A stretch of DNA of 64,000 nucleotides from Escherichia coli (GTDB lineage Bacteria > Pseudomonadota > Gammaproteobacteria > Enterobacterales > Enterobacteriaceae): the NCBI RefSeq assembly GCF_011045215.1, contig NZ_CP049201.1. One strand, written 5' to 3'. The translations under genes and the position numbers were made by a program. How positions within the stretch are numbered: the stretch's first letter is position 1; the number at the start of each line of letters is the position of its first letter. Positions 1-64,000 of this stretch are shown piece after piece. The notes under the pieces were generated by a model, which was not told the origin of the DNA, ran no database searches, and saw only the letters and a program-made list of their open reading frames with translations.

Positions 1-1694
<1,694 letters not shown>

Positions 1695-1696
1695 CA

Positions 1697-2038
1697 ATGC
1701 GAATATTTGTCTACGGCAGTTTACGCCACAAACAAGGCAACAGTCACTGGATGACCAATGCCCAGTTACTGGGCGATTTCAGTATCGATAACTACCAGTT
1801 GTATAGCCTGGGCCACTATCCAGGCGCAGTTCCGGGGAACGGAACGGTACACGGTGAAGTTTATCGTATTGACAACGCCACGCTGGCCGAACTTGATGCC
1901 TTGCGCACCAGGGGCGGTGAATACGCGCGCCAGTTGATTCAGACGCCGTACGGGAGTGCATGGATGTACGTTTATCAACGACCCGTCGATGGATTAAAGC
2001 TAATTGAAAGCGGCGACTGGTTAGACAGGGATAAGTAA
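1697..2038 (+). CDS. ytfP: Gamma-glutamylcyclotransferase-family protein YtfP
   Basis: 113 aa, MRIFVYGSLRHKQGNSHWM N-terminus (GGCT/AIG2-like fold signature YGSL); conserved synteny. Confidence 0.85.
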   Translation: MRIFVYGSLRHKQGNSHWMTNAQLLGDFSIDNYQLYSLGHYPGAVPGNGTVHGEVYRIDNATLAELDALRTRGGEYARQLIQTPYGSAWMYVYQRPVDGLKLIESGDWLDRDK

Positions 2039-2050
2039 CCATATGCATAC

Positions 2051-2076
2051 GCCACCTTCGGGTGGCGTTGTTTTTT
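2051..2076 (+). terminator. Rho-independent terminator after ytfP
   Basis: GCCACC-TTCG-GGTGGC hairpin followed by GTTGTTTTTT. Confidence 0.6.
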
Positions 2077-2249
2077 GCGAGACGACTCGCATTCTGTTTT
2101 GTAATTCCCTCACCTTTTGCTTTTCTCTCCGAGCCGCTTTCCATATCTATCAACGCATAAAAAACTCTGCTGGCATTCACAAATGCGCAGGGGTAAAACG
2201 TTTCCTGTAGCACCGTGAGTTATACTTTGTATAACTTAAGGAGGTGCAG

Positions 2250-2501
2250 ATGCGTATTACCATAAAAAGATGGGGGAACAGTGCAGGTATGGTCATTCCC
2301 AATATCGTAATGAAAGAACTTAACTTACAGCCGGGGCAGAGCGTGGAAGCGCAGGTGAGCAACAACCAACTGATTCTGACACCCATCTCCAGGCGCTACT
2401 CGCTTGATGAACTGCTGGCACAGTGTGACATGAACGCCGCGGAACTTAGCGAGCAGGATGTCTGGGGTAAATCCACCCCTGCGGGTGACGAAATATGGTA
2501 A
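2250..2501 (+). CDS. chpS: Antitoxin ChpS (ChpBI) of the chpB toxin-antitoxin pair
   Basis: 83-aa product MRITIKRWGNSAGMVIP... (AbrB/MazE-like); 4-bp overlap with downstream toxin gene; SD GGAGG upstream. Confidence 0.85.
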   Translation: MRITIKRWGNSAGMVIPNIVMKELNLQPGQSVEAQVSNNQLILTPISRRYSLDELLAQCDMNAAELSEQDVWGKSTPAGDEIW

Positions 2502-2845
2502 AGAAAAGTGAATTTGAACGGGGAGACATTGTGCTGGTTGGCTTTGATCCAGCAAGCGGCCATGAACAGCAAGGTGCTGGTCGACCTGCGCTTGTGCTCT
2601 CCGTTCAAGCCTTTAATCAACTGGGAATGACGCTGGTGGCCCCCATTACGCAGGGTGGAAATTTTGCCCGTTATGCCGGATTTAGCGTTCCTTTACATTG
2701 CGAAGAAGGCGATGTGCACGGCGTGGTGCTGGTTAATCAGGTGCGGATGATGGATCTACGCGCCCGGCTGGCAAAGCGTATTGGTCTGGCTGCGGATGAG
2801 GTGGTGGAAGAGGCGTTATTACGCTTGCAGGCGGTGGTGGAATAA
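2495..2845 (+). CDS. chpB: mRNA interferase toxin ChpB (ChpBK), MazF/PemK family
   Basis: 116 aa; MazF-like sequence; overlaps antitoxin gene stop. Confidence 0.85.
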   Translation: MVKKSEFERGDIVLVGFDPASGHEQQGAGRPALVLSVQAFNQLGMTLVAPITQGGNFARYAGFSVPLHCEEGDVHGVVLVNQVRMMDLRARLAKRIGLAADEVVEEALLRLQAVVE

Positions 2846-2924
2846 GGTGTGTTTATTTATCGCGGGCATAAAAAAACCCTTACTAACCGAAGCCCGGCGT
2901 TCAGGGTTATTACGCCAGAAGAAC

Positions 2925-3455
2925 TTATTTATTCTTTGCGCGCTCGAAGGAGGCAACGATTTCAGCTTTAGCGGCTTCTGCGTTTTCCCAACCTTCAACT
3001 TTCACCCACTTGCCTTTTTCGAGGTCTTTGTAGTGCTCGAAGAAGTGAGCGATTTGCGCTTTCAGCAGTTCAGGCAGATCGTTAACGTCTTTAATGTGAT
3101 CGTATTCTTTGCTCAGCTTGCTGTGCGGAACCGCAACCAGTTTCGCATCTTCACCGGCTTCGTCGGTCATTTTCAGAACGCCAACCGGACGGCAACGGAT
3201 CACAGAACCCGGCTGCAGCGGGTACGGAGTTGGGACCAGTACGTCAACTGGGTCACCGTCCAGAGACAGGGTGTGGTTGATGTAACCGTAGTTGCACGGA
3301 TAGAACATCGCGGTGGACATGAAGCGGTCAACGAACAGTGCGCCGCTCTCTTTGTCGATTTCGTATTTGATCGGATCTGCGTTAGCCGGGATCTCAATAA
3401 CAACGTAGATGTCTTCCGGCAGATCTTTACCCGCAGGGACGTTGAGTAAGCTCAT
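2925..3455 (-). CDS. ppa: Inorganic pyrophosphatase
   Basis: 176 aa [23 protein letters not shown]...; family I PPase. Confidence 0.92.
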
Positions 3456-3764
3456 GTCTGTTTCCTTTAAAAATATGTGGCAAACAAGTGCCGAGTATTA
3501 TAGCCAACTCGCGCCGAATGTCTTCGCTTGTTTTCGTCTTCATTTTCCTTTTTCACCAGTTTTAAGACGGTATACAGAGCAGGAAAATCCATAACCGTAG
3601 CCGCATTTTTCATAGTGAGATGAAAGCGATTACAAACTTGTGATTAACGTTTTATTTACTTTTTTGAAGTGTGATGTAACGCAATCCGTTACATAACGAA
3701 TTGTCTATAGTTTTTTCGCGAACATCTTTTCACCAATAATAATTACTCCGACGAGGACAACCCT

Positions 3765-4721
3765 ATGTGGAAACGCTTACTTGTAGTCTCTGCAGTCTCG
3801 GCAGCCATGTCGTCTATGGCGTTGGCCGCTCCATTAACCGTAGGATTTTCGCAGGTCGGATCGGAATCCGGCTGGCGCGCCGCAGAAACCAATGTGGCGA
3901 AAAGTGAGGCCGAAAAACGCGGAATTACGTTGAAAATTGCCGATGGTCAGCAAAAGCAGGAAAACCAGATTAAAGCGGTACGTTCCTTCGTTGCACAAGG
4001 GGTGGATGCGATCTTTATCGCTCCGGTGGTCGCGACAGGTTGGGAACCGGTATTAAAAGAGGCGAAAGATGCCGAAATCCCGGTCTTCTTGCTCGACCGT
4101 TCCATCGATGTGAAAGACAAATCTCTCTATATGACCACCGTTACTGCCGACAACATCCTCGAAGGTAAGTTGATCGGTGACTGGCTGGTAAAAGAAGTGA
4201 ATGGCAAACCATGCAACGTGGTGGAGCTGCAGGGCACCGTTGGGGCCAGCGTCGCCATTGACCGTAAGAAAGGCTTTGCCGAAGCCATTAAGAATGCGCC
4301 AAATATCAAAATTATCCGCTCGCAGTCAGGTGACTTCACCCGCAGTAAAGGCAAAGAAGTCATGGAGAGCTTTATCAAAGCGGAAAACAACGGCAAAAAC
4401 ATCTGCATGGTTTACGCCCATAACGACGACATGGTGATTGGTGCAATTCAGGCAATTAAAGAAGCGGGCCTGAAACCGGGCAAAGATATCCTCACGGGTT
4501 CCATTGACGGTGTACCGGACATCTACAAAGCGATGATGGATGGCGAAGCGAACGCCAGTGTTGAACTGACGCCGAACATGGCGGGACCCGCTTTTGACGC
4601 GCTGGAGAAATACAAAAAAGACGGCACCATGCCTGAAAAGCTGACGTTAACCAAATCCACCCTTTACCTGCCTGATACCGCAAAAGAAGAGTTAGAGAAG
4701 AAGAAAAATATGGGGTATTGA
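3765..4721 (+). CDS. ytfQ: Galactofuranose ABC transporter periplasmic binding protein
   Basis: 318 aa with N-terminal signal peptide, sugar-binding-protein-like; operon with ytfRT-yjfF. Confidence 0.85.
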   Translation: MWKRLLVVSAVSAAMSSMALAAPLTVGFSQVGSESGWRAAETNVAKSEAEKRGITLKIADGQQKQENQIKAVRSFVAQGVDAIFIAPVVATGWEPVLKEAKDAEIPVFLLDRSIDVKDKSLYMTTVTADNILEGKLIGDWLVKEVNGKPCNVVELQGTVGASVAIDRKKGFAEAIKNAPNIKIIRSQSGDFTRSKGKEVMESFIKAENNGKNICMVYAHNDDMVIGAIQAIKEAGLKPGKDILTGSIDGVPDIYKAMMDGEANASVELTPNMAGPAFDALEKYKKDGTMPEKLTLTKSTLYLPDTAKEELEKKKNMGY

Positions 4722-4730
4722 GGGTTGCTA

Positions 4731-4842
4731 TGCCTGATGCCGATTCGTAGGCCGGATAAGGCGCTCGCGCCGCATCCGGCGATGGTGCACTGAAGCCTGA
4801 TGCGACGCTTACCGCGTCTTATCATGCCTACTGGGAGCACGC
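4731..4842. repeat. REP/BIME repetitive extragenic palindrome cluster
   Basis: Copies of GCCTGATGCGACGC...CGTCTTATCAGGCCTAC / GCCGGATAAGGCG...CGCATCCGGC motifs between ytfQ and ytfR. Confidence 0.8.
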
Positions 4843-4860
4843 TTTACACCGGGGGAAACC

Positions 4861-6363
4861 ATGACGACCGACCAACACCAGGAGATCCTCCGCACCGAAG
4901 GATTAAGTAAATTTTTCCCCGGCGTCAAAGCGTTAGACAACGTTGATTTCAGCCTGCGCCGTGGCGAAATCATGGCGCTGCTCGGTGAAAACGGGGCGGG
5001 AAAATCAACGCTAATCAAAGCATTAACTGGTGTATACCATGCCGATCGCGGCACCATCTGGCTGGAAGGCCAGCCTATCTCACCGAAAAATACCGCCCAC
5101 GCGCAACAACTCGGCATTGGCACCGTCTATCAGGAAGTAAACCTGCTACCCAATATGTCGGTCGCTGATAATCTATTTATAGGCCGCGAACCCAAACGCT
5201 TCGGCCTTCTACGCCGCAAAGAGATGGAAAAGCGCGCCACCGAACTGATGGCATCTTACGGTTTCTCCCTCGACGTGCGCGAACCGCTCAACCGCTTTTC
5301 AGTCGCGATGCAGCAAATCGTCGCTATTTGCCGGGCTATCGATCTCTCTGCCAAAGTGCTGATCCTCGATGAACCCACCGCCAGTCTCGACACCCAGGAA
5401 GTGGAGTTACTGTTTGACCTGATGCGTCAGTTGCGCGATCGCGGCGTCAGCCTGATTTTTGTCACTCACTTTCTCGATCAGGTCTATCAGGTCAGCGATC
5501 GGATCACCGTCTTACGCAACGGCAGTTTCGTAGGCTGTCGGGAAACGTGCGAGCTACCGCAGCTCGAACTGGTAAAAATGATGCTGGGGCGCGAGCTGGA
5601 TACCCACGCGCTACAGCGTGCCGGGCGAACATTGTTGAGCGACAAACCCGTTGCCGCGTTCAAAAATTACGGCAAAAAAGGAACGATCGCACCGTTTGAT
5701 CTCGAAGTACGCCCCGGCGAGATCGTCGGTCTGGCTGGATTGCTGGGATCAGGACGTACCGAAACCGCCGAAGTGATCTTCGGTATCAAACCTGCTGACA
5801 GCGGCACGGCGTTGATCAAAGGCAAACCGCAAAACCTGCGATCGCCACATCAGGCTTCGGTACTGGGCATTGGCTTCTGCCCGGAAGACAGGAAAACCGA
5901 TGGCATCATCGCTGCCGCCTCGGTGCGGGAAAATATCATCCTCGCTCTCCAGGCCCAGCGCGGCTGGCTACGTCCCATTTCCCGCAAAGAGCAGCAAGAG
6001 ATTGCCGAACGCTTTATCCGCCAGCTTGGCATTCGCACACCTTCAACTGAACAACCGATTGAATTTCTCTCCGGCGGCAATCAGCAAAAAGTGTTGTTTT
6101 CACGTTGGCTACTGACCCGACCGCAATTTCTGATCCTCGATGAGCCAACCCGCGGCATTGATGTTGGTGCCCACGCCGAGATCATCCGCCTGATTGAAAC
6201 GCTATGCGCCGATGGTCTGGCGCTGCTGGTGATCTCCTCCGAACTGGAAGAACTGGTGGGCTATGCCGACCGGGTGATTATCATGCGCGATCGCAAACAG
6301 GTGGCGGAGATCCCGCTGGCAGAGCTTTCCGTTCCGGCGATCATGAACGCCATTGCGGCGTAA
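4861..6363 (+). CDS. ytfR: Sugar ABC transporter ATP-binding protein (tandem ABC domains)
   Basis: 500 aa; Walker A GENGAGKST, signature LSGGNQQK, Walker B LILDEPT; two ATPase domains. Confidence 0.88.
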   Translation: MTTDQHQEILRTEGLSKFFPGVKALDNVDFSLRRGEIMALLGENGAGKSTLIKALTGVYHADRGTIWLEGQPISPKNTAHAQQLGIGTVYQEVNLLPNMSVADNLFIGREPKRFGLLRRKEMEKRATELMASYGFSLDVREPLNRFSVAMQQIVAICRAIDLSAKVLILDEPTASLDTQEVELLFDLMRQLRDRGVSLIFVTHFLDQVYQVSDRITVLRNGSFVGCRETCELPQLELVKMMLGRELDTHALQRAGRTLLSDKPVAAFKNYGKKGTIAPFDLEVRPGEIVGLAGLLGSGRTETAEVIFGIKPADSGTALIKGKPQNLRSPHQASVLGIGFCPEDRKTDGIIAAASVRENIILALQAQRGWLRPISRKEQQEIAERFIRQLGIRTPSTEQPIEFLSGGNQQKVLFSRWLLTRPQFLILDEPTRGIDVGAHAEIIRLIETLCADGLALLVISSELEELVGYADRVIIMRDRKQVAEIPLAELSVPAIMNAIAA

Positions 6364-6373
6364 GGAGAACAGT

Positions 6374-7399
6374 GTGATGCCTCAATCTCTTCCGGACACC
6401 ACTACGCCAAAAAGGCGCTTTCGCTGGCCGACGGGGATGCCGCAGCTGGTAGCACTATTGCTGGTGCTGCTGGTCGATAGCCTGGTAGCCCCGCATTTCT
6501 GGCAGGTGGTGCTTCAGGATGGGCGTTTGTTCGGTAGCCCCATAGACATTCTTAACCGTGCAGCTCCCGTTGCGTTACTGGCGATTGGCATGACGCTGGT
6601 GATCGCCACCGGTGGGATTGATCTCTCCGTAGGGGCGGTGATGGCTATCGCCGGAGCCACAACGGCTGCGATGACGGTCGCGGGATTCAGCCTGCCGATT
6701 GTTTTGTTAAGCGCCCTGGGCACCGGCATCCTGGCGGGATTGTGGAACGGCATACTGGTAGCGATCCTCAAAATTCAGCCGTTTGTCGCCACTCTGATCC
6801 TGATGGTCGCCGGGCGCGGCGTGGCGCAACTGATCACCGCCGGGCAGATCGTCACGTTTAACTCGCCGGATCTCTCATGGTTCGGCAGTGGATCGCTGTT
6901 GTTCCTGCCAACGCCGGTCATTATCGCGGTGCTGACGCTTATCCTGTTCTGGCTGTTGACCCGCAAAACGGCGCTGGGGATGTTTATCGAAGCCGTTGGT
7001 ATCAACATTCGGGCGGCAAAAAATGCCGGGGTAAACACGCGGATCATCGTCATGCTTACCTACGTGTTGAGCGGGCTGTGTGCGGCGATTGCGGGCATTA
7101 TCGTGGCGGCGGATATTCGCGGTGCCGATGCCAATAACGCCGGATTATGGCTGGAGCTGGACGCCATTCTCGCGGTGGTGATTGGCGGTGGTTCGCTGAT
7201 GGGCGGACGTTTTAACCTACTGCTTTCGGTGGTGGGGGCGCTGATTATTCAGGGGATGAACACCGGAATTTTGCTTTCGGGCTTTCCGCCAGAGATGAAC
7301 CAGGTGGTGAAAGCGGTGGTGGTTCTTTGCGTGCTGATTGTCCAGTCGCAACGCTTTATCAGTCTGATTAAAGGAGTACGTAGCCGTGATAAAACGTAA
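6374..7399 (+). CDS. ytfT: Sugar ABC transporter permease
   Basis: Polytopic membrane protein; SD AGGAG before GTG/ATG at 6374/6377; ORF track start 6353 probably too early. Confidence 0.8.
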   Translation: MMPQSLPDTTTPKRRFRWPTGMPQLVALLLVLLVDSLVAPHFWQVVLQDGRLFGSPIDILNRAAPVALLAIGMTLVIATGGIDLSVGAVMAIAGATTAAMTVAGFSLPIVLLSALGTGILAGLWNGILVAILKIQPFVATLILMVAGRGVAQLITAGQIVTFNSPDLSWFGSGSLLFLPTPVIIAVLTLILFWLLTRKTALGMFIEAVGINIRAAKNAGVNTRIIVMLTYVLSGLCAAIAGIIVAADIRGADANNAGLWLELDAILAVVIGGGSLMGGRFNLLLSVVGALIIQGMNTGILLSGFPPEMNQVVKAVVVLCVLIVQSQRFISLIKGVRSRDKT

Positions 7400-8381
7400 T
7401 TTGCCACTGATGATCACCATCGGCGTCTTTGTGTTGGGTTATCTTTACTGCCTGACCCAGTTTCCCGGTTTTGCTTCCACAAGAGTGATCTGCAATATCC
7501 TGACCGATAATGCCTTTCTTGGGATAATCGCCGTTGGCATGACCTTTGTGATCCTCTCCGGTGGGATCGATCTCTCTGTTGGTTCGGTGATCGCCTTTAC
7601 CGGCGTGTTTCTGGCAAAAGTGATTGGCGATTTCGGCCTCTCGCCGTTGCTGGCATTTCCGCTGGTGCTGGTAATGGGCTGTGCCTTCGGCGCATTTATG
7701 GGGCTTTTGATCGATGCCCTGAAGATCCCGGCGTTTATCATTACCCTTGCTGGGATGTTCTTTTTGCGCGGTGTCAGCTATCTCATCTCAGAAGAGTCGA
7801 TCCCGATAAACCATCCTGTTTATGACACGCTCTCAAGCCTTGTATGGAAAATCCCTGGCGGCGGTCGCTTAAGTGCGATGGGGCTGCTGATGCTGGCGGT
7901 GGTGGTTATCGGCATATTCCTCGCGCATCGTACCCGTTTTGGTAATCAGGTATACGCCATTGGCGGCAATGCGACGTCGGCAAACCTGATGGGGATTTCT
8001 ACCCGTAGCACTACTATTCGCATTTATATGCTCTCCACCGGACTGGCAACGCTGGCGGGGATTGTCTTCTCGATTTATACCCAGGCCGGATATGCGCTGG
8101 CGGGCGTAGGTGTGGAACTGGACGCTATCGCCTCAGTGGTGATTGGCGGTACGCTTTTGAGCGGTGGCGTTGGAACGGTATTAGGGACGCTTTTTGGCGT
8201 GGCGATTCAGGGACTGATTCAGACTTACATAAACTTTGATGGCACGCTGAGCTCATGGTGGACGAAAATCGCCATCGGTATTTTGTTGTTTATTTTTATA
8301 GCATTACAGCGTGGATTAACGGTGCTGTGGGAGAATCGTCAGAGTTCGCCAGTGACAAGAGTCAACATTGCGCAGCGATAA
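7386..8381 (+). CDS. yjfF: Sugar ABC transporter permease
   Basis: 331 aa hydrophobic permease paralogous to ytfT; overlaps ytfT stop. Confidence 0.85.
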   Translation: MIKRNLPLMITIGVFVLGYLYCLTQFPGFASTRVICNILTDNAFLGIIAVGMTFVILSGGIDLSVGSVIAFTGVFLAKVIGDFGLSPLLAFPLVLVMGCAFGAFMGLLIDALKIPAFIITLAGMFFLRGVSYLISEESIPINHPVYDTLSSLVWKIPGGGRLSAMGLLMLAVVVIGIFLAHRTRFGNQVYAIGGNATSANLMGISTRSTTIRIYMLSTGLATLAGIVFSIYTQAGYALAGVGVELDAIASVVIGGTLLSGGVGTVLGTLFGVAIQGLIQTYINFDGTLSSWWTKIAIGILLFIFIALQRGLTVLWENRQSSPVTRVNIAQR

Positions 8382-8413
8382 AAACGCCTCTCCGTGTGGA
8401 GAGGCGCAGGAGA

Positions 8414-9412
8414 TTACGCGTCCGGGAACTCACGGATAAAGCGTTCGACATCTTCAACCATATGGTCGTTGCCGACAAAGAACGAACGGCGCTGGTGCAG
8501 GGTTTCCGGGATAATATCCAGAATACGCTCTTTGCCATCGCTCGCTTTACCGCCCGCTTGTTCCGCCAGGAATGCCATCGGGTTGCACTCATACAGCAAA
8601 CGCAGTTTGCCGTCCGGGTGGCTGGCGGTGCTTGGGTAGAGATAAATACCGCCTTTCAGTAGGTTACGGTGGAAATCCGCAACCAGTGAGCCGATATAAC
8701 GTGAGGTATACGGGCGGTTGGTGGATTTATCTTCTTCCTGGCAGAATTTAATGTACTTCTTCACCCCGTTCGGAAACTTAATGTAGTTTCCTTCGTTGAT
8801 GGAGTAGGTTTTGCCTTTCTCCGGGAAGCGCATTCGTTCCTGGCACAGGCAGAAAACGCCCAGCGAAGGATCGTAAGTAAAGGCGTGAACACCGCATCCG
8901 GTGGTGTAAACCAGCATGGTAGAGGAGCCGTATACCACGTAACCTGCCGCAACCTGTTTGTTACCAGGCTGGAGGAAATCTTCTTCCGTTACCGGCGTGC
9001 CGACGGGCGTAACTCGGCGGTAGATGGAGAAAATGGTACCGACAGAGACGTTAACATCGATGTTGGACGAGCCATCCAGTGGGTCCATCAGCACCACGTA
9101 TTTTGCATGTTCACAGCCTTCAAAGACAACAATCTCATCTTCTTCTTCAGAGGCAATGCCCGCAACGATATCGCGTGCTTTCAGTGCGGCTTTCAGTTTT
9201 TCATTAGCGAACAAGTCGAGTTTCTGTTGAACCTCGCCCTGCACGTTCTCAGCACCGCTGGCACCCAGGATATCAACCAGTCCTGCTTTGTTGATATCGC
9301 GATGGATAATCTTGGCGCCCAGTTTTATTGCCGACAGCAAAGCAGTGAGCTCACCGGTAGCATGAGAAAACTCGTGCTGCTTTTCGACAATAAATTCACC
9401 TAACGTTTTCAT
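8414..9412 (-). CDS. fbp: Fructose-1,6-bisphosphatase class 1
   Basis: Product from [15 protein letters not shown]... (332 aa); ORF track 5' extension to 9595 is spurious (it overlaps the mpl start); ATG at 9412. Confidence 0.9.
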
Positions 9413-9587
9413 AAAACTTTCCCTGCAATGTTTATGGAGTAAAGCGACCGCAACAATCTTAACAAATAATCTCAATGTTGCGCTCAGGTGAATCGCGCCA
9501 GCAAATTGCGGATTATCCTGAAATGCGTTTCTCACTTGCCCGACATATGCGTAAAATGAGCGGCAGATTAAAAAAGGATAGTGACGT

Positions 9588-10961
9588 ATGCGCATTCATA
9601 TTTTAGGAATTTGTGGCACGTTTATGGGCGGTCTGGCGATGCTGGCGCGCCAGTTAGGCCATGAAGTAACGGGTTCGGACGCCAATGTGTATCCGCCGAT
9701 GAGCACCTTACTTGAGAAGCAATGCATTGAACTGATTCAGGGTTACGATGCCAGCCAGCTCGATCCGCAGCCGGATCTGGTGATTATTGGCAACGCCATG
9801 ACCCGTGGAAATCCGTGTGTGGAAGCGGTACTGGAAAAAAACATCCCTTATATGTCAGGTCCACAGTGGCTGCACGATTTTGTGCTGCGCGACCGCTGGG
9901 TGCTGGCCGTTGCCGGTACACACGGCAAAACCACCACCGCGGGAATGGCGACCTGGATTCTGGAACAGTGCGGTTACAAACCGGGATTTGTGATCGGCGG
10001 TGTGCCGGGGAACTTTGAGGTTTCGGCTCGTCTGGGCGAAAGCGACTTCTTTGTTATCGAAGCGGATGAGTATGACTGCGCCTTCTTCGACAAACGCTCT
10101 AAATTTGTCCATTACTGCCCGCGTACGCTGATCCTCAACAACCTTGAGTTCGATCACGCCGATATCTTTGACGACCTGAAAGCGATCCAGAAACAGTTCC
10201 ACCATCTGGTGCGTATCGTTCCGGGGCAGGGCCGTATTATCTGGCCGGAAAACGACATCAACCTGAAACAGACCATGGCGATGGGCTGCTGGAGCGAGCA
10301 GGAGCTGGTGGGCGAGCAGGGTCACTGGCAGGCGAAAAAGCTAACCACTGACGCTTCTGAATGGGAAGTCTTGTTGGATGGCGAAAAAGTGGGCGAAGTG
10401 AAATGGTCGCTGGTAGGCGAACATAATATGCACAATGGCCTGATGGCGATTGCGGCGGCTCGCCATGTTGGTGTAGCGCCGGCAGATGCCGCTAACGCGC
10501 TGGGTTCGTTTATTAATGCTCGTCGCCGTCTGGAGTTGCGTGGTGAAGCGAATGGCGTCACGGTATATGACGATTTCGCCCATCACCCAACGGCGATTCT
10601 GGCAACGCTGGCGGCGCTGCGTGGCAAAGTTGGTGGTACGGCGCGCATTATTGCTGTGCTGGAACCGCGCTCGAATACCATGAAAATGGGGATCTGCAAA
10701 GACGATCTGGCACCTTCATTAGGTCGTGCCGATGAAGTCTTCCTGCTGCAACCGGCGCATATTCCGTGGCAGGTGGCAGAAGTGGCAGAAGCCTGCGTTC
10801 AGCCTGCACACTGGAGTGGCGATGTGGATACGCTGGCAGATATGGTGGTGAAAACCGCTCAGCCTGGCGACCATATTCTGGTGATGAGCAACGGCGGTTT
10901 TGGTGGGATCCATCAGAAACTGCTGGATGGTCTGGCGAAGAAGGCGGAAGCCGCGCAGTAA
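9588..10961 (+). CDS. mpl: UDP-N-acetylmuramate:L-alanyl-gamma-D-glutamyl-meso-diaminopimelate ligase
   Basis: 457 aa Mur ligase family, GTHGKTTT P-loop. Confidence 0.9.
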
Positions 10962-10984
10962 TTCGGCCTCAGCCTGAGATAGCA

Positions 10985-11090
10985 TTGCCGGATAAGGCGT
11001 TTACGCCGCATCCGGCATTTGAGCATAGTGCCTGATGCGACGCTTGATGCGTCTTATCAGGCCTACAGGTGCACCGCATCCGGCAAACCA
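10985..11090. repeat. REP elements
   Basis: GCCGGATAAGGCGTTTACGCCGCATCCGGC and CCTGATGCGACGCTTGATGCGTCTTATCAGGCCTAC palindromic units after mpl. Confidence 0.8.
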
Positions 11091-11111
11091 TACTCACATC
11101 AACAACGAAAA

Positions 11112-11663
11112 TTACCCTTCGTTCTCCGCTAACTCGCGCAGATACTGGAAAATCTGGCGTGCGGATTTCGGCGGCTTATTCCCTTCTTTCTCTTTCTTCG
11201 CGTTGCGGATCAGCGTACGCAGTTGCTGACGATCGGCATCGGGCCACAGATTTAATACCTCAGCGATGGCGTCATCACCTTGATCGATCAGACGATCGCG
11301 CAGGTTTTCCAGTTTATGGAACAGCACCACCTGCTGGTTGTGACGGTTTTTCAGCTTATCCAGCGCCTGACGAATAGGCTCTACGTCGCGCTGGCGCAGC
11401 ATCTTACCGATGAGCTGCAACTGGCGGCGGCGACCTTCCATCTTAATACGCTGGGCGAGCTCAATAGCCGCGCGCAGATCCGCATCTAACGGGATCTTAT
11501 CCAGCGCGTTTTTCCCCAGATCAACAATTTCCGCGCCAAGGCGTTTTAGCTCCTCGGCATCACGTTTAATTTCACTTTTACTGACCCAGATAATTTCATC
11601 GTCTTCGTCTTCGATGTCATCACCGGGAACGTCGTCGAGCCAGTCTTCGGGCTGCTTAGTCAT
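11112..11663 (-). CDS. yjgA: Ribosome-associated protein YjgA (DUF615)
   Basis: 183 aa acidic N-terminus, conserved synteny next to pmbA. Confidence 0.85.
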
Positions 11664-11756
11664 CTCAGGCTCCTTAAAAAAAGAGGCTAATGTTACCAGT
11701 TAAGATGCGCACTGAAAAACGGTTCTCTGTTAGACTTCAGAGAAACTCTCTACATT

Positions 11757-13109
11757 ATGGCACTTGCAATGAAAGTAATCTCTCAAGTTGAAGCGCAGCG
11801 CAAGATTCTGGAAGAAGCAGTTTCCACTGCGCTGGAGTTGGCCTCAGGCAAATCGGACGGTGCGGAAGTTGCCGTCAGCAAGACCACCGGCATTAGCGTA
11901 AGCACGCGTTATGGTGAAGTGGAGAATGTTGAATTCAATAGCGATGGCGCGCTGGGGATCACTGTTTATCACCAGAACCGCAAAGGTAGCGCATCATCCA
12001 CCGATTTAAGCCCGCAGGCCATTGCCCGTACTGTACAGGCGGCGCTGGATATTGCCCGTTATACCTCGCCAGATCCCTGTGCCGGCGTGGCAGACAAAGA
12101 GCTGCTGGCCTTTGACGCACCGGATCTCGACTTGTTCCACCCTGCGGAAGTTTCCCCGGATGAAGCCATTGAACTGGCGGCCCGCGCAGAACAGGCGGCA
12201 TTGCAGGCGGACAAACGCATCACCAATACCGAAGGTGGCAGCTTTAACAGCCACTACGGTGTCAAAGTTTTTGGCAACAGCCACGGCATGTTGCAGGGTT
12301 ACTGCTCAACGCGTCATTCGCTCTCCAGCTGTGTAATTGCCGAAGAAAATGGCGATATGGAGCGTGATTACGCCTACACCATTGGTCGTGCGATGAGCGA
12401 TCTGCAAACGCCAGAGTGGGTTGGGGCCGACTGTGCTCGCCGTACTTTATCGCGCCTGTCACCGCGTAAACTCTCCACCATGAAAGCGCCGGTCATTTTT
12501 GCCAATGAAGTGGCAACCGGGCTTTTTGGCCATCTGGTGGGGGCGATAGCGGGTGGATCGGTTTACCGTAAATCTACCTTCCTGCTGGATTCGCTGGGTA
12601 AACAAATTCTGCCGGACTGGCTGACCATTGAAGAGCATCCGCATCTGCTGAAAGGGCTGGCGTCGACGCCATTCGACAGCGAAGGGGTGCGCACCGAGCG
12701 TCGCGATATTATTAAAGATGGCATCCTGACTCAGTGGCTGCTGACCAGCTATTCGGCGCGAAAACTGGGGCTGAAAAGCACCGGACATGCGGGCGGTATT
12801 CACAACTGGCGGATTGCCGGACAAGGTCTAAGCTTCGAGCAGATGCTCAAAGAGATGGGCACCGGGCTGGTGGTGACGGAATTGATGGGCCAGGGCGTGA
12901 GTGCAATTACCGGTGATTATTCCCGTGGTGCGGCGGGCTTCTGGGTAGAAAACGGCGAAATTCAGTATCCGGTTAGCGAAATCACCATCGCAGGTAATTT
13001 AAAAGATATGTGGCGCAATATTGTCACCGTCGGTAACGATATTGAAACACGCAGTAATATACAGTGTGGTTCTGTGCTGTTGCCGGAGATGAAAATCGCC
13101 GGACAGTAA
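11757..13109 (+). CDS. pmbA: Metalloprotease PmbA/TldE
   Basis: 450 aa [20 protein letters not shown]... Confidence 0.9.
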
Positions 13110-13288
13110 AAAACTGGCGCGACCTGCCGCGCTATAAACTAAAAAATTACACAAAATCATTCGCACTGCTTCGAGACGGAAAGTGAATGAGGGCCGGGGA
13201 GCGTACTCGCAGTACGTGACCCGGTCGAATGAGCGTAGTCGTCGATGAGGCAGTGTGAAGGATGAAGTGTAAATAAAAAAGGAAGTGA

Positions 13289-13678
<390 letters not shown>

Positions 13679-13722
13679 TTCCTCATTTCCCTGTTGCCTG
13701 CACTCAGGTAACAGGGAACTTA

Positions 13723-14187
13723 TCATCGCAAATGATGCACCACCTGATTGCTGCTGCCGCGCCAGATCAGGGAAGGGTCTTTTAAATCCTGCACAAATTT
13801 GCCGTCGACCAGCACGTTAATCAAATCAACAACCTGCATTTGCGCAGCGTTGAGTTCGTCGAGTTTATAGCCTGTCCACACCCAGATGTCTTTACCCGGA
13901 CACTCGGCGCGGATGCGTTGTACCAGTTTCAGAATATCCGGCACGTTTTGCGGATGCAGCGGATCGCCGCCGGAGAGGGAAATACCCTGGCGTTTGATAC
14001 GAGTGTCATTCAGATCGTTAATGATCTGGTCTTCCATTGCTTTAGTAAATGGCTGACCAGAATTTACCCGCCATGTGCTTTTGTTATAGCAACCGGGGCA
14101 TTCATGAACACACCCGGAGACAAACAGGGTGCTGCGTGTGCCGGGGCCGTTGACGATGTCGACAGGATAGTACTGATGATAATTCAT
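13723..14187 (-). CDS. nrdG: Anaerobic ribonucleotide reductase activating protein (radical SAM)
   Basis: 154 aa with CxxxCxxC (CVHECPGC) radical-SAM cluster motif. Confidence 0.9.
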   Translation of the reverse strand: MNYHQYYPVDIVNGPGTRSTLFVSGCVHECPGCYNKSTWRVNSGQPFTKAMEDQIINDLNDTRIKRQGISLSGGDPLHPQNVPDILKLVQRIRAECPGKDIWVWTGYKLDELNAAQMQVVDLINVLVDGKFVQDLKDPSLIWRGSSNQVVHHLR

Positions 14188-14220
14188 TATTTCGCCTGGC
14201 TTATCAGTCCGCGTGTAGGC

Positions 14221-14327
<107 letters not shown>

Positions 14328-14344
14328 TTAGCGCAGAGTGAAGA

Positions 14345-16483
14345 TTAACCTATCTGCCCATTTCCCAAATGTTTAACGCGGCGCTTAACTTCTTCCTGCT
14401 TACCGGCGTTAAACGGACGTGCATCCGGGCTACCTAAATATCCGCACACGCGGCGAGTTACCGACACACGGGAGGCGTCATGGTTACCACATTTCGGGCA
14501 AGTGAAGCCTTTGCTGGTGCACTCGAACTCACCGGTAAAGCCACACTCGTAGCACTCATCAATCGGTGTATTGGTGCCGTAATACGGTACATGCTGATAG
14601 CTGTAATCCCAGACATCTTCCAGCGCCTTCAGGTTGTGCTGAATGTTTGGATACTCGCCGTAGCAAATGAAACCACCGTTCGCCAGCGGCGGGTAAGGCG
14701 CTTCAAAGTCGATCTTGTCGTACGGGTTCACCTTCTTCTCCACATCGAGGTGGAAACTGTTGGTGTAGTAACCTTTATCGGTCACGCCCGGCACCACGCC
14801 AAACTCAGCAGTATCGAGACGGCAGAAGCGGTCGCACAGGTTTTCACTCGGCGTGCTGTAGAGACTGAAACCATAACCCGTTTCTTCTTTCCACTGATCC
14901 ACTGCCTGACGCAGACGTTCAACAATGGCGATACCTTTCGCGCGAAGCTGCTCGTTGTCGTAAACATGCTCGCCGCCGAACAGCGCGTTAATGGTTTCGT
15001 GGATGCCGATGTAACCCAGCGAAATAGACGCACGACCGTTTTTGAAGATTTCAGAAACATCATCGTCAGCATTGAGACGCACGCCACAAGCACCTTCCAT
15101 ATAGAGGATCGGGGCCACGCGCGCTTTCACGCCTTCGAGACGAGCGATACGGGTCATCAGCGCCTTACGTGCCAGCACCAGACGTTCATCCAGCAGCTTC
15201 CAGAAGGTGGCTTCATCGCCTTTTGCTTCCAGAGCAATACGCGGCAGGTTCAGGCTGATCACGCCGAGGTTGTTACGACCATCGTGGATCTGCTCGCCGT
15301 TTTCATTTTCCCACACGCCGAGGAAGCTGCGGCAGCCCATCGGGGTTTTAAACGAACCGGTGACTTTCACTACCTGATCGTAGTTCAGGATATCCGGATA
15401 CATGCGTTTGCTTGCGCACTCCAGCGCCAGCTGTTTGATGTCGTAGTTCGGATCGCCTTTTTTATGGTTCAGGCCATCGCGAATCGCAAACACCAGTTTC
15501 GGGAACACCGCAGTTTTACGGTTTTTACCGAGGCCTGCGATACGGTTACGCAGGATAGATTCCTGAATCAGGCGCGACTCCCAGCTGGTGCCCAGACCAA
15601 AACCAAAGGTTACAAACGGCGTCTGACCGTTGGCGGTGTGCAGGGTGTTTACTTCGTACTCCAGCGACTGGAAGGCATCGTAGCACTCTTTAATGGTACG
15701 AGAGTTAGCGTAGCCTTCGGCGTCCGGGATGTTCCACTCTTCTGCGGTCTTGCGATGTTTGTTGTAGCTGGCGGTGACAAACGGTGCCAGCACTTCATCG
15801 ATACGGTTAATGGTGGTGCCGCCATAAATATGGCTGGCGACCTGAGCAATAATCTGCGCAGTTACAGCGGTTGCCGTAGAGATCGACTTCGGCGGTTCAA
15901 TCTCGGCGTTCCCCATCTTAAAGCCCTGGGTCAGCATGCCTTTCAGGTCGATCAACATGCAGTTGAACATCGGGAAGAACGGCGAGTAATCGAGATCGTG
16001 ATAGTGAATATCGCCACGCTCATGTGCCTGCACCACGTCACGCGGCAGCAGGTGCTGACGTGCATAGTGTTTAGCCACGATCCCGGCCAGCAGGTCGCGC
16101 TGGGTTGGAATCACCTTGCTGTCTTTGTTGGCGTTTTCGTTGAGTAACGAGGCGTTGGTCTGCTCGACCAGGCCACGGATCTCCTGGTTCAGGCGACCGC
16201 GTTTTTCACGTTCAATGTCGCGATCGTGACGGTACTCGATGTAAGCACGAGCCAGTTGTTTGTATGGACCCGACATCAGCTGGTTTTCAACTGCGGTCTG
16301 GATCTCGTTGATATCCACCTGGTTGCGGCCCTGCATCTGCTCGCTGACAACCGCGGCAACAGTGGCGCAATAATCGGCATCATCGACTTCCGCTGCTTTA
16401 GCTGCACGCAGAATCGCTTCTTTGATGCGCTCTGATTTAAACGGCACTTTGCAGCCGTCTCGTTTCATCACATGCGGTGTCAT
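14345..16483 (-). CDS. nrdD: Anaerobic ribonucleoside-triphosphate reductase
   Basis: 712 aa; glycyl-radical C-terminus (...RVCGYLG...) and Zn ribbon CxxC...CxxC. Confidence 0.92.
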   Translation of the reverse strand: MTPHVMKRDGCKVPFKSERIKEAILRAAKAAEVDDADYCATVAAVVSEQMQGRNQVDINEIQTAVENQLMSGPYKQLARAYIEYRHDRDIEREKRGRLNQEIRGLVEQTNASLLNENANKDSKVIPTQRDLLAGIVAKHYARQHLLPRDVVQAHERGDIHYHDLDYSPFFPMFNCMLIDLKGMLTQGFKMGNAEIEPPKSISTATAVTAQIIAQVASHIYGGTTINRIDEVLAPFVTASYNKHRKTAEEWNIPDAEGYANSRTIKECYDAFQSLEYEVNTLHTANGQTPFVTFGFGLGTSWESRLIQESILRNRIAGLGKNRKTAVFPKLVFAIRDGLNHKKGDPNYDIKQLALECASKRMYPDILNYDQVVKVTGSFKTPMGCRSFLGVWENENGEQIHDGRNNLGVISLNLPRIALEAKGDEATFWKLLDERLVLARKALMTRIARLEGVKARVAPILYMEGACGVRLNADDDVSEIFKNGRASISLGYIGIHETINALFGGEHVYDNEQLRAKGIAIVERLRQAVDQWKEETGYGFSLYSTPSENLCDRFCRLDTAEFGVVPGVTDKGYYTNSFHLDVEKKVNPYDKIDFEAPYPPLANGGFICYGEYPNIQHNLKALEDVWDYSYQHVPYYGTNTPIDECYECGFTGEFECTSKGFTCPKCGNHDASRVSVTRRVCGYLGSPDARPFNAGKQEEVKRRVKHLGNGQIG

Positions 16484-16876
16484 GATCGCTCCATATTTTT
16501 AAGAACAGGTTATCCACAGAAATTGGGAAAGGCGTTTTCCGGTTTTTTCGTTTCGTTTTCCGGAGCTTTCCGCAATCGCCATCCGCTTATCCACAACGCC
16601 GCACCTTTTTCGTGGGGAGCTGTAGTAGCAATTATAGTCGATTAATACAACATATTGGGTTGGGACGCATTTTAAAGTCTATATATAGTGCTTTGCATCA
16701 AGGATGTTTGAACTTTTTTTGATGTAGCTCAAAGTAAAAAGCAGAGCGTACGGATGACGGGCGCTACAGCGTTATGTAAATTTTTTAATGAATTTGCTGG
16801 TTGAAAAATCAACAAAAACAACATGCTGACAGACAAAACCCCGGAATGACCGGCATTACCGGGGCTTAGGGAAGAT

Positions 16877-18532
16877 TTACTTATGTAACCACCAGACAGC
16901 CTCAAAAGGCCGTAAAGTCATGGCACAGGGTTGTGGTGAGGCTTCTTCGTAGTTATGCATCACAAGCTGCCAGTTGCCGCGCATTTGCTCTGGCTGCCAG
17001 GGTTGGATCTCACGGCTAAGGTTGGCAATGACCAGCAAGGTTTGCCCCTTCCATTCACGGCGATAGCACCACAATACAGGGCTGTTTGGCAGCAGATCCT
17101 GGTAATTGCCCCATGTCAGAACGGCTTCTTGCTTACGCAGTGCGATTAACTTTTGGTAGGTGTAAAACACCGAGGACTCATCGGTCAGCGCGGCTTCTAC
17201 GTTGATTTCCTGATAGTTATCGCCCAGGCTAATCCACGGTTCGCCAGCCGTAAACCCGGCATTATCGCCGTTGCTCCATTGCATGGGCGTGCGGCTGTTG
17301 TCACGGGATTTACTGGCGAGGATTGCCAATAACTCGTCGGCATCACGACCATCGTTGCGCAGCTCGGCAAACATATTGAGGCTCTCTACGTCGCGATAGT
17401 CAGTAATGCGCGTGAAATGCGGGTTGGTCATGCCAATCTCTTCGCCCTGGTAGATATACGGCGTTCCCTGCATGCCATGCAGCACCATCGCCAGCATTTT
17501 TGCCGCAGGCACGCGGTATTCACCTTCATCACCAAAGCGAGAAACAATGCGCGGCTGATCGTGGTTACACCAGAACAAGGCATTCCATGCCACGTTGTGC
17601 ATTCCTTGTTGCCAGTGGCGGAACAATGTTTTCAACGCCACAAAGTCAGGTTTAGCCAGCGTCCATTTTTCACCACCGGGATAATCGACCTTCAGGTGAT
17701 GAAAATTAAAGGTCATCGACAATTCACTGCCTGTCAGAGCCGCGTATCGCTGGCAATGCTCAAGGCTGGTGGAGGACATTTCACCTACGGTCATTAACCC
17801 GCGTGGCGTAAACACATCGCGGTTCATCTCGTGCAAAAACTCGTGTGCTCGTGGCCCGTCGGTGTAGAAGCGACGCCCGTCGCCGTCCAGGTCTTCAGGG
17901 AAACGCGGGTCTTTGGAGATCAGATTCACCACATCCAGGCGCAACCCGTCGACCCCACGATCGGCCCAGAACTCACAGACTTTTTTCAGCTCTGCGCGTA
18001 CCGCTGGATTCTCCCAGTTGAGATCCGCCTGTTCTGGTGCAAAGAGATGCAAATAGTACTGTTCGCTTTCCGCATGCCAGCGCCACGCACTACCGCCAAA
18101 TTTTGAACGCCAGTTGTTCGGTGGCGTTTCTGGTTCGCCATCGCGCCAGATATAAAACTGGCGGTAAGGGCTTTCTTTGTTCAGCGCCTCGCGAAACCAG
18201 GCATGTTGGGTAGAGGTATGGTTAAACACCATATCGAGAATGATACGAATCCCGCGCGATTTTGCCTGCGTCACCAGTTCGTCAAAATCGTCCAGCGTGC
18301 CGTAGGTGGGATCAATCGCCGTATAGTTCGCTACGTCGTAACCGTTATCGACCTGGGGAGAGACATAAAAGGGGGTTAGCCAGATGGCATCAACGCCCAG
18401 TTTATGCAGATAGTCCAGGCGTTGTATAACGCCACGTAAATCGCCGGTACCGCTACCCGTGGTGTCCTGAAAACTCTTTGGATAAATCTGGTAGATAACG
18501 CCGTTTTGCCACCAGTGGGGAAGATTAGTCAT
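16877..18532 (-). CDS. treC: Trehalose-6-phosphate hydrolase
   Basis: 551 aa from MTNLPHWWQNGVIYQIYPKSF (GH13); ORF track 5' extension to 18679 is spurious (runs into treB). Confidence 0.9.
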   Translation of the reverse strand: MTNLPHWWQNGVIYQIYPKSFQDTTGSGTGDLRGVIQRLDYLHKLGVDAIWLTPFYVSPQVDNGYDVANYTAIDPTYGTLDDFDELVTQAKSRGIRIILDMVFNHTSTQHAWFREALNKESPYRQFYIWRDGEPETPPNNWRSKFGGSAWRWHAESEQYYLHLFAPEQADLNWENPAVRAELKKVCEFWADRGVDGLRLDVVNLISKDPRFPEDLDGDGRRFYTDGPRAHEFLHEMNRDVFTPRGLMTVGEMSSTSLEHCQRYAALTGSELSMTFNFHHLKVDYPGGEKWTLAKPDFVALKTLFRHWQQGMHNVAWNALFWCNHDQPRIVSRFGDEGEYRVPAAKMLAMVLHGMQGTPYIYQGEEIGMTNPHFTRITDYRDVESLNMFAELRNDGRDADELLAILASKSRDNSRTPMQWSNGDNAGFTAGEPWISLGDNYQEINVEAALTDESSVFYTYQKLIALRKQEAVLTWGNYQDLLPNSPVLWCYRREWKGQTLLVIANLSREIQPWQPEQMRGNWQLVMHNYEEASPQPCAMTLRPFEAVWWLHK

Positions 18533-18581
18533 TACGTTATTCCTGCAAATGCGAGGGGGCGCAATTGCGCCCCGAAGAAAA

Positions 18582-20003
18582 TTAAACAATGTCCAGCGTG
18601 CCCAGGCGGTATTTCCGCTGATAGATAAACGAGGTGAGTACAATCGGGATGATGATGGCGATAGCCATTGCCAGCGCAAACACCTGCCAGTAGCTCGGTT
18701 GAATCGAGAGAATTCCCGGCAGGCCGCCTACGCCGATGCCATTCGCCATAACGCCGTTCAGGCCGCATAGCAATCCTGCCAGACCAGAACCAATCATCGC
18801 GCACAGCATCGGGAAGCGATATTTCAGGTTGATGCCGTACATTGCAGGCTCAGTGACCCCAAGCCAGGCGGAGATCGCCGCAGGCACGGAGATCTCGCGT
18901 TCATTGTGCTTGCGGCTGGAAATGATAATGCCTATCACGGCGGAGCCCTGAGCGATATTCGACAGCGCAATCAGCGGCCACACTGGCGTACCACCCATGC
19001 TTTGAATCATCTGCAAATCAATAGCAAGCGTGGTCTGGTGTACCCCGGTGATCACCAGCGGGGCGTACAGGAAGCCAAACAATGCCGCGCCAATCGGAGC
19101 AAAGCTGCCGGTCATCAGGTGACGTACCGCAAAGGCAACGCCATCGCCAATCATGCGACCAAACGGACCAATCAGCGCATGGGCGAGGAACACCGCGAGG
19201 ATCAGCGAACAGACGGGCACCACCACCAGATAGAGGTAATCTGGCACGATGCGTTTAAGGCGAGTTTCAATAACGCCCAGCGCCAGCCCGGCTAATAGTG
19301 CCGGGATCACCTGCGCCTGATAGCCCACTTTGGCGATGCTGAACATGCCAAAGTCCCACACTTCCGGCAGCTGCTGCCCGAGCAGATAAGCGTTCATCAG
19401 CTGGGGGGAAACCAGTGTCACGCCAAGCACGATACCAAGGATCGGCGTGCCGCCCATTTTTTTCACCGCTGACCAGCAAATCCCGACCGGCAGGTAGAAG
19501 AAGATCGCTTCACCGATCAACCACAGAAAATCGTAGATCGTTTGCAGGGAAGGGTACATTTGCGCCAGCGTTTGACCGTTGCTCATGGGCAAATCGCCGA
19601 TCACATTGCGAAAACCGAGGATCAAACCGCCGCTGATCAACGCGGGCAGCAACGGGAAGAAGATCTCCGCGAAATGAGAGATCAACTGCTCATGCCATTT
19701 CATATTCTGCCGGGCGGCTTTTTTTACCTGCTCTTTATCAACCTGCGCCTGTCCGGTTGACGCTATCAGTGCTTGATAGTAATCACCCACGTTGGTGCCA
19801 ATCACCACCTGAAATTGCCCGGCATTGGTGAAACAGCCTTTCACCATGGGGAGTTGCTCAATTTCTTTCGGTCTGGCATTGGCCGGTTGGTTGAGGACAA
19901 AGCGCAGGCGAGTAATACAGTGGCTCACCGTCGCAATATTGCCGCGCCCGCCGACCAGTTCAATCAACCGATCGATATCCGTTTGGTTTATTTTGCTCAT
20001 CAT
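18582..20003 (-). CDS. treB: PTS trehalose-specific EIIBC component
   Basis: 473 aa; EIIB cysteine motif (...VSHCITRLRF) then polytopic EIIC. Confidence 0.9.
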   Translation of the reverse strand: MMSKINQTDIDRLIELVGGRGNIATVSHCITRLRFVLNQPANARPKEIEQLPMVKGCFTNAGQFQVVIGTNVGDYYQALIASTGQAQVDKEQVKKAARQNMKWHEQLISHFAEIFFPLLPALISGGLILGFRNVIGDLPMSNGQTLAQMYPSLQTIYDFLWLIGEAIFFYLPVGICWSAVKKMGGTPILGIVLGVTLVSPQLMNAYLLGQQLPEVWDFGMFSIAKVGYQAQVIPALLAGLALGVIETRLKRIVPDYLYLVVVPVCSLILAVFLAHALIGPFGRMIGDGVAFAVRHLMTGSFAPIGAALFGFLYAPLVITGVHQTTLAIDLQMIQSMGGTPVWPLIALSNIAQGSAVIGIIISSRKHNEREISVPAAISAWLGVTEPAMYGINLKYRFPMLCAMIGSGLAGLLCGLNGVMANGIGVGGLPGILSIQPSYWQVFALAMAIAIIIPIVLTSFIYQRKYRLGTLDIV

Positions 20004-20121
20004 AAAGCCCCATGGCAGATGACATTTTTGGTTGGCTGCAGAATATATTGCGCGGAAAAATTTAAAAACGGGAACGTTCCCGAAACGCAGCGAAGATCAC
20101 AATTTATCGTTCAGGAAACGA

Positions 20122-21069
20122 TCAGGACAGGTTGGCGGGGATGATGATTTGTTGCGGTTCGCTGCGTCCGGTTACCTGCGCGATCAACTGGCAGGCCGCC
20201 TGGCGTCCAGCTTCGGCGTAACCAGGATCTACGGTGACGATCTCCGGATGAAGGAATTTCATTAACGGCGTATTACCGACGCTCGCCAGTTGCAAGGTGT
20301 CGATGCGTTGCTCTTGCAGGTATTTACTTGCGCCAAGTGCTAGCGTGTCGGTTGCGCACAGTAAGGCGGTAGTTTCAGGCGTAATCACTTTTGCTACGTT
20401 CTCATAGCCTTGCTTCATAGCAAGCCCTGGCAGAGCGGCAACGGGATGCAGTTTATGCGCTTTGCAGAACGCCAGGTAGGCTTCGTGACGTCGCTTACCG
20501 GTCGTCACGTCACTGTGCGGCACGCCGAGATAACTGATATTACGATGCCCCTGGTCATACAGCCGTTGCATCAGGATCTTGATTGCCCCTTCGTCGTCAT
20601 AACAGACCGAAGCAAAGCCTTTTGCGTCACGCGCCAGCAGAACCAGCGATGACTGCCAGTGGGCTAACATTTCTTCTGTTATGCCGGTAAAACCGAACAG
20701 CACTACGCCGTCGATATTACGCCGTTTCAGCACCCCCAAATGTTCGGCAACTAATTGCGGGGAAAACTGACTTTCCATCATGATTGGGTCGTAACCTTGT
20801 TCATAGAACGCTGGCAGCATGGTTTGAACGGCGAGATTTTCTGACAACGAATCCAGACGGGTAACAATGATGGCGACCACTTTATCGCTTTGCCCACGCA
20901 TAGCGCGCGCAGAGCGGGAAGGGGAAAATCCATGCTGATTCATCACTGCTTCAACACGCTCGCGGGTGCGCTGGCTCACGCCGCTTTCGTTATTCAGCAC
21001 CCGGGAAACTGTAGATTTCCCCACGCCGCTTAAGCGCGCGATGTCTTTGATGGTCAGCCGATTTTGCAT
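20122..21069 (-). CDS. treR: Trehalose operon repressor (LacI family)
   Basis: 315 aa; N-terminal HTH MQNRLTIKDIARLSGVGKSTVSRVLN. Confidence 0.9.
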   Translation of the reverse strand: MQNRLTIKDIARLSGVGKSTVSRVLNNESGVSQRTRERVEAVMNQHGFSPSRSARAMRGQSDKVVAIIVTRLDSLSENLAVQTMLPAFYEQGYDPIMMESQFSPQLVAEHLGVLKRRNIDGVVLFGFTGITEEMLAHWQSSLVLLARDAKGFASVCYDDEGAIKILMQRLYDQGHRNISYLGVPHSDVTTGKRRHEAYLAFCKAHKLHPVAALPGLAMKQGYENVAKVITPETTALLCATDTLALGASKYLQEQRIDTLQLASVGNTPLMKFLHPEIVTVDPGYAEAGRQAACQLIAQVTGRSEPQQIIIPANLS

Positions 21070-21253
21070 CCTGTTGTCCTGTAACGTGTTGTTTAATTAT
21101 TTGAGCCTAACTTTACCCGTGCATTCAGCAATGGGTAAAGTCTGGTTTATCGTTGGTTTAGTTGCCAGCAGGTATTATATCGCCATAGATGCTACGAATA
21201 TTATTGGATTCTCCTTATTATTTGCGGCGCTTTTTTCACTTACCGGAGGTTAT

Positions 21254-21307
21254 ATGGAACCTGATCCCACGCCTCTCCCTCGACGGAGATTAAAACTTTT
21301 CCGGTAA
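21254..21307 (+). CDS. mgtL: mgtA leader peptide MgtL (proline-rich, 17 aa)
   Basis: ATG at 21254 encodes [17 protein letters not shown] inside the long mgtA 5' leader. Confidence 0.75.
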
Positions 21308-21447
21308 GCCCGTCTTTTCACGGCGTTACCGGATGCGTAAGGCCGTGACGTTTTAACGTCCCTGCTCAGCTTTATTACCTTCAGGTAAGGCTTCGCCACG
21401 CCTGAAGACATTTCTGTACTGTTTCAGACAGTGCGGAGGGACTCCTT

Positions 21448-24144
21448 ATGTTTAAAGAAATTTTTACCCGGCTCATTCGCCATTTACCTTCCCGTCTGGT
21501 TCATCGTGATCCATTGCCTGGCGCGCAGCAGACAGTGAATACGGTGGTCCCGCCGTCCTTAAGTGCGCATTGCCTGAAAATGGCGGTGATGCCCGAAGAA
21601 GAATTGTGGAAAACGTTCGACACCCATCCGGAAGGGTTAAATCAGGCGGAAGTGGAATCTGCCCGCGAACAACATGGTGAAAATAAATTACCCGCACAAC
21701 AACCGTCGCCGTGGTGGGTACATTTATGGGTCTGCTATCGCAACCCCTTTAATATTTTACTCACCATTCTCGGCGCTATTTCTTACGCCACGGAAGATTT
21801 ATTTGCTGCGGGCGTTATCGCGCTAATGGTCGCTATTTCTACGTTGCTGAACTTTATTCAGGAAGCACGTTCCACTAAAGCGGCAGATGCCCTGAAAGCG
21901 ATGGTCAGCAATACTGCGACGGTGCTGCGCGTAATTAACGACAAAGGCGAAAATGGCTGGCTGGAGATCCCGATCGACCAGCTGGTGCCCGGCGATATTA
22001 TAAAACTGGCGGCGGGAGATATGATCCCGGCAGATTTACGTATCTTGCAGGCGCGGGATCTGTTCGTCGCTCAGGCGTCGTTAACCGGTGAGTCTCTGCC
22101 CGTAGAAAAAGCCGCTACCACTCGCCAGCCGGAGCACAGCAATCCGCTGGAGTGCGACACGCTGTGTTTTATGGGCACCACCGTGGTGAGCGGCACGGCA
22201 CAAGCAATGGTGATTGCTACAGGTGCCAATACCTGGTTTGGTCAACTGGCGGGGCGTGTTAGTGAGCAGGAAAGCGAGCCGAATGCCTTTCAGCAAGGGA
22301 TCAGCCGCGTCAGTATGCTGCTGATTCGCTTTATGCTGGTGATGGCACCGGTGGTGCTGTTAATCAATGGCTACACCAAAGGCGACTGGTGGGAAGCGGC
22401 GCTGTTTGCGCTTTCGGTCGCGGTAGGCCTAACGCCGGAAATGTTGCCGATGATTGTTACCTCGACGCTGGCGCGCGGCGCAGTAAAGCTGTCGAAACAG
22501 AAAGTGATCGTCAAACATCTGGATGCTATTCAGAACTTTGGCGCAATGGATATTCTGTGCACTGATAAAACCGGCACCCTGACACAGGATAAAATTGTGC
22601 TGGAGAATCATACCGATATCTCCGGTAAAACCAGCGAACGCGTGCTGCATAGCGCGTGGTTGAACAGTCATTATCAGACCGGACTTAAAAACCTGCTCGA
22701 TACAGCGGTGCTCGAAGGTACGGATGAAGAGTCAGCGCGCTCGCTGGCCAGTCGTTGGCAAAAAATCGATGAGATTCCGTTTGATTTCGAGCGTCGCCGG
22801 ATGTCGGTGGTAGTGGCAGAAAATACCGAGCACCATCAGCTGGTTTGCAAAGGTGCATTGCAGGAAATCCTCAATGTGTGTTCGCAGGTGCGTCACAATG
22901 GCGAGATTGTGCCGCTCGATGACATCATGCTGCGTAAGATTAAGCGGGTTACTGATACGCTGAATCGTCAGGGGCTGCGCGTGGTTGCGGTGGCGACGAA
23001 ATACCTGCCAGCGCGTGAAGGAGATTACCAGCGGGCGGATGAATCCGACCTGATCCTCGAAGGATATATTGCTTTTCTTGATCCGCCAAAAGAGACAACC
23101 GCTCCGGCACTGAAGGCATTAAAAGCGAGTGGAATTACCGTAAAAATCCTTACTGGCGACAGTGAGTTAGTTGCAGCGAAAGTGTGCCATGAAGTGGGGC
23201 TGGACGCGGGAGAGGTGGTCATTGGTAGTGATATTGAAACGCTATCTGACGACGAACTGGCAAATCTTGCACAGCGTACCACGCTGTTTGCCCGCCTGAC
23301 GCCGATGCATAAAGAACGCATTGTGACCTTACTGAAGCGCGAAGGGCATGTGGTTGGCTTTATGGGCGATGGTATTAATGATGCGCCCGCCTTACGCGCT
23401 GCGGATATCGGCATTTCTGTGGACGGCGCGGTAGATATTGCCCGTGAAGCGGCTGATATCATCCTGCTGGAAAAAAGCCTGATGGTGCTGGAAGAGGGGG
23501 TTATTGAGGGACGACGCACTTTCGCCAACATGCTGAAATACATCAAAATGACGGCGAGTTCTAACTTCGGTAATGTGTTCAGCGTGCTGGTGGCGAGTGC
23601 TTTCTTGCCCTTCCTGCCGATGTTGCCGTTACACTTGCTTATTCAGAACCTGCTGTACGATGTGTCACAGGTGGCGATCCCGTTTGATAACGTCGACGAC
23701 GAGCAAATTCAAAAGCCGCAGCGTTGGAATCCGGCGGATCTGGGGCGCTTTATGATCTTCTTCGGACCGATCAGCTCGATCTTCGATATTCTGACGTTTT
23801 GCCTGATGTGGTGGGTATTCCATGCCAACACGCCGGAAACGCAAACGCTGTTCCAGTCGGGATGGTTTGTGGTGGGCTTACTGTCGCAAACGCTGATTGT
23901 GCATATGATCCGCACCCGGCGTGTGCCGTTTATTCAGAGCTGTGCATCGTGGCCGTTAATGATCATGACCGTGATCGTGATGATTGTCGGGATCGCATTG
24001 CCGTTTTCACCGCTGGCCAGTTATCTGCAATTACAGGCGCTGCCGTTAAGCTATTTCCCGTGGCTGGTTGCGATTCTGGCAGGGTATATGACATTAACCC
24101 AGTTGGTGAAAGGGTTCTATAGCCGTCGTTACGGCTGGCAATAA
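21448..24144 (+). CDS. mgtA: Magnesium-transporting P-type ATPase
   Basis: 898 aa; DKTGTLT phosphorylation motif, GDGINDAPAL hinge motif. Confidence 0.92.
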   Translation: MFKEIFTRLIRHLPSRLVHRDPLPGAQQTVNTVVPPSLSAHCLKMAVMPEEELWKTFDTHPEGLNQAEVESAREQHGENKLPAQQPSPWWVHLWVCYRNPFNILLTILGAISYATEDLFAAGVIALMVAISTLLNFIQEARSTKAADALKAMVSNTATVLRVINDKGENGWLEIPIDQLVPGDIIKLAAGDMIPADLRILQARDLFVAQASLTGESLPVEKAATTRQPEHSNPLECDTLCFMGTTVVSGTAQAMVIATGANTWFGQLAGRVSEQESEPNAFQQGISRVSMLLIRFMLVMAPVVLLINGYTKGDWWEAALFALSVAVGLTPEMLPMIVTSTLARGAVKLSKQKVIVKHLDAIQNFGAMDILCTDKTGTLTQDKIVLENHTDISGKTSERVLHSAWLNSHYQTGLKNLLDTAVLEGTDEESARSLASRWQKIDEIPFDFERRRMSVVVAENTEHHQLVCKGALQEILNVCSQVRHNGEIVPLDDIMLRKIKRVTDTLNRQGLRVVAVATKYLPAREGDYQRADESDLILEGYIAFLDPPKETTAPALKALKASGITVKILTGDSELVAAKVCHEVGLDAGEVVIGSDIETLSDDELANLAQRTTLFARLTPMHKERIVTLLKREGHVVGFMGDGINDAPALRAADIGISVDGAVDIAREAADIILLEKSLMVLEEGVIEGRRTFANMLKYIKMTASSNFGNVFSVLVASAFLPFLPMLPLHLLIQNLLYDVSQVAIPFDNVDDEQIQKPQRWNPADLGRFMIFFGPISSIFDILTFCLMWWVFHANTPETQTLFQSGWFVVGLLSQTLIVHMIRTRRVPFIQSCASWPLMIMTVIVMIVGIALPFSPLASYLQLQALPLSYFPWLVAILAGYMTLTQLVKGFYSRRYGWQ

Positions 24145-24198
24145 AGAATAAACTGGGCACGATAGCCCCGATTCAGATTGCAGACAAAGTAAGCTTTG

Positions 24199-24292
24199 TT
24201 CATGCCGGATGCGGCGTAAATGCCTTATCCGGCCAACAAATTCAATAAATTGCAGGAATCACGTAGGCCTGATAAGCGTAGCGCATCAGGCG
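24199..24292. repeat. REP elements
   Basis: GCCGGATGCGGCGTAAATGCCTTATCCGGCC and TAGGCCTGATAAGCGTAGCGCATCAGGCG after mgtA. Confidence 0.75.
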
Positions 24293-24349
24293 ATTTTGCG
24301 TTTGTCATCAGACTTAATCCGGGCATGATAGCCCGGATTTCCATCAAGA

Positions 24350-24736
24350 TTAGCGACGAACAGCGATCGCTTCGATCTCAATCTTCACGTCTTTCGGCAG
24401 ACGGGCAACTTCAACGCAAGAACGTGCCGGGAAGGTGGCGTTGTGTTCGGTGAAGAAGGCTTCGTAAGTGGCGTTTACGGTTGCGAAGTCGTTCAGATCT
24501 TTTACAAACACGGTAGTTTTAACGATGTCGCCCACTTTCAGACCAGCGGCTTCGACGATCGCTTTTACGTTATCCAGCGACTGACGTGCCTGTGCAGCGA
24601 CGTCTGCCGGTACTTCGCCCGTTTTCGGATTTACCGGGATCTGACCGGAGGTGATGATCATATTGCCCAGATCAACGCCCTGTACGTAAGGGCCGATAGC
24701 TGCCGGTGCATTTTCCGTCGCGATAGTTTTGCTCAT
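24350..24736 (-). CDS. ridA: Enamine/imine deaminase RidA (YjgF)
   Basis: 128 aa from MSKTIATENAPAAIGPYVQG; ORF track upstream extension is spurious. Confidence 0.9.
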   Translation of the reverse strand: MSKTIATENAPAAIGPYVQGVDLGNMIITSGQIPVNPKTGEVPADVAAQARQSLDNVKAIVEAAGLKVGDIVKTTVFVKDLNDFATVNATYEAFFTEHNATFPARSCVEVARLPKDVKIEIEAIAVRR

Positions 24737-24808
24737 GATTTCTCCTTTATTACAGCGGTAAAAAGTCTGGCTCATTATAGGGAGCCAGACTTTTATTACC
24801 AACCGCAA

Positions 24809-37415: not shown

Positions 37416-37858
37416 TATTTCCAGGTTGCCGTATTCAGGTTGAAACCAGCCACGCGGTAGGCTTTATAGCGTTCGCGCGCCAGTTGTTTCAGAGAATCTT
37501 CATAAGGGACGAAGTCTACCACTTCTGTGAAAGCGGTGGCAAAATCTGCAAAGCTTGTTCGCAGACTAATCAATATATCGCGCGGGCTGCTGCTGCGCTT
37601 TTGCGGCCAGGCGATCTCCACCGGCGCACCGCCGCGCGGTCCTTCTCCCGCTAAATTATGCGGAACAAAGCTTTCTGCCGGACGCGCCCACAGGGCTTCA
37701 TCCAGCCGGTAAGCCTGCTTTTCATCTTCACAGGCGATGAGCACGCGCTTACCGCTGCGCCAACGTTCTGCGGCAATTTCACACACCAGTTGCTCAACGG
37801 CGCTTAAGCCATCGACGGTGGTGTCATTGTCCAGAAGGTAGAACGTCGCGTTTTTCAT
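37415..37858 (-). CDS. holC: DNA polymerase III chi subunit
   Basis: 147 aa [34 protein letters not shown]...; overlaps valS start. Confidence 0.9.
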
Positions 37859-37895
37859 AAATGGGGCTTCTTGTGGTGGATTTAAATACGCATCA

Positions 37896-39729
<1,834 letters not shown>

Positions 39730-39992
39730 CTACGCTCCTGAATCTTAAAGACAACGGCGGTGGCTACAGATAGAATTGCAAGCTTTCGTAACTCATGTCC
39801 GCTGTTGCGATGACTTCGTGTTAATCTTAACGTTATTACGGCATTGGCACGTCAGAACAAAATCTGAGAGGTGAATCCGTTGAGTATAATTATCTTAGCG
39901 ACGATTTCGACGACTCAAGAGAATAAATGACGTTTAAGCCATGAAACAAGCTAAAATCCTGCAAAAGACGAGTTTTTACGGGCGTATTTAAA

Positions 39993-41093
39993 GTGATAAT
40001 CATAAGATATCTGGTGCGGGAGACGCTCAAAAGCCAGCTGGCGATACTCTTCATCTTGCTTTTGATCTTCTTCTGTCAAAAGTTAGTGAGGATCCTCGGC
40101 GCAGCGGTTGACGGCGATATTCCGGCGAATCTGGTGCTCTCCCTTCTCGGGTTGGGCGTGCCGGAAATGGCGCAGCTTATCCTGCCATTAAGCCTGTTCC
40201 TCGGGCTGCTGATGACGCTGGGCAAACTGTATACCGAAAGTGAAATTACGGTAATGCATGCCTGCGGCCTGAGCAAAGCGGTTCTGGTGAAAGCGGCAAT
40301 GATCCTTGCGGTATTCACGGCAATCGTCGCGGCGGTTAACGTGATGTGGGCGGGACCGTGGTCATCGCGTCATCAGGATGAAGTGTTAGCAGAAGCGAAA
40401 GCGAACCCTGGCATGGCGGCGCTGGCGCAAGGGCAATTCCAGCAAGCGACTAATGGCAGCTCGGTGCTGTTCATCGAAAGCGTTGACGGCAGCGATTTCA
40501 AAGATGTGTTCCTCGCGCAAATTCGACCAAAAGGTAATGCACGTCCTTCTGTGGTGGTGGCCGATTCCGGACATTTAACCCAGCTGCGCGACGGCTCCCA
40601 GGTCGTCACTCTCAACCAGGGAACGCGCTTCGAAGGCACTGCACTGTTACGTGATTTCCGCATTACGGACTTCCAGGATTATCAGGCGATCATTGGTCAC
40701 CAGGCGGTGGCGCTCGACCCGAACGATACCGACCAGATGGACATGCGTACATTGTGGAACACTGACACCGATCGTGCCCGCGCAGAACTGAACTGGCGTA
40801 TCACGTTGGTATTCACCGTGTTTATGATGGCACTTATGGTCGTACCGCTGAGCGTGGTTAACCCACGTCAGGGACGCGTACTGTCGATGCTGCCAGCCAT
40901 GCTGCTGTATCTACTTTTCTTCCTGATCCAGACCTCCCTGAAATCGAACGGCGGTAAAGGTAAGCTGGACCCGACGCTGTGGATGTGGACCGTTAACCTG
41001 ATTTATCTGGCTTTGGCGATTGTTCTCAACCTTTGGGACACCGTGCCGGTCCGCCGCCTGCGCGCCAGTTTTTCGCGTAAAGGAGCGGTGTGA
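39993..41093 (+). CDS. lptF: LPS export ABC transporter permease LptF
   Basis: 366 aa MIIIRYLVRETLKSQLAILFILLLIFF (GTG start). Confidence 0.9.
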   Translation: MIIIRYLVRETLKSQLAILFILLLIFFCQKLVRILGAAVDGDIPANLVLSLLGLGVPEMAQLILPLSLFLGLLMTLGKLYTESEITVMHACGLSKAVLVKAAMILAVFTAIVAAVNVMWAGPWSSRHQDEVLAEAKANPGMAALAQGQFQQATNGSSVLFIESVDGSDFKDVFLAQIRPKGNARPSVVVADSGHLTQLRDGSQVVTLNQGTRFEGTALLRDFRITDFQDYQAIIGHQAVALDPNDTDQMDMRTLWNTDTDRARAELNWRITLVFTVFMMALMVVPLSVVNPRQGRVLSMLPAMLLYLLFFLIQTSLKSNGGKGKLDPTLWMWTVNLIYLALAIVLNLWDTVPVRRLRASFSRKGAV

Positions 41094-42175
41094 TGCAACC
41101 TTTTGGCGTACTTGACCGCTATATCGGTAAAACTATTTTCACTACCATCATGATGACGCTGTTCATGCTGGTGTCGCTGTCGGGCATTATCAAGTTTGTC
41201 GATCAGCTGAAAAAAGCCGGGCAGGGGAGTTACGACGCGTTAGGCGCAGGAATGTATACCTTGCTGAGCGTGCCGAAAGATGTGCAAATCTTCTTCCCGA
41301 TGGCGGCTCTGCTTGGGGCGTTGCTTGGTCTTGGGATGCTGGCGCAGCGCAGCGAACTGGTGGTGATGCAGGCTTCTGGTTTTACCCGTATGCAGGTGGC
41401 GCTGTCGGTGATGAAAACCGCCATTCCGCTGGTCTTGCTGACGATGGCGATTGGCGAATGGGTCGCGCCGCAGGGCGAGCAGATGGCGCGTAACTACCGT
41501 GCGCAGGCGATGTACGGCGGCTCGTTGCTCTCTACCCAGCAAGGTTTATGGGCGAAAGATGGCAACAACTTCGTCTACATTGAGCGGGTTAAAGGTGACG
41601 AAGAGTTAGGTGGCATCAGTATTTATGCCTTTAACGAGAATCGTCGTCTGCAATCCGTACGCTATGCCGCTACCGCGAAGTTTGACCCGGAACATAAAGT
41701 CTGGCGTCTGTCGCAGGTTGATGAATCTGATCTGACCAATCCGAAACAGATCACCGGTTCGCAGACGGTGAGCGGCACCTGGAAAACCAACCTCACGCCG
41801 GACAAACTGGGCGTGGTGGCGCTGGACCCGGATGCACTCTCCATCAGTGGTTTGCACAACTATGTGAAGTATCTGAAGTCGAGCGGTCAGGATGCCGGAC
41901 GTTATCAGCTCAACATGTGGAGCAAAATCTTCCAGCCGCTATCTGTGGCGGTGATGATGCTGATGGCGCTGTCGTTCATCTTTGGCCCACTGCGTAGCGT
42001 ACCGATGGGCGTGCGTGTGGTCACCGGTATCAGTTTCGGTTTTGTCTTCTACGTACTGGACCAGATCTTCGGTCCGCTGACGTTGGTTTATGGTATCCCG
42101 CCGATCATCGGCGCACTGTTGCCAAGCGCCAGCTTCTTCTTAATCAGCCTGTGGCTGTTAATGAGAAAATCGTAA
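41093..42175 (+). CDS. lptG: LPS export ABC transporter permease LptG
   Basis: 360 aa from MQPFGVLDRYIGK; overlaps lptF stop. Confidence 0.9.
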   Translation: MQPFGVLDRYIGKTIFTTIMMTLFMLVSLSGIIKFVDQLKKAGQGSYDALGAGMYTLLSVPKDVQIFFPMAALLGALLGLGMLAQRSELVVMQASGFTRMQVALSVMKTAIPLVLLTMAIGEWVAPQGEQMARNYRAQAMYGGSLLSTQQGLWAKDGNNFVYIERVKGDEELGGISIYAFNENRRLQSVRYAATAKFDPEHKVWRLSQVDESDLTNPKQITGSQTVSGTWKTNLTPDKLGVVALDPDALSISGLHNYVKYLKSSGQDAGRYQLNMWSKIFQPLSVAVMMLMALSFIFGPLRSVPMGVRVVTGISFGFVFYVLDQIFGPLTLVYGIPPIIGALLPSASFFLISLWLLMRKS

Positions 42176-42190
42176 CCGAATGAACGAATA

Positions 42191-42220
42191 AAGGGAGCGA
42201 AAGCTCCCTTTATTATTGTT
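42191..42220 (+). terminator. Rho-independent terminator after lptG
   Basis: AAGGGAGC-GAAA-GCTCCCTT hairpin followed by TATTATTGTT. Confidence 0.65.
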
Positions 42221-42335
42221 AGCAAAGTGTGCTTCGTTCATTCCTGAAAAATAATTAAAATTCAATATATTGCTGTGGGGTGGGCATGATAAGACGCGCC
42301 AGCGTCGCATCAGGCAAAGACAAATCTCGCCTGAC

Positions 42336-43838
42336 TTACCTTCTTCTCCCCCCCAGCAAACTCCCCAACATCCCGCGTACAATCTGATTCGTCACCTGGC
42401 GAGCGGCGCTTTTGGCCATTGTTTGCACCACACCATCTTTCTTCCCGCCGCGTGGTCCGGTAGTGCCAAACAAAATATCCTTCAATCCACCAAGAATGCC
42501 GTCATCCACCGCTACCTCTTTCCCTTTCGCGGGGGGATTATTTTGCTGCTCGGTACTGGCCTGAAAGCCTTTTTGCAACATCTCATAGGCGGATTCCCGG
42601 TCCACCTCATCCTCATATTTGCCATACACCGGGGAGTGATTAATCAAGCCATTACGCTCATCTTCCGTCACCGGCCCCATCCGCGAACAAGGCGCAATCA
42701 CCATCGCCCGTTCCACCACAGAAGGACTTCCTTTTGCATCGAGAAACGAGATTAACGCCTCGCCGGTCCCCAGTTCCTGGATTGCCTTTTCGGTATCAAA
42801 TGCAGGGTTGGGGCGCATGGTTTGCGCCGCAGCTTTTACCGCTTTCTGATCTTTGGGCGTAAAAGCACGCAAAGCGTGTTGAACGCGATTACCGAGCTGC
42901 CCGAGCACATTATCCGGAATATCAGACGGGTTTTGCGAAACGAACCAGACGCCCACGCCTTTTGAGCGAATAAGCCTTATCACCTGCTCAATCTTATCCA
43001 GCAGTACCTGCGGTGCATCGTTAAACAGCAGATGTGCTTCGTCGAAGAAAAACACCAGTTTTGGCTTCTCGAGATCGCCCGCTTCCGGCAATTGTTCATA
43101 CAACTCTGAAATCATCCACAGCAGGCTGGCGGCGTACAGTTTCGGCATCTGATAAAGTTTCTCGGCGCTGAGGATATTGATAACGCCTTTACCGTTGGCA
43201 TCGGTGCGCATCCAGTCTTTGATATCCAGCATCGGCTCACCAAAAAAGTGTGTTGCGCCTTGCTGTTCCAGCGATAACAGCCCGCGCTGGATGGCACCAA
43301 CCGATGCGCTACTGATATTACCGTACTGATTCTGGAAAGATTTGGCGTTATCGCCGATGTACTGGGTAATCGCCCGCAAATCTTTAAAGTCGAACAGTAA
43401 CAGCCCCTGATCGTCAGCAATGCGGAAGATGATATTCAGCACGCCAGATTGCACATCGTTGAGATTCAACAGCCGCGCCAGCAACAGCGGCCCCAGATCC
43501 GAAACCGTCGCCCGCACCGGATGGCCTTTCTCGCCAAAGATATCCCACACCACCACCGGATTGGCATGCGGTTGCCAGTCATTGACGCCGATATTTTTAA
43601 GCCTTGTGAGCAGTTTTTCCGATGCCGTTCCTGCCTGCGCGATACCGGTCAGATCGCCTTTCACATCAGCCATAAACACCGGCACGCCGATTTCCGACAA
43701 TGACTCTGCCAGTTTTTGCAGCGTAACGGTTTTACCCGTCCCCGTTGCGCCAGTAATCAGCCCGTGACGGTTAGCCATTCCCGGCAGTAAAAACAGTTCT
43801 GTGTCCGGCGTGCGGGCAATTAACAGGGGTTCGCTCAT
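42336..43838 (-). CDS. yjgR: P-loop ATPase YjgR (DUF853)
   Basis: 500 aa from [12 protein letters not shown]..., Walker A GATGTGKT. Confidence 0.85.
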
Positions 43839-43967
43839 GAGATTTCCTCCAGTTTCCTGCCTGGAGTATAGGCAACGGCTGCGCACTCTTCACCGCCAAA
43901 TTCAGCAGATTGCGAGACGCCTTCCAAAGAGATTTAAGTGCCGGGCGACAGGCACCCGGCAAAGAGA

Positions 43968-44987
43968 TCAGAAGTCAGCTTTCAGAACCACGCGGTAACG
44001 CGCCTTACCGTCGCGCACATGCTGGATGGCGTCGTTAATTTTCGACATCGGGAACAGTTCGGTAGTCGGCGCAACCTTGCTGCGGGCGGCAAAGCGCATC
44101 AGCTTACGCAACTCATAAGGTGTACCGGTAGCAGAGCCAGAGACACTGCGATCGCCCGCAATCAGCGTAAAGGCCGGAACCGGCAACGGCGTGAGAACCG
44201 CACCGACTGTATGGAAATTACCGCCATAGGTCAGCGCCTCAAAATAAGGCTGCCAGTCGAGGCTGACGTTCACAGTATTGATAATGAGATCAAACTGCCC
44301 CGACAGGGCTTTCAGTGCCTGCGGATCGCGGCTATTCACCACTTTATCGGCACCCATCGCCAGTACTTCCTGCTCTTTCGCCGGATTAGAACTAAAGGCC
44401 GTCACCTCGCATCCCATTGCGTGCAGAAGTTTTATAGCGATATGCCCCAGCCCGCCAATACCAATTACCCCAACGCGGCTGGTAGCAGTGATATGGTGCA
44501 TCAACAGTGGTTTAAAGACCGTGATACCGCCGCACAACAGCGGCCCGGCGGACTCGATATCAATATTTTCTGGCAGTGGAATCACCCATTGCCAGTCCGC
44601 ACGCAACTTCTCGGCAAAGCCACCGCGATTCATAATCGTCGGCACCGCACCTTGCTCGCAGTTGATCTGATTACCGCTAATACAGGCGTCGCAATGCCCG
44701 CAGCTACGCGCCGTCCAGCCAATCCCGACACGCTGACCGACCTGCAAACCTTTATCCTGCGCGGCGCTCCCGAGCGCCACCACGCGACCAATCACCTCAT
44801 GCCCGGCAACCAGCGGATATTGCGAAAATCCCCATTCGTTATCGATCATCGACAGATCGGAATGGCAGATCCCGCAGTAATCCACCTGCACTTCAACATC
44901 TTGTGGCCTCAGCTCACCGGGATCGTACTCATAAACTTCCAGTTCGCCGCCCGCTTCTTTTGCGGCATAGCTTTTTATCATCGACAT
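43968..44987 (-). CDS. ahr: NADPH-dependent aldehyde reductase Ahr (YjgB), Zn-dependent MDR family
   Basis: 339 aa from [32 protein letters not shown] and CGxCxxC zinc motifs. Confidence 0.9.
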
Positions 44988-45182
44988 TTTTTGGTCCTTC
45001 TCTGGTGTTGTTTGGGAAGTGTAGAGCATGGCAGGGCGGGGTGCCTGGAGTGTGACAAAGGTTACACATCGCTGTATGCAATGCTGAAAATTTCAGCACT
45101 TAGCGAGGTGCGAGCAAGCTGGCGCTTGCATGGTGGCGTGCGACAGGTATAATCCACAACGTTTTCCGCATACCTCTTCAGT

Positions 45183-45267
45183 GCCGAAGTGGCGAAATCG
45201 GTAGACGCAGTTGATTCAAAATCAACCGTAGAAATACGTGCCGGTTCGAGTCCGGCCTTCGGCACCA
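45183..45267 (+). tRNA. leuX: tRNA-Leu (anticodon CAA)
   Basis: 85-nt sequence GCCGAAGTGGCGAAATCGGTAGACGCAGTTGATTCAAAATCAACC...GGTTCGAGTCCGGCCTTCGGCACCA; anticodon loop TTCAAAA; long variable arm; CCA end. Confidence 0.93.
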
Positions 45268-45456
45268 TAAAAAGCTTTTTTCAAGTCTACCAACGTCTAC
45301 TTTAGTCCATAAAAACAGTAAGTTAAGCAGAGTTTTGGCCTTTCTTAGTCTGTTCACGTCTACTTACTTCTATCCACATATACCAACGAATGATGGTATA
45401 ACTGGTGGTATCTTCGGTTCGATTGATTTTGATACCAACAGCGGAGGTATCAACTG

Positions 45457-46707
45457 ATGGCACTTACTGATATCAAAGTTAGGACTACCAAGCCCTCCGA
45501 CAAACCTTTCAAACTCACAGATGGGCAGGGTATGCACCTGCTGATCAACCCCAATGGTTCAAAATACTGGCGACTCCAATACCGTTTCGATGGCAAACAG
45601 AAAGTTTTAGCATTGGGTGTTTATCCAATGGTCTCTCTTGGTGAAGCTCGCAGGAAACGAGATGAGGCTAAAAAGTTGGTATCTGATGGTATCGACCCTT
45701 CCGAGAAGAAAAAGGCAGACAAGATCGAGCAGAGCGAAGCTCTTACTTTTGAATCTGTTGCCAGGGACTGGCATAAGGCTTGTAAAAGGAAATGGTCAGA
45801 TTCCCATAGCGAGAGAGTTCTAAAAAGCATGGAAGATGGTCTCTTTACTGCTCTTGGTAAAAGAAAAATATCCGAGCTTAATACCAGAGATCTTCTTGCC
45901 CCTATCAAGGCTGTTGAAGCTTCTGGGCGACTGGAAGTTGCTTCCCGCCTACAGCAAAGAACAACGGCAGTGATGCGATATGCTGTCCAGAACGGGCTGA
46001 TAGATTACAACCCTGCCCAGGAGATGGCAGGAGCTATTGCAGTAGCTAAAAGAGTCCACAGGCCAGCTTTGCCATTCGAACGATTCTCAGAACTTTTAGA
46101 ACGAATTGATAGTTTCAAGGGTAGAAAACTCACGAAGTTAGCCGTAAAGCTGACATTGCTCATTTTCATTCGTTCCAGTGAACTTAGGTTTGCTCGTTGG
46201 TCAGAGATAGATTTCGACAATGCCATGTGGACTATCCCTGGGGAACGTGAGCCATTGCCAGGGGTCAAACATTCTCATCGAGGCTCAAAAATGAAGACAC
46301 CACACCTCGTGCCGTTAAGTCGCCAGGCTATAGAACTCCTCAAAGCTATCAAAGAAATCAGCGGTGAATGTGAACTTGTATTCATTGGTGATCATGATTT
46401 TAGAAAGCCTATGAGTGAAAACACGGTAAACAAGGCTTTAAGGTCTATGGGCTACGACACTACGGTTGAAGTATGTGGACATGGTTTTCGTGCGATGGCA
46501 TGTAGTGCGTTGATCGAATCGGGAAAATGGTCAAGGGATGCTGTTGAACGGCAGATGAGCCACCAAGAGCGAAACTCCGTTCGTGCTGCCTACATTCATA
46601 AAGCAGAACACCTTGATGAAAGAAGGCTTATGTTGCAGTGGTGGGCTGATTACCTTAATGCCTTGAAAGATAGGTTTATCAGTCCCTTTGATTTTACAAC
46701 AAAGTAG
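45457..46707 (+). CDS. intB: P4-family tyrosine integrase (IntB-like) with N-terminal DUF4102-type domain
   Basis: 416 aa, MALTDIKVRTTKPSDKPFKLTDGQGMHLLINPNGSKYWRLQYRFDGKQK N-terminus typical of tRNA-associated island integrases; C-terminal HGFRAMA...R...Y catalytic region; lies 190 bp from the leuX 3' end. Confidence 0.9.
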   Translation: MALTDIKVRTTKPSDKPFKLTDGQGMHLLINPNGSKYWRLQYRFDGKQKVLALGVYPMVSLGEARRKRDEAKKLVSDGIDPSEKKKADKIEQSEALTFESVARDWHKACKRKWSDSHSERVLKSMEDGLFTALGKRKISELNTRDLLAPIKAVEASGRLEVASRLQQRTTAVMRYAVQNGLIDYNPAQEMAGAIAVAKRVHRPALPFERFSELLERIDSFKGRKLTKLAVKLTLLIFIRSSELRFARWSEIDFDNAMWTIPGEREPLPGVKHSHRGSKMKTPHLVPLSRQAIELLKAIKEISGECELVFIGDHDFRKPMSENTVNKALRSMGYDTTVEVCGHGFRAMACSALIESGKWSRDAVERQMSHQERNSVRAAYIHKAEHLDERRLMLQWWADYLNALKDRFISPFDFTTK

Positions 46708-46794
46708 CTTGATCAACGATTAACTATCCACTGGCATAGCCGTGTGATATGATTACAATGGCTATATTTTTAATTTAAATTTAATAGGTAAAAA

Positions 46795-47934
46795 ATGTCC
46801 ACAATTAACCCCGCAATTTTTTCTTTTTTCTCTGGTTCAGGATTTCTTGATCTTGGATTTGAAAAAAATGGTTATGAAGTGGTTTTCGTGAATGAATACC
46901 ATGCTCCGTTTATGGATGCATATAAACATTCGAGGAAAAAATTAAATATAGCACCACCTCGTTTTGGGTATGCAGAGTGCAGTATTGAAGATGTAGAACA
47001 TGAAAAAATTAAGTCTTCTATGCTTCAACTTAAAAATGAGGGGCGATTGACTGGATTTATTGGTGGTCCACCATGCCCGGATTTCTCTGTAGCGGGTAAA
47101 AATAAAGGTCGAGATGGTGAAAACGGTCGGCTTTCACAAAGCTATATTGATATCATTCTTGAAATGAAACCAGATTTCTTTCTTTTTGAGAATGTTAAAG
47201 GTCTATACCGTACCAGTAAACATAGGGAATTTTTTGACCATTTAAAAACTCAATTAGAATCGGTTGGTTATTGTTTGCATGAAAAACTAATAAATTCTAT
47301 TGAATATGGTGCTCCTCAAGATAGGCAACGAATCATATTGATTGGTTTCCTTGATGAAAAATATGCAAGCCAATTCAATTGGGGGCAAAGAGTCTACCCT
47401 GAAAGAACTGCATTTGAATATAAATGGCCGACGACAAACCAATTTTCAGAAAACACTTCTGTTATAAAACCAAAGGGTATCCCAGAAGAGTTAACAGTAG
47501 AGCATTGGTTCAAGAAAAACCAGGTTGATAATCATCCAAATGCAAAGCATGTATTCGCGGCAAGAGCAGGGCTTGCGAGGTTTTTGACTGTCGAAGAAGG
47601 GGATGATAGTAAAAAATCCTATAAAAGGTTACATAGATGGAGATTTTCACCAACTGCTGCTTACGGTAATAATGAGGTACATTTACATCCTTATAAACCA
47701 AGAAGAATTACTGTTGCCGAAGCATTAGCAATTCAGTCTTTACCAAAAGAATTTGAATTACCTGCTTATATGACTCTGTCTAATATGTTTAAAACTGTCG
47801 GTAACGGTGTACCCTACTTAGCAGCGGCCGGTATTGCCAAATCTATTATAGAGCATTTAGGAATCGAATATGAGAGTAACTGCGGCGAACTTAGCACAGG
47901 CGATTGCCAATCTACCAAGAAACACGCAGTTTAA
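46795..47934 (+). CDS. DNA (cytosine-5)-methyltransferase
   Basis: 379 aa with C5-MTase motifs: I FSGSGFLDLGFE (FxGxG), IV GGPPCPDFS (Pro-Cys), VI FLFENV, VIII QDRQR, X GNGVP near C-terminus; AT-rich. Confidence 0.85.
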   Translation: MSTINPAIFSFFSGSGFLDLGFEKNGYEVVFVNEYHAPFMDAYKHSRKKLNIAPPRFGYAECSIEDVEHEKIKSSMLQLKNEGRLTGFIGGPPCPDFSVAGKNKGRDGENGRLSQSYIDIILEMKPDFFLFENVKGLYRTSKHREFFDHLKTQLESVGYCLHEKLINSIEYGAPQDRQRIILIGFLDEKYASQFNWGQRVYPERTAFEYKWPTTNQFSENTSVIKPKGIPEELTVEHWFKKNQVDNHPNAKHVFAARAGLARFLTVEEGDDSKKSYKRLHRWRFSPTAAYGNNEVHLHPYKPRRITVAEALAIQSLPKEFELPAYMTLSNMFKTVGNGVPYLAAAGIAKSIIEHLGIEYESNCGELSTGDCQSTKKHAV

Positions 47935-48946
47935 TTATGTAAATGTGCGAAATTCGGGAAGAATCATTGTAACGAATGTTCAACTTCCCGAAGGCCCAAT
48001 AGAATTCAAAAGATTCGATCCAAAAAAGGGTGAGACACTGCATAGTTCTAAATCGGAAAGCATCTCCACACAAATGTTGTGGAGATTGGCTAATGCTTTA
48101 CAGGAAGATGTCCCTGTCAATTTGGATCGTATTTTTGGTGCAAGCTATAATACACGTGCTGTTCTCGAAAGCCTTTTGGCCCATACTCCTGAGTTTTATT
48201 GGTGTAAGCTTGATCGCCTTGAGGTAATGAACACTCAGAAAAATATTAAAAAAGGTCACAAGCACCTTATTTATAGACCAAATGACCCACATGAAAATGG
48301 TGTAGCAATAGAACATACTACTAATGTTATAATTTCTGAAATGAATTTAGATGTTGTCCATCAATCAGTTGATATAGAGACAATCTTACCTACTAAAGGA
48401 ATGACGATTGAGGAAAAAAGACGTCATGCACAAATTCAAATCTCATTAGTAAAAATAGGTCATTACTTAGGTTATCGGACATGGGTTGCAGCAAATGATC
48501 GTGGCCTCCAATATAATGGAAAATCTATAGCCCAAATGGATGGGGTCATAGATAATTTAAGAAATGAACAAGTGCTTCAATCATATGATAAAGCTATCAA
48601 AGAAGCTCGGCTTATAGATTGTATTTGGTTTCGAAATGGAAAATTAATGCCTGCAGTTATGGAGATTGAGCATAGCACTGGTATTAAAAGTGGTTTGGTA
48701 AGGATGAAACAATTTTATGATTATGCACCACAGTTAAAAAATATACGTTGGACCGTTGTGGCACCTGACGAATATAGAAATAAAGTTATAGAGTTTTCTA
48801 ATATGCCACAATTTAAAGAATTAGATACTCGATTCTTCCCCTATTCTGCTGTAGAGGAACTCTATTCATTATGTGCAAGAAGGAATCCTCAAGGAATTAC
48901 AGACGATTTCCTTGATGCATTCATGGAAAAGTGTGTGACACATTAA
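47870..48946 (+). CDS. Putative nuclease-like partner of the methyltransferase (candidate restriction endonuclease); function inferred
   Basis: 358-aa ORF; ATG with AGGA SD overlaps MTase 3' end by 65 nt (translational coupling); C-terminal D...E-x-E-x(6)-K-like stretch (LIDCIWF...VMEIEHSTGIK) compatible with a PD-(D/E)xK core. Confidence 0.45.
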   Translation: MRVTAANLAQAIANLPRNTQFNYVNVRNSGRIIVTNVQLPEGPIEFKRFDPKKGETLHSSKSESISTQMLWRLANALQEDVPVNLDRIFGASYNTRAVLESLLAHTPEFYWCKLDRLEVMNTQKNIKKGHKHLIYRPNDPHENGVAIEHTTNVIISEMNLDVVHQSVDIETILPTKGMTIEEKRRHAQIQISLVKIGHYLGYRTWVAANDRGLQYNGKSIAQMDGVIDNLRNEQVLQSYDKAIKEARLIDCIWFRNGKLMPAVMEIEHSTGIKSGLVRMKQFYDYAPQLKNIRWTVVAPDEYRNKVIEFSNMPQFKELDTRFFPYSAVEELYSLCARRNPQGITDDFLDAFMEKCVTH

Positions 48947-49083
48947 TCCTTCATAATCAGTTACCGGAGCAAATTACTTTTCTCCGGTTGGTTAACTGAA
49001 TATTAGTATTAAAATCTGATGGTGTTTATTTTATAAATATCAAATGTAATGGTATTTTCAATAATTATATCTAAGAGCGGTTT

Positions 49084-49893
49084 ATGAGAGTAATTAGCCC
49101 CTTTGAGGAATTGAAGAACTGGTTTAATCTTGATAACTATGAACCGATAAAATCGTTTACAATCAAGGAACTACATAGAGAGATTGTCTTTAGAGAAGCG
49201 ATTTTCGACAGTGTAAATTTTGGATGGGAAGATGATAATCAAAATTTAAGGTCTATCCTTGAAGGTAATCCTATTTTAAGCAGACAAGATAATAATCATG
49301 GTCATTTTGGCAAGGGCCAAAGACATGTTGCGCAGGTTAGCTTTGGTGATATAAAAAAATTAGAGAATAAGTTGATAATGTTTAGCATGGATTTTTTTGA
49401 AGAAAATGGTGATTTCAAAAAAGAGTTGAAAAAGAAACCAATAACAAAAACTATGAGAGACTTTTTTCTCAACAAAAATAGCAGCAAGATGTATGTATCA
49501 TTTGATTTGGGGTTATCTAGTGATGAGGAAATTATATCAGCCCTGCAAACTATGCTTCCAACTCTAAGGAAAGAATACGAGATTGACCCAGTAAAAACAG
49601 AAAAGATAGGGCTCGCAAAAATAAGAAAACTTGTCGATTACAACATTATTCCTATGATGGACTTACTAATTTGGTCAAAATTCAAAAAAGCAAAAATCTC
49701 AAATATGGTCTTGTCTCGTGTGTTGTATCCTGATTTCACTCACGAGATTAGAGGCGAAGATCACATTAAAGATACAGACAGGCCCATTGCTGAGAAGGCT
49801 TTAAATGGAGAGATAACTCGTAGTTTGGAGTACTTTCTTAGTAAAAACAGTCATCTCATCAACATACCGATTTCAGAACTCGGATCTCTCTAG
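49084..49893 (+). CDS. Hypothetical protein (269 aa), no recognisable motif
   Basis: Long AT-rich ORF, same strand as R-M-like pair. Confidence 0.55.
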   Translation: MRVISPFEELKNWFNLDNYEPIKSFTIKELHREIVFREAIFDSVNFGWEDDNQNLRSILEGNPILSRQDNNHGHFGKGQRHVAQVSFGDIKKLENKLIMFSMDFFEENGDFKKELKKKPITKTMRDFFLNKNSSKMYVSFDLGLSSDEEIISALQTMLPTLRKEYEIDPVKTEKIGLAKIRKLVDYNIIPMMDLLIWSKFKKAKISNMVLSRVLYPDFTHEIRGEDHIKDTDRPIAEKALNGEITRSLEYFLSKNSHLINIPISELGSL

Positions 49894-50058
49894 CTATAAA
49901 TCATCATGCAATTGTCAAGGGGATGGTGAAAATATTTTTCTTCCCCTAAATTTCTCTCCATTCTTTCCTCATCTAAATTTTCAGTTATCAGCACTCCCTT
50001 CATAGATACAAATCTGTGTGGCTAATATCTCCTTAACGGAAGCGGAGGAGACAGCCAA

Positions 50059-50265
50059 ATGAATACAACCAATCAAAGCTTAATTCGTTTACCAGAAGTC
50101 TTGAAACGAACTGGTTTCGGCAAGGCCTGGATCTATCGTCTGATCAGTGAAGGTCGGTTTCCGGCACCCGTTAAGATCGGAATTCGTGCCGTTGCTTTTG
50201 TCGAGAGTGAAGTTGACGAGTGGATTCTATCAGTTATCGAAACAAACAGAATTAAAGTTGCTTAA
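50059..50265 (+). CDS. alpA: AlpA-family transcriptional regulator / excisionase-like DNA-binding protein
   Basis: 68 aa; LIRLPEVLKRTGFGKAWIYRLISEGRFPAPVKIG...VAFVESEVDEWI matches the AlpA/MerR-like HTH of prophage CP4-57-type regulators. Confidence 0.85.
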   Translation: MNTTNQSLIRLPEVLKRTGFGKAWIYRLISEGRFPAPVKIGIRAVAFVESEVDEWILSVIETNRIKVA

Positions 50266-50286
50266 TTAAACCTAGGAGAGATTTTT

Positions 50287-50601
50287 ATGAATATCGAAGA
50301 ATTTATGAATGAAGAAAACCATATGTGCAATTTAGGCGAGGATCTTTTTTGCAAGATCTTCGAACCCGGAGCGATTTATGATTTGCCGAATAGCGATTTT
50401 AATAAAGAAATCATTTACTGGCTCAGTCAGTATCTTGTCGGAAATTTGAGACAACCTTTAGACGCGATCTCTGAGCTTGATATTTTCGAGCAGTTTTATG
50501 TTTACGAGACATGGTTCTCGCTAATTAAATGCCCAGATGAAATTAGAAATTTATCGAAACGGATAATTCGATATCAGATTGGGTTAAAAACCATTCTTTG
50601 A
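50287..50601 (+). CDS. Hypothetical protein (104 aa)
   Basis: ORF immediately downstream of alpA, 21-nt gap. Confidence 0.5.
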   Translation: MNIEEFMNEENHMCNLGEDLFCKIFEPGAIYDLPNSDFNKEIIYWLSQYLVGNLRQPLDAISELDIFEQFYVYETWFSLIKCPDEIRNLSKRIIRYQIGLKTIL

Positions 50602-50732
50602 AAGAACCTATATTTAGTACTATTTTGTAAATTGCATTGTTGAAATGATAGTGCTATTTGCTTTTTGATTTACAAAACATCTTTAACTTCTTTTAAAATA
50701 ATGGGTTAACTATTTTAAGTGAAAAGAAAGGA

Positions 50733-50762
50733 TTATAATATCCCTCTAGAGGGATATTATAA
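50733..50762. promoter_or_regulatory. 30-bp perfect palindrome upstream of the recombinase operon (candidate operator or recombination site)
   Basis: TTATAATATCCCTCTAGAGGGATATTATAA is perfectly self-complementary; lies about 130 bp upstream of the first recombinase gene in an AT-rich leader. Confidence 0.5.
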
Positions 50763-50893
50763 ATTTTCGGCCGGTATGCGTCATTGTAAAAGGGAATAAT
50801 ATTAAATTCAGGAAAATATATTTGTAAATTGCTTATGTTATATGCTTTATTTATTTTCACTGACAATTAAATGTAAATAGAGGCGATATTACT

Positions 50894-52156
50894 TTGAAAT
50901 ATAAAATAAAAAGATTGAAGAATAAAGATGGTATCAGAAGTTGCATTATTATTAATGAGAGCAACGGATTACCCTTGGTTTATTCTAACTTATATATGAG
51001 TGTTATTTCACGAACAAATAGCTATTCATTTTCAACAATGGAAGCAATAGCAAATGCTTTGCTTTTATTTGAAAGATATAATGCTTACATGAATGTGGAT
51101 GTTTTTGATATGGTAAATCCTGACATCGAAAAACTTGTCTCGAACAAAGGATATTTATTCGGGTTAATGAATGCCCTTTCTTACAGAAACGACTTAGAGA
51201 ATGTTACAAGCATTCTTAAAGAACAACATGTCTCTAAAAGAACCCTTTATTTCAAGATAATGACAATTGAAAATTACGTCAAATGGTTTTTTGATAACAT
51301 TGCTATCAATAATATTGATTCTTCTCGTTATGAAGCAATCAGTCGAGCATTTGATTTTATAAAGCCAAGAATAGAGAACGGAAAGAATTACAATATTGAA
51401 AGCGAAAGCAAATCATTGACAAATGAGCAAGTTACAACTTTGACTGATATGGTAAGTGTTAAATCTAAGATTAATCCATTTTCGGAGCATGTAAGGTTTC
51501 GAAATAATCTAATAATTAAAATTTTATTAGAGACAGGTATTAGGGGAGGGGAACTACTTAATATTAAGTTGGTTGATTTTGACTATGTCCACAAAAGTCT
51601 ATGCATAGTAAGAAGGCCAGATGATCAAAACGAACCACGATTAAGGCAACCATTGGTTAAAACTTTAGAAAGAAAAATACCATTGAGTATAGAATTGACT
51701 GAGTTAATACAGAATTATATTAGTGATTTCAGAGGTAAGCAGTGTCATGCAGGGGAGCATGACTATCTGCTTGTTACTCATAGCAGTAAAGGTCAATTAG
51801 GTCATGCATTAACTATTTCAGGTTATCAGAAAATTTTCGAACAAATTAGGAAAAATAGTAATGTTTTGAGCGATATTGTGGGGCATTCGCTAAGACATAC
51901 TTGGAATGTGAAATTCTCAGAAATGATGCTCATGAATTCGAACTCTCAGGAATATATTACTTATGAGAAAGTAAGAAATTATCTTATGGGGTGGAAAAAG
52001 AATAGTACAACCTCAGATATCTATAACCAAGCATTTATAGCACAAGAAAGCCGAAAAATAATGGCTGTTATTAATCCACTCAAAAACATAGTAGAGGACA
52101 AATCCAATGTTTCAAACTCTAAGAAAGCTACAAGAAAGTCAATATTCGGTTTTTGA
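50894..52156 (+). CDS. Tyrosine recombinase 1 of a three-recombinase operon
   Basis: 420-aa ORF (TTG at 50894; first ATG at 50996); conserved ETGIRGGELLNIKLVDF (box I Arg), HSLRHTW (HxxR) and ...SDIYNQ (Tyr) catalytic elements. Confidence 0.75.
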   Translation: MKYKIKRLKNKDGIRSCIIINESNGLPLVYSNLYMSVISRTNSYSFSTMEAIANALLLFERYNAYMNVDVFDMVNPDIEKLVSNKGYLFGLMNALSYRNDLENVTSILKEQHVSKRTLYFKIMTIENYVKWFFDNIAINNIDSSRYEAISRAFDFIKPRIENGKNYNIESESKSLTNEQVTTLTDMVSVKSKINPFSEHVRFRNNLIIKILLETGIRGGELLNIKLVDFDYVHKSLCIVRRPDDQNEPRLRQPLVKTLERKIPLSIELTELIQNYISDFRGKQCHAGEHDYLLVTHSSKGQLGHALTISGYQKIFEQIRKNSNVLSDIVGHSLRHTWNVKFSEMMLMNSNSQEYITYEKVRNYLMGWKKNSTTSDIYNQAFIAQESRKIMAVINPLKNIVEDKSNVSNSKKATRKSIFGF

Positions 52157-53432
52157 AACCAAGGATGGTAATTTCAAAGTGAACTTTTCTTATTCCAAGT
52201 GGAAGATAAGTGAAAGTATAACATTGAACATTGATTCTTTAAGAGTGGTCATCAGTGCATATATACCTATCAAAACCACTTTGGCATATTTCGCTATAAA
52301 TTATAGTGCCAGTTATACTAAGAAAATGTTTTATGCAGTAAAGCATTACATTAAGGCCTGTAATACGAATGATAGCTTGTTTTCTAAAGATTGCATAAAG
52401 TATTACTATAAAGTTGTGAGCTCATTAGATTACACACATGCAGAGACAGTCAAATATTTTTTTATGAAGATGAGTGGTCTTTACCCATCTTTGTTTTCGG
52501 CAGAAGCAATCATATTTTTAGAAAATATTAAAGTTAAAAAAACAAATGCAAACAAGTCTATAAAGACACATGATTATAAAAAAGGTCCCTTTAGTGACTC
52601 GCAATTAAAGGTAATTATAGATTCTGTAGCGATAGCTTATAAGGAAGAAAAGGTAAGTCTGTCAAACTATCTGCTAACCTTCCTTGTTGCATATTCCGGG
52701 CGGCGACCTATGCAAATATCTCAACTTGAAGCTGGTGATCTCTTTGCTTTTAATGGAGAGTACTTTCTCAATATCCCAAGAATTAAACAACGAAATGGAT
52801 ATAGAAAAGAGTTTAGAAAATTACAAATTCCAGAAGAGCTTTTTAGCCAATTGACATATCTCGTTGAAGCTGTGAATTCGCTGGTCAGTGACACATTAAA
52901 AATCGATTTAAGTGAAAAACAAAAGAGAAAACTACCAATTTTTATAAACACATATCCATTCAAAAAAGGATGTGTTGAGCTAAACATGATTGAAAGTGGT
53001 GGATTAAAACTTAACCCCTATGCCATAACACTAAAAATAAGGAACACTATAAATCGTTCAATAAATGAATATCAAGCCTATCTGGGGTGTATAAATTCGC
53101 GCAGATTTAGATATTCATTAGGCACTAAGGTTGCACAATTGGGTTATAGTCCTTCACTGATAGCAAATGTTTTGGACCATTCTTCAATCAATTCTGTTAT
53201 GAGTTATATAGAAAATACAGCGGAAAATGGCAAGAGAATTAATGAAGCTGTAAATGAACTAATGAAGCCACTGGCTAACAAATTTATTGAGGGAAAAGAG
53301 CTTCAGAAAGAGTTAGATTCTTTGAAGCATTTGATAGAAGAATACTGCGGTGGATATAAAACTAACTCTTTTGATAATACAGCAATATCGTTAGTAACTA
53401 ATTCTATCGACGATATGATCAATAGCATTTAA
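52107..53432 (+). CDS. Tyrosine recombinase 2 (divergent catalytic motifs)
   Basis: 441 aa; SD AGAGGA before ATG; AYSGRRPMQISQLEAGDL (box I), RRFRYSLG...LDHSSINSVMSYIE (box II-like with Tyr); overlaps upstream gene by 50 nt. Confidence 0.7.
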   Translation: MFQTLRKLQESQYSVFETKDGNFKVNFSYSKWKISESITLNIDSLRVVISAYIPIKTTLAYFAINYSASYTKKMFYAVKHYIKACNTNDSLFSKDCIKYYYKVVSSLDYTHAETVKYFFMKMSGLYPSLFSAEAIIFLENIKVKKTNANKSIKTHDYKKGPFSDSQLKVIIDSVAIAYKEEKVSLSNYLLTFLVAYSGRRPMQISQLEAGDLFAFNGEYFLNIPRIKQRNGYRKEFRKLQIPEELFSQLTYLVEAVNSLVSDTLKIDLSEKQKRKLPIFINTYPFKKGCVELNMIESGGLKLNPYAITLKIRNTINRSINEYQAYLGCINSRRFRYSLGTKVAQLGYSPSLIANVLDHSSINSVMSYIENTAENGKRINEAVNELMKPLANKFIEGKELQKELDSLKHLIEEYCGGYKTNSFDNTAISLVTNSIDDMINSI

Positions 53433-53447
53433 AAGAAGGATAAAGTG

Positions 53448-55052
53448 ATGAAAGAAATCCATGATAAAATGATTAATAACTTCATTATCGCTAATAAGGC
53501 CCATGCGAAAAATTTTGGAAATTTTGAGTGGGATAATTCAAGTTGGGGAGGCGGAATTACATTTTTTAGCGGAATCAAGGTTAGAATGGGGAACAAGAAT
53601 AAGAAATTAATGAATTATAACATTGCAGAGTTCGCAAAAGCATATGTATGGCATGAGTGCTTTCATGATTTATCTGTAGCTTTCAGAGTGCTGAGATTAT
53701 TTAGGATATTAGAAATTGCCATAGGTAAAACAAATAAAGAAGTTAAGATTTCAAGTATAGATCATAAAGTATTAGATGAAGTTATGACTATTGTTCAAGA
53801 AAATTTTGCAATATCCACTTCTTATAAAATATATTTAGATCTTAGGGTATTATGTTCTTTTATGTCTAAGAACGAAATGTTGCCAGAATCCATTACACGA
53901 TGGTCATATCCATTTAAGGCATATGATGCTTACACAAATAGCACAATGGATTCGATGGGAAATTTATCCAATCAGAAAAAACTTCCTGATGAAAAGGCTA
54001 TAGATTTTATTGGTAAAATATTTAGCTCTAATCCAGTTAATGAAAGGGATATATTTACATCTTCTATTTTTGCATTGCTCTTATGTGCTCCATCTCGAAT
54101 TAGTGAAATTATGCTTTTAGAAGAGGACTGTGAAGTTATAGTTGAAGATAGTAATGGCATATCAAGATATGGTTTGCGATTTCTTTCTCTGAAGGGCTTT
54201 GGATACAATACCAAATGGATTCCAGACTGTATGGTTTCTGTAGCTTCAAAGGCTATCATGCGATTGAAAAAACTTACAAGGAATGCAAGGGTTGTTTCTC
54301 GGTTAATAAAAGCAGGGGAAATTAATTTATACGAGTCATTAAACAAAAGTGCGTTTGATTGTTTAACAATTGAAGATCTCCACAAACTTGGCTTTGTTAT
54401 AAATCAATTAAATATCTCCCAAGAAAATCTAAAATTCTTGGCTAAGATAAAACATGGTACAGTCAGTGTAAAAGCATTTTGGATTTATATAGAGCGAAAG
54501 AATGTTAATTCTGAAAATATTAATGCTAATTTATGCTCCATAAATCATAATTTATTGGACTCTATCAAGGGTGCTGATATTTTTACAACAATTAAGGCAT
54601 CTTCAAAGTATTTTAGAGCGGATTTTCGCACCGATAATATGAATAACATATTTCATAGGAATATACATTTTAACTGTGATGGTTCTGTTTTAATTTTCCG
54701 CAGCCATCAAATTAGACATTTACTTAATACTATAGCTCAACGAAGCGTATTGTCAGAGATACAAATTGCCCAATGGTCTGGGAGAAGGAGTGTTAAGCAG
54801 AATTCAGTATATGATCATATGTCTCACAACGAGTTATCAGAACTATCAAGGAAACTATTGAACGGAAACACCTACGAAGAAACAAAAATTTCAGCATCTT
54901 CATTTAATGAACAATCGATTATTATGAATTTGATTAAAGATAAATTTGAAAAACTAGAATTAAAAATCCAAAATTCAGATCCAAGAAAAAGAAAATATAT
55001 TCTGGAAAAAATTAAAGATTTAAGATTGGAAATTGAATACATATTAATGTGA
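53448..55052 (+). CDS. Tyrosine recombinase 3
   Basis: About 534 aa (GTG-ATG at 53445/53448); CAPSRISEIMLLEEDC (box I), HQIRHLLNTIAQ (HxxRH), ...SVYDHMSHNE (Tyr). Confidence 0.7.
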   Translation: MKEIHDKMINNFIIANKAHAKNFGNFEWDNSSWGGGITFFSGIKVRMGNKNKKLMNYNIAEFAKAYVWHECFHDLSVAFRVLRLFRILEIAIGKTNKEVKISSIDHKVLDEVMTIVQENFAISTSYKIYLDLRVLCSFMSKNEMLPESITRWSYPFKAYDAYTNSTMDSMGNLSNQKKLPDEKAIDFIGKIFSSNPVNERDIFTSSIFALLLCAPSRISEIMLLEEDCEVIVEDSNGISRYGLRFLSLKGFGYNTKWIPDCMVSVASKAIMRLKKLTRNARVVSRLIKAGEINLYESLNKSAFDCLTIEDLHKLGFVINQLNISQENLKFLAKIKHGTVSVKAFWIYIERKNVNSENINANLCSINHNLLDSIKGADIFTTIKASSKYFRADFRTDNMNNIFHRNIHFNCDGSVLIFRSHQIRHLLNTIAQRSVLSEIQIAQWSGRRSVKQNSVYDHMSHNELSELSRKLLNGNTYEETKISASSFNEQSIIMNLIKDKFEKLELKIQNSDPRKRKYILEKIKDLRLEIEYILM

Positions 55053-55061
55053 GGAGATTAT

Positions 55062-55460
55062 ATGGCAAGAAAGTTTTATGATAAAGAAATAAAAGCTATT
55101 GTTAAACTTATTGAAACCTGGAGTAAGCCTGATTTCACTTGGGATTCTTTATGCGTGGCTTGCAAAAAAATTTTAGGTAAAGTACCTACACGGCAAGCAT
55201 TAAGCCAGCATAGTGAGATTGTCGTTGCGTATAGGACCAGAAAAAGATCTGGTATGGTTAAACGTCAAAATACGAAGTTACCCGGTAGCCTGAGCCTTGC
55301 GGCGAAAAGAATAGAACGACTTGAAAATGATAATTCGGCACTAAAATATGAAAATAATAATTTACTGCTTATGATTCAAAGAATGCACGAAAATGCTTAC
55401 AGGCATAATATATTGGCTTCTATTCTTGAAGAAGAATTTCCACAGAGAGCAAGAAAATAA
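55062..55460 (+). CDS. Small basic protein, fourth gene of the recombinase operon (possible DNA-binding accessory factor)
   Basis: 132 aa, starts 9 nt after recombinase 3; Lys/Arg-rich with predicted coiled-coil C-terminus. Confidence 0.55.
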   Translation: MARKFYDKEIKAIVKLIETWSKPDFTWDSLCVACKKILGKVPTRQALSQHSEIVVAYRTRKRSGMVKRQNTKLPGSLSLAAKRIERLENDNSALKYENNNLLLMIQRMHENAYRHNILASILEEEFPQRARK

Positions 55461-55545
55461 TATTTTGATAGGTTTTATCTATTGACAGGTGATGTTAATA
55501 TGGTATTTGTAAATATAGTCAGGAAGACAAAACTAACTTGCAAGG

Positions 55546-55983
55546 ATGCAATTTATGGACAAACAACACAATTTTCCAGTGGAAACACTGGAAGAGCAGC
55601 TTATTATTATCGTTGATAAATATATCTCAAAACGGTACCAGCCGGGCGATAAAAGTTTCTCATACCAGCTATACCTGCTTTTTGTTGGCTATCACTTAAA
55701 GTATTTCTACCCCAAAAAACTTTATACTCGCTCTAATCGCAACATAGACAACATTATGACAATGTTTAGTTCTGTATACAAATGTCTTACAAGTACTTTG
55801 TTACAGCGATTAAATAATAAGGAAGCTGTTATCAGGGAGCTAAACTCTCTCGTTAACTATATTGATAACAATCAAGAACGAGCAGAAGAAATCTTTATAG
55901 CTATCAAAACTCAATATGAGATAAAAGCAATAGAGAAAGAACTAACCCATGAAGTCGTTAGAGTAAAAAATGTTAGATTATAA
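55546..55983 (+). CDS. Hypothetical protein (145 aa)
   Basis: ORF ending at an intrinsic terminator. Confidence 0.5.
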   Translation: MQFMDKQHNFPVETLEEQLIIIVDKYISKRYQPGDKSFSYQLYLLFVGYHLKYFYPKKLYTRSNRNIDNIMTMFSSVYKCLTSTLLQRLNNKEAVIRELNSLVNYIDNNQERAEEIFIAIKTQYEIKAIEKELTHEVVRVKNVRL

Positions 55984-56010
55984 AAGCTCCCGAAAGGGAG
56001 CTTCATTTTA
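55982..56010. terminator. Bidirectional intrinsic terminator
   Basis: AGCTCCC-GAAA-GGGAGCT hairpin with flanking A/T runs between convergent genes. Confidence 0.7.
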
Positions 56011-56023
56011 CTAATTTTCTTTA

Positions 56024-56287
56024 TTAATAACTTCCTACTTGCCAGCCATCATCTGATTTTATTAATTTAACTGTTCCAGCTTGCTTTGTTCCGCTCATAT
56101 CCATAATTATATTGCACTTATAGCTTTTATCAGATTCTTTTGTGCAATCTACTTTTTTTACTGAAGTCAGATAGCTTCCAGTCCATTTTCGCATAGCTTT
56201 AAAAATATCATCTTGGGAAGGCTCACTACTACATGCAGTAAGAAGAAATACGGAAATAATAACAGCAAGGACCGAAGATATTTTCAT
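56024..56287 (-). CDS. Small lipoprotein
   Basis: 87 aa; signal peptide with lipobox LLTAC. Confidence 0.6.
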   Translation of the reverse strand: MKISSVLAVIISVFLLTACSSEPSQDDIFKAMRKWTGSYLTSVKKVDCTKESDKSYKCNIIMDMSGTKQAGTVKLIKSDDGWQVGSY

Positions 56288-56311
56288 TAGACTTAATCCT
56301 GATTAAGTATG

Positions 56312-56698
56312 TTACTGAAAAATGCCAGATTTTGTATTATTATTATCAGTAGAGAATGTCCATTTGCTGACAATTTCGCCTTTAAAATCTATTTCAAGAG
56401 TTTTGGACTGAGTCTGTGAACCACCAGTTAGTAGCCCAACTACAGGAATGAAAGTCGAGGCATTGAACTGATTGTTATACATAAAATATCTCCATTGCTC
56501 GTTGCCATCATCAAGAGTCGTTCTTGTATCTGGTTCACCTAACTTAGCGAGTAGCTCGTTCTTAGTAGTCTTGTTTTTAATGATCTTTGACTGAAGACTT
56601 TGTGCAGTTTCATTTTCAATTTGTTGGTTCCCGGATGTTGAGCAGCCAGAAATTAAAAATATTGCAATGAAAAAGGCGGTAACAATAGATTTATTCAT
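56312..56698 (-). CDS. Lipoprotein
   Basis: 128 aa; signal peptide with lipobox LISGC. Confidence 0.6.
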   Translation of the reverse strand: MNKSIVTAFFIAIFLISGCSTSGNQQIENETAQSLQSKIIKNKTTKNELLAKLGEPDTRTTLDDGNEQWRYFMYNNQFNASTFIPVVGLLTGGSQTQSKTLEIDFKGEIVSKWTFSTDNNNTKSGIFQ

Positions 56699-56727
56699 TC
56701 TATCTTCCTTATTATATTTGGTCAGGG

Positions 56728-57006
56728 TTAACTTTTATGTGTGAAAACGGCTCTGTGGGCAAATTTCTTGCGTAAATAAAATCTTAAAGAAATTGCTGAG
56801 GCAAAATAGATAACGACAGTTAATATAAAACTTTGACTGATAGCGAATATGAAGAAAGCAATTACTAACAGCACAATTCCTATGAGTAAAGCTAACCAGG
56901 CCGAAGGTTCACCATAATTTATTGTTGCGTGACAGCCGATACAGACACGAACTCCGAACGGACTCTCTTTGAAGCAGAACGGGCACTTAATGGTCTCTTT
57001 ACTCAT
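56728..57006 (-). CDS. Small membrane protein with N-terminal zinc-ribbon
   Basis: 92 aa; CPFC...CIGCH then one hydrophobic helix. Confidence 0.5.
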   Translation of the reverse strand: MSKETIKCPFCFKESPFGVRVCIGCHATINYGEPSAWLALLIGIVLLVIAFFIFAISQSFILTVVIYFASAISLRFYLRKKFAHRAVFTHKS

Positions 57007-57259
57007 ACAAACTCCGTTTATTCAACAGGTTCCTGATACTACAAATTGTTTAAAAATCATCAGGTTCTTTTCAGGGATTCTCGATGAATAATTATCTTTA
57101 GTAAAATCACTTGTACCGATCGATGTTTGAATCATGATAGGTAAAAACTATCATAACTAGATTATCGATCTGTATTAACGATCAATAATTTCTTGACATA
57201 ATATAAATTAGTTACTGTATAGTTAAGAGTGTTTGAGAATAATCAATACAAGTAATTGT

Positions 57260-58405
57260 CTATAAACGAATTTTTATCGCCTTGTTTAAAGGTTTCATTG
57301 CGTAGATATTTGAGAAGGTCGTGTGTGTTTTGTGAAGAATGGTCTTACCAAAGCTTCTCAGAAGCTCGATGTAATGCTTTATGGAAGCAAGCCACTCTAC
57401 GAATCTGAGATGCTTTTGCCGTTGTACTGCATTTTTTTGAAGAATCTTTCCTACGATTTCGTTTCGTTTGTCTTCTCTAAGCCGTAATTCCAGTTCTGCA
57501 ATTTTTTCAACGATACTTTCCTTTCTCTCAGTGGTTTTCAACACTGTTGCAGGAGCAGGAGCAGCAGGTTGGTCTTTTGTCGATATGTCGCTTCGTAGAG
57601 CTTCTAAGTGGTCGGGGTTGTAGTTAAGCCGATTACTGAGATTTGCCCAGGAGTAGCTCTTGCCCAATTGTGAAGCTTTGAAAGCTATGCCTGTGTATTC
57701 GAAAGAGAAGCCGTTCATTTTACCGGTAGAGGCAATATTGGCCTTCCAAGATACTTCAGCTTCTTCCAGCCTCTTGATAAAAGTTAGAAGGTCCGGCTTA
57801 TCAGATAAACTTTTATCAAGTATCTGCTGCAGAGCTTCTCTTGGTGAAAGCACCCCGGTTCGTTCCGATAGCATTTTCTCATTACGGGACACTCTCTTCC
57901 GCTTCGGTTGTGCTTGCGAGGGGGGAGATGCAGTTTTGGTCACTGTCAGGCCATGAGCGATTTCGAGTTTACTGATGATCTGTGTGCTGATGAGGTTTTC
58001 GTTCCTACCCAAGTAGAGCTTCCCACCATTGAGATCTATGCGACTTGCGATAATGTGTATGTGCTGGCCATCGTCGTCATGAAGCACATAGCAACGAAGG
58101 TGAGTATCCCTGAACCCCATCCTCTTCATGTAGTCATCTGCGATAATGGACCACTGTTCATTCGTTAGTGTTTCACCGTCGGGTAAGCGAAGTGAGTTGT
58201 GCCAAACGGGTTTTGCGACATCTAGGCGAAGATGCTTGGTGCTATCGAATTCAGCGATCATTTCAACGGCTGAATCACTTAACATGTTCCCGCCAATGAC
58301 GACTGGATCGCTTTTGTGGTGTGCTCCCGATTGTAATACATAACGAACAACACCAGCGAAGCTCTTACCCCTCTTGATCTTCCGCATACCCTTCACGAGG
58401 GACAC
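57260..58405 (-). CDS. Mobilisation relaxase (MobA/VirD2-like nuclease domain)
   Basis: 381 aa; three-histidine relaxase motif HDDDGQHIHIIASRIDL; immediately downstream of a MobC-like gene. Confidence 0.75.
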   Translation of the reverse strand: MSLVKGMRKIKRGKSFAGVVRYVLQSGAHHKSDPVVIGGNMLSDSAVEMIAEFDSTKHLRLDVAKPVWHNSLRLPDGETLTNEQWSIIADDYMKRMGFRDTHLRCYVLHDDDGQHIHIIASRIDLNGGKLYLGRNENLISTQIISKLEIAHGLTVTKTASPPSQAQPKRKRVSRNEKMLSERTGVLSPREALQQILDKSLSDKPDLLTFIKRLEEAEVSWKANIASTGKMNGFSFEYTGIAFKASQLGKSYSWANLSNRLNYNPDHLEALRSDISTKDQPAAPAPATVLKTTERKESIVEKIAELELRLREDKRNEIVGKILQKNAVQRQKHLRFVEWLASIKHYIELLRSFGKTILHKTHTTFSNIYAMKPLNKAIKIRL

Positions 58406-58739
58406 TCCAAAAATCTGTTCTTAACAAGTTGTGACGAAGCTCTTCAAGTTGTCGCTTCACAGCGAAAAGCTCTGTATGAGTAAGCTGGCTATCTTTACTC
58501 TTACTGTCGATATGGAGAGCAATACGATTCAACTTTTGTGATATGTCAGACAATTTTTTCCAGGCTTCAGTATTAATTGTCGGTACTACTGGTGGCAGGT
58601 TTTGCAGAAATGACATGCGGAGCCATTCACCTTTACTTTTATTACCTCGTTTTATATTTAAAATCTGTAATTCATTGTTGTTGAGTCGAACACTTATACA
58701 ATGTATTCTAATTCTGTCATCTAATCTTAATTTAGCCAT
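58365..58739 (-). CDS. MobC-family relaxosome accessory protein
   Basis: 124 aa; overlaps relaxase start by 41 nt; sequence pattern typical of MobC. Confidence 0.65.
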   Translation of the reverse strand: MAKLRLDDRIRIHCISVRLNNNELQILNIKRGNKSKGEWLRMSFLQNLPPVVPTINTEAWKKLSDISQKLNRIALHIDSKSKDSQLTHTELFAVKRQLEELRHNLLRTDFWSVPREGYAEDQEG

Positions 58740-58885
58740 ATAAGTTCCTTTTATATGATTTAATATGATTAATGATAGTTATTATTTCCCATTAGTCAAT
58801 AGCAGAACGGTTTTGATATATGGGTTTAATGTGCTAAAAATAAATCTCTCTGAAATAAAGTATTCAAAGATTCCCTAAATTAAAA
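58740..58885 (-). promoter_or_regulatory. Candidate oriT / mob promoter region (inferred from position only)
   Basis: AT-rich 146-bp gap upstream of mobC with short direct repeats (ATATGATT TAAT ATGATT AATGAT). Confidence 0.3.
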
Positions 58886-60049
58886 TTAAGGATGATCTAT
58901 TGAAACAAACTTTTGACTAAACTCCAGCCATCTTGCATTATCAACATCCTTCACAAAAGCAATCAGACCTGCGACATGATTGTAAAAGCCAATTGGAGAG
59001 TCAAATTTTTCATGTCTTGCAACTTCTGAGAGACCAAATTTTTTTATTGAGTAAAGGTGGCGTTCAATACGTTTATAAGTTTGTTTAGATAATCGAGGGA
59101 CATTGCCATCAACAAGTAATCCTAAAACTATTTTTTTTGAACCAGGTCCAGCTACTCTTATTTTGCTTACGTTTTCTTTGAAATGGTGCTTACGAATGAT
59201 GCTGATAATGTTATTTTGTATTTTTCCAACCGAAACACCGTCGGGTAGAGTACCACCGCAGGATAATGTTATATCATCAGCATATCGAGTATAAGTGAAG
59301 CCATATTTATTAGCATATTCAGATAGAGAAATATCTAACTTTACAGTGGCTAAATTACTAAGCATTGGGCTACTCGGTGCCCCTTGAGGTAGCACTCCTA
59401 ACGGCCATGGTTCTGATATGTCCCAAAAAAGGCTCTTCTCTTTATTTTGTCCGTAAAGCTTATATTCCTTAGTTGAGTGCTTAGGAACAGAAATTAGAGA
59501 TTGTAAATGTTGTGGTAAACGTATAGTTGTGCATAGCCTTGATAGTTCAAATGCTATTAATGGCCGATATCCAGCATTTTTAAAAACCATATAAACATCA
59601 GATTCATTTATTGAATAAAAGAAATCGGAAATGTCGAATTGGAAGAGCCATTTAGCACCACAATGCTGTTCTGCACATTTTCTGATGCCACCATTAGGAT
59701 GGAAAGCAAAAGAAGTATTATGGGGAACTAACTTTTTTAATATTTCACTATTGATGAAATGCTGTACTTTAAATATCTCGCCAGTTACAGCATGAATATG
59801 GCGTCTTCCACCTGAACGTTTTTTTATAGCAAACATGCGATAATTTGCTGATTCACGGCGGCGTGATACAGTGGATCGTAGCAAGCGATAATCAACACCA
59901 GTAATTTTTGAAAGATGGCGTAATGTAAAAATTACAGGGAGATTATTTTTCTTCAGATTACTTGCATAATTTCTTAAGTTTAGAGCCTGTGTCTTCCCTA
60001 AGGATGACTCTGCATTTTGATAAAGTTGGTGTGCTGACCAGATTTCCAT
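58886..60049 (-). CDS. Retron-type reverse transcriptase
   Basis: 387 aa; RT motifs FQFDISDFF (A), LPQGAPSSP (B'), YTRYADDITLS (C); by-eye alignment to remembered retron Ec86 RT (QGAPSSP.LANL...YTRYADDLTLS, IDLEDFFPS); C-terminal VLGLLV in place of the retron VTG. Confidence 0.85.
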   Translation of the reverse strand: MEIWSAHQLYQNAESSLGKTQALNLRNYASNLKKNNLPVIFTLRHLSKITGVDYRLLRSTVSRRRESANYRMFAIKKRSGGRRHIHAVTGEIFKVQHFINSEILKKLVPHNTSFAFHPNGGIRKCAEQHCGAKWLFQFDISDFFYSINESDVYMVFKNAGYRPLIAFELSRLCTTIRLPQHLQSLISVPKHSTKEYKLYGQNKEKSLFWDISEPWPLGVLPQGAPSSPMLSNLATVKLDISLSEYANKYGFTYTRYADDITLSCGGTLPDGVSVGKIQNNIISIIRKHHFKENVSKIRVAGPGSKKIVLGLLVDGNVPRLSKQTYKRIERHLYSIKKFGLSEVARHEKFDSPIGFYNHVAGLIAFVKDVDNARWLEFSQKFVSIDHP

Positions 60050-60237
60050 TCACCTATCCTTTGAGCCCAGGGGGCCATCAGTGTCATACATTTTCCGAGT
60101 CCTCGATGGCCGTTAATGTATGACATTGAAGGGCGGCGTAGCCGCCTTTGCGTCAGATCTTTCCAGAGATGTTTCTCCAACATCCCCATCCGTTGTAACA
60201 AAAGCCACAACAGATTCTGTCAAACAAGCGGTGAACT
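60050..60237 (-). ncRNA. Candidate structured ncRNA (possible retron msr-msd-like template) in the PRTase-RT spacer
   Basis: 188-nt non-coding spacer directly upstream of the RT; 15-bp stem (60078-60092 pairs with 60115-60129, one G-U) with 22-nt loop; adjacent GGCGGC-GTA-GCCGCC hairpin (60132-60146). Confidence 0.4.
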
Positions 60238-61458
60238 TCACTCATCATTGTTTAACGGCTGAACGGAGTGCTGATCAGCACACCAAGACTCTGGAATGTA
60301 AAGACCAAAATCCCATACACTATCGTTTTTAACATGCCTAGAATTTACAAGTATGTCAAGTCCGAATTTAGATAATCGTTTTTGAGTTGTCAATAGTCCT
60401 AATGTCTCTGCATATATGAGTAGTTTTTCTACATACGAACAATCAACATTCAAACGTAAGGCAATGCTTTTGTTATCTCTGACACCTCTTTTTATAAGTT
60501 TTAGTAAATTTATAATTTCGGGAGATAAAGATGAATGGGGGGAAGTGTTATGCTTTGTTCCATTTTCTAACAAGGCAAGCAGCCATCCTGGAATTGCTCT
60601 ATCAGGCATTAGTCCTTGCCATTTTTTATTAGAAAACCATAGTATTCCAGGAAGGTTATTAGGGACGCTATGATAAAAAATTATATTAGATAAAACATTA
60701 CCATAGCCAAGACGAGCCCATGGAGGAATTTTGGTTTGATTTTTACAAAGATTGATTATTTCATTATACTGCTCACCCCACCGAGTTTCTAACCAATTTT
60801 CATTATATACGATGTTACTTATGAAATTGATTTTTTCAGATTTTCTATATTTTCTTACTCCATGGTCTGAGCCGCGAATAGTATTGATTATTCTATTTTC
60901 AGAACCTAGTGTTCTGGCGAAAGAAATTAAAGTTAATCTTACTAGTCCTAAACTCCACCAACTTAAAAAGGTAGGGTTATCGAGCATGGCATTAATAAAT
61001 CCGGATACTCTATCACCACTACCAATCGAATCATCAATAAGTAAAAAATCGTTGACTTTAGATTTTTTCAGATCATTGAGTGATGGATGATCTAAAAACA
61101 TAGTTTTATTAGACCGCACAAGGTTTGAAATAATTGAATATACTAAGTCTTCGCTACCTTGCGAATGACCTGGTCTATTAACAACATCACCATTAAGGTC
61201 CCATAATACTTGTTTGTCTGGATCTAATTTGCGAACTGAATAAAGGGCATAATTTTTATTTTTTGGTAAATCAGAAATGCTCTTTTGAAGCCATATGGTA
61301 AACTCATCTCTACTTACAAAAGTTAACTTGCTCAAGATGTTTTTTGCAATCGCTTTTTGGCTGCTATTAAATTGCATAAGCCATTGAGCTATTTCCTGAG
61401 AGGATTCAATTTTTTCTACTGAAAGTATTTTAAATTTAGGTTTGTCTCTTGTTTTCAT
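60238..61458 (-). CDS. Phosphoribosyltransferase-like protein (putative RT-associated effector)
   Basis: 406 aa; PRPP-binding-like motif KVNDFLLIDDSIGSGDR (hydrophobic strand, DD, small-Gly); encoded immediately upstream of and co-directional with the RT. Confidence 0.55.
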   Translation of the reverse strand: MKTRDKPKFKILSVEKIESSQEIAQWLMQFNSSQKAIAKNILSKLTFVSRDEFTIWLQKSISDLPKNKNYALYSVRKLDPDKQVLWDLNGDVVNRPGHSQGSEDLVYSIISNLVRSNKTMFLDHPSLNDLKKSKVNDFLLIDDSIGSGDRVSGFINAMLDNPTFLSWWSLGLVRLTLISFARTLGSENRIINTIRGSDHGVRKYRKSEKINFISNIVYNENWLETRWGEQYNEIINLCKNQTKIPPWARLGYGNVLSNIIFYHSVPNNLPGILWFSNKKWQGLMPDRAIPGWLLALLENGTKHNTSPHSSLSPEIINLLKLIKRGVRDNKSIALRLNVDCSYVEKLLIYAETLGLLTTQKRLSKFGLDILVNSRHVKNDSVWDFGLYIPESWCADQHSVQPLNNDE

Positions 61459-61693
61459 TTTTTTTAACCACTGTCAGGGCAATTGTTATTTCATAACATA
61501 AAAAGTAATGATGGTAAAGGTTTTGTTGTATCATTAACCTTCTTTATAACTGAGTAGACTAAGTTTAGTACTCTTATACGAAGCTAAATGAGCTAAATAT
61601 TAAATACTAAAATGTAATGGCGGATATTTTTCAACCGAAGGGCGAAAAACAAGGGAACGCAAAGAAGCGGAGCTTCGATGAGTTAGCCCTTGC

Positions 61694-62296
61694 TTATTCA
61701 TATGATTTGTATTTCTTTTCATCTACTAAATTTATTATGGACGATGAGGTTTTATATATCAACTTTACATTGTGTAAAGATATATTGTGTTTGCTAATAA
61801 AATATAAAAGATCCAATAGCATCTGTTCTTGCCGTTCTTGTGGAAACTCTAATTTTACGATTGGAGTAAATTCAACAATAAAACCACTATTCAACAGTAG
61901 TTTTATGTAGCTAAATGAGTTTGGCGTAACTGTTTTGATTTTTATTATTTTATTAGTAATTAGATGCTTATGGTTTATAATAATGTGAGGGTTGAGCAGT
62001 GCCATATCATATGACATGAATGTTAAACCATGACTATCTATTATGTTCAAGTCGATACCAAGTTGTATAAACATATCGATTATTGCTTTGCTATGTATCC
62101 AGTTATAAAATAAAGGTGTCCTTCCATAGTTATCTAAATGATTTAGGTCGGCTCCTGCAGCTAAAAGAGATGTTGTAAGTAAATAGTCATTAGAATAAAA
62201 TAATGGTGTACGACCACAATTATCCTTTAAGTTTATTAAACCATTGTCTATGAATATATTAGATAAATTATTGTGCATTTTACCTCCTTTTATCAT
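61694..62296 (-). CDS. Ankyrin-repeat protein
   Basis: 200-aa ORF; two clear ankyrin repeats (GRTPLFYS...LLAAGADLNHLDNYGRTPLFY) plus degenerate third (DSHGLTFMS). Confidence 0.6.
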   Translation of the reverse strand: MIKGGKMHNNLSNIFIDNGLINLKDNCGRTPLFYSNDYLLTTSLLAAGADLNHLDNYGRTPLFYNWIHSKAIIDMFIQLGIDLNIIDSHGLTFMSYDMALLNPHIIINHKHLITNKIIKIKTVTPNSFSYIKLLLNSGFIVEFTPIVKLEFPQERQEQMLLDLLYFISKHNISLHNVKLIYKTSSSIINLVDEKKYKSYE

Positions 62297-62339
62297 TATG
62301 TATATTAAAAAAAGGAGGTTGTCAATATTTAGAGGTTAG

Positions 62340-62588
62340 TTAACCACCAAATGTTTTTTTCTTAGGTTGTGGGGGCTCTGCATTAAGTATGATAGTTTTA
62401 ATATTTGCATTTATTTGATTGATATTATCAGTCAATATATTAATAACTGATAATGCTTCTACAGGTGTGCTAAATGATGATTCTAAAAACACGCCTGAGC
62501 CTTTCAAAAATATATGGTAAGTGAGTATGCCATTTTCTTCATTTTCATATATATCATAAAGTTCATTTACTGTTTCGTACAATTTCAT
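62340..62588 (-). CDS. Hypothetical small protein (82 aa)
   Basis: ORF between the ATPase-partner pair and the ankyrin gene. Confidence 0.45.
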   Translation of the reverse strand: MKLYETVNELYDIYENEENGILTYHIFLKGSGVFLESSFSTPVEALSVINILTDNINQINANIKTIILNAEPPQPKKKTFGG

Positions 62589-62643
62589 TATTATACTCCT
62601 TGATAATGATGGTTTATTTCAATGGGCTCGCGATATCACTACC

Positions 62644-63519
62644 TTATAAATGATCTCCAATGTGAGCAATAGCGATTTGTGCCGGTCTATCAGGAATTCT
62701 ATTAAAGAAGCCAAAGTATATTCTATTGTAGTAATAAGTTCCTTTTCGATTAGTATTGTCCATGTATTCAAGTTTATAATGGAATTCACAATTCACGTCT
62801 TTATAGATACAATCACCCACTTTAAAATCACGTTTTAATTCCCCTATGGCTCGTTTATTTTTGCCTCCACCTTCTGGTGTTACAAGATAAGGTAACGATG
62901 AATTCATAATTCTAATGTTATGTTGTGAGTCATTAGGTATAATTGTATAGTTATTAACAAAATAAAGAAATTCAGTGATGCTTTTCAAAAAATTTTCATA
63001 TCCACCTTCAATTTTCCTAATAAAATTAAAGGTTTGTGGTGGGTTATCCAAAAAAATGACATTCTTGAAAATGTTTTTAATATTGTCAGCATATTCATCA
63101 CAATCCGATGGGAATTCATCAAGGATTTTCTTAGAAAGATCAATTATTTCACTTTCACTAGAAACTGTATTATCCTTTTTTAAAGGTATGTCTGGAGATT
63201 GATAGGCACAGAGTTTTCTTTCGGCAAGTATCGATGGGGATGTATTGATGATATTTAGAAGTTCATTGCAGCCTATTTCATCCAATAAACTAATTTGGCC
63301 TATTTTATAATACTCATTAACAAGGCCACCGTAATCAGGGTTTGTTGAAAATAATTTAGTGACAAATTTTCCATCAAATTCATTGGAGCGAAGAAACTTT
63401 ATAAAATCTGAATCCACTCTCTCTACAAGTGCTTTAAGATCTTTAATCTGGTTAAAAATCTTAATTTGTTCTTCTTCAAGAGAAAAACTATCTATGAACA
63501 AGCAAACACCTGCTTTCAT
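62644..63519 (-). CDS. Hypothetical protein, partner of upstream ATPase (possible degenerate HNH-like nuclease)
   Basis: 291 aa; starts 9 nt after the ATPase gene stop; C-terminal C-x6-C-x2-H-x9-N-x10-N segment (DCIYKDVNCEFHYKLEYMDNTNRKGTYYYNRIY) loosely HNH-like. Confidence 0.5.
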   Translation of the reverse strand: MKAGVCLFIDSFSLEEEQIKIFNQIKDLKALVERVDSDFIKFLRSNEFDGKFVTKLFSTNPDYGGLVNEYYKIGQISLLDEIGCNELLNIINTSPSILAERKLCAYQSPDIPLKKDNTVSSESEIIDLSKKILDEFPSDCDEYADNIKNIFKNVIFLDNPPQTFNFIRKIEGGYENFLKSITEFLYFVNNYTIIPNDSQHNIRIMNSSLPYLVTPEGGGKNKRAIGELKRDFKVGDCIYKDVNCEFHYKLEYMDNTNRKGTYYYNRIYFGFFNRIPDRPAQIAIAHIGDHL

Positions 63520-63528
63520 GAAATCCCC

Positions 63529-64000
63529 TTAATTTTCAATATCAGGAGTATTAAATGATCCTGTCATAATGGTATACATATCAATTGATTGCTGGTCAAA
63601 GAATCCTTTCGGCCAACTAGAAAGTTTTCCATCTTTGCCAATAGATATCTTTTCTGCAGTAGATTCATTATTCTCATGTGAAATATAAAATAACGAAATT
63701 AGCTCAGGTGAAAAGTCAGGAGATGTTCTTGCTACGACACGGATTCCGTTGAGAAGGTGATCGCTATGAGTTTCTATGAATACCTGTACTCCCGCTTGAG
63801 CAGTGTAAGCTATTAATCTACCCATATAGCTTTGTCCTCTAGGGTGCAAATGGGCTTCCGGGTTTTCTAAAACTACTAATTCGCCCGGTTTTGCTAAAAG
63901 TAATGCTGAAACAATACTCAAAGCATAGCTATAACCAAAACCAATGTTTTTGGGTTTAGTTTGTTTTCCTGACTCAGCCTGTATTGTGTTATAAGCAATG
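63529..64000 (-). CDS. ABC/AAA15-type ATPase, C-terminal part (DUF3696-like); 5' end beyond window
   Basis: Frame open to window edge (ORF-track 'M' is TTG); ...GFGYSYALSIVSALLLAKPGELVVLENPEAHLHP (signature/Walker B/D-loop) and FIETHSDHLL (H-loop). Confidence 0.7.
   Translation of the reverse strand, partial: IAYNTIQAESGKQTKPKNIGFGYSYALSIVSALLLAKPGELVVLENPEAHLHPRGQSYMGRLIAYTAQAGVQVFIETHSDHLLNGIRVVARTSPDFSPELISLFYISHENNESTAEKISIGKDGKLSSWPKGFFDQQSIDMYTIMTGSFNTPDIEN

Follow-up and report, generated by a model that had tools for sequence, protein, structure and literature searches.

The stretch of Escherichia coli chromosome analyzed here (64,000 nt of contig NZ_CP049201.1, assembly GCF_011045215.1), referred to below as the window and numbered from its first nucleotide, includes a low-GC island that starts at the tRNA-Leu(CAA) gene leuX (45183-45267). 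The first product of the island is a P4-type integrase; then come a cytosine methyltransferase, a DUF6387 protein, an AlpA-family protein of 68 aa and the product of a 104-aa ORF. After a gap of 290 bp there follow four overlapping or abutting genes for proteins of 420, 441, 535 and 132 aa (Table 1). A relaxase gene lies further along the island, beyond this four-gene cassette. Near-identical islands, bounded by an 18-bp leuX repeat, are found in ETEC strains (99%) and in O55:H7 (91%). The region between the integrase and the DUF6387 gene (46795-48946) holds the C5-cytosine methyltransferase gene and an overlapping 358-aa ORF, which are both missing from the O55:H7 island and may form a restriction-modification pair.

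The same four-gene architecture is present in all relatives. Its designation as a recombinase trio in the preliminary description is borne out by Pfam for the first two genes, whereas the third is recombinase-like by motif only. No match to ORF3 was obtained among Pfam or PDB sequences, either with the single sequence or with a profile; the profile aligns weakly with recombinase 1, though box I is matched, and an invariant arginine (R218) lies within the PSRISE motif. The predicted model of ORF4 is confident (pLDDT 81), but a Foldseek comparison of it with PDB gave nothing below E = 1 and no recognizable DNA-binding fold. The ATG start codon of recombinase 1 in the relatives corresponds to 50888-50890, which reads ATT in the window, and the next possible start is TTG at 50894. 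The gene may therefore be poorly translated or start two codons later.

Table 1. Features of the palindrome region and the four-gene cassette (window numbering).
Feature	Position	Strand	Basis or remark
AlpA	50059-50265	+	AlpA-family match; 68 aa, helix-turn-helix only
104-aa ORF	50287-50601	+	upstream neighbor; no co-variation with the palindrome
TGTAAA box 1 (TTTTGTAAATTGC)	50623-50635	+	alignment A3
TGTAAA box 2, inverted (TTTACAAAA on the + strand)	50669-50677	-	alignment A3
Second, imperfect inverted repeat upstream of the palindrome, TTAAAATAAT-gggtta-ACTATTTTAA	50693-50718		repeat search
Imperfect inverted repeat of 12 bp (8/12) on either side of the 6-bp crossover interval, TATTTTAAGTGA-AAAGAA-AGGATTATAATA	50711-50740		read from sequence
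Crossover interval AAAGAA, 20-25 bp left of the dyad center	50723-50728		homologous position of the switches in chimeras
Perfect palindrome, halves TTATAATATCCCTCT and AGAGGGATATTATAA	50733-50762		read and inverted-repeat search; kept in relatives
Invariant TAAT / ATTA arm blocks	50736-50739 / 50756-50759		alignment A3
Invariant 12-bp core CCCTCTAGAGGG	50742-50753		alignment A3 and sequences of relatives
TGTAAA box between palindrome and operon	50785-50790	+	read from sequence
TGTAAA box 3 (ATTTGTAAATTGC), invariant block	50820-50834	+	alignment A3
TGTAAA box 4, then ribosome-binding site (AAATGTAAATAGAGG)	50870-50884	+	alignment A3
Recombinase 1 (YR1), 420 aa	50888-52156	+	Phage_integrase domain (Pfam); relatives
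Recombinase 2 (YR2), 441 aa	52107-53432	+	Phage_integrase domain (Pfam)
ORF3, 535 aa	53445-55052	+	invariant recombinase-type motifs PSRISE, SHQIRH, VYDH
ORF4, 132 aa	55062-55460	+	small helical N-terminal domain and 40-residue helix; the exchangeable cassette ends on the right at its stop codon

The 30-bp perfect palindrome reported in the preliminary description is read upstream of the cassette as TTATAATATCCCTCTAGAGGGATATTATAA, an inverted repeat of 15+15 nt with a spacer of 0, centered on CTAG; it stops at 30 bp because an A is found at 50732 as well as at 50763. No other perfect palindrome of the window is as long, and its length is indeed beyond chance: the analytic expectation for arms of at least 15 nt is about 6e-5, and the longest arm in block-shuffles of the window (n = 300) did not exceed 12 nt. 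The distance of 131 bp to the TTG at 50894 agrees with the reported spacing of about 130 bp to the first recombinase gene. Neither further copies (at up to 3 mismatches) nor extra half-sites (at up to 2 mismatches) were found in the window. An Rfam scan of 50000-51200 returned nothing meaningful, and a literature search with the palindrome sequence returned XbaI-containing primers only; a control region of this palindromic type at the end of an element is not described in the searched literature. Another perfect palindrome of the window, the GC-rich 24-bp sequence AAGGCCGGAGCATGCTCCGGCCTT between A and T runs (34514-34537), looks like an ordinary bidirectional terminator of the core genome.

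In O55:H7 the palindrome is identical to that of the window, and substitutions are found in its flanks. It is perfect in all relatives fetched via recombinase 1 (87, 72, 66, 48 and 45% identity) and, across five lineages with recombinase 1 44-100% identical, it is maintained as a perfect palindrome of 26-32 bp, e.g., TATAATTTCCCTCTAGAGGGAAATTATA in Rahnella, TCTAATATCCCTCTAGAGGGATATTAGA in E. coli 135 and ATTTTAATAACCCTCTAGAGGGTTATTAAAAT in a metagenome lineage. Its loss from homologous elements, the observation that the preliminary description had named as the one to speak against it, was not seen down to 44% identity of recombinase 1, and hence this comparison leaves the proposal standing. 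The 12-bp core and the TAAT/ATTA blocks of the arms are invariant, as opposed to 55-70% identity of the intergenic DNA around the palindrome. The two positions between the core and each block vary in compensated pairs only, and changes of the arms are matched on both sides, including a one-base deletion present in both arms of some loci. In the covariation analysis four pairs were changed on both sides, with a score of 0.207 versus 0.091, which was reached by none of 500 shuffles.

The location of the palindrome is equally constant: in 8 loci 139-140 bp separate its center from the start codon. When metagenome contigs were scanned with TAATNNCCCTCTAGAGGGNNATTA, 21 loci were obtained, all of which have the site 140-160 bp upstream of a recombinase 1 homologue and perfect at 28, 30 or 32 bp. 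Five independent short-read contigs were seen to end exactly at the palindrome, as is to be expected of a palindrome longer than the word length of the assembler; the list of such contigs with an end inside it comprises L032, L033, L034, L036, L037 and L065. This assembly artefact will hide the left context of the cassettes in many public assemblies.

The association of the palindrome with the neighboring genes could be traced in islands of mixed composition. IAI1-type islands have the integrase, AlpA (93-94% identity) and the 104-aa ORF (88-96%) in common with the window, with a cassette only about 35% identical, and the palindrome with the CCCTCTAGAGGG core is absent from them; the CUVET19-1937 island, with AlpA of the same 93-94% identity, has no palindrome either. 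The same palindrome core occurs at a metagenome locus where AlpA is 38% and the counterpart of the 104-aa protein 23% identical. In a comparison of the closely related O55:H7 and IAI1 islands the diverged block extends exactly from the stop codon of the 104-aa ORF to that of ORF4. Judged by these comparisons, the palindrome belongs to the four-gene cassette and not to AlpA or the 104-aa ORF. AlpA and the 104-aa protein were rejected as its binders on the grounds of this co-variation, which makes AlpA very unlikely as a specific partner.

Natural chimeras demonstrate where cassettes are joined to the neighboring DNA. In 16 metagenome loci of one lineage, four types of left flank (one of them 63% identical to the others) are found with two to three types of cassette (67% identical to each other) in all combinations. 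The last left-specific site of these loci is located at -26 from the dyad center, and the first cassette-linked sites are located at -19, -16 and -15. The switch lies to the left of the left arm in 14 loci, where both arms accompany the cassette, and inside the dyad in the remaining two (L051 and L061). Another chimera (L043) combines a left flank of the window type (lineage A) with a cassette of the E. coli-135 type (lineage B) and switches between -25 and -21.

Three further loci have a joint at the same border. In metagenome contig Ga0157372_10008323 (L047, 9604-9829) the palindrome has an insertion of about 190 bp exactly at its left foot, with an AGGATT repeat at both sides; the insert includes a complete tRNA-Tyr(GTA) gene and another that is truncated in the T-loop. 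These genes begin about 21 nt past the left foot and face away from the recombinase operon. In a Salmonella ssrA island (L068) the cassette is at the far end and terminates with the palindrome, next to which lies a truncated fimbrial gene; homology begins at -13/-14, and the outer 2 bp of the left arm are gone. When this island was followed to its far end, ssrA was reached and the missing part of the fimbrial gene was not seen. In E. coli XJW9B277 (NZ_CP068041.1, L040), which has a trio-less island of the IAI1 type (lineage C), the break occurs right before a conserved CTAGATC motif. The place of the cassette in this leuX island of the same backbone (9510-11237) is taken by a reverse-strand helix-turn-helix gene and about 1 kb of non-coding DNA.

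Thus, the palindrome is the outer border of an exchangeable module, and re-joining has occurred repeatedly within about 25 bp of its left foot. The joints are scattered over about 25 bp (-25 to -20, -19 to -14, -14/-13 and inside the dyad) and do not coincide at one nucleotide; therefore, a defined site, homologous exchange in a conserved patch and a fragile palindrome fit them about equally. The break in homology between the window and IAI1-type islands had suggested that the cassette is nested where the 104-aa ORF stops. This could not be confirmed: L040 keeps 125 bp past the stop codon of this ORF, and the shallower chimeras break beside the palindrome.

At the opposite border, cargo differs immediately 3' of the last cassette gene; the right end of the element was looked for there and not found. 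In the window a conserved block, TTGATAGGTTTTATCTATTGACAGG, directly follows the stop codon of ORF4. Cargo at 55461-55545 and at the equivalent positions of L044, L055, L042, L046 and L049 varies among cassettes that are 95-99% identical, and the position just behind the final gene resembles a hotspot for cargo. Two Salmonella islands at ssrA (L067 and L068) have the ssrA-proximal integrase and cargo in common and differ in cassette lineage (window type versus E. coli-135 type), which is a further case of cassette swapping.

Several motifs surround the palindrome (Table 1). TGTAAA boxes are found around it in all lineages, including those inserted at ssb described below. The imperfect inverted repeat around the crossover interval overlaps the left arm of the palindrome with its right half and is weaker (6/12) in the L035 lineage; as a core-like arrangement it is speculative. 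In most lineages the arms carry -35-like and -10-like hexamers 16-17 bp apart on both strands: TTAATA-17-TAAAAT (9/12, both strands) in the L035 lineage, TTTATA-17-TATTAT (9/12, - strand) and TTATAA-16-TATTAT (8/12, + strand) in lineage A. Such hexamers were not found in the dyad of the lineage B locus L003. These matches are weak (8-9 of 12), as AT-rich DNA gives, and seven were found in the region versus 5.8 expected. No other promoter-like site of the + strand was found in the window between the dyad and the start codon of recombinase 1.

The reading preferred here, with a probability of roughly 40%, is that the palindrome is a border dyad owned by the cassette: proteins of the cassette would dock on it, and a symmetric promoter-like arrangement overlaps it. 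The dyad would act in cis for the cassette of recombinases 1 and 2, ORF3 and ORF4, at the outer, promoter-proximal border. The docked protein would most likely be encoded by the cassette itself, being either a dimer of the recombinase family or the small helical ORF4 protein. Since the arms carry -35-like and -10-like hexamers on both strands, the bound protein would gate transcription into the operon (autoregulation) as well as outward from the cassette. The DNA 5-10 bp outside the left arm, and sometimes the dyad itself, is the place of natural re-joining of cassette and left flank; the site thus marks, and probably helps to define, the place where the module is cut and joined. With regard to the preliminary description, its observation is confirmed and its interpretation is partly supported. 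A recombination or core site for the recombinase trio agrees with the clustering of joints at the left foot, but not with the position of most joints beside the dyad, nor with the search for a second copy or half-site, which gave nothing beyond chance in the window, the complete O55:H7 island and the Salmonella island L068.

Alternatively, the palindrome could act at the RNA level as a hairpin insulator, i.e., a weak, possibly factor-dependent, bidirectional terminator, which would shield the recombinase operon from read-through of AlpA, the 104-aa ORF or host genes and stop outward transcripts. This is considered rather unlikely, although distant relatives of the cassette give it substance. 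Most of these (23 loci, 23-37% identity) have a different dyad or a hairpin at about the same distance, and at least 10 loci are located directly behind the stop codon of ssb. Relatives behind ssb (L011, L012, L017, L018, L020, L022, L024, L026, L027, L028, L069) come from many Gammaproteobacteria and one Sphingomonas MAG; L017, recorded as Martelella alba, is near-identical to ssb loci of Yersinia and Enterobacteriaceae, which is unexpected for an alphaproteobacterium and suggests contamination or a mislabelled assembly. Comparison with an Aeromonas copy places the element end at the ssb stop codon, within GTTCTGAG-ATTGAC-CTTAGAAC, followed by a TGTAAAG box and then by the hairpin; this implies that the 3' end of ssb is a conserved insertion site with a core such as this sequence. 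A terminator score composed of hairpin energy and T-tract (positive values denote an intrinsic terminator) ranges from +19 to +44 for most of the hairpins behind ssb, on the + strand only (GC stem and T6-7), and about +1 to +6 for two of them. These textbook terminators occupy the equivalent place inside the left end, and attL of SE-6945 combines a 6-bp crossover and a 19-bp terminal motif with a putative transcription termination motif (PMC9345347). Such elements thus repeatedly have a hairpin immediately inside their promoter-proximal end.

In the window the hairpin resembles a Rho-independent terminator in being placed between a conserved purine/A tract (GTGAAAAGAAAGG) and a T tract (AAATTTTCG). 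The predicted RNA hairpin with its A/U extension has -22.7 kcal/mol (z = -2.2), in a looser scan the palindrome comes up as terminator-like, though for the - strand only, and in the Salmonella island L068 the fimbrial gene reads straight into it. However, all four lineages have negative classical scores for both strands (-32 in the window, -20 to -45 in the other three), and the stem, AU-rich at its base, is followed by no more than 3-4 U, by which a canonical Rho-independent terminator is rejected. A pure hairpin also leaves the invariant 12-bp core, the TAAT blocks and the palindromic loop unexplained. The hairpin of the window lineage is therefore not a canonical terminator, and its sequence, not pairing alone, is conserved. 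Since the distant relatives have unrelated hairpins or plain terminators, the requirement there could be for a hairpin and not for a protein site. If the dyad were only a hairpin insulator, the finding would be an ordinary one.

According to a broader and unlikely reading, the dyad could be the structure by which the ends of recombinase-trio cassettes of a so far undescribed enterobacterial lineage are recognized, with a composite site where exchange proceeds beside a hairpin-like dyad that includes a self-repressed symmetric promoter. Cassettes of this lineage would be exchanged whole among the leuX and ssrA islands with P4-type integrase and AlpA. The composite site, on which all three recombinase paralogues would act, would consist of the left part of the imperfect repeat (50711-50722), the 6-bp exchange interval and the two perfect arms. 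Extruded hairpins are the form in which integron attC sites and the attachment site of CTX phage are read, and the dyad could perhaps be recognized in a similar way.

Cores of loxP, FRT and dif consist of inverted arms of about 11-13 bp around a 6-8-bp center, and the FRT spacer contains TCTAGA. The palindrome has the dyad layout and overall size (28-34 bp) of these sites and could be divided as 12+6+12 or 11+8+11 bp, with arms conserved in two blocks. Accordingly, it could be regarded as a true strand-exchange core (attP- or attS-like) with inverted arms of 11-12 bp around a 6-8-bp center, TCTAGA or CTCTAGAG, resembling in size and layout both the lox/FRT/dif cores and the C'-6 bp-C joint of strand-biased elements (PMC10214605). 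On this quite unlikely assumption, the site would be intact and unrecombined because a separate P4-type integrase holds the island in leuX. Free re-assortment of left flanks and cassettes at this place, the hybrids L051 and L061 that switch inside the dyad and the trio-less island L040 of lineage C that breaks right before CTAGATC are consistent with it. Nevertheless, the other 14 of the 16 chimeric loci switch outside the left arm. A fully symmetric central region is unusual in natural recombination sites and gives no directionality; spacers of loxP, FRT and dif are asymmetric, and two sites recombine there, whereas the palindrome has a symmetric center and a single copy, and neither a partner nor a half-site occurs in the complete O55:H7 island. 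Moreover, its center is invariant, while the spacer of strand-biased elements is copied from the flank (PMC10214605).

It is improbable that the palindrome has no dedicated function and that its perfection results from hairpin-templated (template-switch) correction, a fragile palindrome being expected to attract breaks, deletions and insertions. The spread of the joints over about 25 bp, the loss of the outer 2 bp of the left arm in L068, which resembles an illegitimate event, the changes of the arms in concert (matched indel included) and the predicted stability of the single-strand DNA hairpin (-11 kcal/mol, z = -4.8) would fit such an origin. On the other hand, the distance to the start codon is fixed, the core is invariant even where recombinase 1 is only 44% identical, and all 21 metagenome matches are cassette-associated; a neutral break-prone element should decay or vanish.

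The proposal of the preliminary description that the palindrome is an operator for AlpA, extended here to the upstream 104-aa protein, is by far the least probable: the two genes are located just upstream of the palindrome and regulators of the AlpA family bind DNA, but islands with near-identical AlpA and 104-aa proteins lack it, the same core occurs beside strongly diverged ones, and in L068 it is kept, and neither AlpA nor the 104-aa ORF separates it from the fimbrial genes. Pseudomonas aeruginosa AlpA, which governs read-through of a downstream terminator, is an antiterminator of more than 140 aa that reads a 6-bp non-palindromic element inside a promoter (PMC7969949, PMC9371919). The antitermination model was rejected on account of these properties; the P. 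aeruginosa protein is more than twice as long as AlpA of the window, which comprises only a helix-turn-helix.

Among described systems the cassette resembles ginABCD of GInt elements and, more loosely, the SE, GMT and Tn554 systems. The ginABCD operon consists of four genes at the island end, with transcription reported into the operon and outward (Bardaji et al. 2017, PMC5385486). By layout the cassette corresponds to it in gene order, with two tyrosine recombinases, a recombinase-like third protein and a small fourth one that lacks any known domain, and in similar sizes. When compared by description, GinC lacks the first catalytic arginine and ORF3 keeps an arginine in PSRISE, and the ends of GInts are described as imperfect repeats of 10-11 nt with no palindrome (PMC5385486).

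Strand-biased integrative elements (SE) have a 6-bp crossover, a 19-bp terminal motif C and a promoter region directly upstream of intA (PMC9345347, PMC10214605). Their genes are arranged as intA (catalytic), tfp (non-catalytic), intB (catalytic) and srap, and their ends are imperfect inverted repeats of 13-19 bp, C and C', joined around a 6-bp spacer in the circular form (PMC10214605). Common to both are a multi-recombinase operon with a small fourth gene at the extreme end of the element, a short terminal motif with a hairpin just upstream of recombinase 1 and an exchange point just outside the motif, which in the cassette is deduced from the chimeras. However, the order in the window is recombinase, recombinase, recombinase-like and small gene, while the second gene of SE is the non-catalytic one; as the Pfam recombinase domain occurs in genes 1 and 2 and not in gene 3, membership in SE by gene order was rejected. 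The dyad also differs in being perfect, with adjacent arms and an invariant center, in place of two imperfect repeats at opposite ends, and the cassette resides inside a P4-type integrase/AlpA island.

Two other types of element were considered and rejected. Recombinase 2 scored 19 bits with GmtY (NCBIfam cut-off 340), and ORF3 and ORF4 did not match the GMT island models. RIT elements have three catalytic recombinases of 315-410 aa and terminal inverted repeats, as against proteins of 420-535 aa and a conserved fourth gene in the cassette; long inverted repeats flanking the cassette were not seen in the window with arm distances up to 60 searched. In many insertion sequences the transposase promoter is situated inside the terminal inverted repeat, and autoregulation is realized by binding to the end. 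The logic proposed for the cassette would be analogous, with a single border site as both recognition site and promoter/operator, although insertion sequences use DDE transposases and two terminal repeats, in contrast to tyrosine recombinases and a single perfect dyad.

Multi-recombinase elements (GInt, SE, GMT, Tn554-like) move defense and resistance genes, and to our knowledge no DNA binding site has been defined for any of their proteins. The palindrome offers a short, invariant and tractable candidate recognition site at a fixed distance from the operon, and the natural chimeras locate the place where cassettes get re-joined. The P4-integrase/AlpA islands at leuX of E. coli and at ssrA of Salmonella have a second recombination system of modular build, which passes from island to island; this bears on the diversification of defense islands.

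Follow-up and report, generated by a model that had tools for sequence, protein, structure and literature searches.

The window analysed here, a 64,000-nucleotide stretch of the Escherichia coli contig NZ_CP049201.1, contains an island of 35% G+C inserted at a tRNA-Leu gene (leuX). In this island three small genes, hereafter the trio, follow a relaxase gene on the minus strand, in the arrangement below.

55546–55983, plus strand: hyp145, an unannotated gene for a protein of ~142–145 aa, convergent with the trio
55984–56003, no strand assigned: hairpin between the convergent lpp87 and hyp145 genes, just past the lpp87 stop codon
56024–56287, minus strand: lpp87, an 87-aa lipoprotein with a putative minimal NTF2/cystatin-like fold, predicted to reach the outer membrane
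56312–56698, minus strand: lpp128, a 128-aa lipoprotein with a BamE/BLIP (SmpA_OmlA-type) fold, predicted to reach the outer membrane
56728–57006, minus strand: ZR, a 92-aa zinc-ribbon inner-membrane protein
57040–57215, minus strand: conserved non-coding block upstream of ZR, a candidate promoter with operators
57260–58405, minus strand: relaxase gene, with a MobA/VirD2-like nuclease domain, MOBP-like; upstream neighbour of the trio
58365–58739, minus strand: mobC, encoding a MobC/NikA-like accessory protein; first gene of the mobilization module

Two small lipoproteins and a membrane protein with a zinc ribbon, all encoded in the same direction as the mob genes, had been described in the first-pass annotation, and correctly so. 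The open reading frames lie exactly at 56024–57006, and all three are on the minus strand, like the relaxase gene and mobC. The relaxase matches PF03432 (E 1e-23) in Pfam and TraI_MobP_relax (E 3e-18) in NCBIfam, and the mobC product has a weak NikA-like match (E 0.008, Pfam). Gaps of 29 nt and 24 nt separate ZR from lpp128 and lpp128 from lpp87, respectively, and a Shine-Dalgarno-like motif precedes each of the three genes. Their order is conserved in related islands and their Ka/Ks ratios are low (see below), so they are more than chance open reading frames. Because the 253-nt intergenic region that separates them from the relaxase gene holds the conserved non-coding block, the trio is probably a transcription unit of its own. 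Scans of Pfam and NCBIfam returned only sub-threshold matches for the three proteins, a sequence search of the PDB with the trio family profiles gave nothing significant, and PADLOC-DB v2 yielded no defence-protein match for any of them. No family match was obtained for hyp145 in Pfam, other profile scans, or PADLOC; DUF4755 was considered as an identity for it and rejected, as comparison revealed no similarity.

The block upstream of ZR is the sole strongly conserved non-coding sequence of the module, with nucleotide identities of 75–99% even where the relaxases are only 51% identical at the protein level. It contains promoter-like hexamers (-35 TTAATA and -10 TATGAT, reading from 57178 to 57150), the palindromes ATTATTGATC-N9-GATCGATAAT and TTATGATAG-N7-CTATCATGA, an inverted repeat at 57114–57174, and three GATC sites that are conserved in an alignment across 11 islands. 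Judged from these motifs, the block probably serves the trio as a promoter with operators, and it may be an oriT. An oriT-like sequence was also sought upstream of mobC, where only the ribosome-binding site is conserved. At the other end of the trio, the G+C-rich hairpin has an 8-bp stem, with five G-C pairs, and a T-run. The terminator scan called it on the plus strand only; with the A-run before the hairpin taken as the T-run of the trio strand, it is probably a two-way terminator. Rfam identified no RNA family in the island besides tRNA-Leu.

The zinc ribbon of ZR consists of CPFC (residues 8–11) and CIGC (residues 22–25). These two CxxC knuckles, about 10 residues apart, and the profile matches of the family (DZR in 13 of 37 members, DZR_2 in seven, and Zn_Ribbon_1 in two; Pfam) are those of a DZR-type ribbon, and the window ZR itself has no zinc-ribbon profile match at E ≤ 0.01. 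Besides Cys8, Cys11, Cys22, and Cys25, the family alignment conserves Tyr31, Gly32, and Phe88. Hydropathy places hydrophobic helices at residues ~36–56 and ~60–76, forming a two-helix membrane hairpin, and the C-terminus bears a conserved basic R-V-x-F-x-R motif. Basic residues mark the N-terminal region as well as the C-tail (RFYLRKKFAHRAVFTHKS), so both ends of the protein are predicted to be cytoplasmic, and the topology prediction exposes only a loop of ~3 residues to the periplasm.

The lipoboxes of lpp128 and lpp87 read ISGC and LTAC, respectively, each with its cysteine at residue 19 and a serine at +2. lpp128 has the two-helix, three-strand BamE fold in a lipoprotein, and its fold matches are BamE/BLIP/OsmE, the T6SS immunity protein BtiO, and TpgA. 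Against the BamE family PF04355 it scores 13.7 bits (E 0.056), below the gathering cut-off of 23.2. With its gene next to a relaxase in an island of 35% G+C, lpp128 is unlikely to be an orthologue of the housekeeping BAM subunit; BamE is such a subunit, whereas lpp128 is carried by mobile elements. It further departs from BamE, BLIP-type proteins, and TpgA in its elongated hairpins, and it has an invariant hydrophobic, glycine-rich loop, FIPxxGxxxGG (residues 83–93). Neither the loop nor the elongated hairpins are known to us from canonical BamE. The protein matches the phage protein family phrog_3135 (E 3.4e-23), as does its relative in phage PhiR26_1 (E 2.9e-48). NCBI's PGAP names E. coli orthologues of lpp128 'SEN1984 family lipoprotein' (e.g., the copy at locus L028, 67% identity), and a scan of the window protein against NCBIfam release 20 did not return the SEN1984 family. 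In a comparison with the phage lipoprotein Llp (8a60_B) the signal peptide alone aligns (E 0.56), and Llp is absent among the fold matches.

The structural model of lpp87 has one helix packed on a curved four-stranded sheet (pLDDT 81). Compared with NTF2-like domains it gives Foldseek probabilities of 0.92–1.0, but with E-values of at least 0.009 and TM-scores of 0.3–0.55. The family alignment holds Cys19, Glu22-Pro23-Ser24, Cys48, Cys58, and Trp82 invariant. The window gene is the short allele of this family, whose long allele, of ~105 aa, occupies the same position in other islands; relatives bear the PGAP name 'cell wall-binding protein'.

About 20 island loci, from E. coli, Citrobacter, Enterobacter, Photorhabdus, and Pluralibacter, preserve the order mobC, relaxase, block, ZR, lpp128, lpp87, and convergent hyp145. 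The island family occupies at least four insertion sites (leuX, beside ypjA, mutS–ygbA, and beside tRNA-Val/Asp), and the flanking defence cargo is different in each island: a type III-A retron and an NsnC-like gene in the window, Kiwa and Abi genes in related islands. hyp145 is present in every island locus that reaches past the downstream end of the trio (41–90% identity, Ka/Ks 0.07–0.18), and ZR adjoins the relaxase wherever the fetched locus includes both genes. The suggestion in the first-pass annotation that the three genes may simply be cargo is not borne out, since they stay beside the relaxase in every related island examined while the true cargo flanking them changes. With gene order constant next to the relaxase and the cargo variable, the trio is a backbone component of these integrative mobilizable elements.

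The module is carried by ~290–297 of 5,426 complete E. coli genomes, always on the chromosome, and a megablast search of the module against plasmids gave no match. Relatives recovered by word-index protein searches all belong to Enterobacterales, and a single-sequence scan of genome contigs found nine close loci only. Homologues in chromosomal contexts unrelated to mobile elements, named at the outset as counter-evidence to a role tied to such elements, are essentially lacking: the trio was found only in mobile elements, and a few ZR relatives of ~30% identity (L019, L027) lie in contexts without recognisable mobile-element genes. Nearly all carriers hold a single copy. About 10 genomes have the module in two places, against about six expected by chance on a rough estimate; double carriage was dropped as a test of exclusion, there being too few double carriers and the observed number being close to the expected one.

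All three genes are under purifying selection, with Ka/Ks ratios of 0.04–0.07 for lpp128, the lowest of the module, 0.13–0.24 for ZR, and 0.12–0.40 for lpp87. Across islands lpp128 is 67–97% identical. ZR occurs as alleles with 86–100%, 68–73%, or 42–47% identity to the window copy, and lpp87 as alleles with 64–98% (short form) or 37–44% (long form) identity; the alleles of the two genes reassort independently of one another and of the relaxase type. In the F-plasmid TraS/TraT pair a variable TraS adjoins a conserved TraT, and the combination of variable ZR and lpp87 with conserved lpp128 resembles that pattern.

Several parts of the module recur in the ROD21/EARL islands. In ROD21 the relaxase gene is followed by SEN1981A (a membrane protein), SEN1982 (a lipoprotein), and SEN1984 (BamE-like) (PMC3198454, PMC10655114), and the ROD21/EARL papers cited here present these counterparts of the trio only as a membrane protein and lipoproteins without an assigned role. 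The EARL/ROD21-type island of CFT073 encodes a MOBQ relaxase, a ZR homologue (57% identity over the ribbon), a lipoprotein, and a BamE-like lipoprotein pseudogene, and a related block stands upstream of its lipoprotein–ZR operon, within a divergent promoter region; block and operon lie more than 3 kb from the relaxase. The window island, with its integrase at tRNA-Leu, AlpA-like HTH protein, and DUF6387 protein, is like these islands in its ZR family, its BamE-like lipoprotein family, and the related upstream block, as well as in DUF6387 and the AlpA-like excision factor (PMC3198454, PMC10655114, PMC6035254). The ROD21/EARL islands differ in having a MOBQ MobA/MobL relaxase rather than the PF03432 type of the window, in possessing their own TraD and type IV pilin genes, in gene order, and in a second lipoprotein of 176–180 aa without detectable lpp87 homology. 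The 176-aa lipoprotein of the CFT073 island was considered as a long lpp87 relative and rejected, as the signal peptide alone aligns. Because its relaxase is of the PF03432 and not the MobA/MobL type, and no TraD or pilin gene was seen among the island genes examined, the window island is a relative that shares modules with EARL/ROD21-like islands, not a member of them. The association of ZR, BamE-like lipoprotein, and block survives the change of relaxase. A related block also precedes a lone lpp87-like gene at locus L036, where there is no relaxase.

Outside the islands, the ZR and lpp128 families occur singly, at the lysogen-expressed sites known as morons. The lpp128 family is present in 178 viral contigs, of which 80 were kept for locus analysis. 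At 33 of these 80 loci the gene lies 51–1,477 bp downstream of a cI-type repressor gene and co-oriented with it, in several immunity types, and at about 30 it lies between the tail chaperone and tape-measure genes. The position directly after cI is that of rexAB. The ZR family was found in 22 viral contigs by a scan with a subgroup alignment, the full ZR alignment being too divergent. One ZR relative belongs to a prophage moron cluster, where it sits between the lambda-like tail genes K and I with AbiU2 as its neighbour; further relatives occur in the accessory region of an inovirus prophage, on 3.9-kb Mob+Rep plasmids, on a 2.8-kb integrase-only circle, and on 31-kb linear plasmids. Relatives of lpp128 and ZR resemble T5 Llp, phi80 Cor, HK97 gp15, and lambda RexAB in this lysogen-expressed location, and Llp and Cor are, like lpp128, outer-membrane-type lipoproteins. 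All of these phage proteins differ from the trio in lacking homology to it, and searches with the trio found neither sequence nor fold similarity to Llp or Cor. The window trio, moreover, is in a mobilizable island and not a phage. The lysogen-expressed location belongs to the phage relatives of lpp128 and not to the window gene.

Two families at phage moron sites, reassorting ZR and lpp87 alleles, and the lpp128 fold, which other proteins use to bind outer-membrane barrels or to inhibit periplasmic proteins, lend indirect support to a tentative reading of the trio, to which we give slightly less than an even chance, as a module that would exclude incoming mobile DNA, conjugative or phage, at the cell envelope. 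The backbone position and the persistence of the association across relaxase families also speak for it. Like TraS/TraT, Eex, TrbK, Sfx, and MbeD, it is encoded beside transfer genes, and like TraS/TraT-type pairs it combines a small inner-membrane protein with outer-membrane lipoproteins, one part allelic and the other conserved. Exclusion genes on integrative mobilizable elements (IMEs) and mobilizable plasmids have precedents: Sfx proteins are orphan surface-exclusion lipoproteins carried by IMEs, and MbeD is encoded on ColE1 (PMC11493245). Homology to exclusion proteins, which the first-pass annotation had put forward as a check, did not materialise: neither sequence nor fold connects the trio to TraT, TraS, TrbK, Eex, or Sfx, and it differs in the same way from MbeD. 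To our knowledge, a cytoplasmic zinc ribbon and C-tail like those of ZR appear in no described exclusion protein.

As an exclusion module, the trio would place three proteins in the envelope of the island-carrying cell, with ZR at the inner membrane, its zinc ribbon and basic C-tail facing the cytoplasm, and with lpp128 and lpp87 presumably sorted to the outer membrane. A GATC-rich promoter under repression, located in the block upstream of ZR, would drive their expression. lpp128 may attach to an outer-membrane beta-barrel from its periplasmic side, or to some other protein of the periplasm, and so disable a receptor or docking site; BamE with BamA, TpgA with a trimeric autotransporter barrel, and BLIP-type and immunity proteins with their targets provide precedents for such binding. 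ZR would be the allele-specific inner-membrane component, by analogy with TraS or Eex, and lpp87 a second variable periplasmic component, and the carrier cell would become a poor recipient for further mobile DNA, conjugative or phage. The three proteins need not act as one machine, since lpp128 is missing from island L017 and both lipoproteins from L033–L035.

Two aspects of the locus fit this scheme less well. The island lacks its own mating pore, which leaves a classical entry-exclusion protein without an evident target on the donor side. Palindromes overlie the putative promoter, suggesting that it is tightly repressed, whereas several of the known exclusion genes are expressed constitutively.

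It is unlikely that the trio is envelope cargo for immunity or fitness, with no connection to DNA entry. lpp128 would then be an orphan immunity protein or inhibitor directed against a toxin that acts in the periplasm (a T6SS effector, bacteriocin, or lytic enzyme), or a host-interaction factor, and the other two would be small envelope proteins independent of it. The fixed place of the trio in the mobilization module across backbones, together with the shared cis block, instead points to a function tied to the life cycle of the element; no toxin gene is adjacent, and ZR, with its loop of ~3 residues, has almost no periplasmic exposure.

A donor-side accessory role in transfer appears rather improbable. 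ZR would tether the relaxosome or nicked DNA to the inner membrane and the coupling protein of a helper plasmid, the lipoproteins would build or hijack the mating junction, and the block would be the oriT. Such a role would suit the position of ZR directly downstream of the relaxase even where the lipoproteins are lost, and the presence of ZR relatives on 3.9-kb plasmids that hold little beyond rep and a MobA/MobL relaxase. It would also suit the strong conservation of the block beside the relaxase, where the region upstream of mobC is not conserved, and the occurrence of NTF2-like folds in VirB8 and TcpC, both proteins of conjugation (the lpp87 fold matches include 3ub1). The ZR alleles do not co-vary with relaxase alleles, however, and ZR relatives occur without a relaxase in the inovirus prophage, the lambda-like tail morons, the integrase-only circle, and the 31-kb linear plasmids; lpp128 relatives lie after cI in phages. 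The block, too, can part from the relaxase: in CFT073 it lies with its operon more than 3 kb from a relaxase of another family, and at L036 it stays with a lone lipoprotein gene.

Abortive infection, in which ZR would sense a cytoplasmic phage cue by its zinc ribbon and permeabilise the inner membrane with the lipoproteins as modulators, is very unlikely: the islands are defence islands, one ZR relative stands beside AbiU2, and ZR is a small two-helix membrane protein, but the trio has no PADLOC match or effector-like domain, stays constant while defence cargo varies, and includes lipoprotein partners that are unusual for such systems.

The exclusion reading can be extended to an unrecognised two-membrane system common to mobilizable islands and temperate phages, a proposal that we consider improbable when taken as a whole. 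The BamE-fold lipoprotein would disable an outer-membrane barrel that serves conjugative adhesins as well as phages, ZR, as the allele-specific part, would block the passage of DNA at the cytoplasmic membrane, and the palindrome-guarded, GATC-rich promoter would respond to how newly arrived DNA is methylated or regulated. If this were true, defence islands would fall into exclusion groups according to their ZR alleles.

Much of the variable cargo for anti-phage defence and virulence in E. coli, Salmonella, and Klebsiella resides on islands of this family and on the related ROD21/EARL islands. The conserved upstream block offers a ready handle for studies of regulation, and because two of the families are linked here and occur singly as prophage morons, a single function assignment could cover several hundred phage genes. 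An exclusion function, if true, would add an unrelated set of proteins to the short list of exclusion mechanisms, and if the trio gates further mobile DNA, it would shape the circulation of defence islands and helper plasmids.

The chromosome is enterobacterial, Salmonella enterica supplies the nearest protein matches, and the gene order ahead of the tRNA gene, judged on ORF sizes, appears to be that of E. coli lptF-lptG-yjgR-ahr-leuX. G+C content is 51% as far as the tRNA-Leu(CAA) gene; beginning with the integrase at 45457, the remainder of the window is an island of 35% G+C that continues past its end. Inside this island, on the minus strand and 3′ of mobC and the relaxase gene in the same orientation, lie the genes for a zinc-ribbon membrane protein (ZR) and two lipoproteins (lpp128 and lpp87), hereafter the trio. 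All three ORFs match the first-pass annotation, which had described such proteins co-oriented with the mob genes. The features considered here are:

45183-45267, tRNA-Leu(CAA) gene
49084-50265, plus, DUF6387 gene and AlpA-like HTH gene
55062-55460, hyp132, an unannotated gene accompanying the trio
55546-55983, plus, hyp145, an unannotated gene (Ka/Ks 0.07-0.18)
55984-56003, G+C-rich hairpin after the trio
56024-56287, minus, lpp87 (lipobox LTAC, Cys19, Ser at +2)
56312-56698, minus, lpp128 (lipobox ISGC, Cys19, Ser at +2)
56728-57006, minus, ZR (92 aa)
57040-57215, non-coding block of ~150-176 nt inside the 253-nt relaxase-ZR gap
57260-58405, minus, relaxase, MobA/VirD2-type (PF03432, E 1e-23)
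58365-58739, minus, MobC/NikA-like gene, upstream of the trio
within 58886-61458, minus, retron reverse transcriptase (PADLOC RT_III-A, E 6e-160)
within 58886-61458, minus, retron PRTase-CE/wHTH protein (PRTase_III-A, E 2e-93)
61694-62296, minus, 200-aa protein, ankyrin-like by eye (weak PDC-M72A match)
62644-63519, minus, NsnC-like protein (PADLOC, E 6e-94)
63529-63921, minus, 130-aa ORF

The trio genes are real. Each follows a Shine-Dalgarno-like motif, 29 and 24 nt separate neighbouring genes, and Ka/Ks against orthologues in other islands is 0.04-0.07 for lpp128, 0.13-0.24 for ZR and 0.12-0.40 for lpp87, with 0.17-0.33 for the relaxase. ZR carries two knuckles (CPFC and CIGC) followed by two hydrophobic helices separated by a loop of ~3 residues; because its C-terminal tail is basic, the positive-inside rule predicts that both conserved ends are cytoplasmic. 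An exhaustive HMMER search recovered ~75 clusters of 90-100-aa relatives sharing a plan in which the ribbon is followed by two variable helices and, at the C-terminus, RVxFxR, with Pfam DZR-type profile matches in 13 of 37 members. In the family alignments no member of either lipoprotein family has Asp at +2, so the E. coli Lol sorting rule predicts outer-membrane targeting for both. The lpp128 protein, whose E. coli orthologues PGAP names ‘SEN1984 family lipoprotein’, is folded like BamE but is a different protein. The predicted structure of lpp87 (pLDDT 81) is a single helix on a curved four-stranded sheet, and its closest folds are NTF2-like (PBP2a N-terminal domain, 3k7c, TcpC), with high probability but E-values that are not significant; the family invariants are Cys19, EPS, Cys48, Cys58 and Trp82.

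The suggestion that these genes may simply be cargo was not borne out: the trio is fixed beside the relaxase in ~20 loci while the cargo changes, and is island backbone. Loci from E. coli, Citrobacter, Enterobacter, Photorhabdus and Pluralibacter share the order mobC, relaxase, non-coding block, ZR, lpp128, lpp87 and convergent hyp145, at insertion sites that include leuX, beside ypjA, mutS-ygbA and beside tRNA-Val/Asp. These islands differ in their integrase and recombinase modules and in the defence genes they carry, among them retron, Kiwa, Abi, RM and HNH. ZR adjoins the relaxase in every fetched locus spanning both genes; one island (L017) lacks lpp128, and one group (L033-L035) lacks both lipoproteins. 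The module occurs in ~5% of complete E. coli genomes, chromosomal in all and single copy in nearly all. Several IMG/VR ‘viral’ contigs (L042-L045) are mobilizable islands with mobC, relaxase, ZR, lpp128 and the recombinase trio, not phages. Every island locus reaching past the downstream end of the trio has hyp145, and hyp132 is missing from some more divergent islands; a family search with either gave no match, and both are candidate regulators or extra module members.

Elsewhere in the island, the integrase is followed by a Dcm-type cytosine methyltransferase gene and an ORF of 358 aa that overlaps it (46795-48946, plus); E. coli L001 and IAI1 have both, L002 lacks them, and the pair thus marks a variable cargo slot. 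Three tandem genes at 50894-55052 (plus) form a recombinase-trio-like module within the island backbone; the E. coli homologues of the first two are tyrosine recombinases in RefSeq, the third protein has 535 aa, and across islands the order is kept at only 26-38% identity. The cargo adjoining mobC on its upstream side is a retron of type III-A (58886-61458, minus), for which Rfam found no msr/msd RNA, and 61694-63921 (minus) is likely more defence cargo.

The non-coding block is more conserved than its flanking genes across related islands, at 75-99% identity in all of them, even where the relaxase is at 51% protein identity. Three GATC sites are conserved within it, and two palindromes overlap promoter-like hexamers (-35 TTAATA, -10 TATGAT); sequence upstream of mobC shows no such conservation. 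In the CFT073 island, of EARL/ROD21 type, a related block precedes a lipoprotein-ZR operon >3 kb from the MOBQ relaxase, within a divergent promoter region that has DUF4755 and a BamE-like pseudogene under the control of its opposite arm, and a locus without a relaxase (L036) has a further copy upstream of a lone lpp87-like gene. Since these copies precede envelope genes away from a relaxase, the block probably serves the envelope operon as promoter and operator, the latter possibly Dam-sensitive; that it is oriT, or combines oriT and promoter roles, is possible but doubtful.

The CFT073 island encodes homologues of ZR (a 91-aa protein) and lpp128 (a BamE-like gene); its 176-aa lipoprotein was considered as an lpp87 relative and rejected, with no detectable relationship. 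Together with the related block, these homologues mean that two of the three families and the cis block co-travel, reordered, across unrelated relaxases; as gene-neighbourhood evidence this speaks well for a function that is shared and not specific to the relaxase. The only further proteins common to both island families are DUF6387 (26% identity to the CFT073 copy) and the AlpA-like HTH protein (50%), whose ROD21 counterpart is an excision factor; being common to both, they are candidate regulators. They tie the leuX island family to EARL despite the differing relaxase. The window island thus has modules in common with EARL islands but, because the relaxase families differ, is not a member. 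In ROD21 itself, the MobA/MobL relaxase SEN1980 is followed by a 264-bp membrane protein gene (SEN1981A), a lipoprotein (SEN1982), an exported pseudogene (SEN1983) and the 378-bp SEN1984, BamE-like by Phyre2 (PMC3198454, PMC10655114).

The trio genes also differ in how they vary. Relative to the window copy, ZR sequences form three identity groups (86-100%, 68-73% and 42-47%), and lpp87 has a short form (64-98%) and a long form (37-44%), the ~105-aa genes at the lpp87 position in other islands being long alleles of the same family. Every combination of ZR and lpp87 alleles is seen, and none follows relaxase type; lpp128 stays at 67-97%, and no other gene in the module is as constrained. In the F plasmid, traS is variable and traT conserved. 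By analogy, discrete reassorting alleles with a conserved partner look like the pattern of exclusion specificity determinants.

Distant members of the lpp128 family (31-44% identity) are carried by F-type conjugative plasmids of Burkholderia, phage-plasmids and temperate phages. On the F-type Burkholderia plasmids, as in Burkholderia gladioli plasmid L005 (9067-9465), the BamE-like lipoprotein gene follows traG, with a DsbD-like gene and a 5.4-kb YadA-like adhesin gene nearby; its product may be a TpgA-like helper of the adhesin rather than an exclusion factor. An IMG/VR scan for the lpp128 family gave 178 viral contigs, 80 of which were covered by position counts. Four of the 80 are mis-binned islands, 33 carry the gene co-oriented 51-1477 bp downstream of cI-type repressors of several immunity types, the position that rexAB has in lambda, and ~30 carry it between tail tube/chaperone genes (Phage_tail_2, DUF6246) and the tape-measure gene, accompanied by further morons (Arc-like, Bro-N). 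Temperate phages keep lysogen-expressed protective genes at such sites (lambda rex, HK97 gp15, cor). Relatives of ZR are found on 22 viral contigs, in one case flanked by the lambda-like tail genes K and I and adjoining an AbiU2 defence gene, and also in an inovirus prophage accessory region, on 3.9-kb Mob+Rep plasmids and on 31-kb linear plasmids; a few, at ~30% identity, are in contexts without recognisable mobile-element genes. The only genes on a 2772-bp Klebsiella circle (NZ_CP103493.1, L038) are one annotated as a site-specific integrase and an unannotated member of the ZR family; the circle may be an excised mini-element.

Three other explanations were weighed. That the trio is immunity or fitness cargo accords with the BamE-fold inhibitors BLIP and BtiO among the lpp128 fold matches and with the reported attenuation of SEN1982 mutants in mouse, but the fixed backbone position makes it unlikely. 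A donor-side transfer accessory, or oriT, would account for the tight linkage to the relaxase and the relatives on small Mob plasmids; it is rendered still less probable by the relatives in phages and inovirus, the CFT073 and L036 arrangements and the independence of the alleles from relaxase type. Abortive-infection defence, to which the defence-island context and the AbiU2 neighbour point, is very improbable given that PADLOC returned no match for the trio, which stays constant beside varying cargo.

The action we propose is most like that of TraS/TraT-type exclusion pairs and phage receptor-masking lipoproteins, although no homology-based test places the trio in those families. Under this proposal, lpp128 would be sorted to the outer membrane, lodge in its inner leaflet and bind a beta-barrel or periplasmic protein, so that conjugative adhesins or the receptor-binding proteins of phages could no longer use it. 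Allele specificity would come from ZR, acting with its cytoplasmic ribbon and tail at the inner membrane, and lpp87 would be a second variable factor in the periplasm. BamE-fold domains bind barrels in BamE-BamA and TpgA-AtaA (bioRxiv 10.64898/2026.01.22.700529) and serve as inhibitors in BLIP and BtiO, and exclusion genes are carried by mobilizable elements, as with Sfx on IMEs and MbeD of ColE1 (PMC11493245). In published descriptions of ROD21 the counterparts go only by the labels membrane protein and lipoprotein (PMC3198454, PMC10655114); the conserved operon, the shared cis block, the allele structure and the link to two prophage moron families were not described there. The trio is a well-defined candidate that is cheap to test, rather than a demonstrated new mechanism: tentatively, and with phenotype, partner and localisation all as we infer them, it may equip the envelope of its carrier against further mobile DNA.

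Follow-up and report, generated by a model that had tools for sequence, protein, structure and literature searches.

Much of the anti-phage cargo at leuX, ssrA, and other E. coli hotspots is carried by GInt-type islands, and E. coli GInts have been reported with such cargo (PMC10121019). These islands have been described as putatively non-mobilizable, with no relaxase reported (PMC5385486, PMC10214605, and PMC10121019), and their transfer has not been demonstrated (PMC5385486); movement between cells is called unclear in the literature. The window analyzed here, a stretch of 64,000 nucleotides of Escherichia coli DNA, contains part of a GInt-type island that likewise carries anti-phage cargo and includes a relaxase gene with a small overlapping gene. 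A first-pass annotation had taken these genes for a MobC-relaxase module with a candidate oriT in the AT-rich 146 bp upstream of mobC (58740–58885), and had suggested that the island might be an integrative mobilizable element (IME). We consider that positions 57260–58739 probably represent a complete two-gene relaxosome module in a GInt-type island backbone with IME architecture. The features discussed are listed in Table 1.

Table 1. Positions of the features in the window and the basis on which each was assigned
Feature	Position	Strand	Basis
tRNA-Leu(CAA) (leuX) and P4-type integrase gene (45457–46707), island insertion site	45183–46707	+	ARAGORN; domains
DUF6387 gene, AlpA-like HTH gene (50059–50265), and 104-aa gene	49084–50601	+	backbone kept in relatives
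GInt-type recombination cassette (ORFs 50894–52156, 52107–53432, 53445–55052, and 55062–55460)	50894–55460	+	genes for two tyrosine recombinases, one recombinase-like protein, and a GinD-like protein of 132 aa
Three small envelope-protein genes downstream of the putative switch	56024–57006	-	ORFs; assignment read from the sequences
Predicted promoter for the downstream envelope genes (-35 TTTACT, 57100–57105; -10 GAGAAT, 57077–57082)	57077–57105	-	read from sequence and alignment
Conserved non-coding block 3' of the relaxase gene, read as a gtr-type OxyR/Dam switch	57085–57197	-	conservation and geometry
Relaxase gene, MOBP-like HUH nuclease	57260–58405	-	PF03432, invariant residues, AF2 fold, Ka/Ks
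Relaxosome accessory gene, NikA/MobC-like, ribbon-helix-helix (RHH) type	58365–58739	-	family matches, conserved core, Ka/Ks
Hairpin/dyad CATATAA-AAGGAAC-TTATATG	58737–58757	-	fold kept in relatives
Short direct repeat ATATGATT (two copies, 58753–58760 and 58763–58770)	58753–58770		chance level
Promoter-like site for mobC-relaxase, TTGACT-16 nt-TATCAT	58772–58799	-	sigma-70 consensus scan
Type III-A retron, cargo abutting mobC (RT, 58886–60049; PRTase-wHTH, 60238–61458)	58886–61458	-	PADLOC, Pfam

The relaxase ORF encodes 381 aa from GTG 58405, and 378 aa from GTG 58396, the family-consensus start (MKGM...), from which residues are numbered here. In a Pfam profile search, the product matched PF03432 (E = 1.3e-23; 84.2 bits against a cut-off of 24.6), with residues 22–153 spanning the full 132-position model. 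Y19 (Y22 when counted from GTG 58405), H66, S68, H106, H112, and H114 were invariant in an alignment of 24 sequences that included pGNB2 MobA; the last three form motif III, HDDDGQHIH (H-x5-H-x-H), confirming the three-histidine relaxase that had been proposed. By its position, Y19 is inferred to be the catalytic tyrosine (motif I). The gene had been flagged for a check on truncation and on a missing catalytic tyrosine; it proved to be full-length, since 378–381 aa lie within the family range of 365–460 aa, and the tyrosine was present in every sequence. The AF2 model had a pLDDT of 80 overall and of about 90 in the N-terminal domain, and its sole significant PDB fold match was 2NS6, the R1162 MobA minimal relaxase (E = 6e-4; probability 1.00). 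A sequence search of the relaxase against the PDB gave no match.

MOB-family typing, which the first-pass annotation had suggested, gave a MOBP protein as the nearest typed relative. This closest MOB-typed plasmid relative is MobA of pGNB2 (IncQ2, MOBP), with about 42% identity over 65% of the query. The relaxase aligned with the TraI/MobA(P) model NF041893 (TraI_MobP) across residues 9–324 (E = 3e-18), with 65.9 bits, below the equivalog cut-off of 250. We accordingly call it MOBP-like solely through its nearest typed relative and do not file it as a TraI/MobA(P) equivalog.

The accessory ORF encodes 124 aa and overlaps the relaxase start by 32–41 nt. Searched alone, the protein gave a weak NikA-like match (E = 0.008; 16.7 bits against a gathering threshold of 27) and no match to MobC (PF05713) in the Pfam search. 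At the family level, 11 of 25 members matched NikA-like PF21983 (best E = 2.9e-10) and two of 25 matched PF05713; the family keeps an HC(I/V)SVRLN..EL..LN core, and the window protein is 34% identical to the annotated MobC of pGNB2. A fold search with an AF2 monomer model of the accessory protein yielded no significant match. The overlap, the family-level matches, and the identity to pGNB2 MobC bear out the earlier view of an overlapping MobC-like gene. Ka/Ks was 0.17–0.20 for the relaxase gene (window, L001, L005, and L008 compared) and 0.09–0.23 for the accessory gene. Both genes are intact and under purifying selection.

The pair lies in an island next to leuX, whose flanking core genes are 99.1% identical to E. 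coli. The P4-type integrase contains Arm-DNA-bind_3, Phage_int_M, and Phage_integrase domains. No attR repeat of the tRNA 3' end was found within the 64-kb window, which ends inside the island. The DUF6387 gene product matched PF19924 (E = 2e-74), and the segment of the backbone to which it belongs has 87–88% nucleotide identity to the relatives L005 and L006. In the recombination cassette, the first two proteins matched PF00589 (E = 9.6e-17 and 1.2e-6), and the third and fourth had no Pfam match; the published note that GinC is without catalytic motifs agrees with a third recombinase-like protein without PF00589. The ginABCD products are 27–43% identical (blastp E < 1e-4) to the E. coli proteins of the closest relatives' cassettes, which Idola 2023 (Additional file 10) lists as ginC-ginD blocks. 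By this comparison, made through the listed E. coli proteins rather than the Pseudomonas references, the window cassette appears homologous to GinA-D. Homology to the relatives breaks at 50603 and 55454, and we interpret these breaks as a cassette swap, not as element ends. GInt ends are marked by direct repeats of 10–11 nt, and the right end of this element falls outside the window. The retron cargo was recognized by PADLOC (RT_III-A, E = 5.6e-160; PRTase_III-A, E = 2e-93) and by RVT_1 and PRTase-CE domains. An Rfam scan of 56–62 kb detected no retron ncRNA family, just a chance miRNA match.

Similar relaxase-accessory modules were present in 130 of 5426 complete E. coli genomes, always on the chromosome. 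Relatives of the pair were found in 37 Enterobacterales loci, with GInt genes adjacent wherever the flank was long enough, and the GInt loci of E. coli IAI1 and H10407, chosen independently from the published GInt list, also carry the pair. By these comparisons, the module is a conserved part of the backbone of an enterobacterial GInt-type island lineage. The order of this backbone is a P4-type integrase gene at leuX or ssrA, the DUF6387, AlpA, and small genes, ginABCD, one small gene, an envelope-gene operon, the relaxase gene, and the accessory gene, with variable anti-phage cargo starting directly upstream of the last.

The region upstream of mobC has a G+C content of 24% and one 8-mer direct repeat with a period of 10. 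The AT-rich composition and short direct repeats described by the first-pass annotation are thus present, but the repeat was not significant in shuffles, as one like it arises within 30 nt in 14% of them and anywhere in 44%. A repeat search reported no direct-repeat family upstream of mobC. The nic-site consensus sought in 58740–58885 did not appear: none of five nic cores (IncP/IncI/Ti, R1162, ColE1, F, and R388 types) was found, with mismatch limits applied, in either flanking non-coding region. The promoter-like site is the best sigma-70 match in 56900–59000 (10/12), and most relatives with an inspected upstream region have TTGACA and then a TATAAA-like hexamer in the corresponding position. 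The mobC hairpin has the Shine-Dalgarno (SD) sequence in its loop and the start codon in its 3' arm; most of 25 distinct relatives have the same fold, with a loop-adjacent pair that varies among G:C, C:G, and A:T. A MAFFT alignment of the mobC upstream regions was uninformative, and the motifs emerged after start-codon anchoring. The 58740–58885 segment is the junction between mobC and the retron cargo, and only relatives that also have the retron remain homologous past the mobC start.

In classical MOBP/MOBQ systems (RP4, R64, and RSF1010; IncP, IncI, and IncQ), the oriT adjoins the accessory-gene promoter, and both the best promoter match and the conserved dyad around the ribosome-binding site would agree with an oriT at this place. 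Nevertheless, the sequence beyond the SD hairpin is common only to relatives with the same retron, none of the five nic cores is present, the direct repeat is at chance level, and the hairpin overlaps translation signals, for which a leader structure is the simpler explanation. We therefore regard an oriT upstream of mobC as improbable. The segment is better read as a promoter and leader region at an unconserved cargo junction than as a conserved cis site, and the AT-rich region should not be labelled oriT in annotation.

In 23 of 39 loci, an inverted repeat, GCATAnGGAnnTGC, precedes mobC by about 45 nt; it is absent from the window. It is also missing from L001 (E. coli DETEC-S792), which has the same retron junction, and from L005 and L008. 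As an essential oriT of the family, GCATAnGGAnnTGC was rejected, 16 of the 39 loci being without it. It is unlikely to be an essential site because of these 16 loci and because Ka/Ks of the relaxase gene is about 0.17–0.2 among four copies (window, L001, L005, and L008) that all lack the repeat. It has GGA in its loop and coincides with the predicted 5' end of the mRNA, which would suit a leader or operator. The absence of the repeat from both loci sharing the retron junction could also be read as the mark of a cis-defective remnant, in which the proteins are intact but the oriT disappeared as retron cargo took the place of the native sequence upstream of mobC, leaving the island immobile. This reading is unlikely, given the same 16 loci, the purifying selection on the four relaxase genes without the repeat, and the fit of GCATAnGGAnnTGC to a leader or operator.

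The only universally conserved non-coding block was found just downstream of the relaxase gene, in about 34 Enterobacterales loci. It contains three GATC sites (57180–57183, 57167–57170, and 57118–57121), a dyad, TGATAG-N7-CTATCA (57135–57153), and a GATT pseudo-site (57105–57108). The three GATC sites and ATAG/CTAT are near-invariant over about 40 sequences, and the N7 spacer varies. In L002, the block is 85% identical to that of the window, compared with 49% for the relaxase. The central OxyR half-site fits 10 of 10 specified positions. By offset measurement, the GATC sites lie at -37.5, -24.5, and +24.5 from the dyad center, against -38.5, -25.5, +25.5, and +38.5 in P22 gtr. A pairwise global alignment with gtr gave 68% identity, and 14 of 2000 shuffles scored equally well. 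On plasmids, a similar element in the same orientation precedes f17A by about 140 bp, and none of the annotated neighbor genes there encodes a relaxase. A search for the element in a phage collection gave no match.

A conserved block beside a relaxase gene might be the oriT; its large imperfect palindrome would then bind the relaxosome, and the flank GGTACAAGTGATTT would contain nic. In favor of this, no other non-coding block is kept in the approximately 34 relaxase loci, the block exceeds the proteins in conservation, its inverted arms measure 27 nt, and the flank resembles the R1162 sequence CGGTAAGTG. A gtr-type OxyR/Dam layout, however, explains every conserved feature, the f17A-associated element has no annotated relaxase nearby, and nic, expected about 8 nt from the repeat, would fall in the variable stretch that separates the central dyad from the next conserved block. 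An oriT in this block accordingly seems very doubtful, and the block was dropped as the better oriT candidate after the element upstream of f17A and the gtr geometry were found. In the gtr-type layout, the GATC sites have symmetric offsets, the ATAG-N7-CTAT dyad leaves its spacer free to vary, and GATT occupies the position equivalent to GATC4.

We therefore read the block as a candidate OxyR/Dam phase-variation switch with P22 gtr geometry, ahead of genes for small envelope proteins. In the gtr geometry, the dyad center lies about 70 nt upstream of the transcription start site (PMC2909390), and the promoter that we infer for the envelope genes would fit this spacing. The consensus sigma-70 scan of 56900–59000 did not list this promoter. 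The 92-aa product carries CxxC...CxxC at its N-terminus and also a hydrophobic stretch, and lipoprotein-like signal sequences (L(I/T)(S/A)GC/AC) are present in the products of 128 and 87 aa; the three genes had no Pfam or PADLOC match. In all six relatives inspected, a same-strand membrane-protein or lipoprotein gene follows the block.

The reading of the island as an IME stood in part. The intact and selected relaxase pair, the synteny with the recombinase trio, the IAI1 and H10407 loci, and the absence of a type IV secretion system (T4SS) agree with it, but the proposed oriT is not supported: neither a nic core nor a conserved candidate was found upstream of mobC. Among the IME traits present are the island's own integration and excision genes (the P4-type integrase gene by tRNA-Leu, the AlpA-like gene, and the GInt cassette) and, in the visible island, a relaxase gene without mating-pore or coupling-protein genes. 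No T4SS or coupling-protein gene was found among the ORFs of 45.3–64 kb, which is the visible part of the island, or in the annotated island of L005 up to a degenerate second integrase gene; transfer would therefore need a co-resident conjugative helper. In the proposed mechanism, the relaxase would nick one strand at its cognate oriT via Tyr19, with a metal held by H106, H112, and H114, assisted by the small NikA/MobC-like DNA-binding protein translated from the overlapping upstream gene, and a co-resident conjugative element would supply the transfer machinery. A helper plasmid could probably mobilize the island in this way.

Alternatively, the main role of the relaxase might be to initiate rolling-circle replication of the island once it has been excised as a circle, and not cell-to-cell transfer. 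ICEBs1 NicK is a precedent for relaxase-driven replication of an excised element, and homologous plasmid relaxases, as in pGNB2, are fused to primase or replication domains. In addition, GInts excise as circles (PMC5385486), and related SE elements have been proposed to use a copy-out-like route (PMC10214605). On the other hand, no primase or helicase partner is encoded nearby, an RHH accessory gene paired with a relaxase gene is the standard mobilization arrangement, and such a role is compatible with transfer. We judge replication as the main role to be the least probable of the alternatives, and favor the two-gene mobilization module.

The element itself is ordinary, though two points about it are modestly new. 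A relaxase-accessory pair that is conserved and under selection beside a GInt core offers a testable answer to how these islands move, namely mobilization by co-resident conjugative plasmids. One reason that this relaxase subfamily has been overlooked may be that MOB-suite types two plasmid records with related relaxases as non-mobilizable. As a tentative extension, enterobacterial GInt islands, so far viewed as recombinase-only elements for which no route between cells is known, might be relaxase-equipped mobilizable elements with a gtr-type OxyR/Dam switch between the relaxase gene and the envelope operon, and this operon could encode entry exclusion or phage-receptor masking. If true, a gtr-like switch by the relaxase gene would add an epigenetically phase-variable locus to GInt islands, and expression of the surface functions, perhaps along with transfer-related ones, would be confined to a subpopulation.

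Among plasmid systems, the locus is similar to MobC-MobA of pGNB2: in both, the small accessory gene runs into the 5' end of the relaxase gene, and the relaxase domains are 35–43% identical and share the invariant Tyr, WH.S, H-x5-H-x-H, and an NGFSF...FK.S.LGK block. Unlike pGNB2, the island relaxase has no fused primase domain (378 aa vs about 813 aa), and the module is chromosomal, in a tRNA-site island. The non-coding regions flanking the window genes showed no similarity to the pGNB2 locus, and pGNB2 therefore indicates no oriT here. The arrangement is also like R64 NikA-NikB and RP4 TraJ-TraI (MOBP), as the accessory family matches NikA-like proteins and the relaxase aligns with the TraI/MobA(P) model, whereas the score (65.9 vs 250 bits) and the length of the relaxase, half of theirs or less, set it apart. 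The nic core of the R64/RP4 type, YATCCTGY, is absent from both non-coding regions flanking the window genes.

The block 3' of the relaxase gene resembles the OxyR/Dam switches of P22 gtr, opvAB, and agn43 in having an ATAG-N7-CTAT half-site flanked by GATC-bearing half-sites and in lying upstream of surface-related genes on horizontally acquired DNA. Its GATC offsets are within 1 bp of those of P22 gtr, and two GATC sites are 13 nt apart, as in gtr. It differs from gtr in having three GATC sites and GATT instead of four GATC sites, and in that the downstream genes encode uncharacterized small envelope proteins. EARL islands (ROD21 and ICEKp258.2; PMC10763509) are likewise enterobacterial tRNA-site islands with a P4-type integrase, AlpA and DUF6387, a relaxase, and defense-type cargo, but their relaxase is a 506-aa MOBQ protein, they also carry TraD and type IV pilus genes, and they lack the recombinase trio. 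The window unit shares with GInts (Bardaji 2017; Idola 2023) three consecutive recombinase or recombinase-like genes and a small fourth gene, followed by cargo, although its ginABCD diverges this far even from its closest relatives (just 27–43% identity). Unlike the published GInts, it adjoins a P4-type integrase gene at a tRNA/tmRNA gene, and a relaxase-accessory pair follows the GInt core in the Enterobacterales loci examined.

The predicted relaxase gene is real and complete. PF03432 matched the protein over the whole model (E 1.3e-23), and a MOBP TraI/MobA model aligned over 316 residues with a score far under the equivalog cut-off. When 24 family members were aligned, among them the MobA of the IncQ2 plasmid pGNB2 (typed MOBP), Y19, H66, S68, H106, H112, and H114 were invariant, and a second conserved block, NIASTGKMNGFSF...FKASQLGK, was present. 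The start codon is likely GTG 58396, because the relatives begin at MKGM; this start would give 378 aa, inside the family range of 365–460 aa. The AlphaFold model had a pLDDT of 80, and its sole significant PDB match was the R1162 MobA relaxase domain. The full length, the invariant Y19, and a Ka/Ks of 0.17–0.20 therefore speak against truncation or a missing Tyr, the two protein defects that would, according to the first-pass annotation, have refuted a mobilisable island; its relaxase call was borne out.

The conserved part of the relaxase is joined to its C-terminal helices by a Pro-Ala dipeptide repeat (approximately 57490–57530; alignment columns 300–350) that looks like a slippage-prone spacer. 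Its length was highly variable, with few PA units in the window and more than 15 in three relatives (L014, L018, and L019), and locus L002 had Pro-Val dipeptides instead. Two plasmid records, OX345050.1 and NZ_CP118679.1, encode relaxases 47–49% identical to that of the window and are typed 'non-mobilizable' by MOB-suite (via PLSDB); the subfamily therefore seems to lie outside that typing database. OX345050 is linear and 3.6 kb long; its plasmid label may be wrong, and the contig may come from a chromosomal island.

The overlapping MobC-like gene was likewise as described. The window protein alone gave a weak NikA-like match (E 0.008), and among 25 family members 11 matched NikA-like and two matched MobC models. 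The conserved core, HC(I/V)SVRLN..EL..LN, fits a ribbon-helix-helix N-terminus, and Ka/Ks was 0.09–0.23.

Of 5426 complete E. coli genomes, 130 carried DNA similar to the module, chromosomal in every case, and protein relatives occurred at 37 loci across Enterobacterales, including Enterobacter, Citrobacter, Pectobacterium, Pantoea, Erwinia, Yersinia, Photorhabdus, and Salmonella diarizonae. In all loci with enough flank, a recombinase trio and a small fourth gene adjoined the relaxase pair. Idola et al. [quoted passage not shown] In E. coli IAI1 and ETEC H10407, chosen from that list independently of the relaxase search, the relaxase pair occupied the same position beside the GInt core, and the IAI1 island was organised overall like that of the window. 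GInts have been called putatively non-mobilizable, without mention of any relaxase (PMC5385486, PMC10214605), and an E. coli defence-island survey grouped them with islands of unclear mobilisation mechanism (PMC10121019). No T4SS or coupling-protein gene was visible in the island within the window or in the annotated island of L005. Because the relaxase pair is present without these genes, the suggested integrative mobilisable element is a reasonable reading, strengthened by the synteny.

Features of the island in the window
Feature	Coordinates	Strand	Remark
tRNA-Leu(CAA)	45183-45267		island start
P4-type integrase	45457-46707		
C5 methyltransferase and 358-aa ORF	46795-48946		358-aa ORF without Pfam match
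DUF6387, AlpA-like HTH, and 104-aa genes	49084-50601		
Three recombinase(-like) genes and 132-aa gene	50894-55460		
145-aa gene			between 132-aa and envelope-protein genes
Three small envelope-protein genes	56024-57006	minus	
Relaxase	57260-58405	minus	
Accessory gene (mobC)	58365-58739	minus	overlaps relaxase
Type III-A retron	58886-61458	minus	RT and PRTase-wHTH effector
Ankyrin-repeat gene	61694-62296		L002, 359-1306; L005, 19453-20037
NsnC-like and NsnB-like genes	62644-63921	minus	after ankyrin-repeat gene

The window is from the E. coli chromosome: positions 40000–45300 were 99.1% identical to lptF-lptG-yjgR-ahr-leuX. The island has a low G+C content (35% versus 51%) and extends beyond the window, inside which a search detected no attR repeat. 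Compared with L005 and L006, the island has an insertion between the integrase and DUF6387 genes that consists of the C5 cytosine methyltransferase gene and the overlapping 358-aa ORF, possibly its restriction partner; IAI1 carries the same insertion. The proteins of the ginABCD cassette (50604–55453) were only 27–43% identical to those of the closest E. coli relatives, and the flanking backbone showed 77–91% nucleotide identity. Homology broke at 50603 and 55454, close to where the 104-aa gene and the ginD-like gene, respectively, terminate, so the cassette looks to have been swapped as one unit.

The retron, which directly abuts mobC, was recognized by PADLOC (RT, E 5.6e-160; effector, E 2e-93). 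The 188-nt gap between its genes (60050–60237) is a likely site of the retron non-coding RNA; an Rfam scan gave no match for it there. Towards the window end lie defence genes, NsnC-like (E 6e-94) and NsnB-like (DUF3696/AAA; E 1e-46); the latter may be incomplete, its match spanning only model positions 226–343 of 345. A DUF3696 gene likewise comes after the cargo in the IAI1 leuX island, and several islands that differ in other respects also have an ankyrin-repeat gene in the cargo just upstream of mobC.

The oriT proposed at 58740–58885 was not supported. This region is the junction with the cargo: homology to most relatives stopped near the mobC start and continued only in two E. coli genomes sharing the retron. 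It contains the best promoter match within 56900–59000 (TTGACT-16-TATCAT, 58799–58772) and a hairpin with a Shine-Dalgarno sequence in the loop, which is retained by most relatives, with a loop-adjacent pair varying among G:C, C:G, and A:T. The short direct repeats noted upstream of mobC exist, as an 8-mer at 58753–58770, but are within chance expectation (14% of shuffles had such a repeat inside 30 nt, and 44% had one anywhere), and none of five nic cores occurred in the region within the mismatch limits used. In 23 of 39 loci an inverted repeat, GCATAnGGAnnTGC, precedes mobC by approximately 45 nt; this repeat is absent from the window, and it is unlikely to be an essential site, because 16 loci lack it. 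No oriT was located in either non-coding flank of the module.

In the same 23 of 39 relatives, including L007, L014, L018, L019, L023, and L025–L037, a AGCATAnGGAnTATGCT hairpin with GGA in its loop stands where the mobC mRNA is predicted to begin, with the Shine-Dalgarno hairpin approximately 25–30 nt downstream. The two GGA-in-loop hairpins may resemble a leader of the kind bound by CsrA/RsmA; an operator for the accessory protein is an equally possible role of the inverted repeat.

Directly downstream of the relaxase, a non-coding block (57085–57197, minus strand) was conserved in approximately 34 loci; in L002 it was 85% identical, and the relaxase only 49%. Three GATC sites and the ATAG/CTAT of a dyad were near-invariant, and the 7-nt dyad spacer varied freely. 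The central dyad matched all 10 specified positions of ATAGnTnnnAnCTAT, the OxyR dimer consensus. This consensus is cited in PMC2909390. We consider it improbable that the block is the oriT. A related element lies in the same orientation approximately 140 bp upstream of the fimbrial gene f17A on E. coli plasmids, where the annotated genes nearby include no relaxase, and an OxyR site has been demonstrated in the related Ucl fimbrial promoter (PMC9236248). The block sits upstream of the three envelope-protein genes, and a same-strand membrane-protein or lipoprotein gene followed it in all six relatives inspected. We read the block, from its sequence, as a putative promoter of the envelope operon under Dam/OxyR phase variation rather than as oriT.

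The experimentally characterised gtr switch of phage P22 has nearly the same geometry. Its four GATC sites lie at −38.5, −25.5, +25.5, and +38.5 from the dyad centre, whereas the block has three, at −37.5, −24.5, and +24.5, and GATT at +37.5; global identity was 68%, and 14 of 2000 shuffles reached an equally high alignment score. The island, as an element, belongs to a known kind. Two points are modestly new: across Enterobacterales a relaxase is consistently linked to GInt cores, and a gtr-like switch lies beside the relaxase.

Follow-up and report, generated by a model that had tools for sequence, protein, structure and literature searches.

Retrons associated with a PRTase correspond to type III of Mestre et al. 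2020 (PMC7736814). In Retron-Eco11, a member of type III-A3, phage helicases trigger the PRTase, PRPP falls and the infection aborts; helicase-triggered defence with PRPP depletion has been established for Eco11 and for five other III-A3 retrons (PMC12746101). Two elements of another lineage are listed in a retron census (PMC10849725). Retron Terminal 1373 (node 1373), from Klebsiella pneumoniae ISC21, is assigned there to RT clade 9 and type III-A3, and the only property assayed there was its use as a template for editing in human cells, with 0.52% precise editing, 4.5x that of Eco1 (PMC10849725). Retron Terminal 1374 (node 1374), from Providencia heimbachae, makes RT-DNA at 1.09x Eco1, and its product was sequenced as a DNA of 114 nt (PMC10849725). 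Our search of the literature found no phage-defence test reported for the 1373/1374 lineage, and no experiment on the exact locus described below. The RT of Retron-Eco1 (Ec86, type II-A3), which the literature places in the same RT clade 9, provides the nearest solved RT structure.

The window analyzed here is a stretch of 64,000 nucleotides of Escherichia coli DNA. We are confident that it carries an intact type III-A3 retron, that is, a three-part anti-phage system, and that this retron belongs to the cargo of a mobilisable island located at tRNA-Leu. On the minus strand, a 406-aa ORF (60238-61458) is followed by a 188-nt spacer (60050-60237) and by a 387-aa RT ORF (58886-60049); strand, order, gap and both ORFs are exactly as an earlier note on this DNA had given them from a list of open reading frames. 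The order on this strand is therefore effector, ncRNA and RT, the ncRNA reaches into the coding sequence on either side, and the same layout is found in Eco11. Both ORFs are full length, with their catalytic and family motifs intact (YADD, DDSIGSG and Gx14PNNxP). Among the 38 related loci listed, which extend across phyla, 36 could be assessed, and in every one of these the RT is immediately preceded by the PRTase gene; the loci came from a scan of genome contigs, mostly with distant RTs, to which closer loci were added individually.

Proteins identical to those of the window form clusters of 163 and 213 members, with records from Klebsiella, Salmonella, Enterobacter and E. coli. Among complete genomes of E. 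coli the locus is rare (2 of 5426). It occupies a cargo slot of the mobilisable island, where its neighbours are a type II restriction-modification pair and an Nsn-like pair. A scan of the locus for promoters and terminators gave signals at background level, with no clear promoter or terminator resolved.

The RT (58886-60049, minus strand) was assigned on the basis of PADLOC, Pfam and the solved Ec86 RTs. Its PADLOC match is RT_III-A (PDLC02944, E 5.6e-160), and the top 25 matches are all retron RT models. The Pfam match is the generic RVT_1, with no GIIM domain. The best solved relatives in the PDB are the Ec86 RTs (E 1e-31), against 6e-6 for a group II intron RT. The four residues of YADD (Y256, A257, D258 and D259) do not vary among 30 homologues. 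These results bear out the retron-type RT proposed in the earlier note, which had considered clustering with group II intron or Abi RTs as the outcome that would speak against it. The placement of this RT in clade 9 is taken from the census listing of node 1373, through the ncRNA match, and not from an RT tree.

[quoted passage not shown] It matches PRTase_III-A (PDLC02933, E 2e-93), and in Pfam PRTase-CE over residues 24-285 (PF24390) and wHTH-PRTase_assc over residues 317-394 (PF24409). By their sequences, both proteins of the window thus belong to type III-A families. The view that the partner of the RT had no recognisable fold is outdated by the two Pfam matches. A search of the PDB found no sequence relatives of the effector. 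The PRPP-binding-like loop that had been pointed out in this protein is indeed present, as FLLIDDSIGSG (loop sequence in the window, FLLIDDSIGSGDR). Also, the effector contains the motif Gx14PNNxP, defined as the retron-PRTase motif (PMC12746101), in the form G-YGNVLSNIIFYHSV-PNNLP. Loop and motif are kept across 17 aligned effectors, Eco11 included. The idea of an ordinary salvage PRTase living outside RT contexts does not agree with the conserved position upstream of the RT described above.

The retron ncRNA (msr-msd) was delimited by conserved repeats, covariation and the census ncRNA match as a 261-nt element at 60026-60286 on the minus strand. It overlaps the last 16 effector codons and the first 8 RT codons, and it is thus wider than the 188-nt spacer. 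The spacer itself is strongly structured: its MFE is -80 kcal/mol, whereas 200 shuffles gave -55.5 +/- 4.1 (z = -6.0). The structured RNA that had been suspected in the spacer therefore stands, with covariation as well, and only its extent had to be corrected from 60050-60237 to 60026-60286. A closing helix predicted from the bare spacer (60220-60235 with 60049-60064) was rejected: it is not conserved, and is an artefact of omitting the a1 and a2 repeats that lie in the coding ends.

The 5' inverted repeat a1 (60260-60286, 27 nt) pairs with the 3' inverted repeat a2 (60026-60052, 27 nt, including the RT start codon at 60047-60049), both on the minus strand. In a1, an internal loop separates an outer arm of 16 bp from an inner arm of 6-8 bp, which ends in TTCA. 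The location of the two repeats is conserved in 17 loci. Helices 1 and 2, formed by a1/a2, comprise 22 pairs that are 97-100% paired, of which 7 change on both sides. Directly 3' of a1 stands the predicted branching guanosine, at 60259 of the minus strand (RNA position 28, motif TTCA-G-CC). It was predicted by invariance, as G28, C29 and C30 do not vary in 15 sequences, and its position is that of rG28 of Retron-Eco11 (PMC12746101). The msr (60165-60256, minus strand) folds into three stem-loops, SL1 at 60219-60256, SL2 at 60189-60214 and SL3 at 60165-60187; in its helices 3-6, 17 of 22 pairs show changes on both sides.

Taken over the whole ncRNA, the consensus structure has 69 pairs, with compensatory changes in 42 of them among 15 related loci. 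In the corresponding alignment (15 sequences, 285 columns), 94.4% of cells are paired in register against 37-45% when slid, and the 42 compensatory pairs compare with 13-20 in slid alignments; none of 500 shuffles attained the observed values. A scan of 58000-62500 against Rfam at E <= 1 returned nothing, the msr family included. We regard this blank as uninformative and not as a negative result, since no curated family covers retron RNA of this kind; for the same reason the identification of the RNA rests on our alignment and on the census listing. In about half of the relatives, for example in Marinomonas posidonica and Pseudomonas oryzihabitans, the effector frame remains open through the whole ncRNA, and stops at a TGA abutting the RT start.

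A second RNA candidate had been suggested at 61459-61693. We rejected it, as this segment is weakly structured (z = -3.0), is conserved in near-identical loci only and not in more distant relatives, and includes a terminator-like hairpin of the upstream gene together with 70 nt of island-backbone sequence.

The msd template was placed at 60054-60167 (minus strand) from the alignment with the RT-DNA of node 1374 and from the covariation of helices 7-11. The sequenced 114-nt RT-DNA of node 1374 aligns with this segment at 103 of 115 positions. The predicted msDNA would be about 114 nt long, would have the plus-strand sequence of 60054-60167, and would begin with CTATCCTTTGAGCCC (plus strand, from 60054). 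Three hairpins lie in it, a small one at 60064-60076, a long one at 60078-60129 and one with GGCGGC at 60132-60146, together with a 3' tail that is conserved. In the RNA of this lineage the GGCGGC hairpin is conserved, as is an 18-nt motif, GGAAAGAUCUGACGCAAA; both are absent from Eco11.

Judged by sequence, the window element is essentially the same as the node 1373 retron. The ncRNA of node 1373 equals the window from 60284 to 60028 (minus strand, approximately 257 aligned nt), barring an inserted T and a G/A change in the SL1 loop. The two elements stand in different host genomes and in different island contexts. Node 1374, of the same lineage and with the same helices, has an ncRNA 89% identical to that of the window (229/257). 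It differs by several substitutions in the inner arm of a1 and in hairpin loops, and a C precedes its branching G instead of the A of the window.

Eco11 shares with the window the gene order, the architecture of the effector (PRTase and wHTH) and the best PADLOC models. The plan of its RNA is also common to both, with overlap of the coding ends, bipartite a1/a2 repeats of 25-27 nt, G28, an msr with three hairpins, and a DNA with both a small and a long hairpin. At the sequence level the two are distant, with 37% identity between the RTs and 23% between the effectors, and the RT motif is YSDD in Eco11 but YADD in the window. The DNA of Eco11 has 101 nt, whereas that of the window is predicted at about 114 nt, with the extra GGCGGC hairpin in the msd. 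The Eco11 effector terminates within a1 and ends with YYPTTLRRP, whereas that of the window is 13 residues longer, with the tail LYIPESWCADQ... Of the C-terminal YYPxxLRxx of cluster 67_3, only Y and P align (LYIPESW against YYPTTLR) before these 13 residues. In both lineages the codons downstream of YxPxx belong to a1, so the residues of the tail follow the RNA. The effector of Ec86 also has a C-terminal winged helix, but it is nucleoside-deoxyribosyltransferase-like and not PRTase-like, and the ncRNA structure and trigger of Ec86 differ.

The low identity to Eco11 prompted us to consider subtypes III-A4 and III-A5. We retained III-A3 because the census lists the ncRNA with two differences as III-A3, and because the best PADLOC models are shared with Eco11. 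Thus, the earlier note was right about a retron with an effector/ncRNA/RT layout and a PRTase-like effector, as seen from the RT_III-A and PRTase_III-A matches and from the covarying RNA. Its suggestion of an uncharacterised subtype does not hold, since type III has been described since 2020, node 1373 is listed as III-A3 and Eco11 is characterised.

By analogy with node 1374, the RT would prime from the 2'-OH of G60259 and copy 60167-60054 into the msDNA of about 114 nt. If the system works as Eco11 does, RT, msDNA and effector would form one complex that keeps the PRTase inactive, and a phage helicase acting on the msDNA would lead to activation of the PRTase. Depletion of PRPP would then cause the nucleotide supply to fail, and growth would stop before the phage cycle is completed, as in abortive infection. 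As Eco11 is distant, the trigger and the enzymology may differ.

This distance gives its weight to another reading, in which the element is a type III-A3 retron but the 1373/1374 lineage senses another trigger, or the PRTase has a target other than PRPP, so that the Eco11 mechanism could not be transferred. The low identities of both proteins, the GGCGGC hairpin and the GGAAAGAUCUGACGCAAA motif missing in Eco11, and the different effector tail point in this direction, and the Eco11 study suggests a tuning of III-A3 retrons to helicases from the phages of their hosts (PMC12746101). Nevertheless, the effector keeps its PRPP loop and retron-PRTase motif, the overall plan of the RNA is the same, and five of five III-A3 retrons, with pairwise identities of 45-98%, responded to UvsW (PMC12746101). 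We therefore hold this reading to be possible but rather unlikely.

The type III-A3 retron might also be a decayed or inactive remnant riding on a mobile element. Its rarity in E. coli, the disruption of Eco11 by IS3 in the complete E. coli genomes that carry it and the lack of a resolved promoter in the scan would fit such a state. Against it stand the full-length ORFs with all catalytic motifs intact, the identical proteins in many Enterobacteriaceae, the retention of every conserved helix in the RNA, and the fact that node 1373, with two differences in its ncRNA, functions as a source of editing templates (PMC10849725); decay is thus very improbable. Finally, a non-retron RT (group II intron, Abi or DRT/UG) could lie by chance beside a nucleotide-salvage PRTase, as Pfam alone gives the generic RVT_1 and Rfam gives no msr family match. 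We give this reading almost no credence. In the rankings of both the PDB and PADLOC retron RTs come first, with a lead of more than 25 orders of magnitude; no GIIM domain is present, and Rfam returned no intron RNA in 58000-62500. The PRTase matches PRTase-CE, a conflict-system family and not a salvage enzyme, and the PRTase-RT synteny extends across phyla. The RT rankings, the PRTase-CE match and the synteny together refute a group II intron, Abi or DRT identity of the RT.

The type III-A3 retron of the window is thus an already known system: its type has been described since 2020, and PADLOC models detect both of its proteins. Little of it is new, as an element with two differences in its ncRNA is catalogued and has been used as a source of genome-editing templates, and the trigger and effector activity of one member of the type have been worked out. 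Our analysis adds the exact coordinates in the window of the RNA, of the branching G and of the msDNA as predicted; it also gives covariation evidence, obtained independently, for the fold of the RNA in the 1373/1374 lineage, and the position of the retron in a cargo slot of the island with its restriction-modification and Nsn-like neighbours. On the basis of the invariant third hairpin (GGCGGC) and a conserved termination motif, both lacking in Eco11, of the rebuilt effector tail and of the read-through frame, the 1373/1374 lineage could conceivably form a branch of type III-A3 with a function of its own, which we consider improbable. If it were so, the read-through stretch would be both retron RNA and coding sequence, and this branch might respond to another phage cue or have coupled translation of effector and RT.

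The effector and RT genes lie on the minus strand, the effector ORF (406 aa, 60238-61458) upstream of the RT ORF (387 aa, 58886-60049), with a 188-nt gap between them (60050-60237), an arrangement that the ORF listing confirmed as the earlier note had described it. The RT, in which the catalytic motif YADD is present, matched RVT_1 in Pfam and RT_III-A in PADLOC (PDLC02944, E 5.6e-160), and the remaining top PADLOC matches were retron RT models. Its closest solved structures were Ec86 RTs (E 1e-31); next came the retron RTs of Kva2, Ec67, Ec78, Ec83 and Eco8, and a group II intron RT was matched at 6e-6 only; family and structure searches thus both agree with the retron-type RT first proposed from the sequence. 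The effector bears FLLIDDSIGSGDR and was matched by PRTase_III-A in PADLOC (PDLC02933, E 2e-93). It had been thought to lack a recognisable fold, but Pfam placed PRTase-CE on residues 24-285 (E 1e-22) and wHTH-PRTase_assc on the C-terminal part (residues 317-394, E 5e-12), which identifies it as a PRTase-winged-helix fusion. No solved structure was related to it by sequence. In the annotation of close relatives (L001, L084, L085) the effector has 431 aa; in the window the frame of the upstream extension is closed (61458-61535), which leaves 406 aa. Alignments with distant homologues begin no earlier than residue 8-12 and so favour the start giving 406 aa over the 431-aa start.

The two genes are consistently found together. 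Among the matches listed from reference-genome loci (RT identity of at least 33%), 25 of 27 had an effector homologue as the gene directly preceding the RT, the upstream sequence being absent or the match truncated in the two exceptions. PRTase-CE and wHTH were also immediately upstream of the RT in all 11 loci obtained by exact protein look-up. The pair occurs in Proteobacteria, Verrucomicrobia, Planctomycetes, Actinobacteria and others, and the PRTase is therefore no salvage enzyme placed next to the RT by chance.

The 188-nt gap folds at -80 kcal/mol versus -55.5 +/- 4.1 for shuffled sequences (z = -6.0; 0/200 shuffles as good), so that the spacer is indeed highly structured. A 27-nt inverted repeat pairs 60286-60260 (a1) with 60052-60026 (a2), positions that put these arms inside the effector's last codons and the RT's first codons. 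Related loci were collected by a reference-genome scan and by exact look-up of RT homologues (55-70% identical); the same repeat occupied the same position in 17/17 loci examined, ending in TTCA or TTTA, then GCC. Between the arms, on the minus strand, we placed a putative branching G (60259), SL1 (60256-60219), SL2 (60214-60189), SL3 (60187-60165), a conserved single-stranded motif (60164-60147), a GGCGGC hairpin (60146-60132), a long hairpin (60129-60078) and a small hairpin (60076-60064). No Rfam family matched this RNA. In A2, an alignment of 15 retron RNAs from related loci, column identity was 68% on average and G28, C29 and C30 were invariant. RNAalifold predicted 69 pairs, with compensatory changes in 42, and covariance therefore upheld a structured RNA. 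In an explicit pair count, 94.4% of cells were paired in register versus 37-45% with the partner slid 1-3 columns; likewise, both sides had changed in 42 pairs versus 13-20, and the covariation score was 0.458 versus about 0.09-0.11. In 500 shuffles of the columns, the observed pairing, both-side changes and covariation score were never reached.

In 7 of 16 relatives (L004, L087-L091, L094), the effector frame meets no stop over some 77 codons, crossing the whole ncRNA to end at a TGA abutting the RT ATG (TGAATG); in the relative L008 (33% GC) the open stretch is 69 codons. Gene prediction gives these read-through effectors a length of 463-470 aa. The effector of the window has its stop codon within the SL1 loop (compare 60238-60286). 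The open frame might reflect dual coding or translational coupling, or might simply follow from conservation of the RNA.

Mestre et al. 2020 class PRTase-associated retrons as type III, with III-A3, A4 and A5 as the variants in which PRTase and wHTH are fused (PMC7736814). A census supplement lists "Retron Terminal 1373" from Klebsiella pneumoniae ISC21 (RT clade 9, type III-A3), assayed only in human cells, with precise editing of 0.52%, 4.5x Eco1 (PMC10849725); its ncRNA is identical to ours but for a single inserted T and a single G/A change. The ncRNA of its neighbour, node 1374 (Providencia heimbachae), whose RT-DNA production was 1.09x Eco1 (PMC10849725), is 89% identical to ours. The sequenced 114-nt RT-DNA of node 1374 matches the plus strand of window 60054-60167 at 103/115 positions, an alignment which indicates the likely msd template, the G at 60054 as the base where copying begins, and the stop site; by this analogy, reverse transcription likely stops within the conserved motif adjoining SL3. 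Both exact protein sequences are already recorded from Salmonella, Klebsiella, Enterobacter and E. coli, and of 5426 complete E. coli genomes, 2 carry a copy of the locus with 98% identity. The earlier note had correctly recognised a real retron with an effector / ncRNA / RT layout, but its suggestion of an uncharacterised subtype fails because the element is already known: it has a catalogue entry and an annotated RNA, and the mechanism of its type has been studied. The locus combines family membership of both proteins, an RNA architecture with covariation, conserved synteny and intact catalytic motifs, and we are highly confident that it is a functional type III-A3 retron.

The retron resides in a low-GC island (32-39% versus 51-55%) that starts at tRNA-Leu(CAA) (45183-45267) and an integrase (45457-46707) and extends to the window end. 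A type II restriction-modification pair (46795-48946) adjoins the integrase, comprising a cytosine-5 methyltransferase (MTase_II in PADLOC, E 1e-163) and a restriction enzyme (REase_II, E 2e-124). Three tyrosine-recombinase genes in a row (420, 441 and 535 aa), one with a weak match to the gamma-mobile-trio recombinase GmtY, are followed by genes for a MobP-type relaxase and a MobC-like protein (the whole set within 50894-55052 and 57260-58739); this set resembles a mobilisable element of the recombinase-trio kind that sits inside the tRNA-Leu island. E. coli CFSAN061761 has a homologous backbone without the retron (relaxase 69% and MobC-like 63% identical). Immediately upstream of the retron, a non-coding stretch of 70 nt (61627-61696) recurs with 98.6% identity in 7 further E. 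coli genomes. The sequence equal to it in CFSAN061761 (L095 6001-6070) directly follows the MobC-like gene, so that the retron fills a cargo slot whose edge this sequence marks. Between the retron and Nsn-like genes are a 200-aa ankyrin-repeat-like ORF and an 82-aa ORF (61694-62588), for which no family was found beyond the weak ankyrin match. At 62644-64000, an NsnC-like protein (E 6e-94) and, after it, an NsnB-like ATPase (E 2e-56), incomplete at the window end, form a candidate second defence system, 1.2 kb from the retron. Far from the retron, another low-GC stretch (28000-34000, 41-43% versus about 53% around) may be a further horizontally acquired segment.

Defence by the III-A3 Retron-Eco11 needs the RT, the branching G and the PRTase; its triggers are the phage helicases UvsW (T4), D10 (T5) and Heli22, acting through their catalytic activity, and activation lowers PRPP by about 50% and leads to abortive infection (PMC12746101). 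In its RNA, a1/a2 is bipartite (25 bp), G28 is the branching base and the msr forms three hairpins; its DNA is 101 nt with 13-nt and 69-nt hairpins (PMC12746101). Our reference locus was L003 (E. coli tcmA_3), which is IS3-disrupted; L003 and L002 (E. coli PSS-15) were the sole Eco11 copies found among the 5426 genomes, and in both an identical IS3 insertion interrupts the PRTase gene. Our RT is 37% and our effector 23% identical to those of Eco11, and the best PADLOC models are common to both systems. The PRPP loop and Gx14PNNxP are kept in our effector, whereas of the Eco11 C-terminal peptide YYPxxLRxx it matches Y-x-P only. By analogy with node 1374, the RT would prime at G60259 and make a DNA of about 114 nt. 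As in Eco11, a complex would form, helicases may trigger it, and PRPP depletion would lead to abortive infection. Provided that this is a functional type III-A3 retron, the Eco11 trigger and effector chemistry probably carry over unchanged.

What the first reader, a model, noticed from the sequence alone, without database searches (positions are those of the whole stretch)
60050..60237. Strong hairpins in the PRTase-RT spacer: candidate RT template ncRNA
A 15-bp stem (60078-60092 against 60115-60129) with a 22-nt loop and an adjacent GC hairpin occupy a spacer with no plausible coding capacity, immediately 5' of the RT start codon on the minus strand. This is where retron msr-msd RNAs or DRT-type template RNAs normally sit. 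A second possible location is the 235-bp gap upstream of the PRTase gene (61459-61693).
Basis: seen in the sequence. Interest (0 to 1): 0.7.

Follow-up and report, generated by a model that had tools for sequence, protein, structure and literature searches.

The report
Known retron template RNA, type III-A3
The hairpins between the phosphoribosyltransferase and reverse-transcriptase genes are the core of a retron template RNA (msr-msd) whose sequence has already been published, so the finding is real but ordinary.

Summary
The stem 60129-60115/60092-60078 exists (14 pairs plus one A·C mismatch, 22-nt loop), and so does the GC hairpin 60146-60132. The spacer folds far better than shuffles (z -6.0).

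The flanking genes are a type III-A retron RT (PADLOC 5.6e-160) and a PRTase-wHTH effector (2e-93), in the same order as the characterised Retron-Eco11.

The RNA is larger than the spacer, about 60285..60027 on the minus strand. Its a2/a1 inverted repeats lie inside the 3' end of the PRTase gene and the 5' end of the RT gene.

Thirty-one distinct homologous RNAs share the fold. Cells are 95% paired, against 34-43% in slid controls, and 45 of 72 pairs show compensatory changes.

The RNA is 256/258 identical to the ncRNA printed for retron Mestre-1373 (Klebsiella pneumoniae ISC21, type III-A3) in the Khan et al. retron census. The 89%-identical Mestre-1374 gave a sequenced 114-nt RT-DNA. By homology, the reverse-transcribed part here is 60167..60054 and the branching G is 60259.

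The second proposed site (61459-61693) is not an ncRNA copy. Verdict: already known, low interest.

One side observation may be new: in half of the lineages the PRTase frame stays open through the whole ncRNA.

The parts
60027..60285 (-). Whole retron ncRNA (a2 repeat, msr, msd, a1 repeat), about 259 nt
   Evidence: MFE -118 kcal/mol, z -8.8. Covariance model R1 built from 31 homologues hits 60028-60286 at 251.5 bits, the only site in the window apart from its palindromic mirror on the + strand. It is 256/258 identical to the published Mestre-1373 ncRNA.
60271..60285 (-). IRa2 outer arm, inside the PRTase 3' coding region (codons for ...SWCADQ)
   Evidence: Pairs with 60041..60027 (15 bp in the MFE). 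In helix 1 of A2, 7 of 15 pairs have compensatory changes and 96.6% of cells are paired.
60260..60267 (-). IRa2 inner arm (UCCGUUCA)
   Evidence: Pairs with UGAAUGGA 60052..60045. Helix 2 is 99.5% paired. UUCA/UGAA switches to UUUA/UAAA in 3 sequences and to CUCA/UGAG in 1.
60259..60259 (-). Predicted branching (priming) G
   Evidence: Invariant G in the conserved UUYA-G-CCG, directly after the inner repeat (column 28). This is the same position as Eco11 rG28 (CAUUUA-G-CG). It was not tested experimentally here.
60219..60256 (-). msr stem-loop 1 (variable hairpin); its loop holds the PRTase stop codon 60240..60238
   Evidence: Helix 4 has 5 of 6 base pairs with compensatory changes; for example column 34/69 is UA 16, AU 10, GC 3.
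60189..60214 (-). msr stem-loop 2 (UCUGUUGUGGC-UUUU-GUUACAACGGA)
   Evidence: Helix 5 has 10 of 11 pairs with compensatory changes.
60165..60187 (-). msr stem-loop 3 (GGGGAUGUU-GGAGA-AACAUCUCU); RT-DNA synthesis is predicted to stop at its base
   Evidence: Helix 6 is 99.6% paired, with 5 of 9 pairs compensatory. The 3' end of the Mestre-1374 RT-DNA maps to window 60167.
60054..60167 (-). Predicted msd, the reverse-transcribed template (114 nt), giving an msDNA of about 114 nt
   Evidence: Mapped from the sequenced RT-DNA of Mestre-1374, whose ncRNA is 89% identical. The predicted DNA folds into three hairpins at -22.2 kcal/mol, z -4.1. This is an inference by homology.
60132..60146 (-).
   Evidence: Helix 7: column 146/158 is GC 14 versus AU 14, and 96.8% of cells are paired.
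60078..60129 (-).
   Evidence: Helix 8 has 13 of 14 pairs with compensatory changes; for example column 163/219 is CG 13, GC 11, UA 5.
60065..60075 (-). Small hairpin GCCC-CCU-GGGC; equivalent to DSLa of Eco11
   Evidence: Present in the MFE and centroid folds and conserved as GGCCC...GGG. Eco11 has CCCC-UUCG-GGGG at the same place.
60045..60052 (-). IRa1 inner arm (UGAAUGGA), which contains the RT start codon 60049..60047
   Evidence: It is preceded by the conserved AAAGGAKAGG (60062..60053), which looks like a Shine-Dalgarno sequence.
60027..60041 (-). IRa1 outer arm, inside RT codons 3-8 (..WSAHQ..)
   Evidence: Pairs with 60285..60271.
58886..60049 (-). Retron reverse transcriptase, 387 aa, YADD catalytic motif
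   Evidence: PADLOC RT_III-A PDLC02944, E 5.6e-160. It is 37% identical to the Eco11 RT. Members of its 90%-identity cluster occur in Klebsiella, Salmonella, E. coli and Enterobacter.
60238..61458 (-). Effector: PRTase-like domain plus C-terminal winged HTH, 406 aa
   Evidence: PADLOC PRTase_III-A, E 2e-93. Pfam PRTase-CE 9.9e-23 and wHTH-PRTase_assc 5.2e-12. The PRPP-type motif LLIDDSIGSGDR is visible in the translation.
61459..61693 (-). Upstream gap: probable terminator of the preceding gene plus the operon promoter region, not an ncRNA copy
   Evidence: No hit with model R1 or Rfam. Only modest structure (z -2.9, 2 of 200 shuffles as good). Terminator-like hairpin at 61676..61664. The gap is part of the block shared with related enterobacterial loci, 61702..58062.

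Best explanation
The region is the msr-msd non-coding RNA of a type III-A3 retron, a three-part anti-phage system made of a PRTase-wHTH effector, an ncRNA and an RT. It sits on a low-GC island next to tRNA-Leu in an E. coli chromosome.

Shown here: the RNA spans about 60285..60027 on the minus strand. Two-arm inverted repeats (15 bp and 8 bp), located in the ends of the flanking genes, close a multi-hairpin fold. That fold is conserved, with abundant compensatory changes, in 31 homologues.

Inferred from homologues (Mestre-1374 RT-DNA, Eco11 genetics):
- The repeat duplex presents the invariant G at 60259.
- The RT primes from that G's 2'-OH and copies the template from G60054 back to about U60167, at the base of msr stem-loop 3.

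Further inferred from Retron-Eco11:
- The RT-msDNA complex binds the PRTase effector and keeps it silent.
- Phage helicases of the UvsW/D10 type act on the msDNA complex and switch the effector on.
- PRPP is then depleted and the infection aborts.
For: - Protein families: RT_III-A 5.6e-160 and PRTase_III-A 2e-93; PRTase-CE plus wHTH-PRTase_assc.
- Architecture matches Retron-Eco11: the order is effector-ncRNA-RT, the ncRNA overlaps both genes, the repeat has two arms, a G follows the repeat, there are three msr stem-loops, and the msd has a long and a small hairpin.
- Thermodynamics: z -6.0 for the spacer and z -8.8 for the whole RNA.
- Comparative evidence: in alignment A2 of 31 distinct RNAs, RNAalifold predicts 72 pairs, 45 of them with compensatory changes. 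Cells are 95.3% paired, against 33.6-42.6% when partners are slid. The covariation score is 0.434 against 0.066-0.094, and 0 of 500 shuffles reach the observed values.
- A covariance model finds one site in the window, at 251.5 bits.
- Literature identity: 256/258 identical to the ncRNA of Mestre-1373 (Klebsiella pneumoniae ISC21, clade 9, type III-A3). That retron supported precise human-cell editing at 4.5x Eco1.
- Mestre-1374 (Providencia heimbachae, 229/258 identical) produced RT-DNA at 1.09x Eco1, and its sequenced 114-nt product maps to window 60167..60054.
Against: - There are no RT-DNA, branch-point or transcript data for this exact locus in bacteria. The census lists RT-DNA production for Mestre-1373 as undetermined.
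- The branching G and the msd ends are transferred by homology, and the census defines ends by coverage thresholds.
- The G is preceded by UUCA rather than the commonest UUA.
- The covariance model does not detect the Eco11 ncRNA, and the RT is only 37% identical to the Eco11 RT. The defence mechanism (helicase trigger, PRPP depletion) is therefore an extrapolation across a deep split within III-A3.
- The effector's C-terminal peptide (LYIPESWCAD) only loosely matches the YYPxxLRxx peptide described for the Eco11 cluster.
Confidence: 0.93

Rival explanations
1. The hairpins are only an intercistronic mRNA structure (a leader, attenuator or processing site controlling RT translation) and are not reverse transcribed.
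For: The RT start codon and a Shine-Dalgarno-like AAAGGAUAGG lie in or next to the inner repeat stem, so the fold must affect RT translation. In 20 of 31 homologues the PRTase frame runs through the region and stops at a TGA abutting the RT ATG, which suggests translational coupling.
Against: A pure leader does not explain the conserved retron layout: flanking repeats, an invariant G, and msr and msd hairpins. It also does not explain the sequenced RT-DNA that maps to this very segment in the 89%-identical Mestre-1374, or the editing activity of the near-identical Mestre-1373 ncRNA. A translational role may coexist with templating but cannot replace it.
Confidence: 0.03
2. The RNA is a DRT-type (UG/Abi class) template RNA used for rolling-circle or homopolymer cDNA synthesis, rather than a retron msr-msd.
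For: Weak sub-threshold NCBIfam hits to Drt2 (39.5 bits, cut-off 390) and Drt3a (24.9 bits, cut-off 200) reflect only the shared RT fold.
Against: The best matches are retron families by a wide margin (RT_III-A at 532 bits). The RNA has retron a2/a1 repeats and a priming G. The homologue's product is a discrete 114-nt copy of the msd.
Confidence: 0.01
3. The 'spacer' is decayed coding sequence: the former C-terminal tail of the PRTase, cut off by a recent stop codon, with its structure incidental.
For: In 9 of 18 sequence clusters the PRTase frame is open across the whole region, against about 7% expected from shuffles. The window has an early TGA (60240..60238) and later stops.
Against: Variability shows no codon-position periodicity in the region (entropy 0.66/0.54/0.64), whereas base pairing is maintained by compensatory changes. 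RNA/DNA structure, not peptide sequence, is what is conserved. The two readings are not exclusive, but coding is not the primary function.
Confidence: 0.02

Closest known systems
Retron Mestre-1373 (Klebsiella pneumoniae ISC21; clade 9, type III-A3) in Khan et al., 'An experimental census of retrons for DNA production and genome editing' (bioRxiv 10.1101/2024.01.25.577267 / PMC10849725)
   Same: The published ncRNA is 256/258 identical to window 60284..60028, differing by one loop substitution at 60236 and one extra T in the printed sequence. The 90%-identity cluster of the window RT includes Klebsiella pneumoniae proteins.
   Different: The host here is E. coli; core genes in the window are 99.7% identical to E. 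coli. The census tested only RT plus ncRNA in human cells (0.52% precise editing, 4.5x Eco1). It has no bacterial RT-DNA data and did not include the effector.
Retron Mestre-1374 (Providencia heimbachae; type III-A3), same census
   Same: The ncRNA is 229/258 identical with the same fold. RT-DNA was produced at 1.09x Eco1, and the sequenced 114-nt product defines the msd as the segment homologous to 60167..60054.
   Different: The sequence around the priming G reads UUAC-G-CCG instead of UUCA-G-CCG, and there are several substitutions in the msr and in the msd loop.
Retron-Eco11 (E. coli EC2608; type III-A3), Garcia-Rodriguez et al., NAR 2025 (PMC12746101)
   Same: The tripartite order is PRTase-wHTH, ncRNA, RT. 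The ncRNA overlaps both genes. The IRa2/IRa1 repeat has two arms, and the outer arm encodes the effector's C-terminal peptide. A G follows the inner arm. There are three msr stem-loops, the msd has a long and a small hairpin, and the RT ATG lies inside IRa1.
   Different: The RT is only 37% identical. The ncRNA sequence is not detected by the model of this family. Eco11's msdDNA is 101 nt with two DNA hairpins, against a predicted 114 nt with three. Eco11's effector stop lies between the repeat arms, whereas here it lies in the loop of stem-loop 1. The C-terminal peptide is YYPxxLRxx there and LYIPxxWCxx here.
Classical retron msr-msd, e.g. Retron-Eco1 (Ec86)
   Same: a1/a2 inverted repeats, a priming G at the end of the 5' repeat, msr hairpins followed by a long msd hairpin, and the ncRNA immediately upstream of the RT (general retron knowledge).
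   Different: The effector type differs (NDT in Eco1). In Eco1 the ncRNA precedes all genes, whereas here it lies between effector and RT and overlaps both coding regions.

Membership tests
Retron (tripartite RT / ncRNA / effector system) | RT belongs to the retron RT lineage | tested here: met
   PADLOC RT_III-A PDLC02944, E 5.6e-160, 532 bits, over the full length; all the next best hits are also retron RT models. The NCBIfam retron St85-family model scores 175.5 bits, below its 235 cut-off, as expected for a different retron clade. The YADD catalytic motif is present.
Retron (tripartite RT / ncRNA / effector system) | A structured ncRNA adjacent to the RT, closed by a1/a2 inverted repeats | tested here: met
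   15-bp outer arm (60285..60271 with 60041..60027) and 8-bp inner arm (60267..60260 with 60052..60045). Both arms are conserved, with compensatory changes, in 31 homologues.
Retron (tripartite RT / ncRNA / effector system) | A conserved priming (branching) G at the end of the 5' repeat | tested here: met
   An invariant G (column 28, window 60259) in UUYA-G-CCG directly follows the inner arm in all 31 sequences. It is positionally equivalent to Eco11 G28, whose mutation abolishes function. Its chemistry was not tested.
Retron (tripartite RT / ncRNA / effector system) | Production of msDNA (RT-DNA) joined 2'-5' to the msr RNA | not testable with these tools
   The evidence is indirect. Mestre-1374 (89% identical ncRNA) gives a sequenced 114-nt RT-DNA, and Mestre-1373 (99% identical) supports templated editing in human cells.
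Retron type III-A3 (Mestre et al. 2020) | [quoted passage not shown] | tested here: met
   PADLOC PRTase_III-A 2e-93. Pfam PRTase-CE (residues 24-285) and wHTH-PRTase_assc (317-394) lie in one 406-aa protein.
Retron type III-A3 (Mestre et al. 2020) | RT of clade 9, and assignment of the system to III-A3 in the published classification | tested here: met
   The census table lists Mestre-1373, whose ncRNA is 256/258 identical to this one, as clade 9, III-A3.
Retron type III-A3 (Mestre et al. 2020) | Effector C-terminal peptide YYPxxLRxx (cluster 67_3 as described for Eco11) | tested here: inconclusive
   The window has LYIPESWCAD and the family has [SG]LY[IV]PxxWCxx. The Y, the P and the spacing are kept, but LR is replaced by WC, and the peptide is not at the very C-terminus. 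This marks a divergent sub-branch rather than a clear pass or fail.
Retron type III-A3 (Mestre et al. 2020) | ncRNA of the 'type IIIA' fold, lying between effector and RT and overlapping both | tested here: met
   The element order is the same as in the Eco11 fold: two-arm repeat, G, three msr hairpins, long hairpin, small hairpin, CAAAG, then a repeat arm with the RT ATG. Sequence-level homology to Eco11 was not detected by model R1.
DRT / UG-Abi defence reverse transcriptases with template ncRNA | RT belongs to a UG/Abi class (e.g. Drt2, Drt3a) | tested here: not met
   Drt2 scores 39.5 bits (cut-off 390) and Drt3a 24.9 bits (cut-off 200), far below the retron models.
Rfam-curated RNA family | Match to any Rfam 15 covariance model | tested here: not met
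   There is no relevant hit in 56000-64000 at E<=1. The ncRNA is published but not curated in Rfam, and it is not annotated in RefSeq records that hold the same locus.

The most novel reading that the evidence does not exclude
The PRTase reading frame runs on through the entire ncRNA (about 68 codons) in 9 of 18 sequence clusters (20 of 31 distinct RNAs) of this family. It stops at a TGA that directly abuts the RT start (TGAATG). This would be a selected feature, for example ribosomes translating through the msr-msd to unfold the repeat stem that buries the RT start codon and so couple RT synthesis to effector synthesis, or to partition transcripts between mRNA and ncRNA roles. On this reading the E. 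coli/Klebsiella version in the window is a derived state that lost the arrangement through an early stop.
Probability: 0.25. Interest if true: 0.45.

Novelty: already known. Interest (0 to 1): 0.12.

Why it matters
For genome annotation, this shows that the unannotated 188-nt 'spacer' in this E. coli island, and in the two complete E. coli genomes that share it, is a functional retron ncRNA that RefSeq and Rfam do not mark. It also shows that its true ends lie inside the neighbouring genes.

Biologically it adds nothing new. The sequence, its retron type and its use as an editing template are published, and the defence mechanism of the type has been worked out for Retron-Eco11.

The only potentially new point is the side observation that most relatives keep the effector's reading frame open across the whole ncRNA. 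This could bear on how retron operons balance translation against ncRNA folding.

Tried and rejected
- Megablast of the locus against PLSDB plasmids found no match. tblastn there found only distant RTs, at most 39% identical.
- Rfam found nothing relevant.
It gave only 7 close loci, so closer relatives were fetched by exact-protein look-up and by scanning for the conserved RNA motif CTCTGGAAAGANCTGACG. Most metagenome motif hits were chance matches, and these were filtered out by requiring the flanking UUYAGCCG and RTRARTGGA anchors.
- My first fold of the spacer alone closed on GUUCACC/GGUGAAU. I rejected this stem because GUUCACC lies in the variable loop of stem-loop 1 and is not conserved, whereas the coding-flank repeats are conserved and covary.
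- RNAalifold's 3-bp helix GCC/GGC (columns 28-30 with 222-224) is invariant and cannot be tested, and it would pair the priming G. I left it out of the model.
- The second candidate site, 61459-61693, has no model hit and only weak structure.
- A test for codon periodicity in the read-through tail was negative.
- Supplementary tables of Mestre 2020 and of the Eco11 paper are not held, so the subtype rests on the census table.
- Model R1 did not find the Eco11 ncRNA or most distant III-A loci. The only weak hits were L027 (20.6 bits), directly upstream of its RT, and a partial hit in L012.

Full report
**Observation.**
On the minus strand the spacer runs from the PRTase stop codon (60240..60238) to the RT ATG (60049..60047). 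It has 14 Watson-Crick pairs and one A·C mismatch (60126/60081), with a 22-nt loop. Next to it lies GGCGGC-UAC-GCCGCC (60146..60132). As RNA, 60250..60040 folds to -80 kcal/mol, against -55.5 +/- 4.1 for dinucleotide shuffles (z -6.0, 0 of 200 as good).

**The genes.**
The downstream ORF (58886-60049, 387 aa, YADD motif) matches PADLOC RT_III-A at E 5.6e-160. The upstream ORF (60238-61458, 406 aa) matches PRTase_III-A at 2e-93, and it carries Pfam PRTase-CE plus wHTH-PRTase_assc domains. UG/DRT models score far below their cut-offs. This is therefore a type III-A retron in the nomenclature of Mestre et al. 2020 (PMC7736814).

The one characterised relative of this type is Retron-Eco11 (PMC12746101). 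It has the same order: effector, ncRNA, RT. Its ncRNA overlaps the ends of both genes. It has a two-arm IRa2/IRa1 repeat and a branching G directly after the repeat. It also has three msr stem-loops and an msd with one long and one small hairpin.

**True extent of the RNA.**
I folded 310 nt upstream of the RT start in the window and in ten homologous loci. This showed that the hairpins are enclosed by a long inverted repeat located in the coding flanks. In the window, 60285..60271 (PRTase codons ...SWCADQ) pairs with 60041..60027 (RT codons 3-8), and UCCGUUCA (60267..60260) pairs with UGAAUGGA (60052..60045). The latter contains the RT start codon. The full element 60286..60026 folds to -118 kcal/mol, z -8.8.

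My first fold had closed the spacer alone on GUUCACC/GGUGAAU. That stem is an artefact of truncation, because GUUCACC lies in a non-conserved loop.

**Comparative test.**
The RT has more than 2000 homologues. I collected loci in three ways:
- a genome scan;
- exact-protein look-ups;
- scans of viral and metagenome contigs for the conserved single-stranded motif CTCTGGAAAGANCTGACG, with chance hits filtered out using flanking anchors.

Thirty-one distinct RNAs align in 275 columns with few indels (A2). RNAalifold predicts 72 pairs, 45 of them with compensatory double changes. For that structure:
- 95.3% of cells form standard pairs, against 33.6-42.6% when the 3' partners are slid by 1-3 columns;
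- the covariation score is 0.434, against 0.066-0.094;
- 0 of 500 column shuffles reach the observed values.

In the GC hairpin, one pair switches between GC and AU 14:14. Both repeat arms covary despite coding constraints (UUCA/UGAA to UUUA/UAAA or CUCA/UGAG).

A covariance model built from A2 finds one site in the window, 60028-60286, at 251.5 bits; the weak + strand hit is its palindromic mirror. It finds nothing in the 61459-61693 gap. That gap shows only modest structure (z -2.9), a terminator-like hairpin and probably the operon promoter. It belongs to the block shared with related loci (61702..58062).

**Already published.**
Members of the RT's 90%-identity cluster come from Klebsiella, Salmonella, E. 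coli and Enterobacter. The retron census of Khan et al. (PMC10849725) lists retron 'Terminal 1373' as Klebsiella pneumoniae ISC21, clade 9, type III-A3. The ncRNA printed for it is 256/258 identical to window 60284..60028. That retron was tested only in human cells, where it gave 0.52% precise editing (4.5x Eco1). Its bacterial RT-DNA status is 'undetermined'.

Its neighbour, Terminal 1374 (Providencia heimbachae), is 229/258 identical. It made RT-DNA at 1.09x Eco1, and the sequenced product is 114 nt: CTATCCTTTGAGCCC...TTAGATCTTGCCAGA. Mapped onto the window, the template is 60167..60054. The first copied base is then G60054, two bases 5' of the inner repeat arm. Synthesis ends at the base of msr stem-loop 3.

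The predicted 114-nt DNA folds into three hairpins (-22.2 kcal/mol, z -4.1). The msr comprises the priming G (60259, invariant in UUYA-G-CCG) and stem-loops 1-3 (60256..60165). These boundaries are inferences by homology, and nothing was measured for this locus.

**Mechanism.**
The shown steps are the RNA fold, its conservation, its association with the RT and PRTase, and its sequence identity to a published retron ncRNA. The priming site and template limits are inferred from close homologues. The rest is inferred from Retron-Eco11 (37% RT identity). On that model the msDNA is needed for the RT to hold the PRTase effector. Phage UvsW/D10-type helicases then activate the complex, and PRPP falls and the infection aborts.

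This last step crosses a deep split. The model of this RNA family does not detect the Eco11 ncRNA, and the effector's C-terminal peptide is LYIPxxWCxx rather than YYPxxLRxx.

**Context.**
The window is an E. coli chromosome; mgtA-treR-treB at 20-24 kb is 99.7% identical to E. coli. GC content drops from about 52% to about 33% right after tRNA-Leu(CAA) at 45183-45267. The island carries an integrase, a type II restriction-modification pair and three consecutive ORFs, at least two of which encode tyrosine recombinases. It also carries a MobC-like ORF with a MobA/P-type relaxase, the retron, and NsnB/NsnC-like defence genes.

The same retron block occurs in only 2 of 5426 complete E. coli genomes. 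RefSeq annotates nothing in the spacer there.

**Side observation.**
In 20 of 31 RNAs (9 of 18 clusters at 85% identity) the PRTase frame stays open through the entire ncRNA. It ends at the TGA of the conserved GGUGAAUGG, directly abutting the RT ATG. The other two frames are open in 4 and 1 of the 31 sequences, and dinucleotide shuffles give an open frame about 7% of the time. Public gene calls follow this, giving PRTases of 467-469 aa.

Variability shows no codon periodicity, so the peptide itself does not look selected. Translational coupling to the RT is a possible reason. In the window the frame is closed early, which is why a 'spacer' exists here at all.

**Verdict.**
It is already in the literature. 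Novelty: already known. Interest: low.

Noticed in passing
window 60027-60285 versus homologous loci L001, L084, L085, L090, L096, L100, L130, L141, L143, L146, L148, L168, L169, L173, L178, L183, L189, L190, L198, L203: In 20 of 31 distinct family members (9 of 18 clusters) the PRTase ORF reads through the whole ncRNA (about 68 extra codons) and stops at a TGA abutting the RT ATG (TGAATG). The other two frames are open in 4/31 and 1/31, and shuffles give about 7%. There is no codon-position periodicity. The window has lost this arrangement through a TGA at 60240..60238 and later stops. It may reflect translational coupling or dual use of the sequence, and I did not see it described in the papers read.
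   Followed up: partly
window 60365-60393 (minus strand): A promoter-like site, TTGACA-17-TAAATT, lies inside the PRTase gene about 80 nt upstream of the ncRNA 5' repeat. It could give a separate ncRNA-RT transcript. Promoter-like sites are not enriched over shuffles in this AT-rich region (20 found, 16.9 expected).
   Followed up: no
window 62644-63921 (minus strand): ORFs matching PADLOC NsnC (6.3e-94, 291 aa) and the C-terminal part of NsnB (9.7e-47; the ORF runs towards the window end) lie just upstream of the retron. This is a second candidate defence system in the same island.
   Followed up: no
window 61694-62296 (minus strand): A 200-aa ORF with weak ankyrin-repeat similarity (Legionella AnkY/AnkH models, E 1e-4 to 1e-3) lies between the Nsn-like genes and the retron. 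It sits just outside the block shared with related retron loci, which ends at about 61702.
   Followed up: no
window 45183-55052: The island boundary lies at tRNA-Leu(CAA) 45183-45267, where GC drops from about 52% to about 33%. It is followed by an integrase (45457-46707), a type II cytosine methyltransferase and restriction enzyme (46795-48946), and three consecutive ORFs at 50894-55052. The first two of these match tyrosine recombinases/integrases and the third (53445-55052) matches no family.
   Followed up: partly
window 57260-58739 (minus strand): A MobA/P-type relaxase (381 aa; TraI_MobP 3.3e-18) and a small upstream ORF lie immediately downstream of the RT. They are conserved together with the retron in E. 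coli strain 300444 (L212) and in L081, so the retron appears to travel as cargo of a mobilisable element.
   Followed up: partly
L007:2734-3022 (Planctomycetales bacterium 10988): A variant ncRNA of the same family (140.7 bits) lacks msr stem-loop 2 and has an insertion of about 60 nt, forming extra hairpins, between the small msd hairpin and the 3' repeat.
   Followed up: no
L088 (IMGVR_UViG_3300045988_182374, 26 kb): A near-identical copy of the retron (97% over 3.4 kb) sits on a contig classified as viral in IMG/VR. This suggests either carriage by a phage-like element or a misclassified mobile island.
   Followed up: no
window 61459-61540 versus L081/L212: Gene callers and PGAP give the PRTase 431 aa in near-identical loci by using an upstream start. 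In the window an extra A in an A-run (AAAAAAAA versus AAAAAAA) just before the conserved ATGAAAACAAGAGAC takes that extension out of frame. The 406-aa start (61458) is therefore probably the real one everywhere.
   Followed up: partly
L105 and L181 (metagenome contigs): Two family members look degenerate. In L105 the RT ORF is truncated to 185 aa and the upstream PRTase frame stops before the ncRNA. In L181 the RT ORF is truncated to 16 aa and the GC hairpin has a 4-nt deletion.
   Followed up: no

Follow-up and report, generated by a model that had tools for sequence, protein, structure and literature searches.

The window analyzed here, a 64,000-nucleotide stretch of the Escherichia coli contig NZ_CP049201.1, carries an ankyrin-repeat gene (Ank) and a gene for a small acidic protein of 82 aa, which together very likely form the distal end of a swappable cassette, made up of nsnC plus cargo, in a mobilisable island of the GInt type. 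Gene order, homology and allele comparisons indicate that the pair is probably lineage-specific island cargo with a role in conflict. That it works as independent conflict cargo rather than as a subunit of the Menshen system encoded directly upstream is proposed more tentatively, at somewhat less than an even chance. The features of the region are collected in Table 1. The first-pass annotation, made from the sequence alone, had placed an ankyrin ORF at 61694-62296 and the 82-aa ORF on the same strand as their neighbours, between a PRTase-RT module and an "ATPase pair", and the coordinates and strand of both ORFs were confirmed.

Table 1. Features around the Ank and 82-aa genes, with positions counted from the first nucleotide of the window.
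Feature	Position	Strand	Remarks
GInt module, three consecutive tyrosine-recombinase-type genes and a short fourth	50894-55460		genes of 420, 441, 535 and 132 aa
MobA/VirD2-type relaxase	57260-58405	minus	Pfam Relaxase PF03432, 1.3e-23; mobilisation module 57260-58739
MobC-like gene	58365-58739	minus	same mobilisation module
Type III-A retron	58886-61626	minus	RT 58886-60049; PRTase-wHTH 60238-61458; presumed msr/msd 61459-61626; PADLOC RT_III-A 5.6e-160, PRTase_III-A 2e-93
Long hairpin	61645-61693		stem of ~20 bp, 3-nt loop, then a T/U run; begins directly 3' of the Ank stop codon
Ankyrin-repeat (Ank) gene	61694-62278	minus	194 aa from the likely true start; longest ORF to 62296, 200 aa
82-aa orphan protein gene	62340-62588	minus	identical to WP_164476015.1
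nsnC, Menshen effector	62644-63519	minus	291 aa; PADLOC NsnC 6.3e-94; directly upstream of the 82-aa gene
nsnB, 3' part, ABC-type ATPase with DUF3696	63529-64000	minus	PADLOC NsnB 1.8e-56; Pfam DUF3696/AAA_21

The ankyrin identity proposed at first reading held up. By the measure of a curated profile scoring above its cut-off, Ank belongs to the ankyrin-repeat family (Pfam Ank_4, 30.8 bits against a cut-off of 22.7; Ank_2 reached 24.9, slightly under its cut-off of 27.3), and the profile of the Ank family matched consensus ankyrin and DARPin chains in the PDB over residues ~6-99 (E = 4e-18 to 1e-8). Two GRTPLFY-type repeats and a degenerate third were seen in the sequence, i.e., two to three repeats in the N-terminal ~100 aa. 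The C-terminal ~95 aa are basic (pI 9.5) and predicted to form an alpha/beta domain; residues 100-194 gave no match, and this half had no relatives in a word-seeded search. The sole PADLOC match of Ank was PDC-M72A (0.0016), covering the ankyrin part. The length of 200 aa first given is that of the open reading frame, and the protein itself is probably shorter. Because AAGGAGGT lies within the first six codons of that frame, directly 5' of a second ATG at 62278, because homologues 60% identical to Ank begin at this same Met, and because NCBI annotates identical genes at 194 aa, the true gene most likely starts at 62278. A strong Shine-Dalgarno site is present.

The 82-aa ORF is likewise preceded by a strong Shine-Dalgarno sequence (AAGGAG, 7 nt 5' of the ATG), and it is open in all 22 related loci. 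Its product has an acidic core (residues 1-70, pI 4.3) and a PPQPKKK tail, and is predicted to fold into a beta-hairpin and a long helix (AF2 pLDDT 79). It is an orphan: just three clusters, at 84-97% identity, were found among 5.8 billion proteins, and a full phmmer scan of 1.84 billion representatives retrieved only its own cluster and three long repetitive proteins. Fold searches returned no match in the PDB (Foldseek best E = 0.47) or in BFVD (best E = 0.02, all uncharacterised). A HicB-like or other antitoxin fold, suspected from the beta-beta-alpha pattern, was rejected after Pfam, Foldseek against the PDB, a PDB profile search and BFVD gave it no support. For the two proteins together, the antitoxin or immunity role that had been raised as one option received no homology support from Pfam, NCBIfam, PADLOC, PHROGs, or PDB sequence and fold searches.

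Among intact alleles, pN/pS was 0.25 for Ank, 0.37 for the 82-aa gene and 0.15 for nsnC, and the dN/dS of Ank against its 60% homologue was 0.21. Judged from these ratios, both ORFs are genuine coding genes under purifying selection. Ank is intact in 19 of the 22 related loci and lost or broken in the remaining three, in one of which (L015) an IS element interrupts it next to an intact nsnABC; Ank is therefore dispensable, which does not bear on what its role may be.

Menshen is a three-gene anti-phage system, NsnA-NsnB-NsnC (Millman 2022; surveyed in PMC12065111). Its components are defined by homology to ParB-DUF262 (NsnA), an ABC ATPase with DUF3696 (NsnB), and inPIN plus effector (NsnC), and the framework for NsnC roles is that of the survey (PMC12065111). 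Of the supposed ATPase pair, one member stands, since NsnB is an ABC-type ATPase, and the other does not, since the protein beside it is NsnC, which is no ATPase. The nsnB frame is open to the end of the window with no stop and is 97-99% identical to full-length NsnB of 383 aa; nsnA lies beyond the window edge. Neither Ank nor the 82-aa protein matched any of the PADLOC Nsn models, and the systematic survey of Menshen mentions no ankyrin and no fourth gene (PMC12065111).

Across at least eight species of Enterobacterales, 22 related loci repeated the order NsnA-NsnB-NsnC-82aa-Ank, followed by a long hairpin, MobC and relaxase. The pair has already spread to E. coli, Salmonella, Klebsiella, Enterobacter, Erwinia, and Serratia; it was found in none of 5,426 complete E. 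coli genomes. In all 22 enterobacterial Ank/82 loci NsnC is at least 94% identical at the amino acid level. This would seem to bear out the suggested co-occurrence with the ATPase module, and as a count it does (22/22). However, the loci make up one near-clonal cassette (89-99% nt), and the linkage of the pair to Menshen is thus one by descent; since all of them belong to one young lineage, they do not amount to 22 independent observations. In the five other NsnC lineages sampled the pair is missing, with different genes in the slot in three and the operon ending at nsnC in two. Occurring with one of six sampled NsnC lineages, the pair lacks the conserved presence of a Menshen component and is, on this sampling, not a general part of the system.

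Allele comparisons pointed to recombination on both sides of the block. The nsnB gene comes in two alleles among the loci (95.7% versus 99.2-99.7% nt), and NsnC, the 82-aa protein and Ank are 96-98% identical among loci whose MobC proteins share 71-81% and whose relaxases share 69-98% of their amino acids. By these identities, the pair stays with one nsnC allele amid recombining alleles of nsnB, MobC and relaxase. A comparison of cassettes with NsnB at 95-98% aa revealed what else can occupy the slot. Specifically, E. coli IAI1 and ETEC carry an NsnC of 46-51% identity followed by PD-T4-5 (9e-65) and two hypothetical genes, Klebsiella carries an NsnC of 48-49% followed by genes of 123 and 86 aa, and Salmonella carries an NsnC of 56% followed by a gene for a 179-aa membrane protein. 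Menshen ends at nsnC in Vibrio cholerae and Enterobacter cloacae, where NsnC is at 39-40%, and a convergent gene comes next. NsnC itself is a mosaic, with IAI1 and Klebsiella 82-96% identical over the first ~90 aa and 56-66% in the C-terminal third; taken with the differing downstream genes, this indicates that the 3' half of nsnC is exchanged along with its followers.

This exchange also lends weight to a somewhat unlikely reading, namely that the two genes are lineage-specific Menshen accessories, in which the 82-aa protein, with or without Ank, would bind and restrain or tune the particular NsnC allele, as an immunity or antitoxin gene does behind the C-terminal cassette of a polymorphic toxin, or would give the complex an additional sensing surface. 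They lie on the same strand as nsnC, with gaps of 55 nt (nsnC to the 82-aa gene) and 61 nt (82-aa gene to Ank) and with no terminator before the end of Ank. They are never parted from the present nsnC allele though both flanks recombine, the 82-aa core is acidic, and in the Klebsiella cassette, too, a small ORF follows nsnC in the same direction after 36 bp. Acidic character is common to many nuclease inhibitors. Against such a role, the same conserved C-terminal region of NsnC occurs with no follower in Vibrio, in E. cloacae and in IAI1, where an ORF-free gap of 394 bp comes after nsnC; Menshen is intact where the IS element has broken Ank, the survey lists no fourth gene, and an Ank homologue occurs alone in a 23% GC element. 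The 123-aa protein encoded after nsnC in Klebsiella was considered as a homologue of the 82-aa protein and rejected (hhalign probability 0.1%). That the pair is always linked to one nsnC allele agrees equally with a partnership with NsnC and with hitch-hiking between two recombination anchors.

On the other side of the pair, the PRTase-RT module of the first-pass annotation was recognized as a type III-A retron. The putative position of its ncRNA was assigned by conservation with retron-bearing E. coli. Adjacency and common strand, both confined to this window, are all that would favor the pair as accessory genes of this retron, an extremely improbable reading that the co-occurrence data reject. 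None of the 22 other loci with Ank/82 has RT or PRTase, and E. coli DETEC-S792 (L021) carries the same retron (RT 99%, PRTase 97% aa) with no Ank, no 82-aa gene and no Menshen, and with unrelated genes beyond the hairpin. The expected co-occurrence with RT neighbours consequently failed, and the pair is unlinked to RT because the retron is missing from the other loci and occurs elsewhere in the absence of the pair. In addition, the conserved block of retron plus hairpin stops at the Ank stop codon. From this distribution the retron is a neighbour of the pair and not its partner. The siting between two defence modules is thus real in the present genome and, by the same comparison, an accident of it.

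The hairpin that begins at the Ank stop codon (-25.3 kcal/mol, z = -3.4) was the only terminator-like site in the terminator scan, which found none between nsnC, the 82-aa gene and Ank. Fully paired hairpins of divergent sequence also lie 3' of Ank in two other loci (L009, z = -5.3; L016, z = -7.7), and the same hairpin is located ~120 bp upstream of mobC in the retron-less E. coli CFSAN061761. The nsnABC-82-Ank gene string ends at this hairpin, which is also a recombination boundary with the MobC-relaxase backbone and may be a terminator, an oriT inverted repeat or both. Its identity with a known oriT received no support, as it had no match among 72,556 plasmids, and Rfam gave no match in the region, neither to a retron ncRNA nor to any other family. 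Apart from this hairpin, scanning for internal promoters (22 sites versus 15.5 expected) and terminators was uninformative in this AT-rich DNA.

Directly 3' of Ank and the hairpin, MobC and relaxase are found in L009, L026-L035 and L042-L044, and in L009 and L026-L035 the same GInt gene string also lies beside the 82/Ank block. GInts are defined by a terminal set of three adjacent tyrosine-recombinase genes and a short fourth (PMC5385486, PMC10121019), and a trio and short gene of this GInt/Tn6571 type are present in the window, with Pfam Phage_integrase matching the first gene (9.6e-17) and the second (1.2e-6) and giving no match to the third. In E. coli, GInts have been described as carriers of defence genes (PMC5385486; PMC10121019), and Menshen is among their reported cargo in this species (PMC10121019). 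In E. coli the island is located beside tRNA-Leu (leuX).

The mobilisation module brings in a further reading, which we consider very doubtful, that the pair are anti-defence or establishment genes of the mobilisable island, being, in retron-less relatives, the first genes beyond the oriT-like hairpin on the side opposite the relaxase. Anti-defence genes are concentrated in the leading regions of several MOB types, MOBQ among them, and lie there on one strand (PMC11541004). The hairpin adjoins MobC and relaxase in at least 20 loci, the pair points toward it and shares the strand of the mob genes, and a small acidic protein and a protein with protein-binding repeats would be plausible inhibitors. 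The hairpin is only a putative oriT, however, and 23 nt are conserved past the inverted repeat on its MobC side. By analogy with known oriTs, conservation on this side would place Ank at the last-transferred end and not in the leading region. Moreover, the pair co-varies with nsnC and not with relaxase or MobC alleles, a leading region that runs straight into a defence operon would be odd, and no phage protein structure or family resembled the pair, nor did any known anti-restriction, anti-CRISPR or anti-SOS family or fold match in Pfam, PHROGs or BFVD.

The only divergent relative of Ank (60% identity) came from a very different setting, a 335-kb contig of 23% GC (JGI 3300073834, Ga0596915_0000008) with no Menshen, no 82-aa gene and no defence genes, where its neighbours are LRR-like and effector-like genes and another ankyrin protein. 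The nature of this element was not revealed by Pfam, PHROGs, a tRNA scan or tblastn searches of phages and plasmids. The search of 100,044 species-representative genomes added only a generic 34% ankyrin in Poseidonibacter; IMG/VR and phages contained no Ank relatives, and plasmids only a 33% Ralstonia ankyrin. The setting of the 60% homologue hints at a role outside phage defence. Scattered homologues among unrelated neighbours, with no linkage to defence genes, had been named beforehand as the outcome that would count against a tie to the defence modules, and this homologue alone provides it in part.

It also raises the quite unlikely case of passengers with no part in conflict, i.e., a eukaryote-like Ank gained horizontally from a low-GC, host-associated source together with an unrelated orphan ORF. 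Apart from the restriction of divergent Ank relatives to 23% GC contigs, such an origin is consistent with the ~30% GC of both genes, the broken Ank in 3 of 22 loci, the weaker constraint on the pair than on nsnB and nsnC, and the best NCBIfam matches of Ank, which are Legionella Dot/Icm ankyrin effectors far under their cut-offs. On the other hand, the pN/pS of 0.25-0.37 and the intact genes in most loci across eight species argue that Enterobacterales retain a function for the pair, the other contents of the slot are defence genes (PD-T4-5, retron), and no secretion signal or secretion system was found in the island.

We therefore return to island cargo as the preferred reading. The cassette very likely fills a variable slot with the conserved nsnA-nsnB on one side and the hairpin and MobC-relaxase backbone on the other, and transcription of the pair would extend the Menshen operon at its 3' end, the two genes being lineage-specific passengers like the other occupants of the slot in sister islands, e.g., PD-T4-5. 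Most likely the pair would work by binding proteins in conflicts with phages or mobile elements, the ankyrin half of Ank providing the surface for binding and the novel, basic alpha/beta half at its C-terminus the output, with the small acidic protein as a partner or inhibitor of Ank or as a separate factor. That this amounts to an unrecognised two-gene conflict module, whether an ankyrin sensor and novel basic alpha/beta domain forming an anti-phage or anti-defence pair or an instance of nsnC 3' cassettes travelling with cognate partner genes, is unlikely.

If functional in conflict, the pair would be a compact candidate, two genes in 1 kb, for a new defence or counter-defence system or a Menshen modulator. 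If nsnC 3' cassettes do carry cognate partners, it would be the first example and would give Menshen a further layer of regulation or immunity. If it is a mere passenger, the result is an ordinary one, a defence island of a known kind with uncharacterised cargo. The recombination-bounded slot, from the nsnB/nsnC junction to the hairpin on the MobC side, swaps nsnC alleles and small genes and would be a place to seek new systems.

Among known systems, Menshen is the closest in position, as the pair is directly downstream, co-directional, and shares the fate of the polymorphic nsnC in every enterobacterial locus found; yet Menshen is defined by three genes, and the pair matches no Nsn model and is absent from five other NsnC lineages. 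PD-T4-5, an experimentally validated single-gene defence of the Abi_2 family, occupies in E. coli IAI1 the same slot between nsnC and the MobC-relaxase backbone and is likewise co-directional with Menshen, but it is listed by PADLOC as an anti-phage defence protein, whereas the only recognised domain of the pair is the ankyrin repeats. In the classification of Zhang and Aravind, polymorphic toxins reportedly pair a C-terminal cassette with an immunity gene, ankyrin-type immunity proteins included. The present locus resembles them in that the variable 3' part of an effector is swapped together with small followers, here one acidic and one ankyrin, and differs in that the pair has no homology to immunity families, the followers are mutually unrelated, and homologues of the NsnC C-terminal region occur with no follower. 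Like the anti-defence genes of leading regions (PMC11541004), the pair lies beside an oriT-like inverted repeat opposite the relaxase, on one strand, and encodes small uncharacterised proteins; in contrast to them, the oriT here and its transfer polarity are putative, and the pair is unlike known anti-defence proteins and co-varies with nsnC instead of the relaxase. Finally, the window shares with GInt/Tn6571-family islands the tyrosine-recombinase trio and a 132-aa gene followed by cargo, a module also present in its relatives, and this likeness concerns the vehicle and not the function of the pair.

The ankyrin-repeat gene (Ank) and the adjacent 82-aa gene very probably form the distal end of a cassette of nsnC plus cargo: they are co-directional with and close to nsnC, the effector gene of the anti-phage system Menshen (NsnA-NsnB-NsnC), are ended by a strong hairpin, are unrelated to the neighboring retron, and occupy a variable slot of a GInt-type island (a Tn6571-type mobilisable integrative island). 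More tentatively, we infer that they may be lineage-specific passengers, belonging to the conflict-related class that occupies this slot. Read-through from Menshen would drive their expression, and they would act by protein binding via the ankyrin half. The window is E. coli chromosome, its pepA-lptFG region being 98% identical to O55:H7, and the 358-aa gene that overlaps the C5 DNA methylase of the low-GC island is possibly its restriction partner. What the first-pass annotation called a PRTase-RT module is a type III-A retron; an Rfam search of the retron region gave no match for the presumed msr/msd. The "ATPase pair" of that annotation corresponds to NsnB and NsnC, the ATPase label holding for NsnB, and nsnA lies beyond the window edge. 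GInts are defence carriers in E. coli, with Menshen among their cargo (PMC10121019; PMC5385486). A second variable zone was observed 5' of nsnA in the retrieved loci L026-L035 (locus positions ~1-4900). What it contains varies and includes a helicase-PLD protein of 1171 aa, HNH proteins resembling ScoMcrA, DUF1156/DUF499 genes, a type I restriction-modification system, RES-domain or SymE toxins, or P2 capsid-like genes together with a P4-type integrase.

Features of the island in the window and gene content of the cassettes found between nsnB and MobC
Feature	Coordinates	Strand	Details
Low-GC island	45183 to window end		32-39% GC; from tRNA-Leu(CAA)
tRNA-Leu(CAA)/leuX	45183-45267		Island start
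P4-type integrase	45457-46707		Composite island at tRNA-Leu(CAA)/leuX
C5 DNA methylase	46795-47934		Overlaps 358-aa gene
DUF6387 gene	49084-49893
GInt/Tn6571-type module	50894-55460		Three tyrosine-recombinase-type genes and 132-aa gene
MobC-like gene and MobA/VirD2 relaxase			In island, beyond retron
Type III-A retron	58886-61626		RT, PRTase-wHTH, presumed ncRNA (61459-61626); PADLOC RT_III-A 5.6e-160, PRTase_III-A 2e-93
Hairpin	61645-61693		Starts directly past Ank stop codon; ~20-bp stem, 3-nt loop, U-run (T-run in DNA)
Ank ORF, longest reading	61694-62296	minus	200 aa
Ank gene, likely true extent	61694-62278	minus	194 aa; second ATG at 62278
82-aa ORF	62340-62588	minus	AAGGAG 7 nt 5' of ATG
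nsnC			291 aa; PADLOC NsnC 6.3e-94
nsnB, 3' part	Cut by window end		ABC-type ATPase with DUF3696; PADLOC NsnB 1.8e-56
Cassette, window type			NsnC 291 aa, 82 aa, Ank
Cassette, IAI1/ETEC			NsnC 298 aa, then PD-T4-5 (9e-65), two hypotheticals
Cassette, Klebsiella			NsnC 298 aa, then 123-aa and 86-aa genes
Cassette, Salmonella			NsnC 292 aa, then 179-aa membrane protein
Cassette, L016 (decayed variant)	L016 2779-4384	minus	These positions hold the 398-aa and 138-aa genes that follow the Ank pseudogene

Both ORFs named at first pass lie on the minus strand, and the 200-aa length of Ank probably needs revision. The five codons after the first ATG are AAGGAGGT, immediately ahead of the second ATG; because the 60%-identical homologues start at this second Met and NCBI annotates identical genes as 194 aa, the gene most likely spans 61694-62278. 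The predicted ankyrin repeats were confirmed by Pfam Ank_4 (30.8 bits; cut-off 22.7 bits) and by a family profile that matched consensus ankyrin proteins in the PDB (E = 4e-18, residues ~6-99). With a pI of 4.75 (core 4.3), the 82-aa protein is acidic; its AF2 model (pLDDT 79) shows a beta-hairpin and a long helix, plus a PPQPKKK tail that is disordered. The protein had no match in PDB and BFVD fold searches, no family match in profile searches including Pfam and PADLOC, and no relative outside its own cluster in an exhaustive phmmer search of 1.84 billion representatives. In position and in its basic C-terminus (PQPKKKTFGG) it resembles a co-directional 123-aa orphan (C-terminus KPTSKKLGL) located 36 bp 3' of a Klebsiella-type nsnC (L038 6933-7304); hhalign detected no sequence similarity between the two. 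Among the intact alleles of 22 related enterobacterial loci, Ank had a pN/pS of 0.25 and the 82-aa gene one of 0.37, compared with 0.15 for nsnC and 0.11 for the nsnB 3' end in the same locus set, and dN/dS of Ank against a 60% homologue was 0.21. The 82-aa ORF is open in all 22 loci and Ank is intact in 19: an IS element interrupts it in L015, and it is degraded, alongside broken copies of nsnB and nsnC, in L016 and L017. Judged from their sequences, both are real genes.

Both proteins are extremely rare, each forming three 90%-identity clusters in 5.8 billion proteins, and the pair was found in none of 5426 complete E. coli genomes. Annotated proteins identical or nearly identical to them are called hypothetical or "ankyrin repeat domain-containing" and come from E. 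coli, E. albertii, Salmonella, Klebsiella, Enterobacter, Erwinia amylovora, and Serratia liquefaciens. The co-occurrence analysis proposed in the first-pass annotation upheld the linkage to the ATPase side, with the order NsnA-NsnB-NsnC-82aa-Ank in 22/22 retrieved loci, but not to the RT: loci reaching far enough have MobC and relaxase directly after Ank and no retron. In a tblastn matrix of all fetched loci, RT and PRTase occurred only in L021 (E. coli DETEC-S792), where the same retron (RT 99% aa) adjoins MobC and relaxase with unrelated genes beyond. Therefore, the pair is not linked to the retron, and only in the window genome does it lie between two defence modules. An accessory role in the retron was thus refuted, since other loci with the pair lack RT/PRTase and L021 has the retron without the pair. 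A retron between mobC and the hairpin is found only in the window and DETEC-S792; both carry a MobC with a different N-terminus (124 aa vs 145 aa), so that the retron-bearing mob backbone is a distinct allele and not a simple insertion.

The pattern named at first pass as refuting the proposed roles, homologues with unrelated neighbors and no link to defence genes, was found in part. The only divergent relatives, the 60%-identical Ank homologues (P0002 and P0003), derive from metagenomic contigs of 23% GC and up to 335 kb (L001-L008 and L023, including JGI 3300073834 Ga0596915_0000008), and near them Menshen, the 82-aa gene, RT, and any recognisable defence gene are all absent. Their neighbors are LRR-like proteins and paralogous families of 250-400 aa whose K-K/R-R-I/L C-termini may be a sorting signal. 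In these contigs, more than 25 consecutive genes had no Pfam match, tRNAs were absent, and comparison with phages and plasmids gave no match. These contigs show that Ank can exist by itself, and the 82-aa protein is thus not an obligate partner of it.

The hairpin after Ank (-25.3 kcal/mol, z = -3.4) was the sole terminator-like site in a scan of the region. Three island lineages differ in sequence at this place yet all keep full pairing, namely the window, L009 (~5502-5555; z = -5.3) and L016 (~2669-2711; z = -7.7), and a counterpart is present at L022 6001-6070. The window's version recurs ~120 bp 5' of mobC in the retron-less E. coli CFSAN061761; a plasmid search with it gave no match. It probably ends an nsnABC-82-Ank transcript, serves the mob module as its oriT inverted repeat, or both. 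Where NsnC-82-Ank is 96-98% identical (aa), relaxase identity is 69-98% and MobC identity 71-81%; by this measure, cargo and mob backbone recombine at a boundary that falls on the hairpin. Adjacency to an oriT-like hairpin would also suit leading-region anti-defence genes, as PMC11541004 suggests, but this is very unlikely here: the pair co-varies with nsnC and not with the relaxase, and the 23 nt following the hairpin (TTTTTCGCCCTTCGGTTGAAAAA), identical in three loci, belong to the MobC side.

Two nsnB 3'-end alleles (95.7% vs 99.2-99.7% nt) are joined to the same nsnC-82-Ank, and five different cassettes lie between nsnB and MobC where NsnB is 95-98% identical (aa). Across these islands NsnC is only 46-56% identical (window 62644-64000 vs L018, L019, and L036-L041). 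E. coli IAI1 and ETEC share nsnB (88-96% nt) with homology ending 37-185 nt inside nsnC, and identity between the NsnC of IAI1 and that of Klebsiella falls from 82-96% over the first ~90 aa to 56-66% in the C-terminal third, so breakpoints fall inside nsnC too. By these comparisons Menshen is a mosaic, with breakpoints at the nsnB/nsnC junction or within nsnC. The L016 138-aa protein weakly matched the C-terminal part of a PADLOC NsnC model (5e-5) and may be a stand-alone NsnC-effector-like domain.

Exchange of the nsnC 3' half together with its follower genes, perfect linkage of the pair with this NsnC allele, and the small, acidic 82-aa protein would fit a pair that tunes or restrains NsnC in the manner of an immunity gene. 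We consider this, the main rival reading, unlikely, given homologous NsnC proteins without any follower, follower genes unrelated to one another, and the loss of Ank in L015 with Menshen intact. In Vibrio cholerae and Enterobacter cloacae (NsnC 39-40% identical), nsnC is last and a convergent gene comes next, and the systematic survey of Menshen lists three components without mention of an ankyrin or of a fourth gene (PMC12065111). Together with the other cassettes, these loci indicate that the pair is not a general Menshen component; it is one among several alternative fillings of a variable slot. At least one other filling matches a PADLOC defence-database model (PD-T4-5). A passenger with no role in conflict is distinctly unlikely. 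A literature search found no publication on Ank or the 82-aa gene. The pair is a new, uncharacterised cargo member in a setting whose elements, namely GInt, Menshen, the type III-A retron, and variable defence slots, are all already known.
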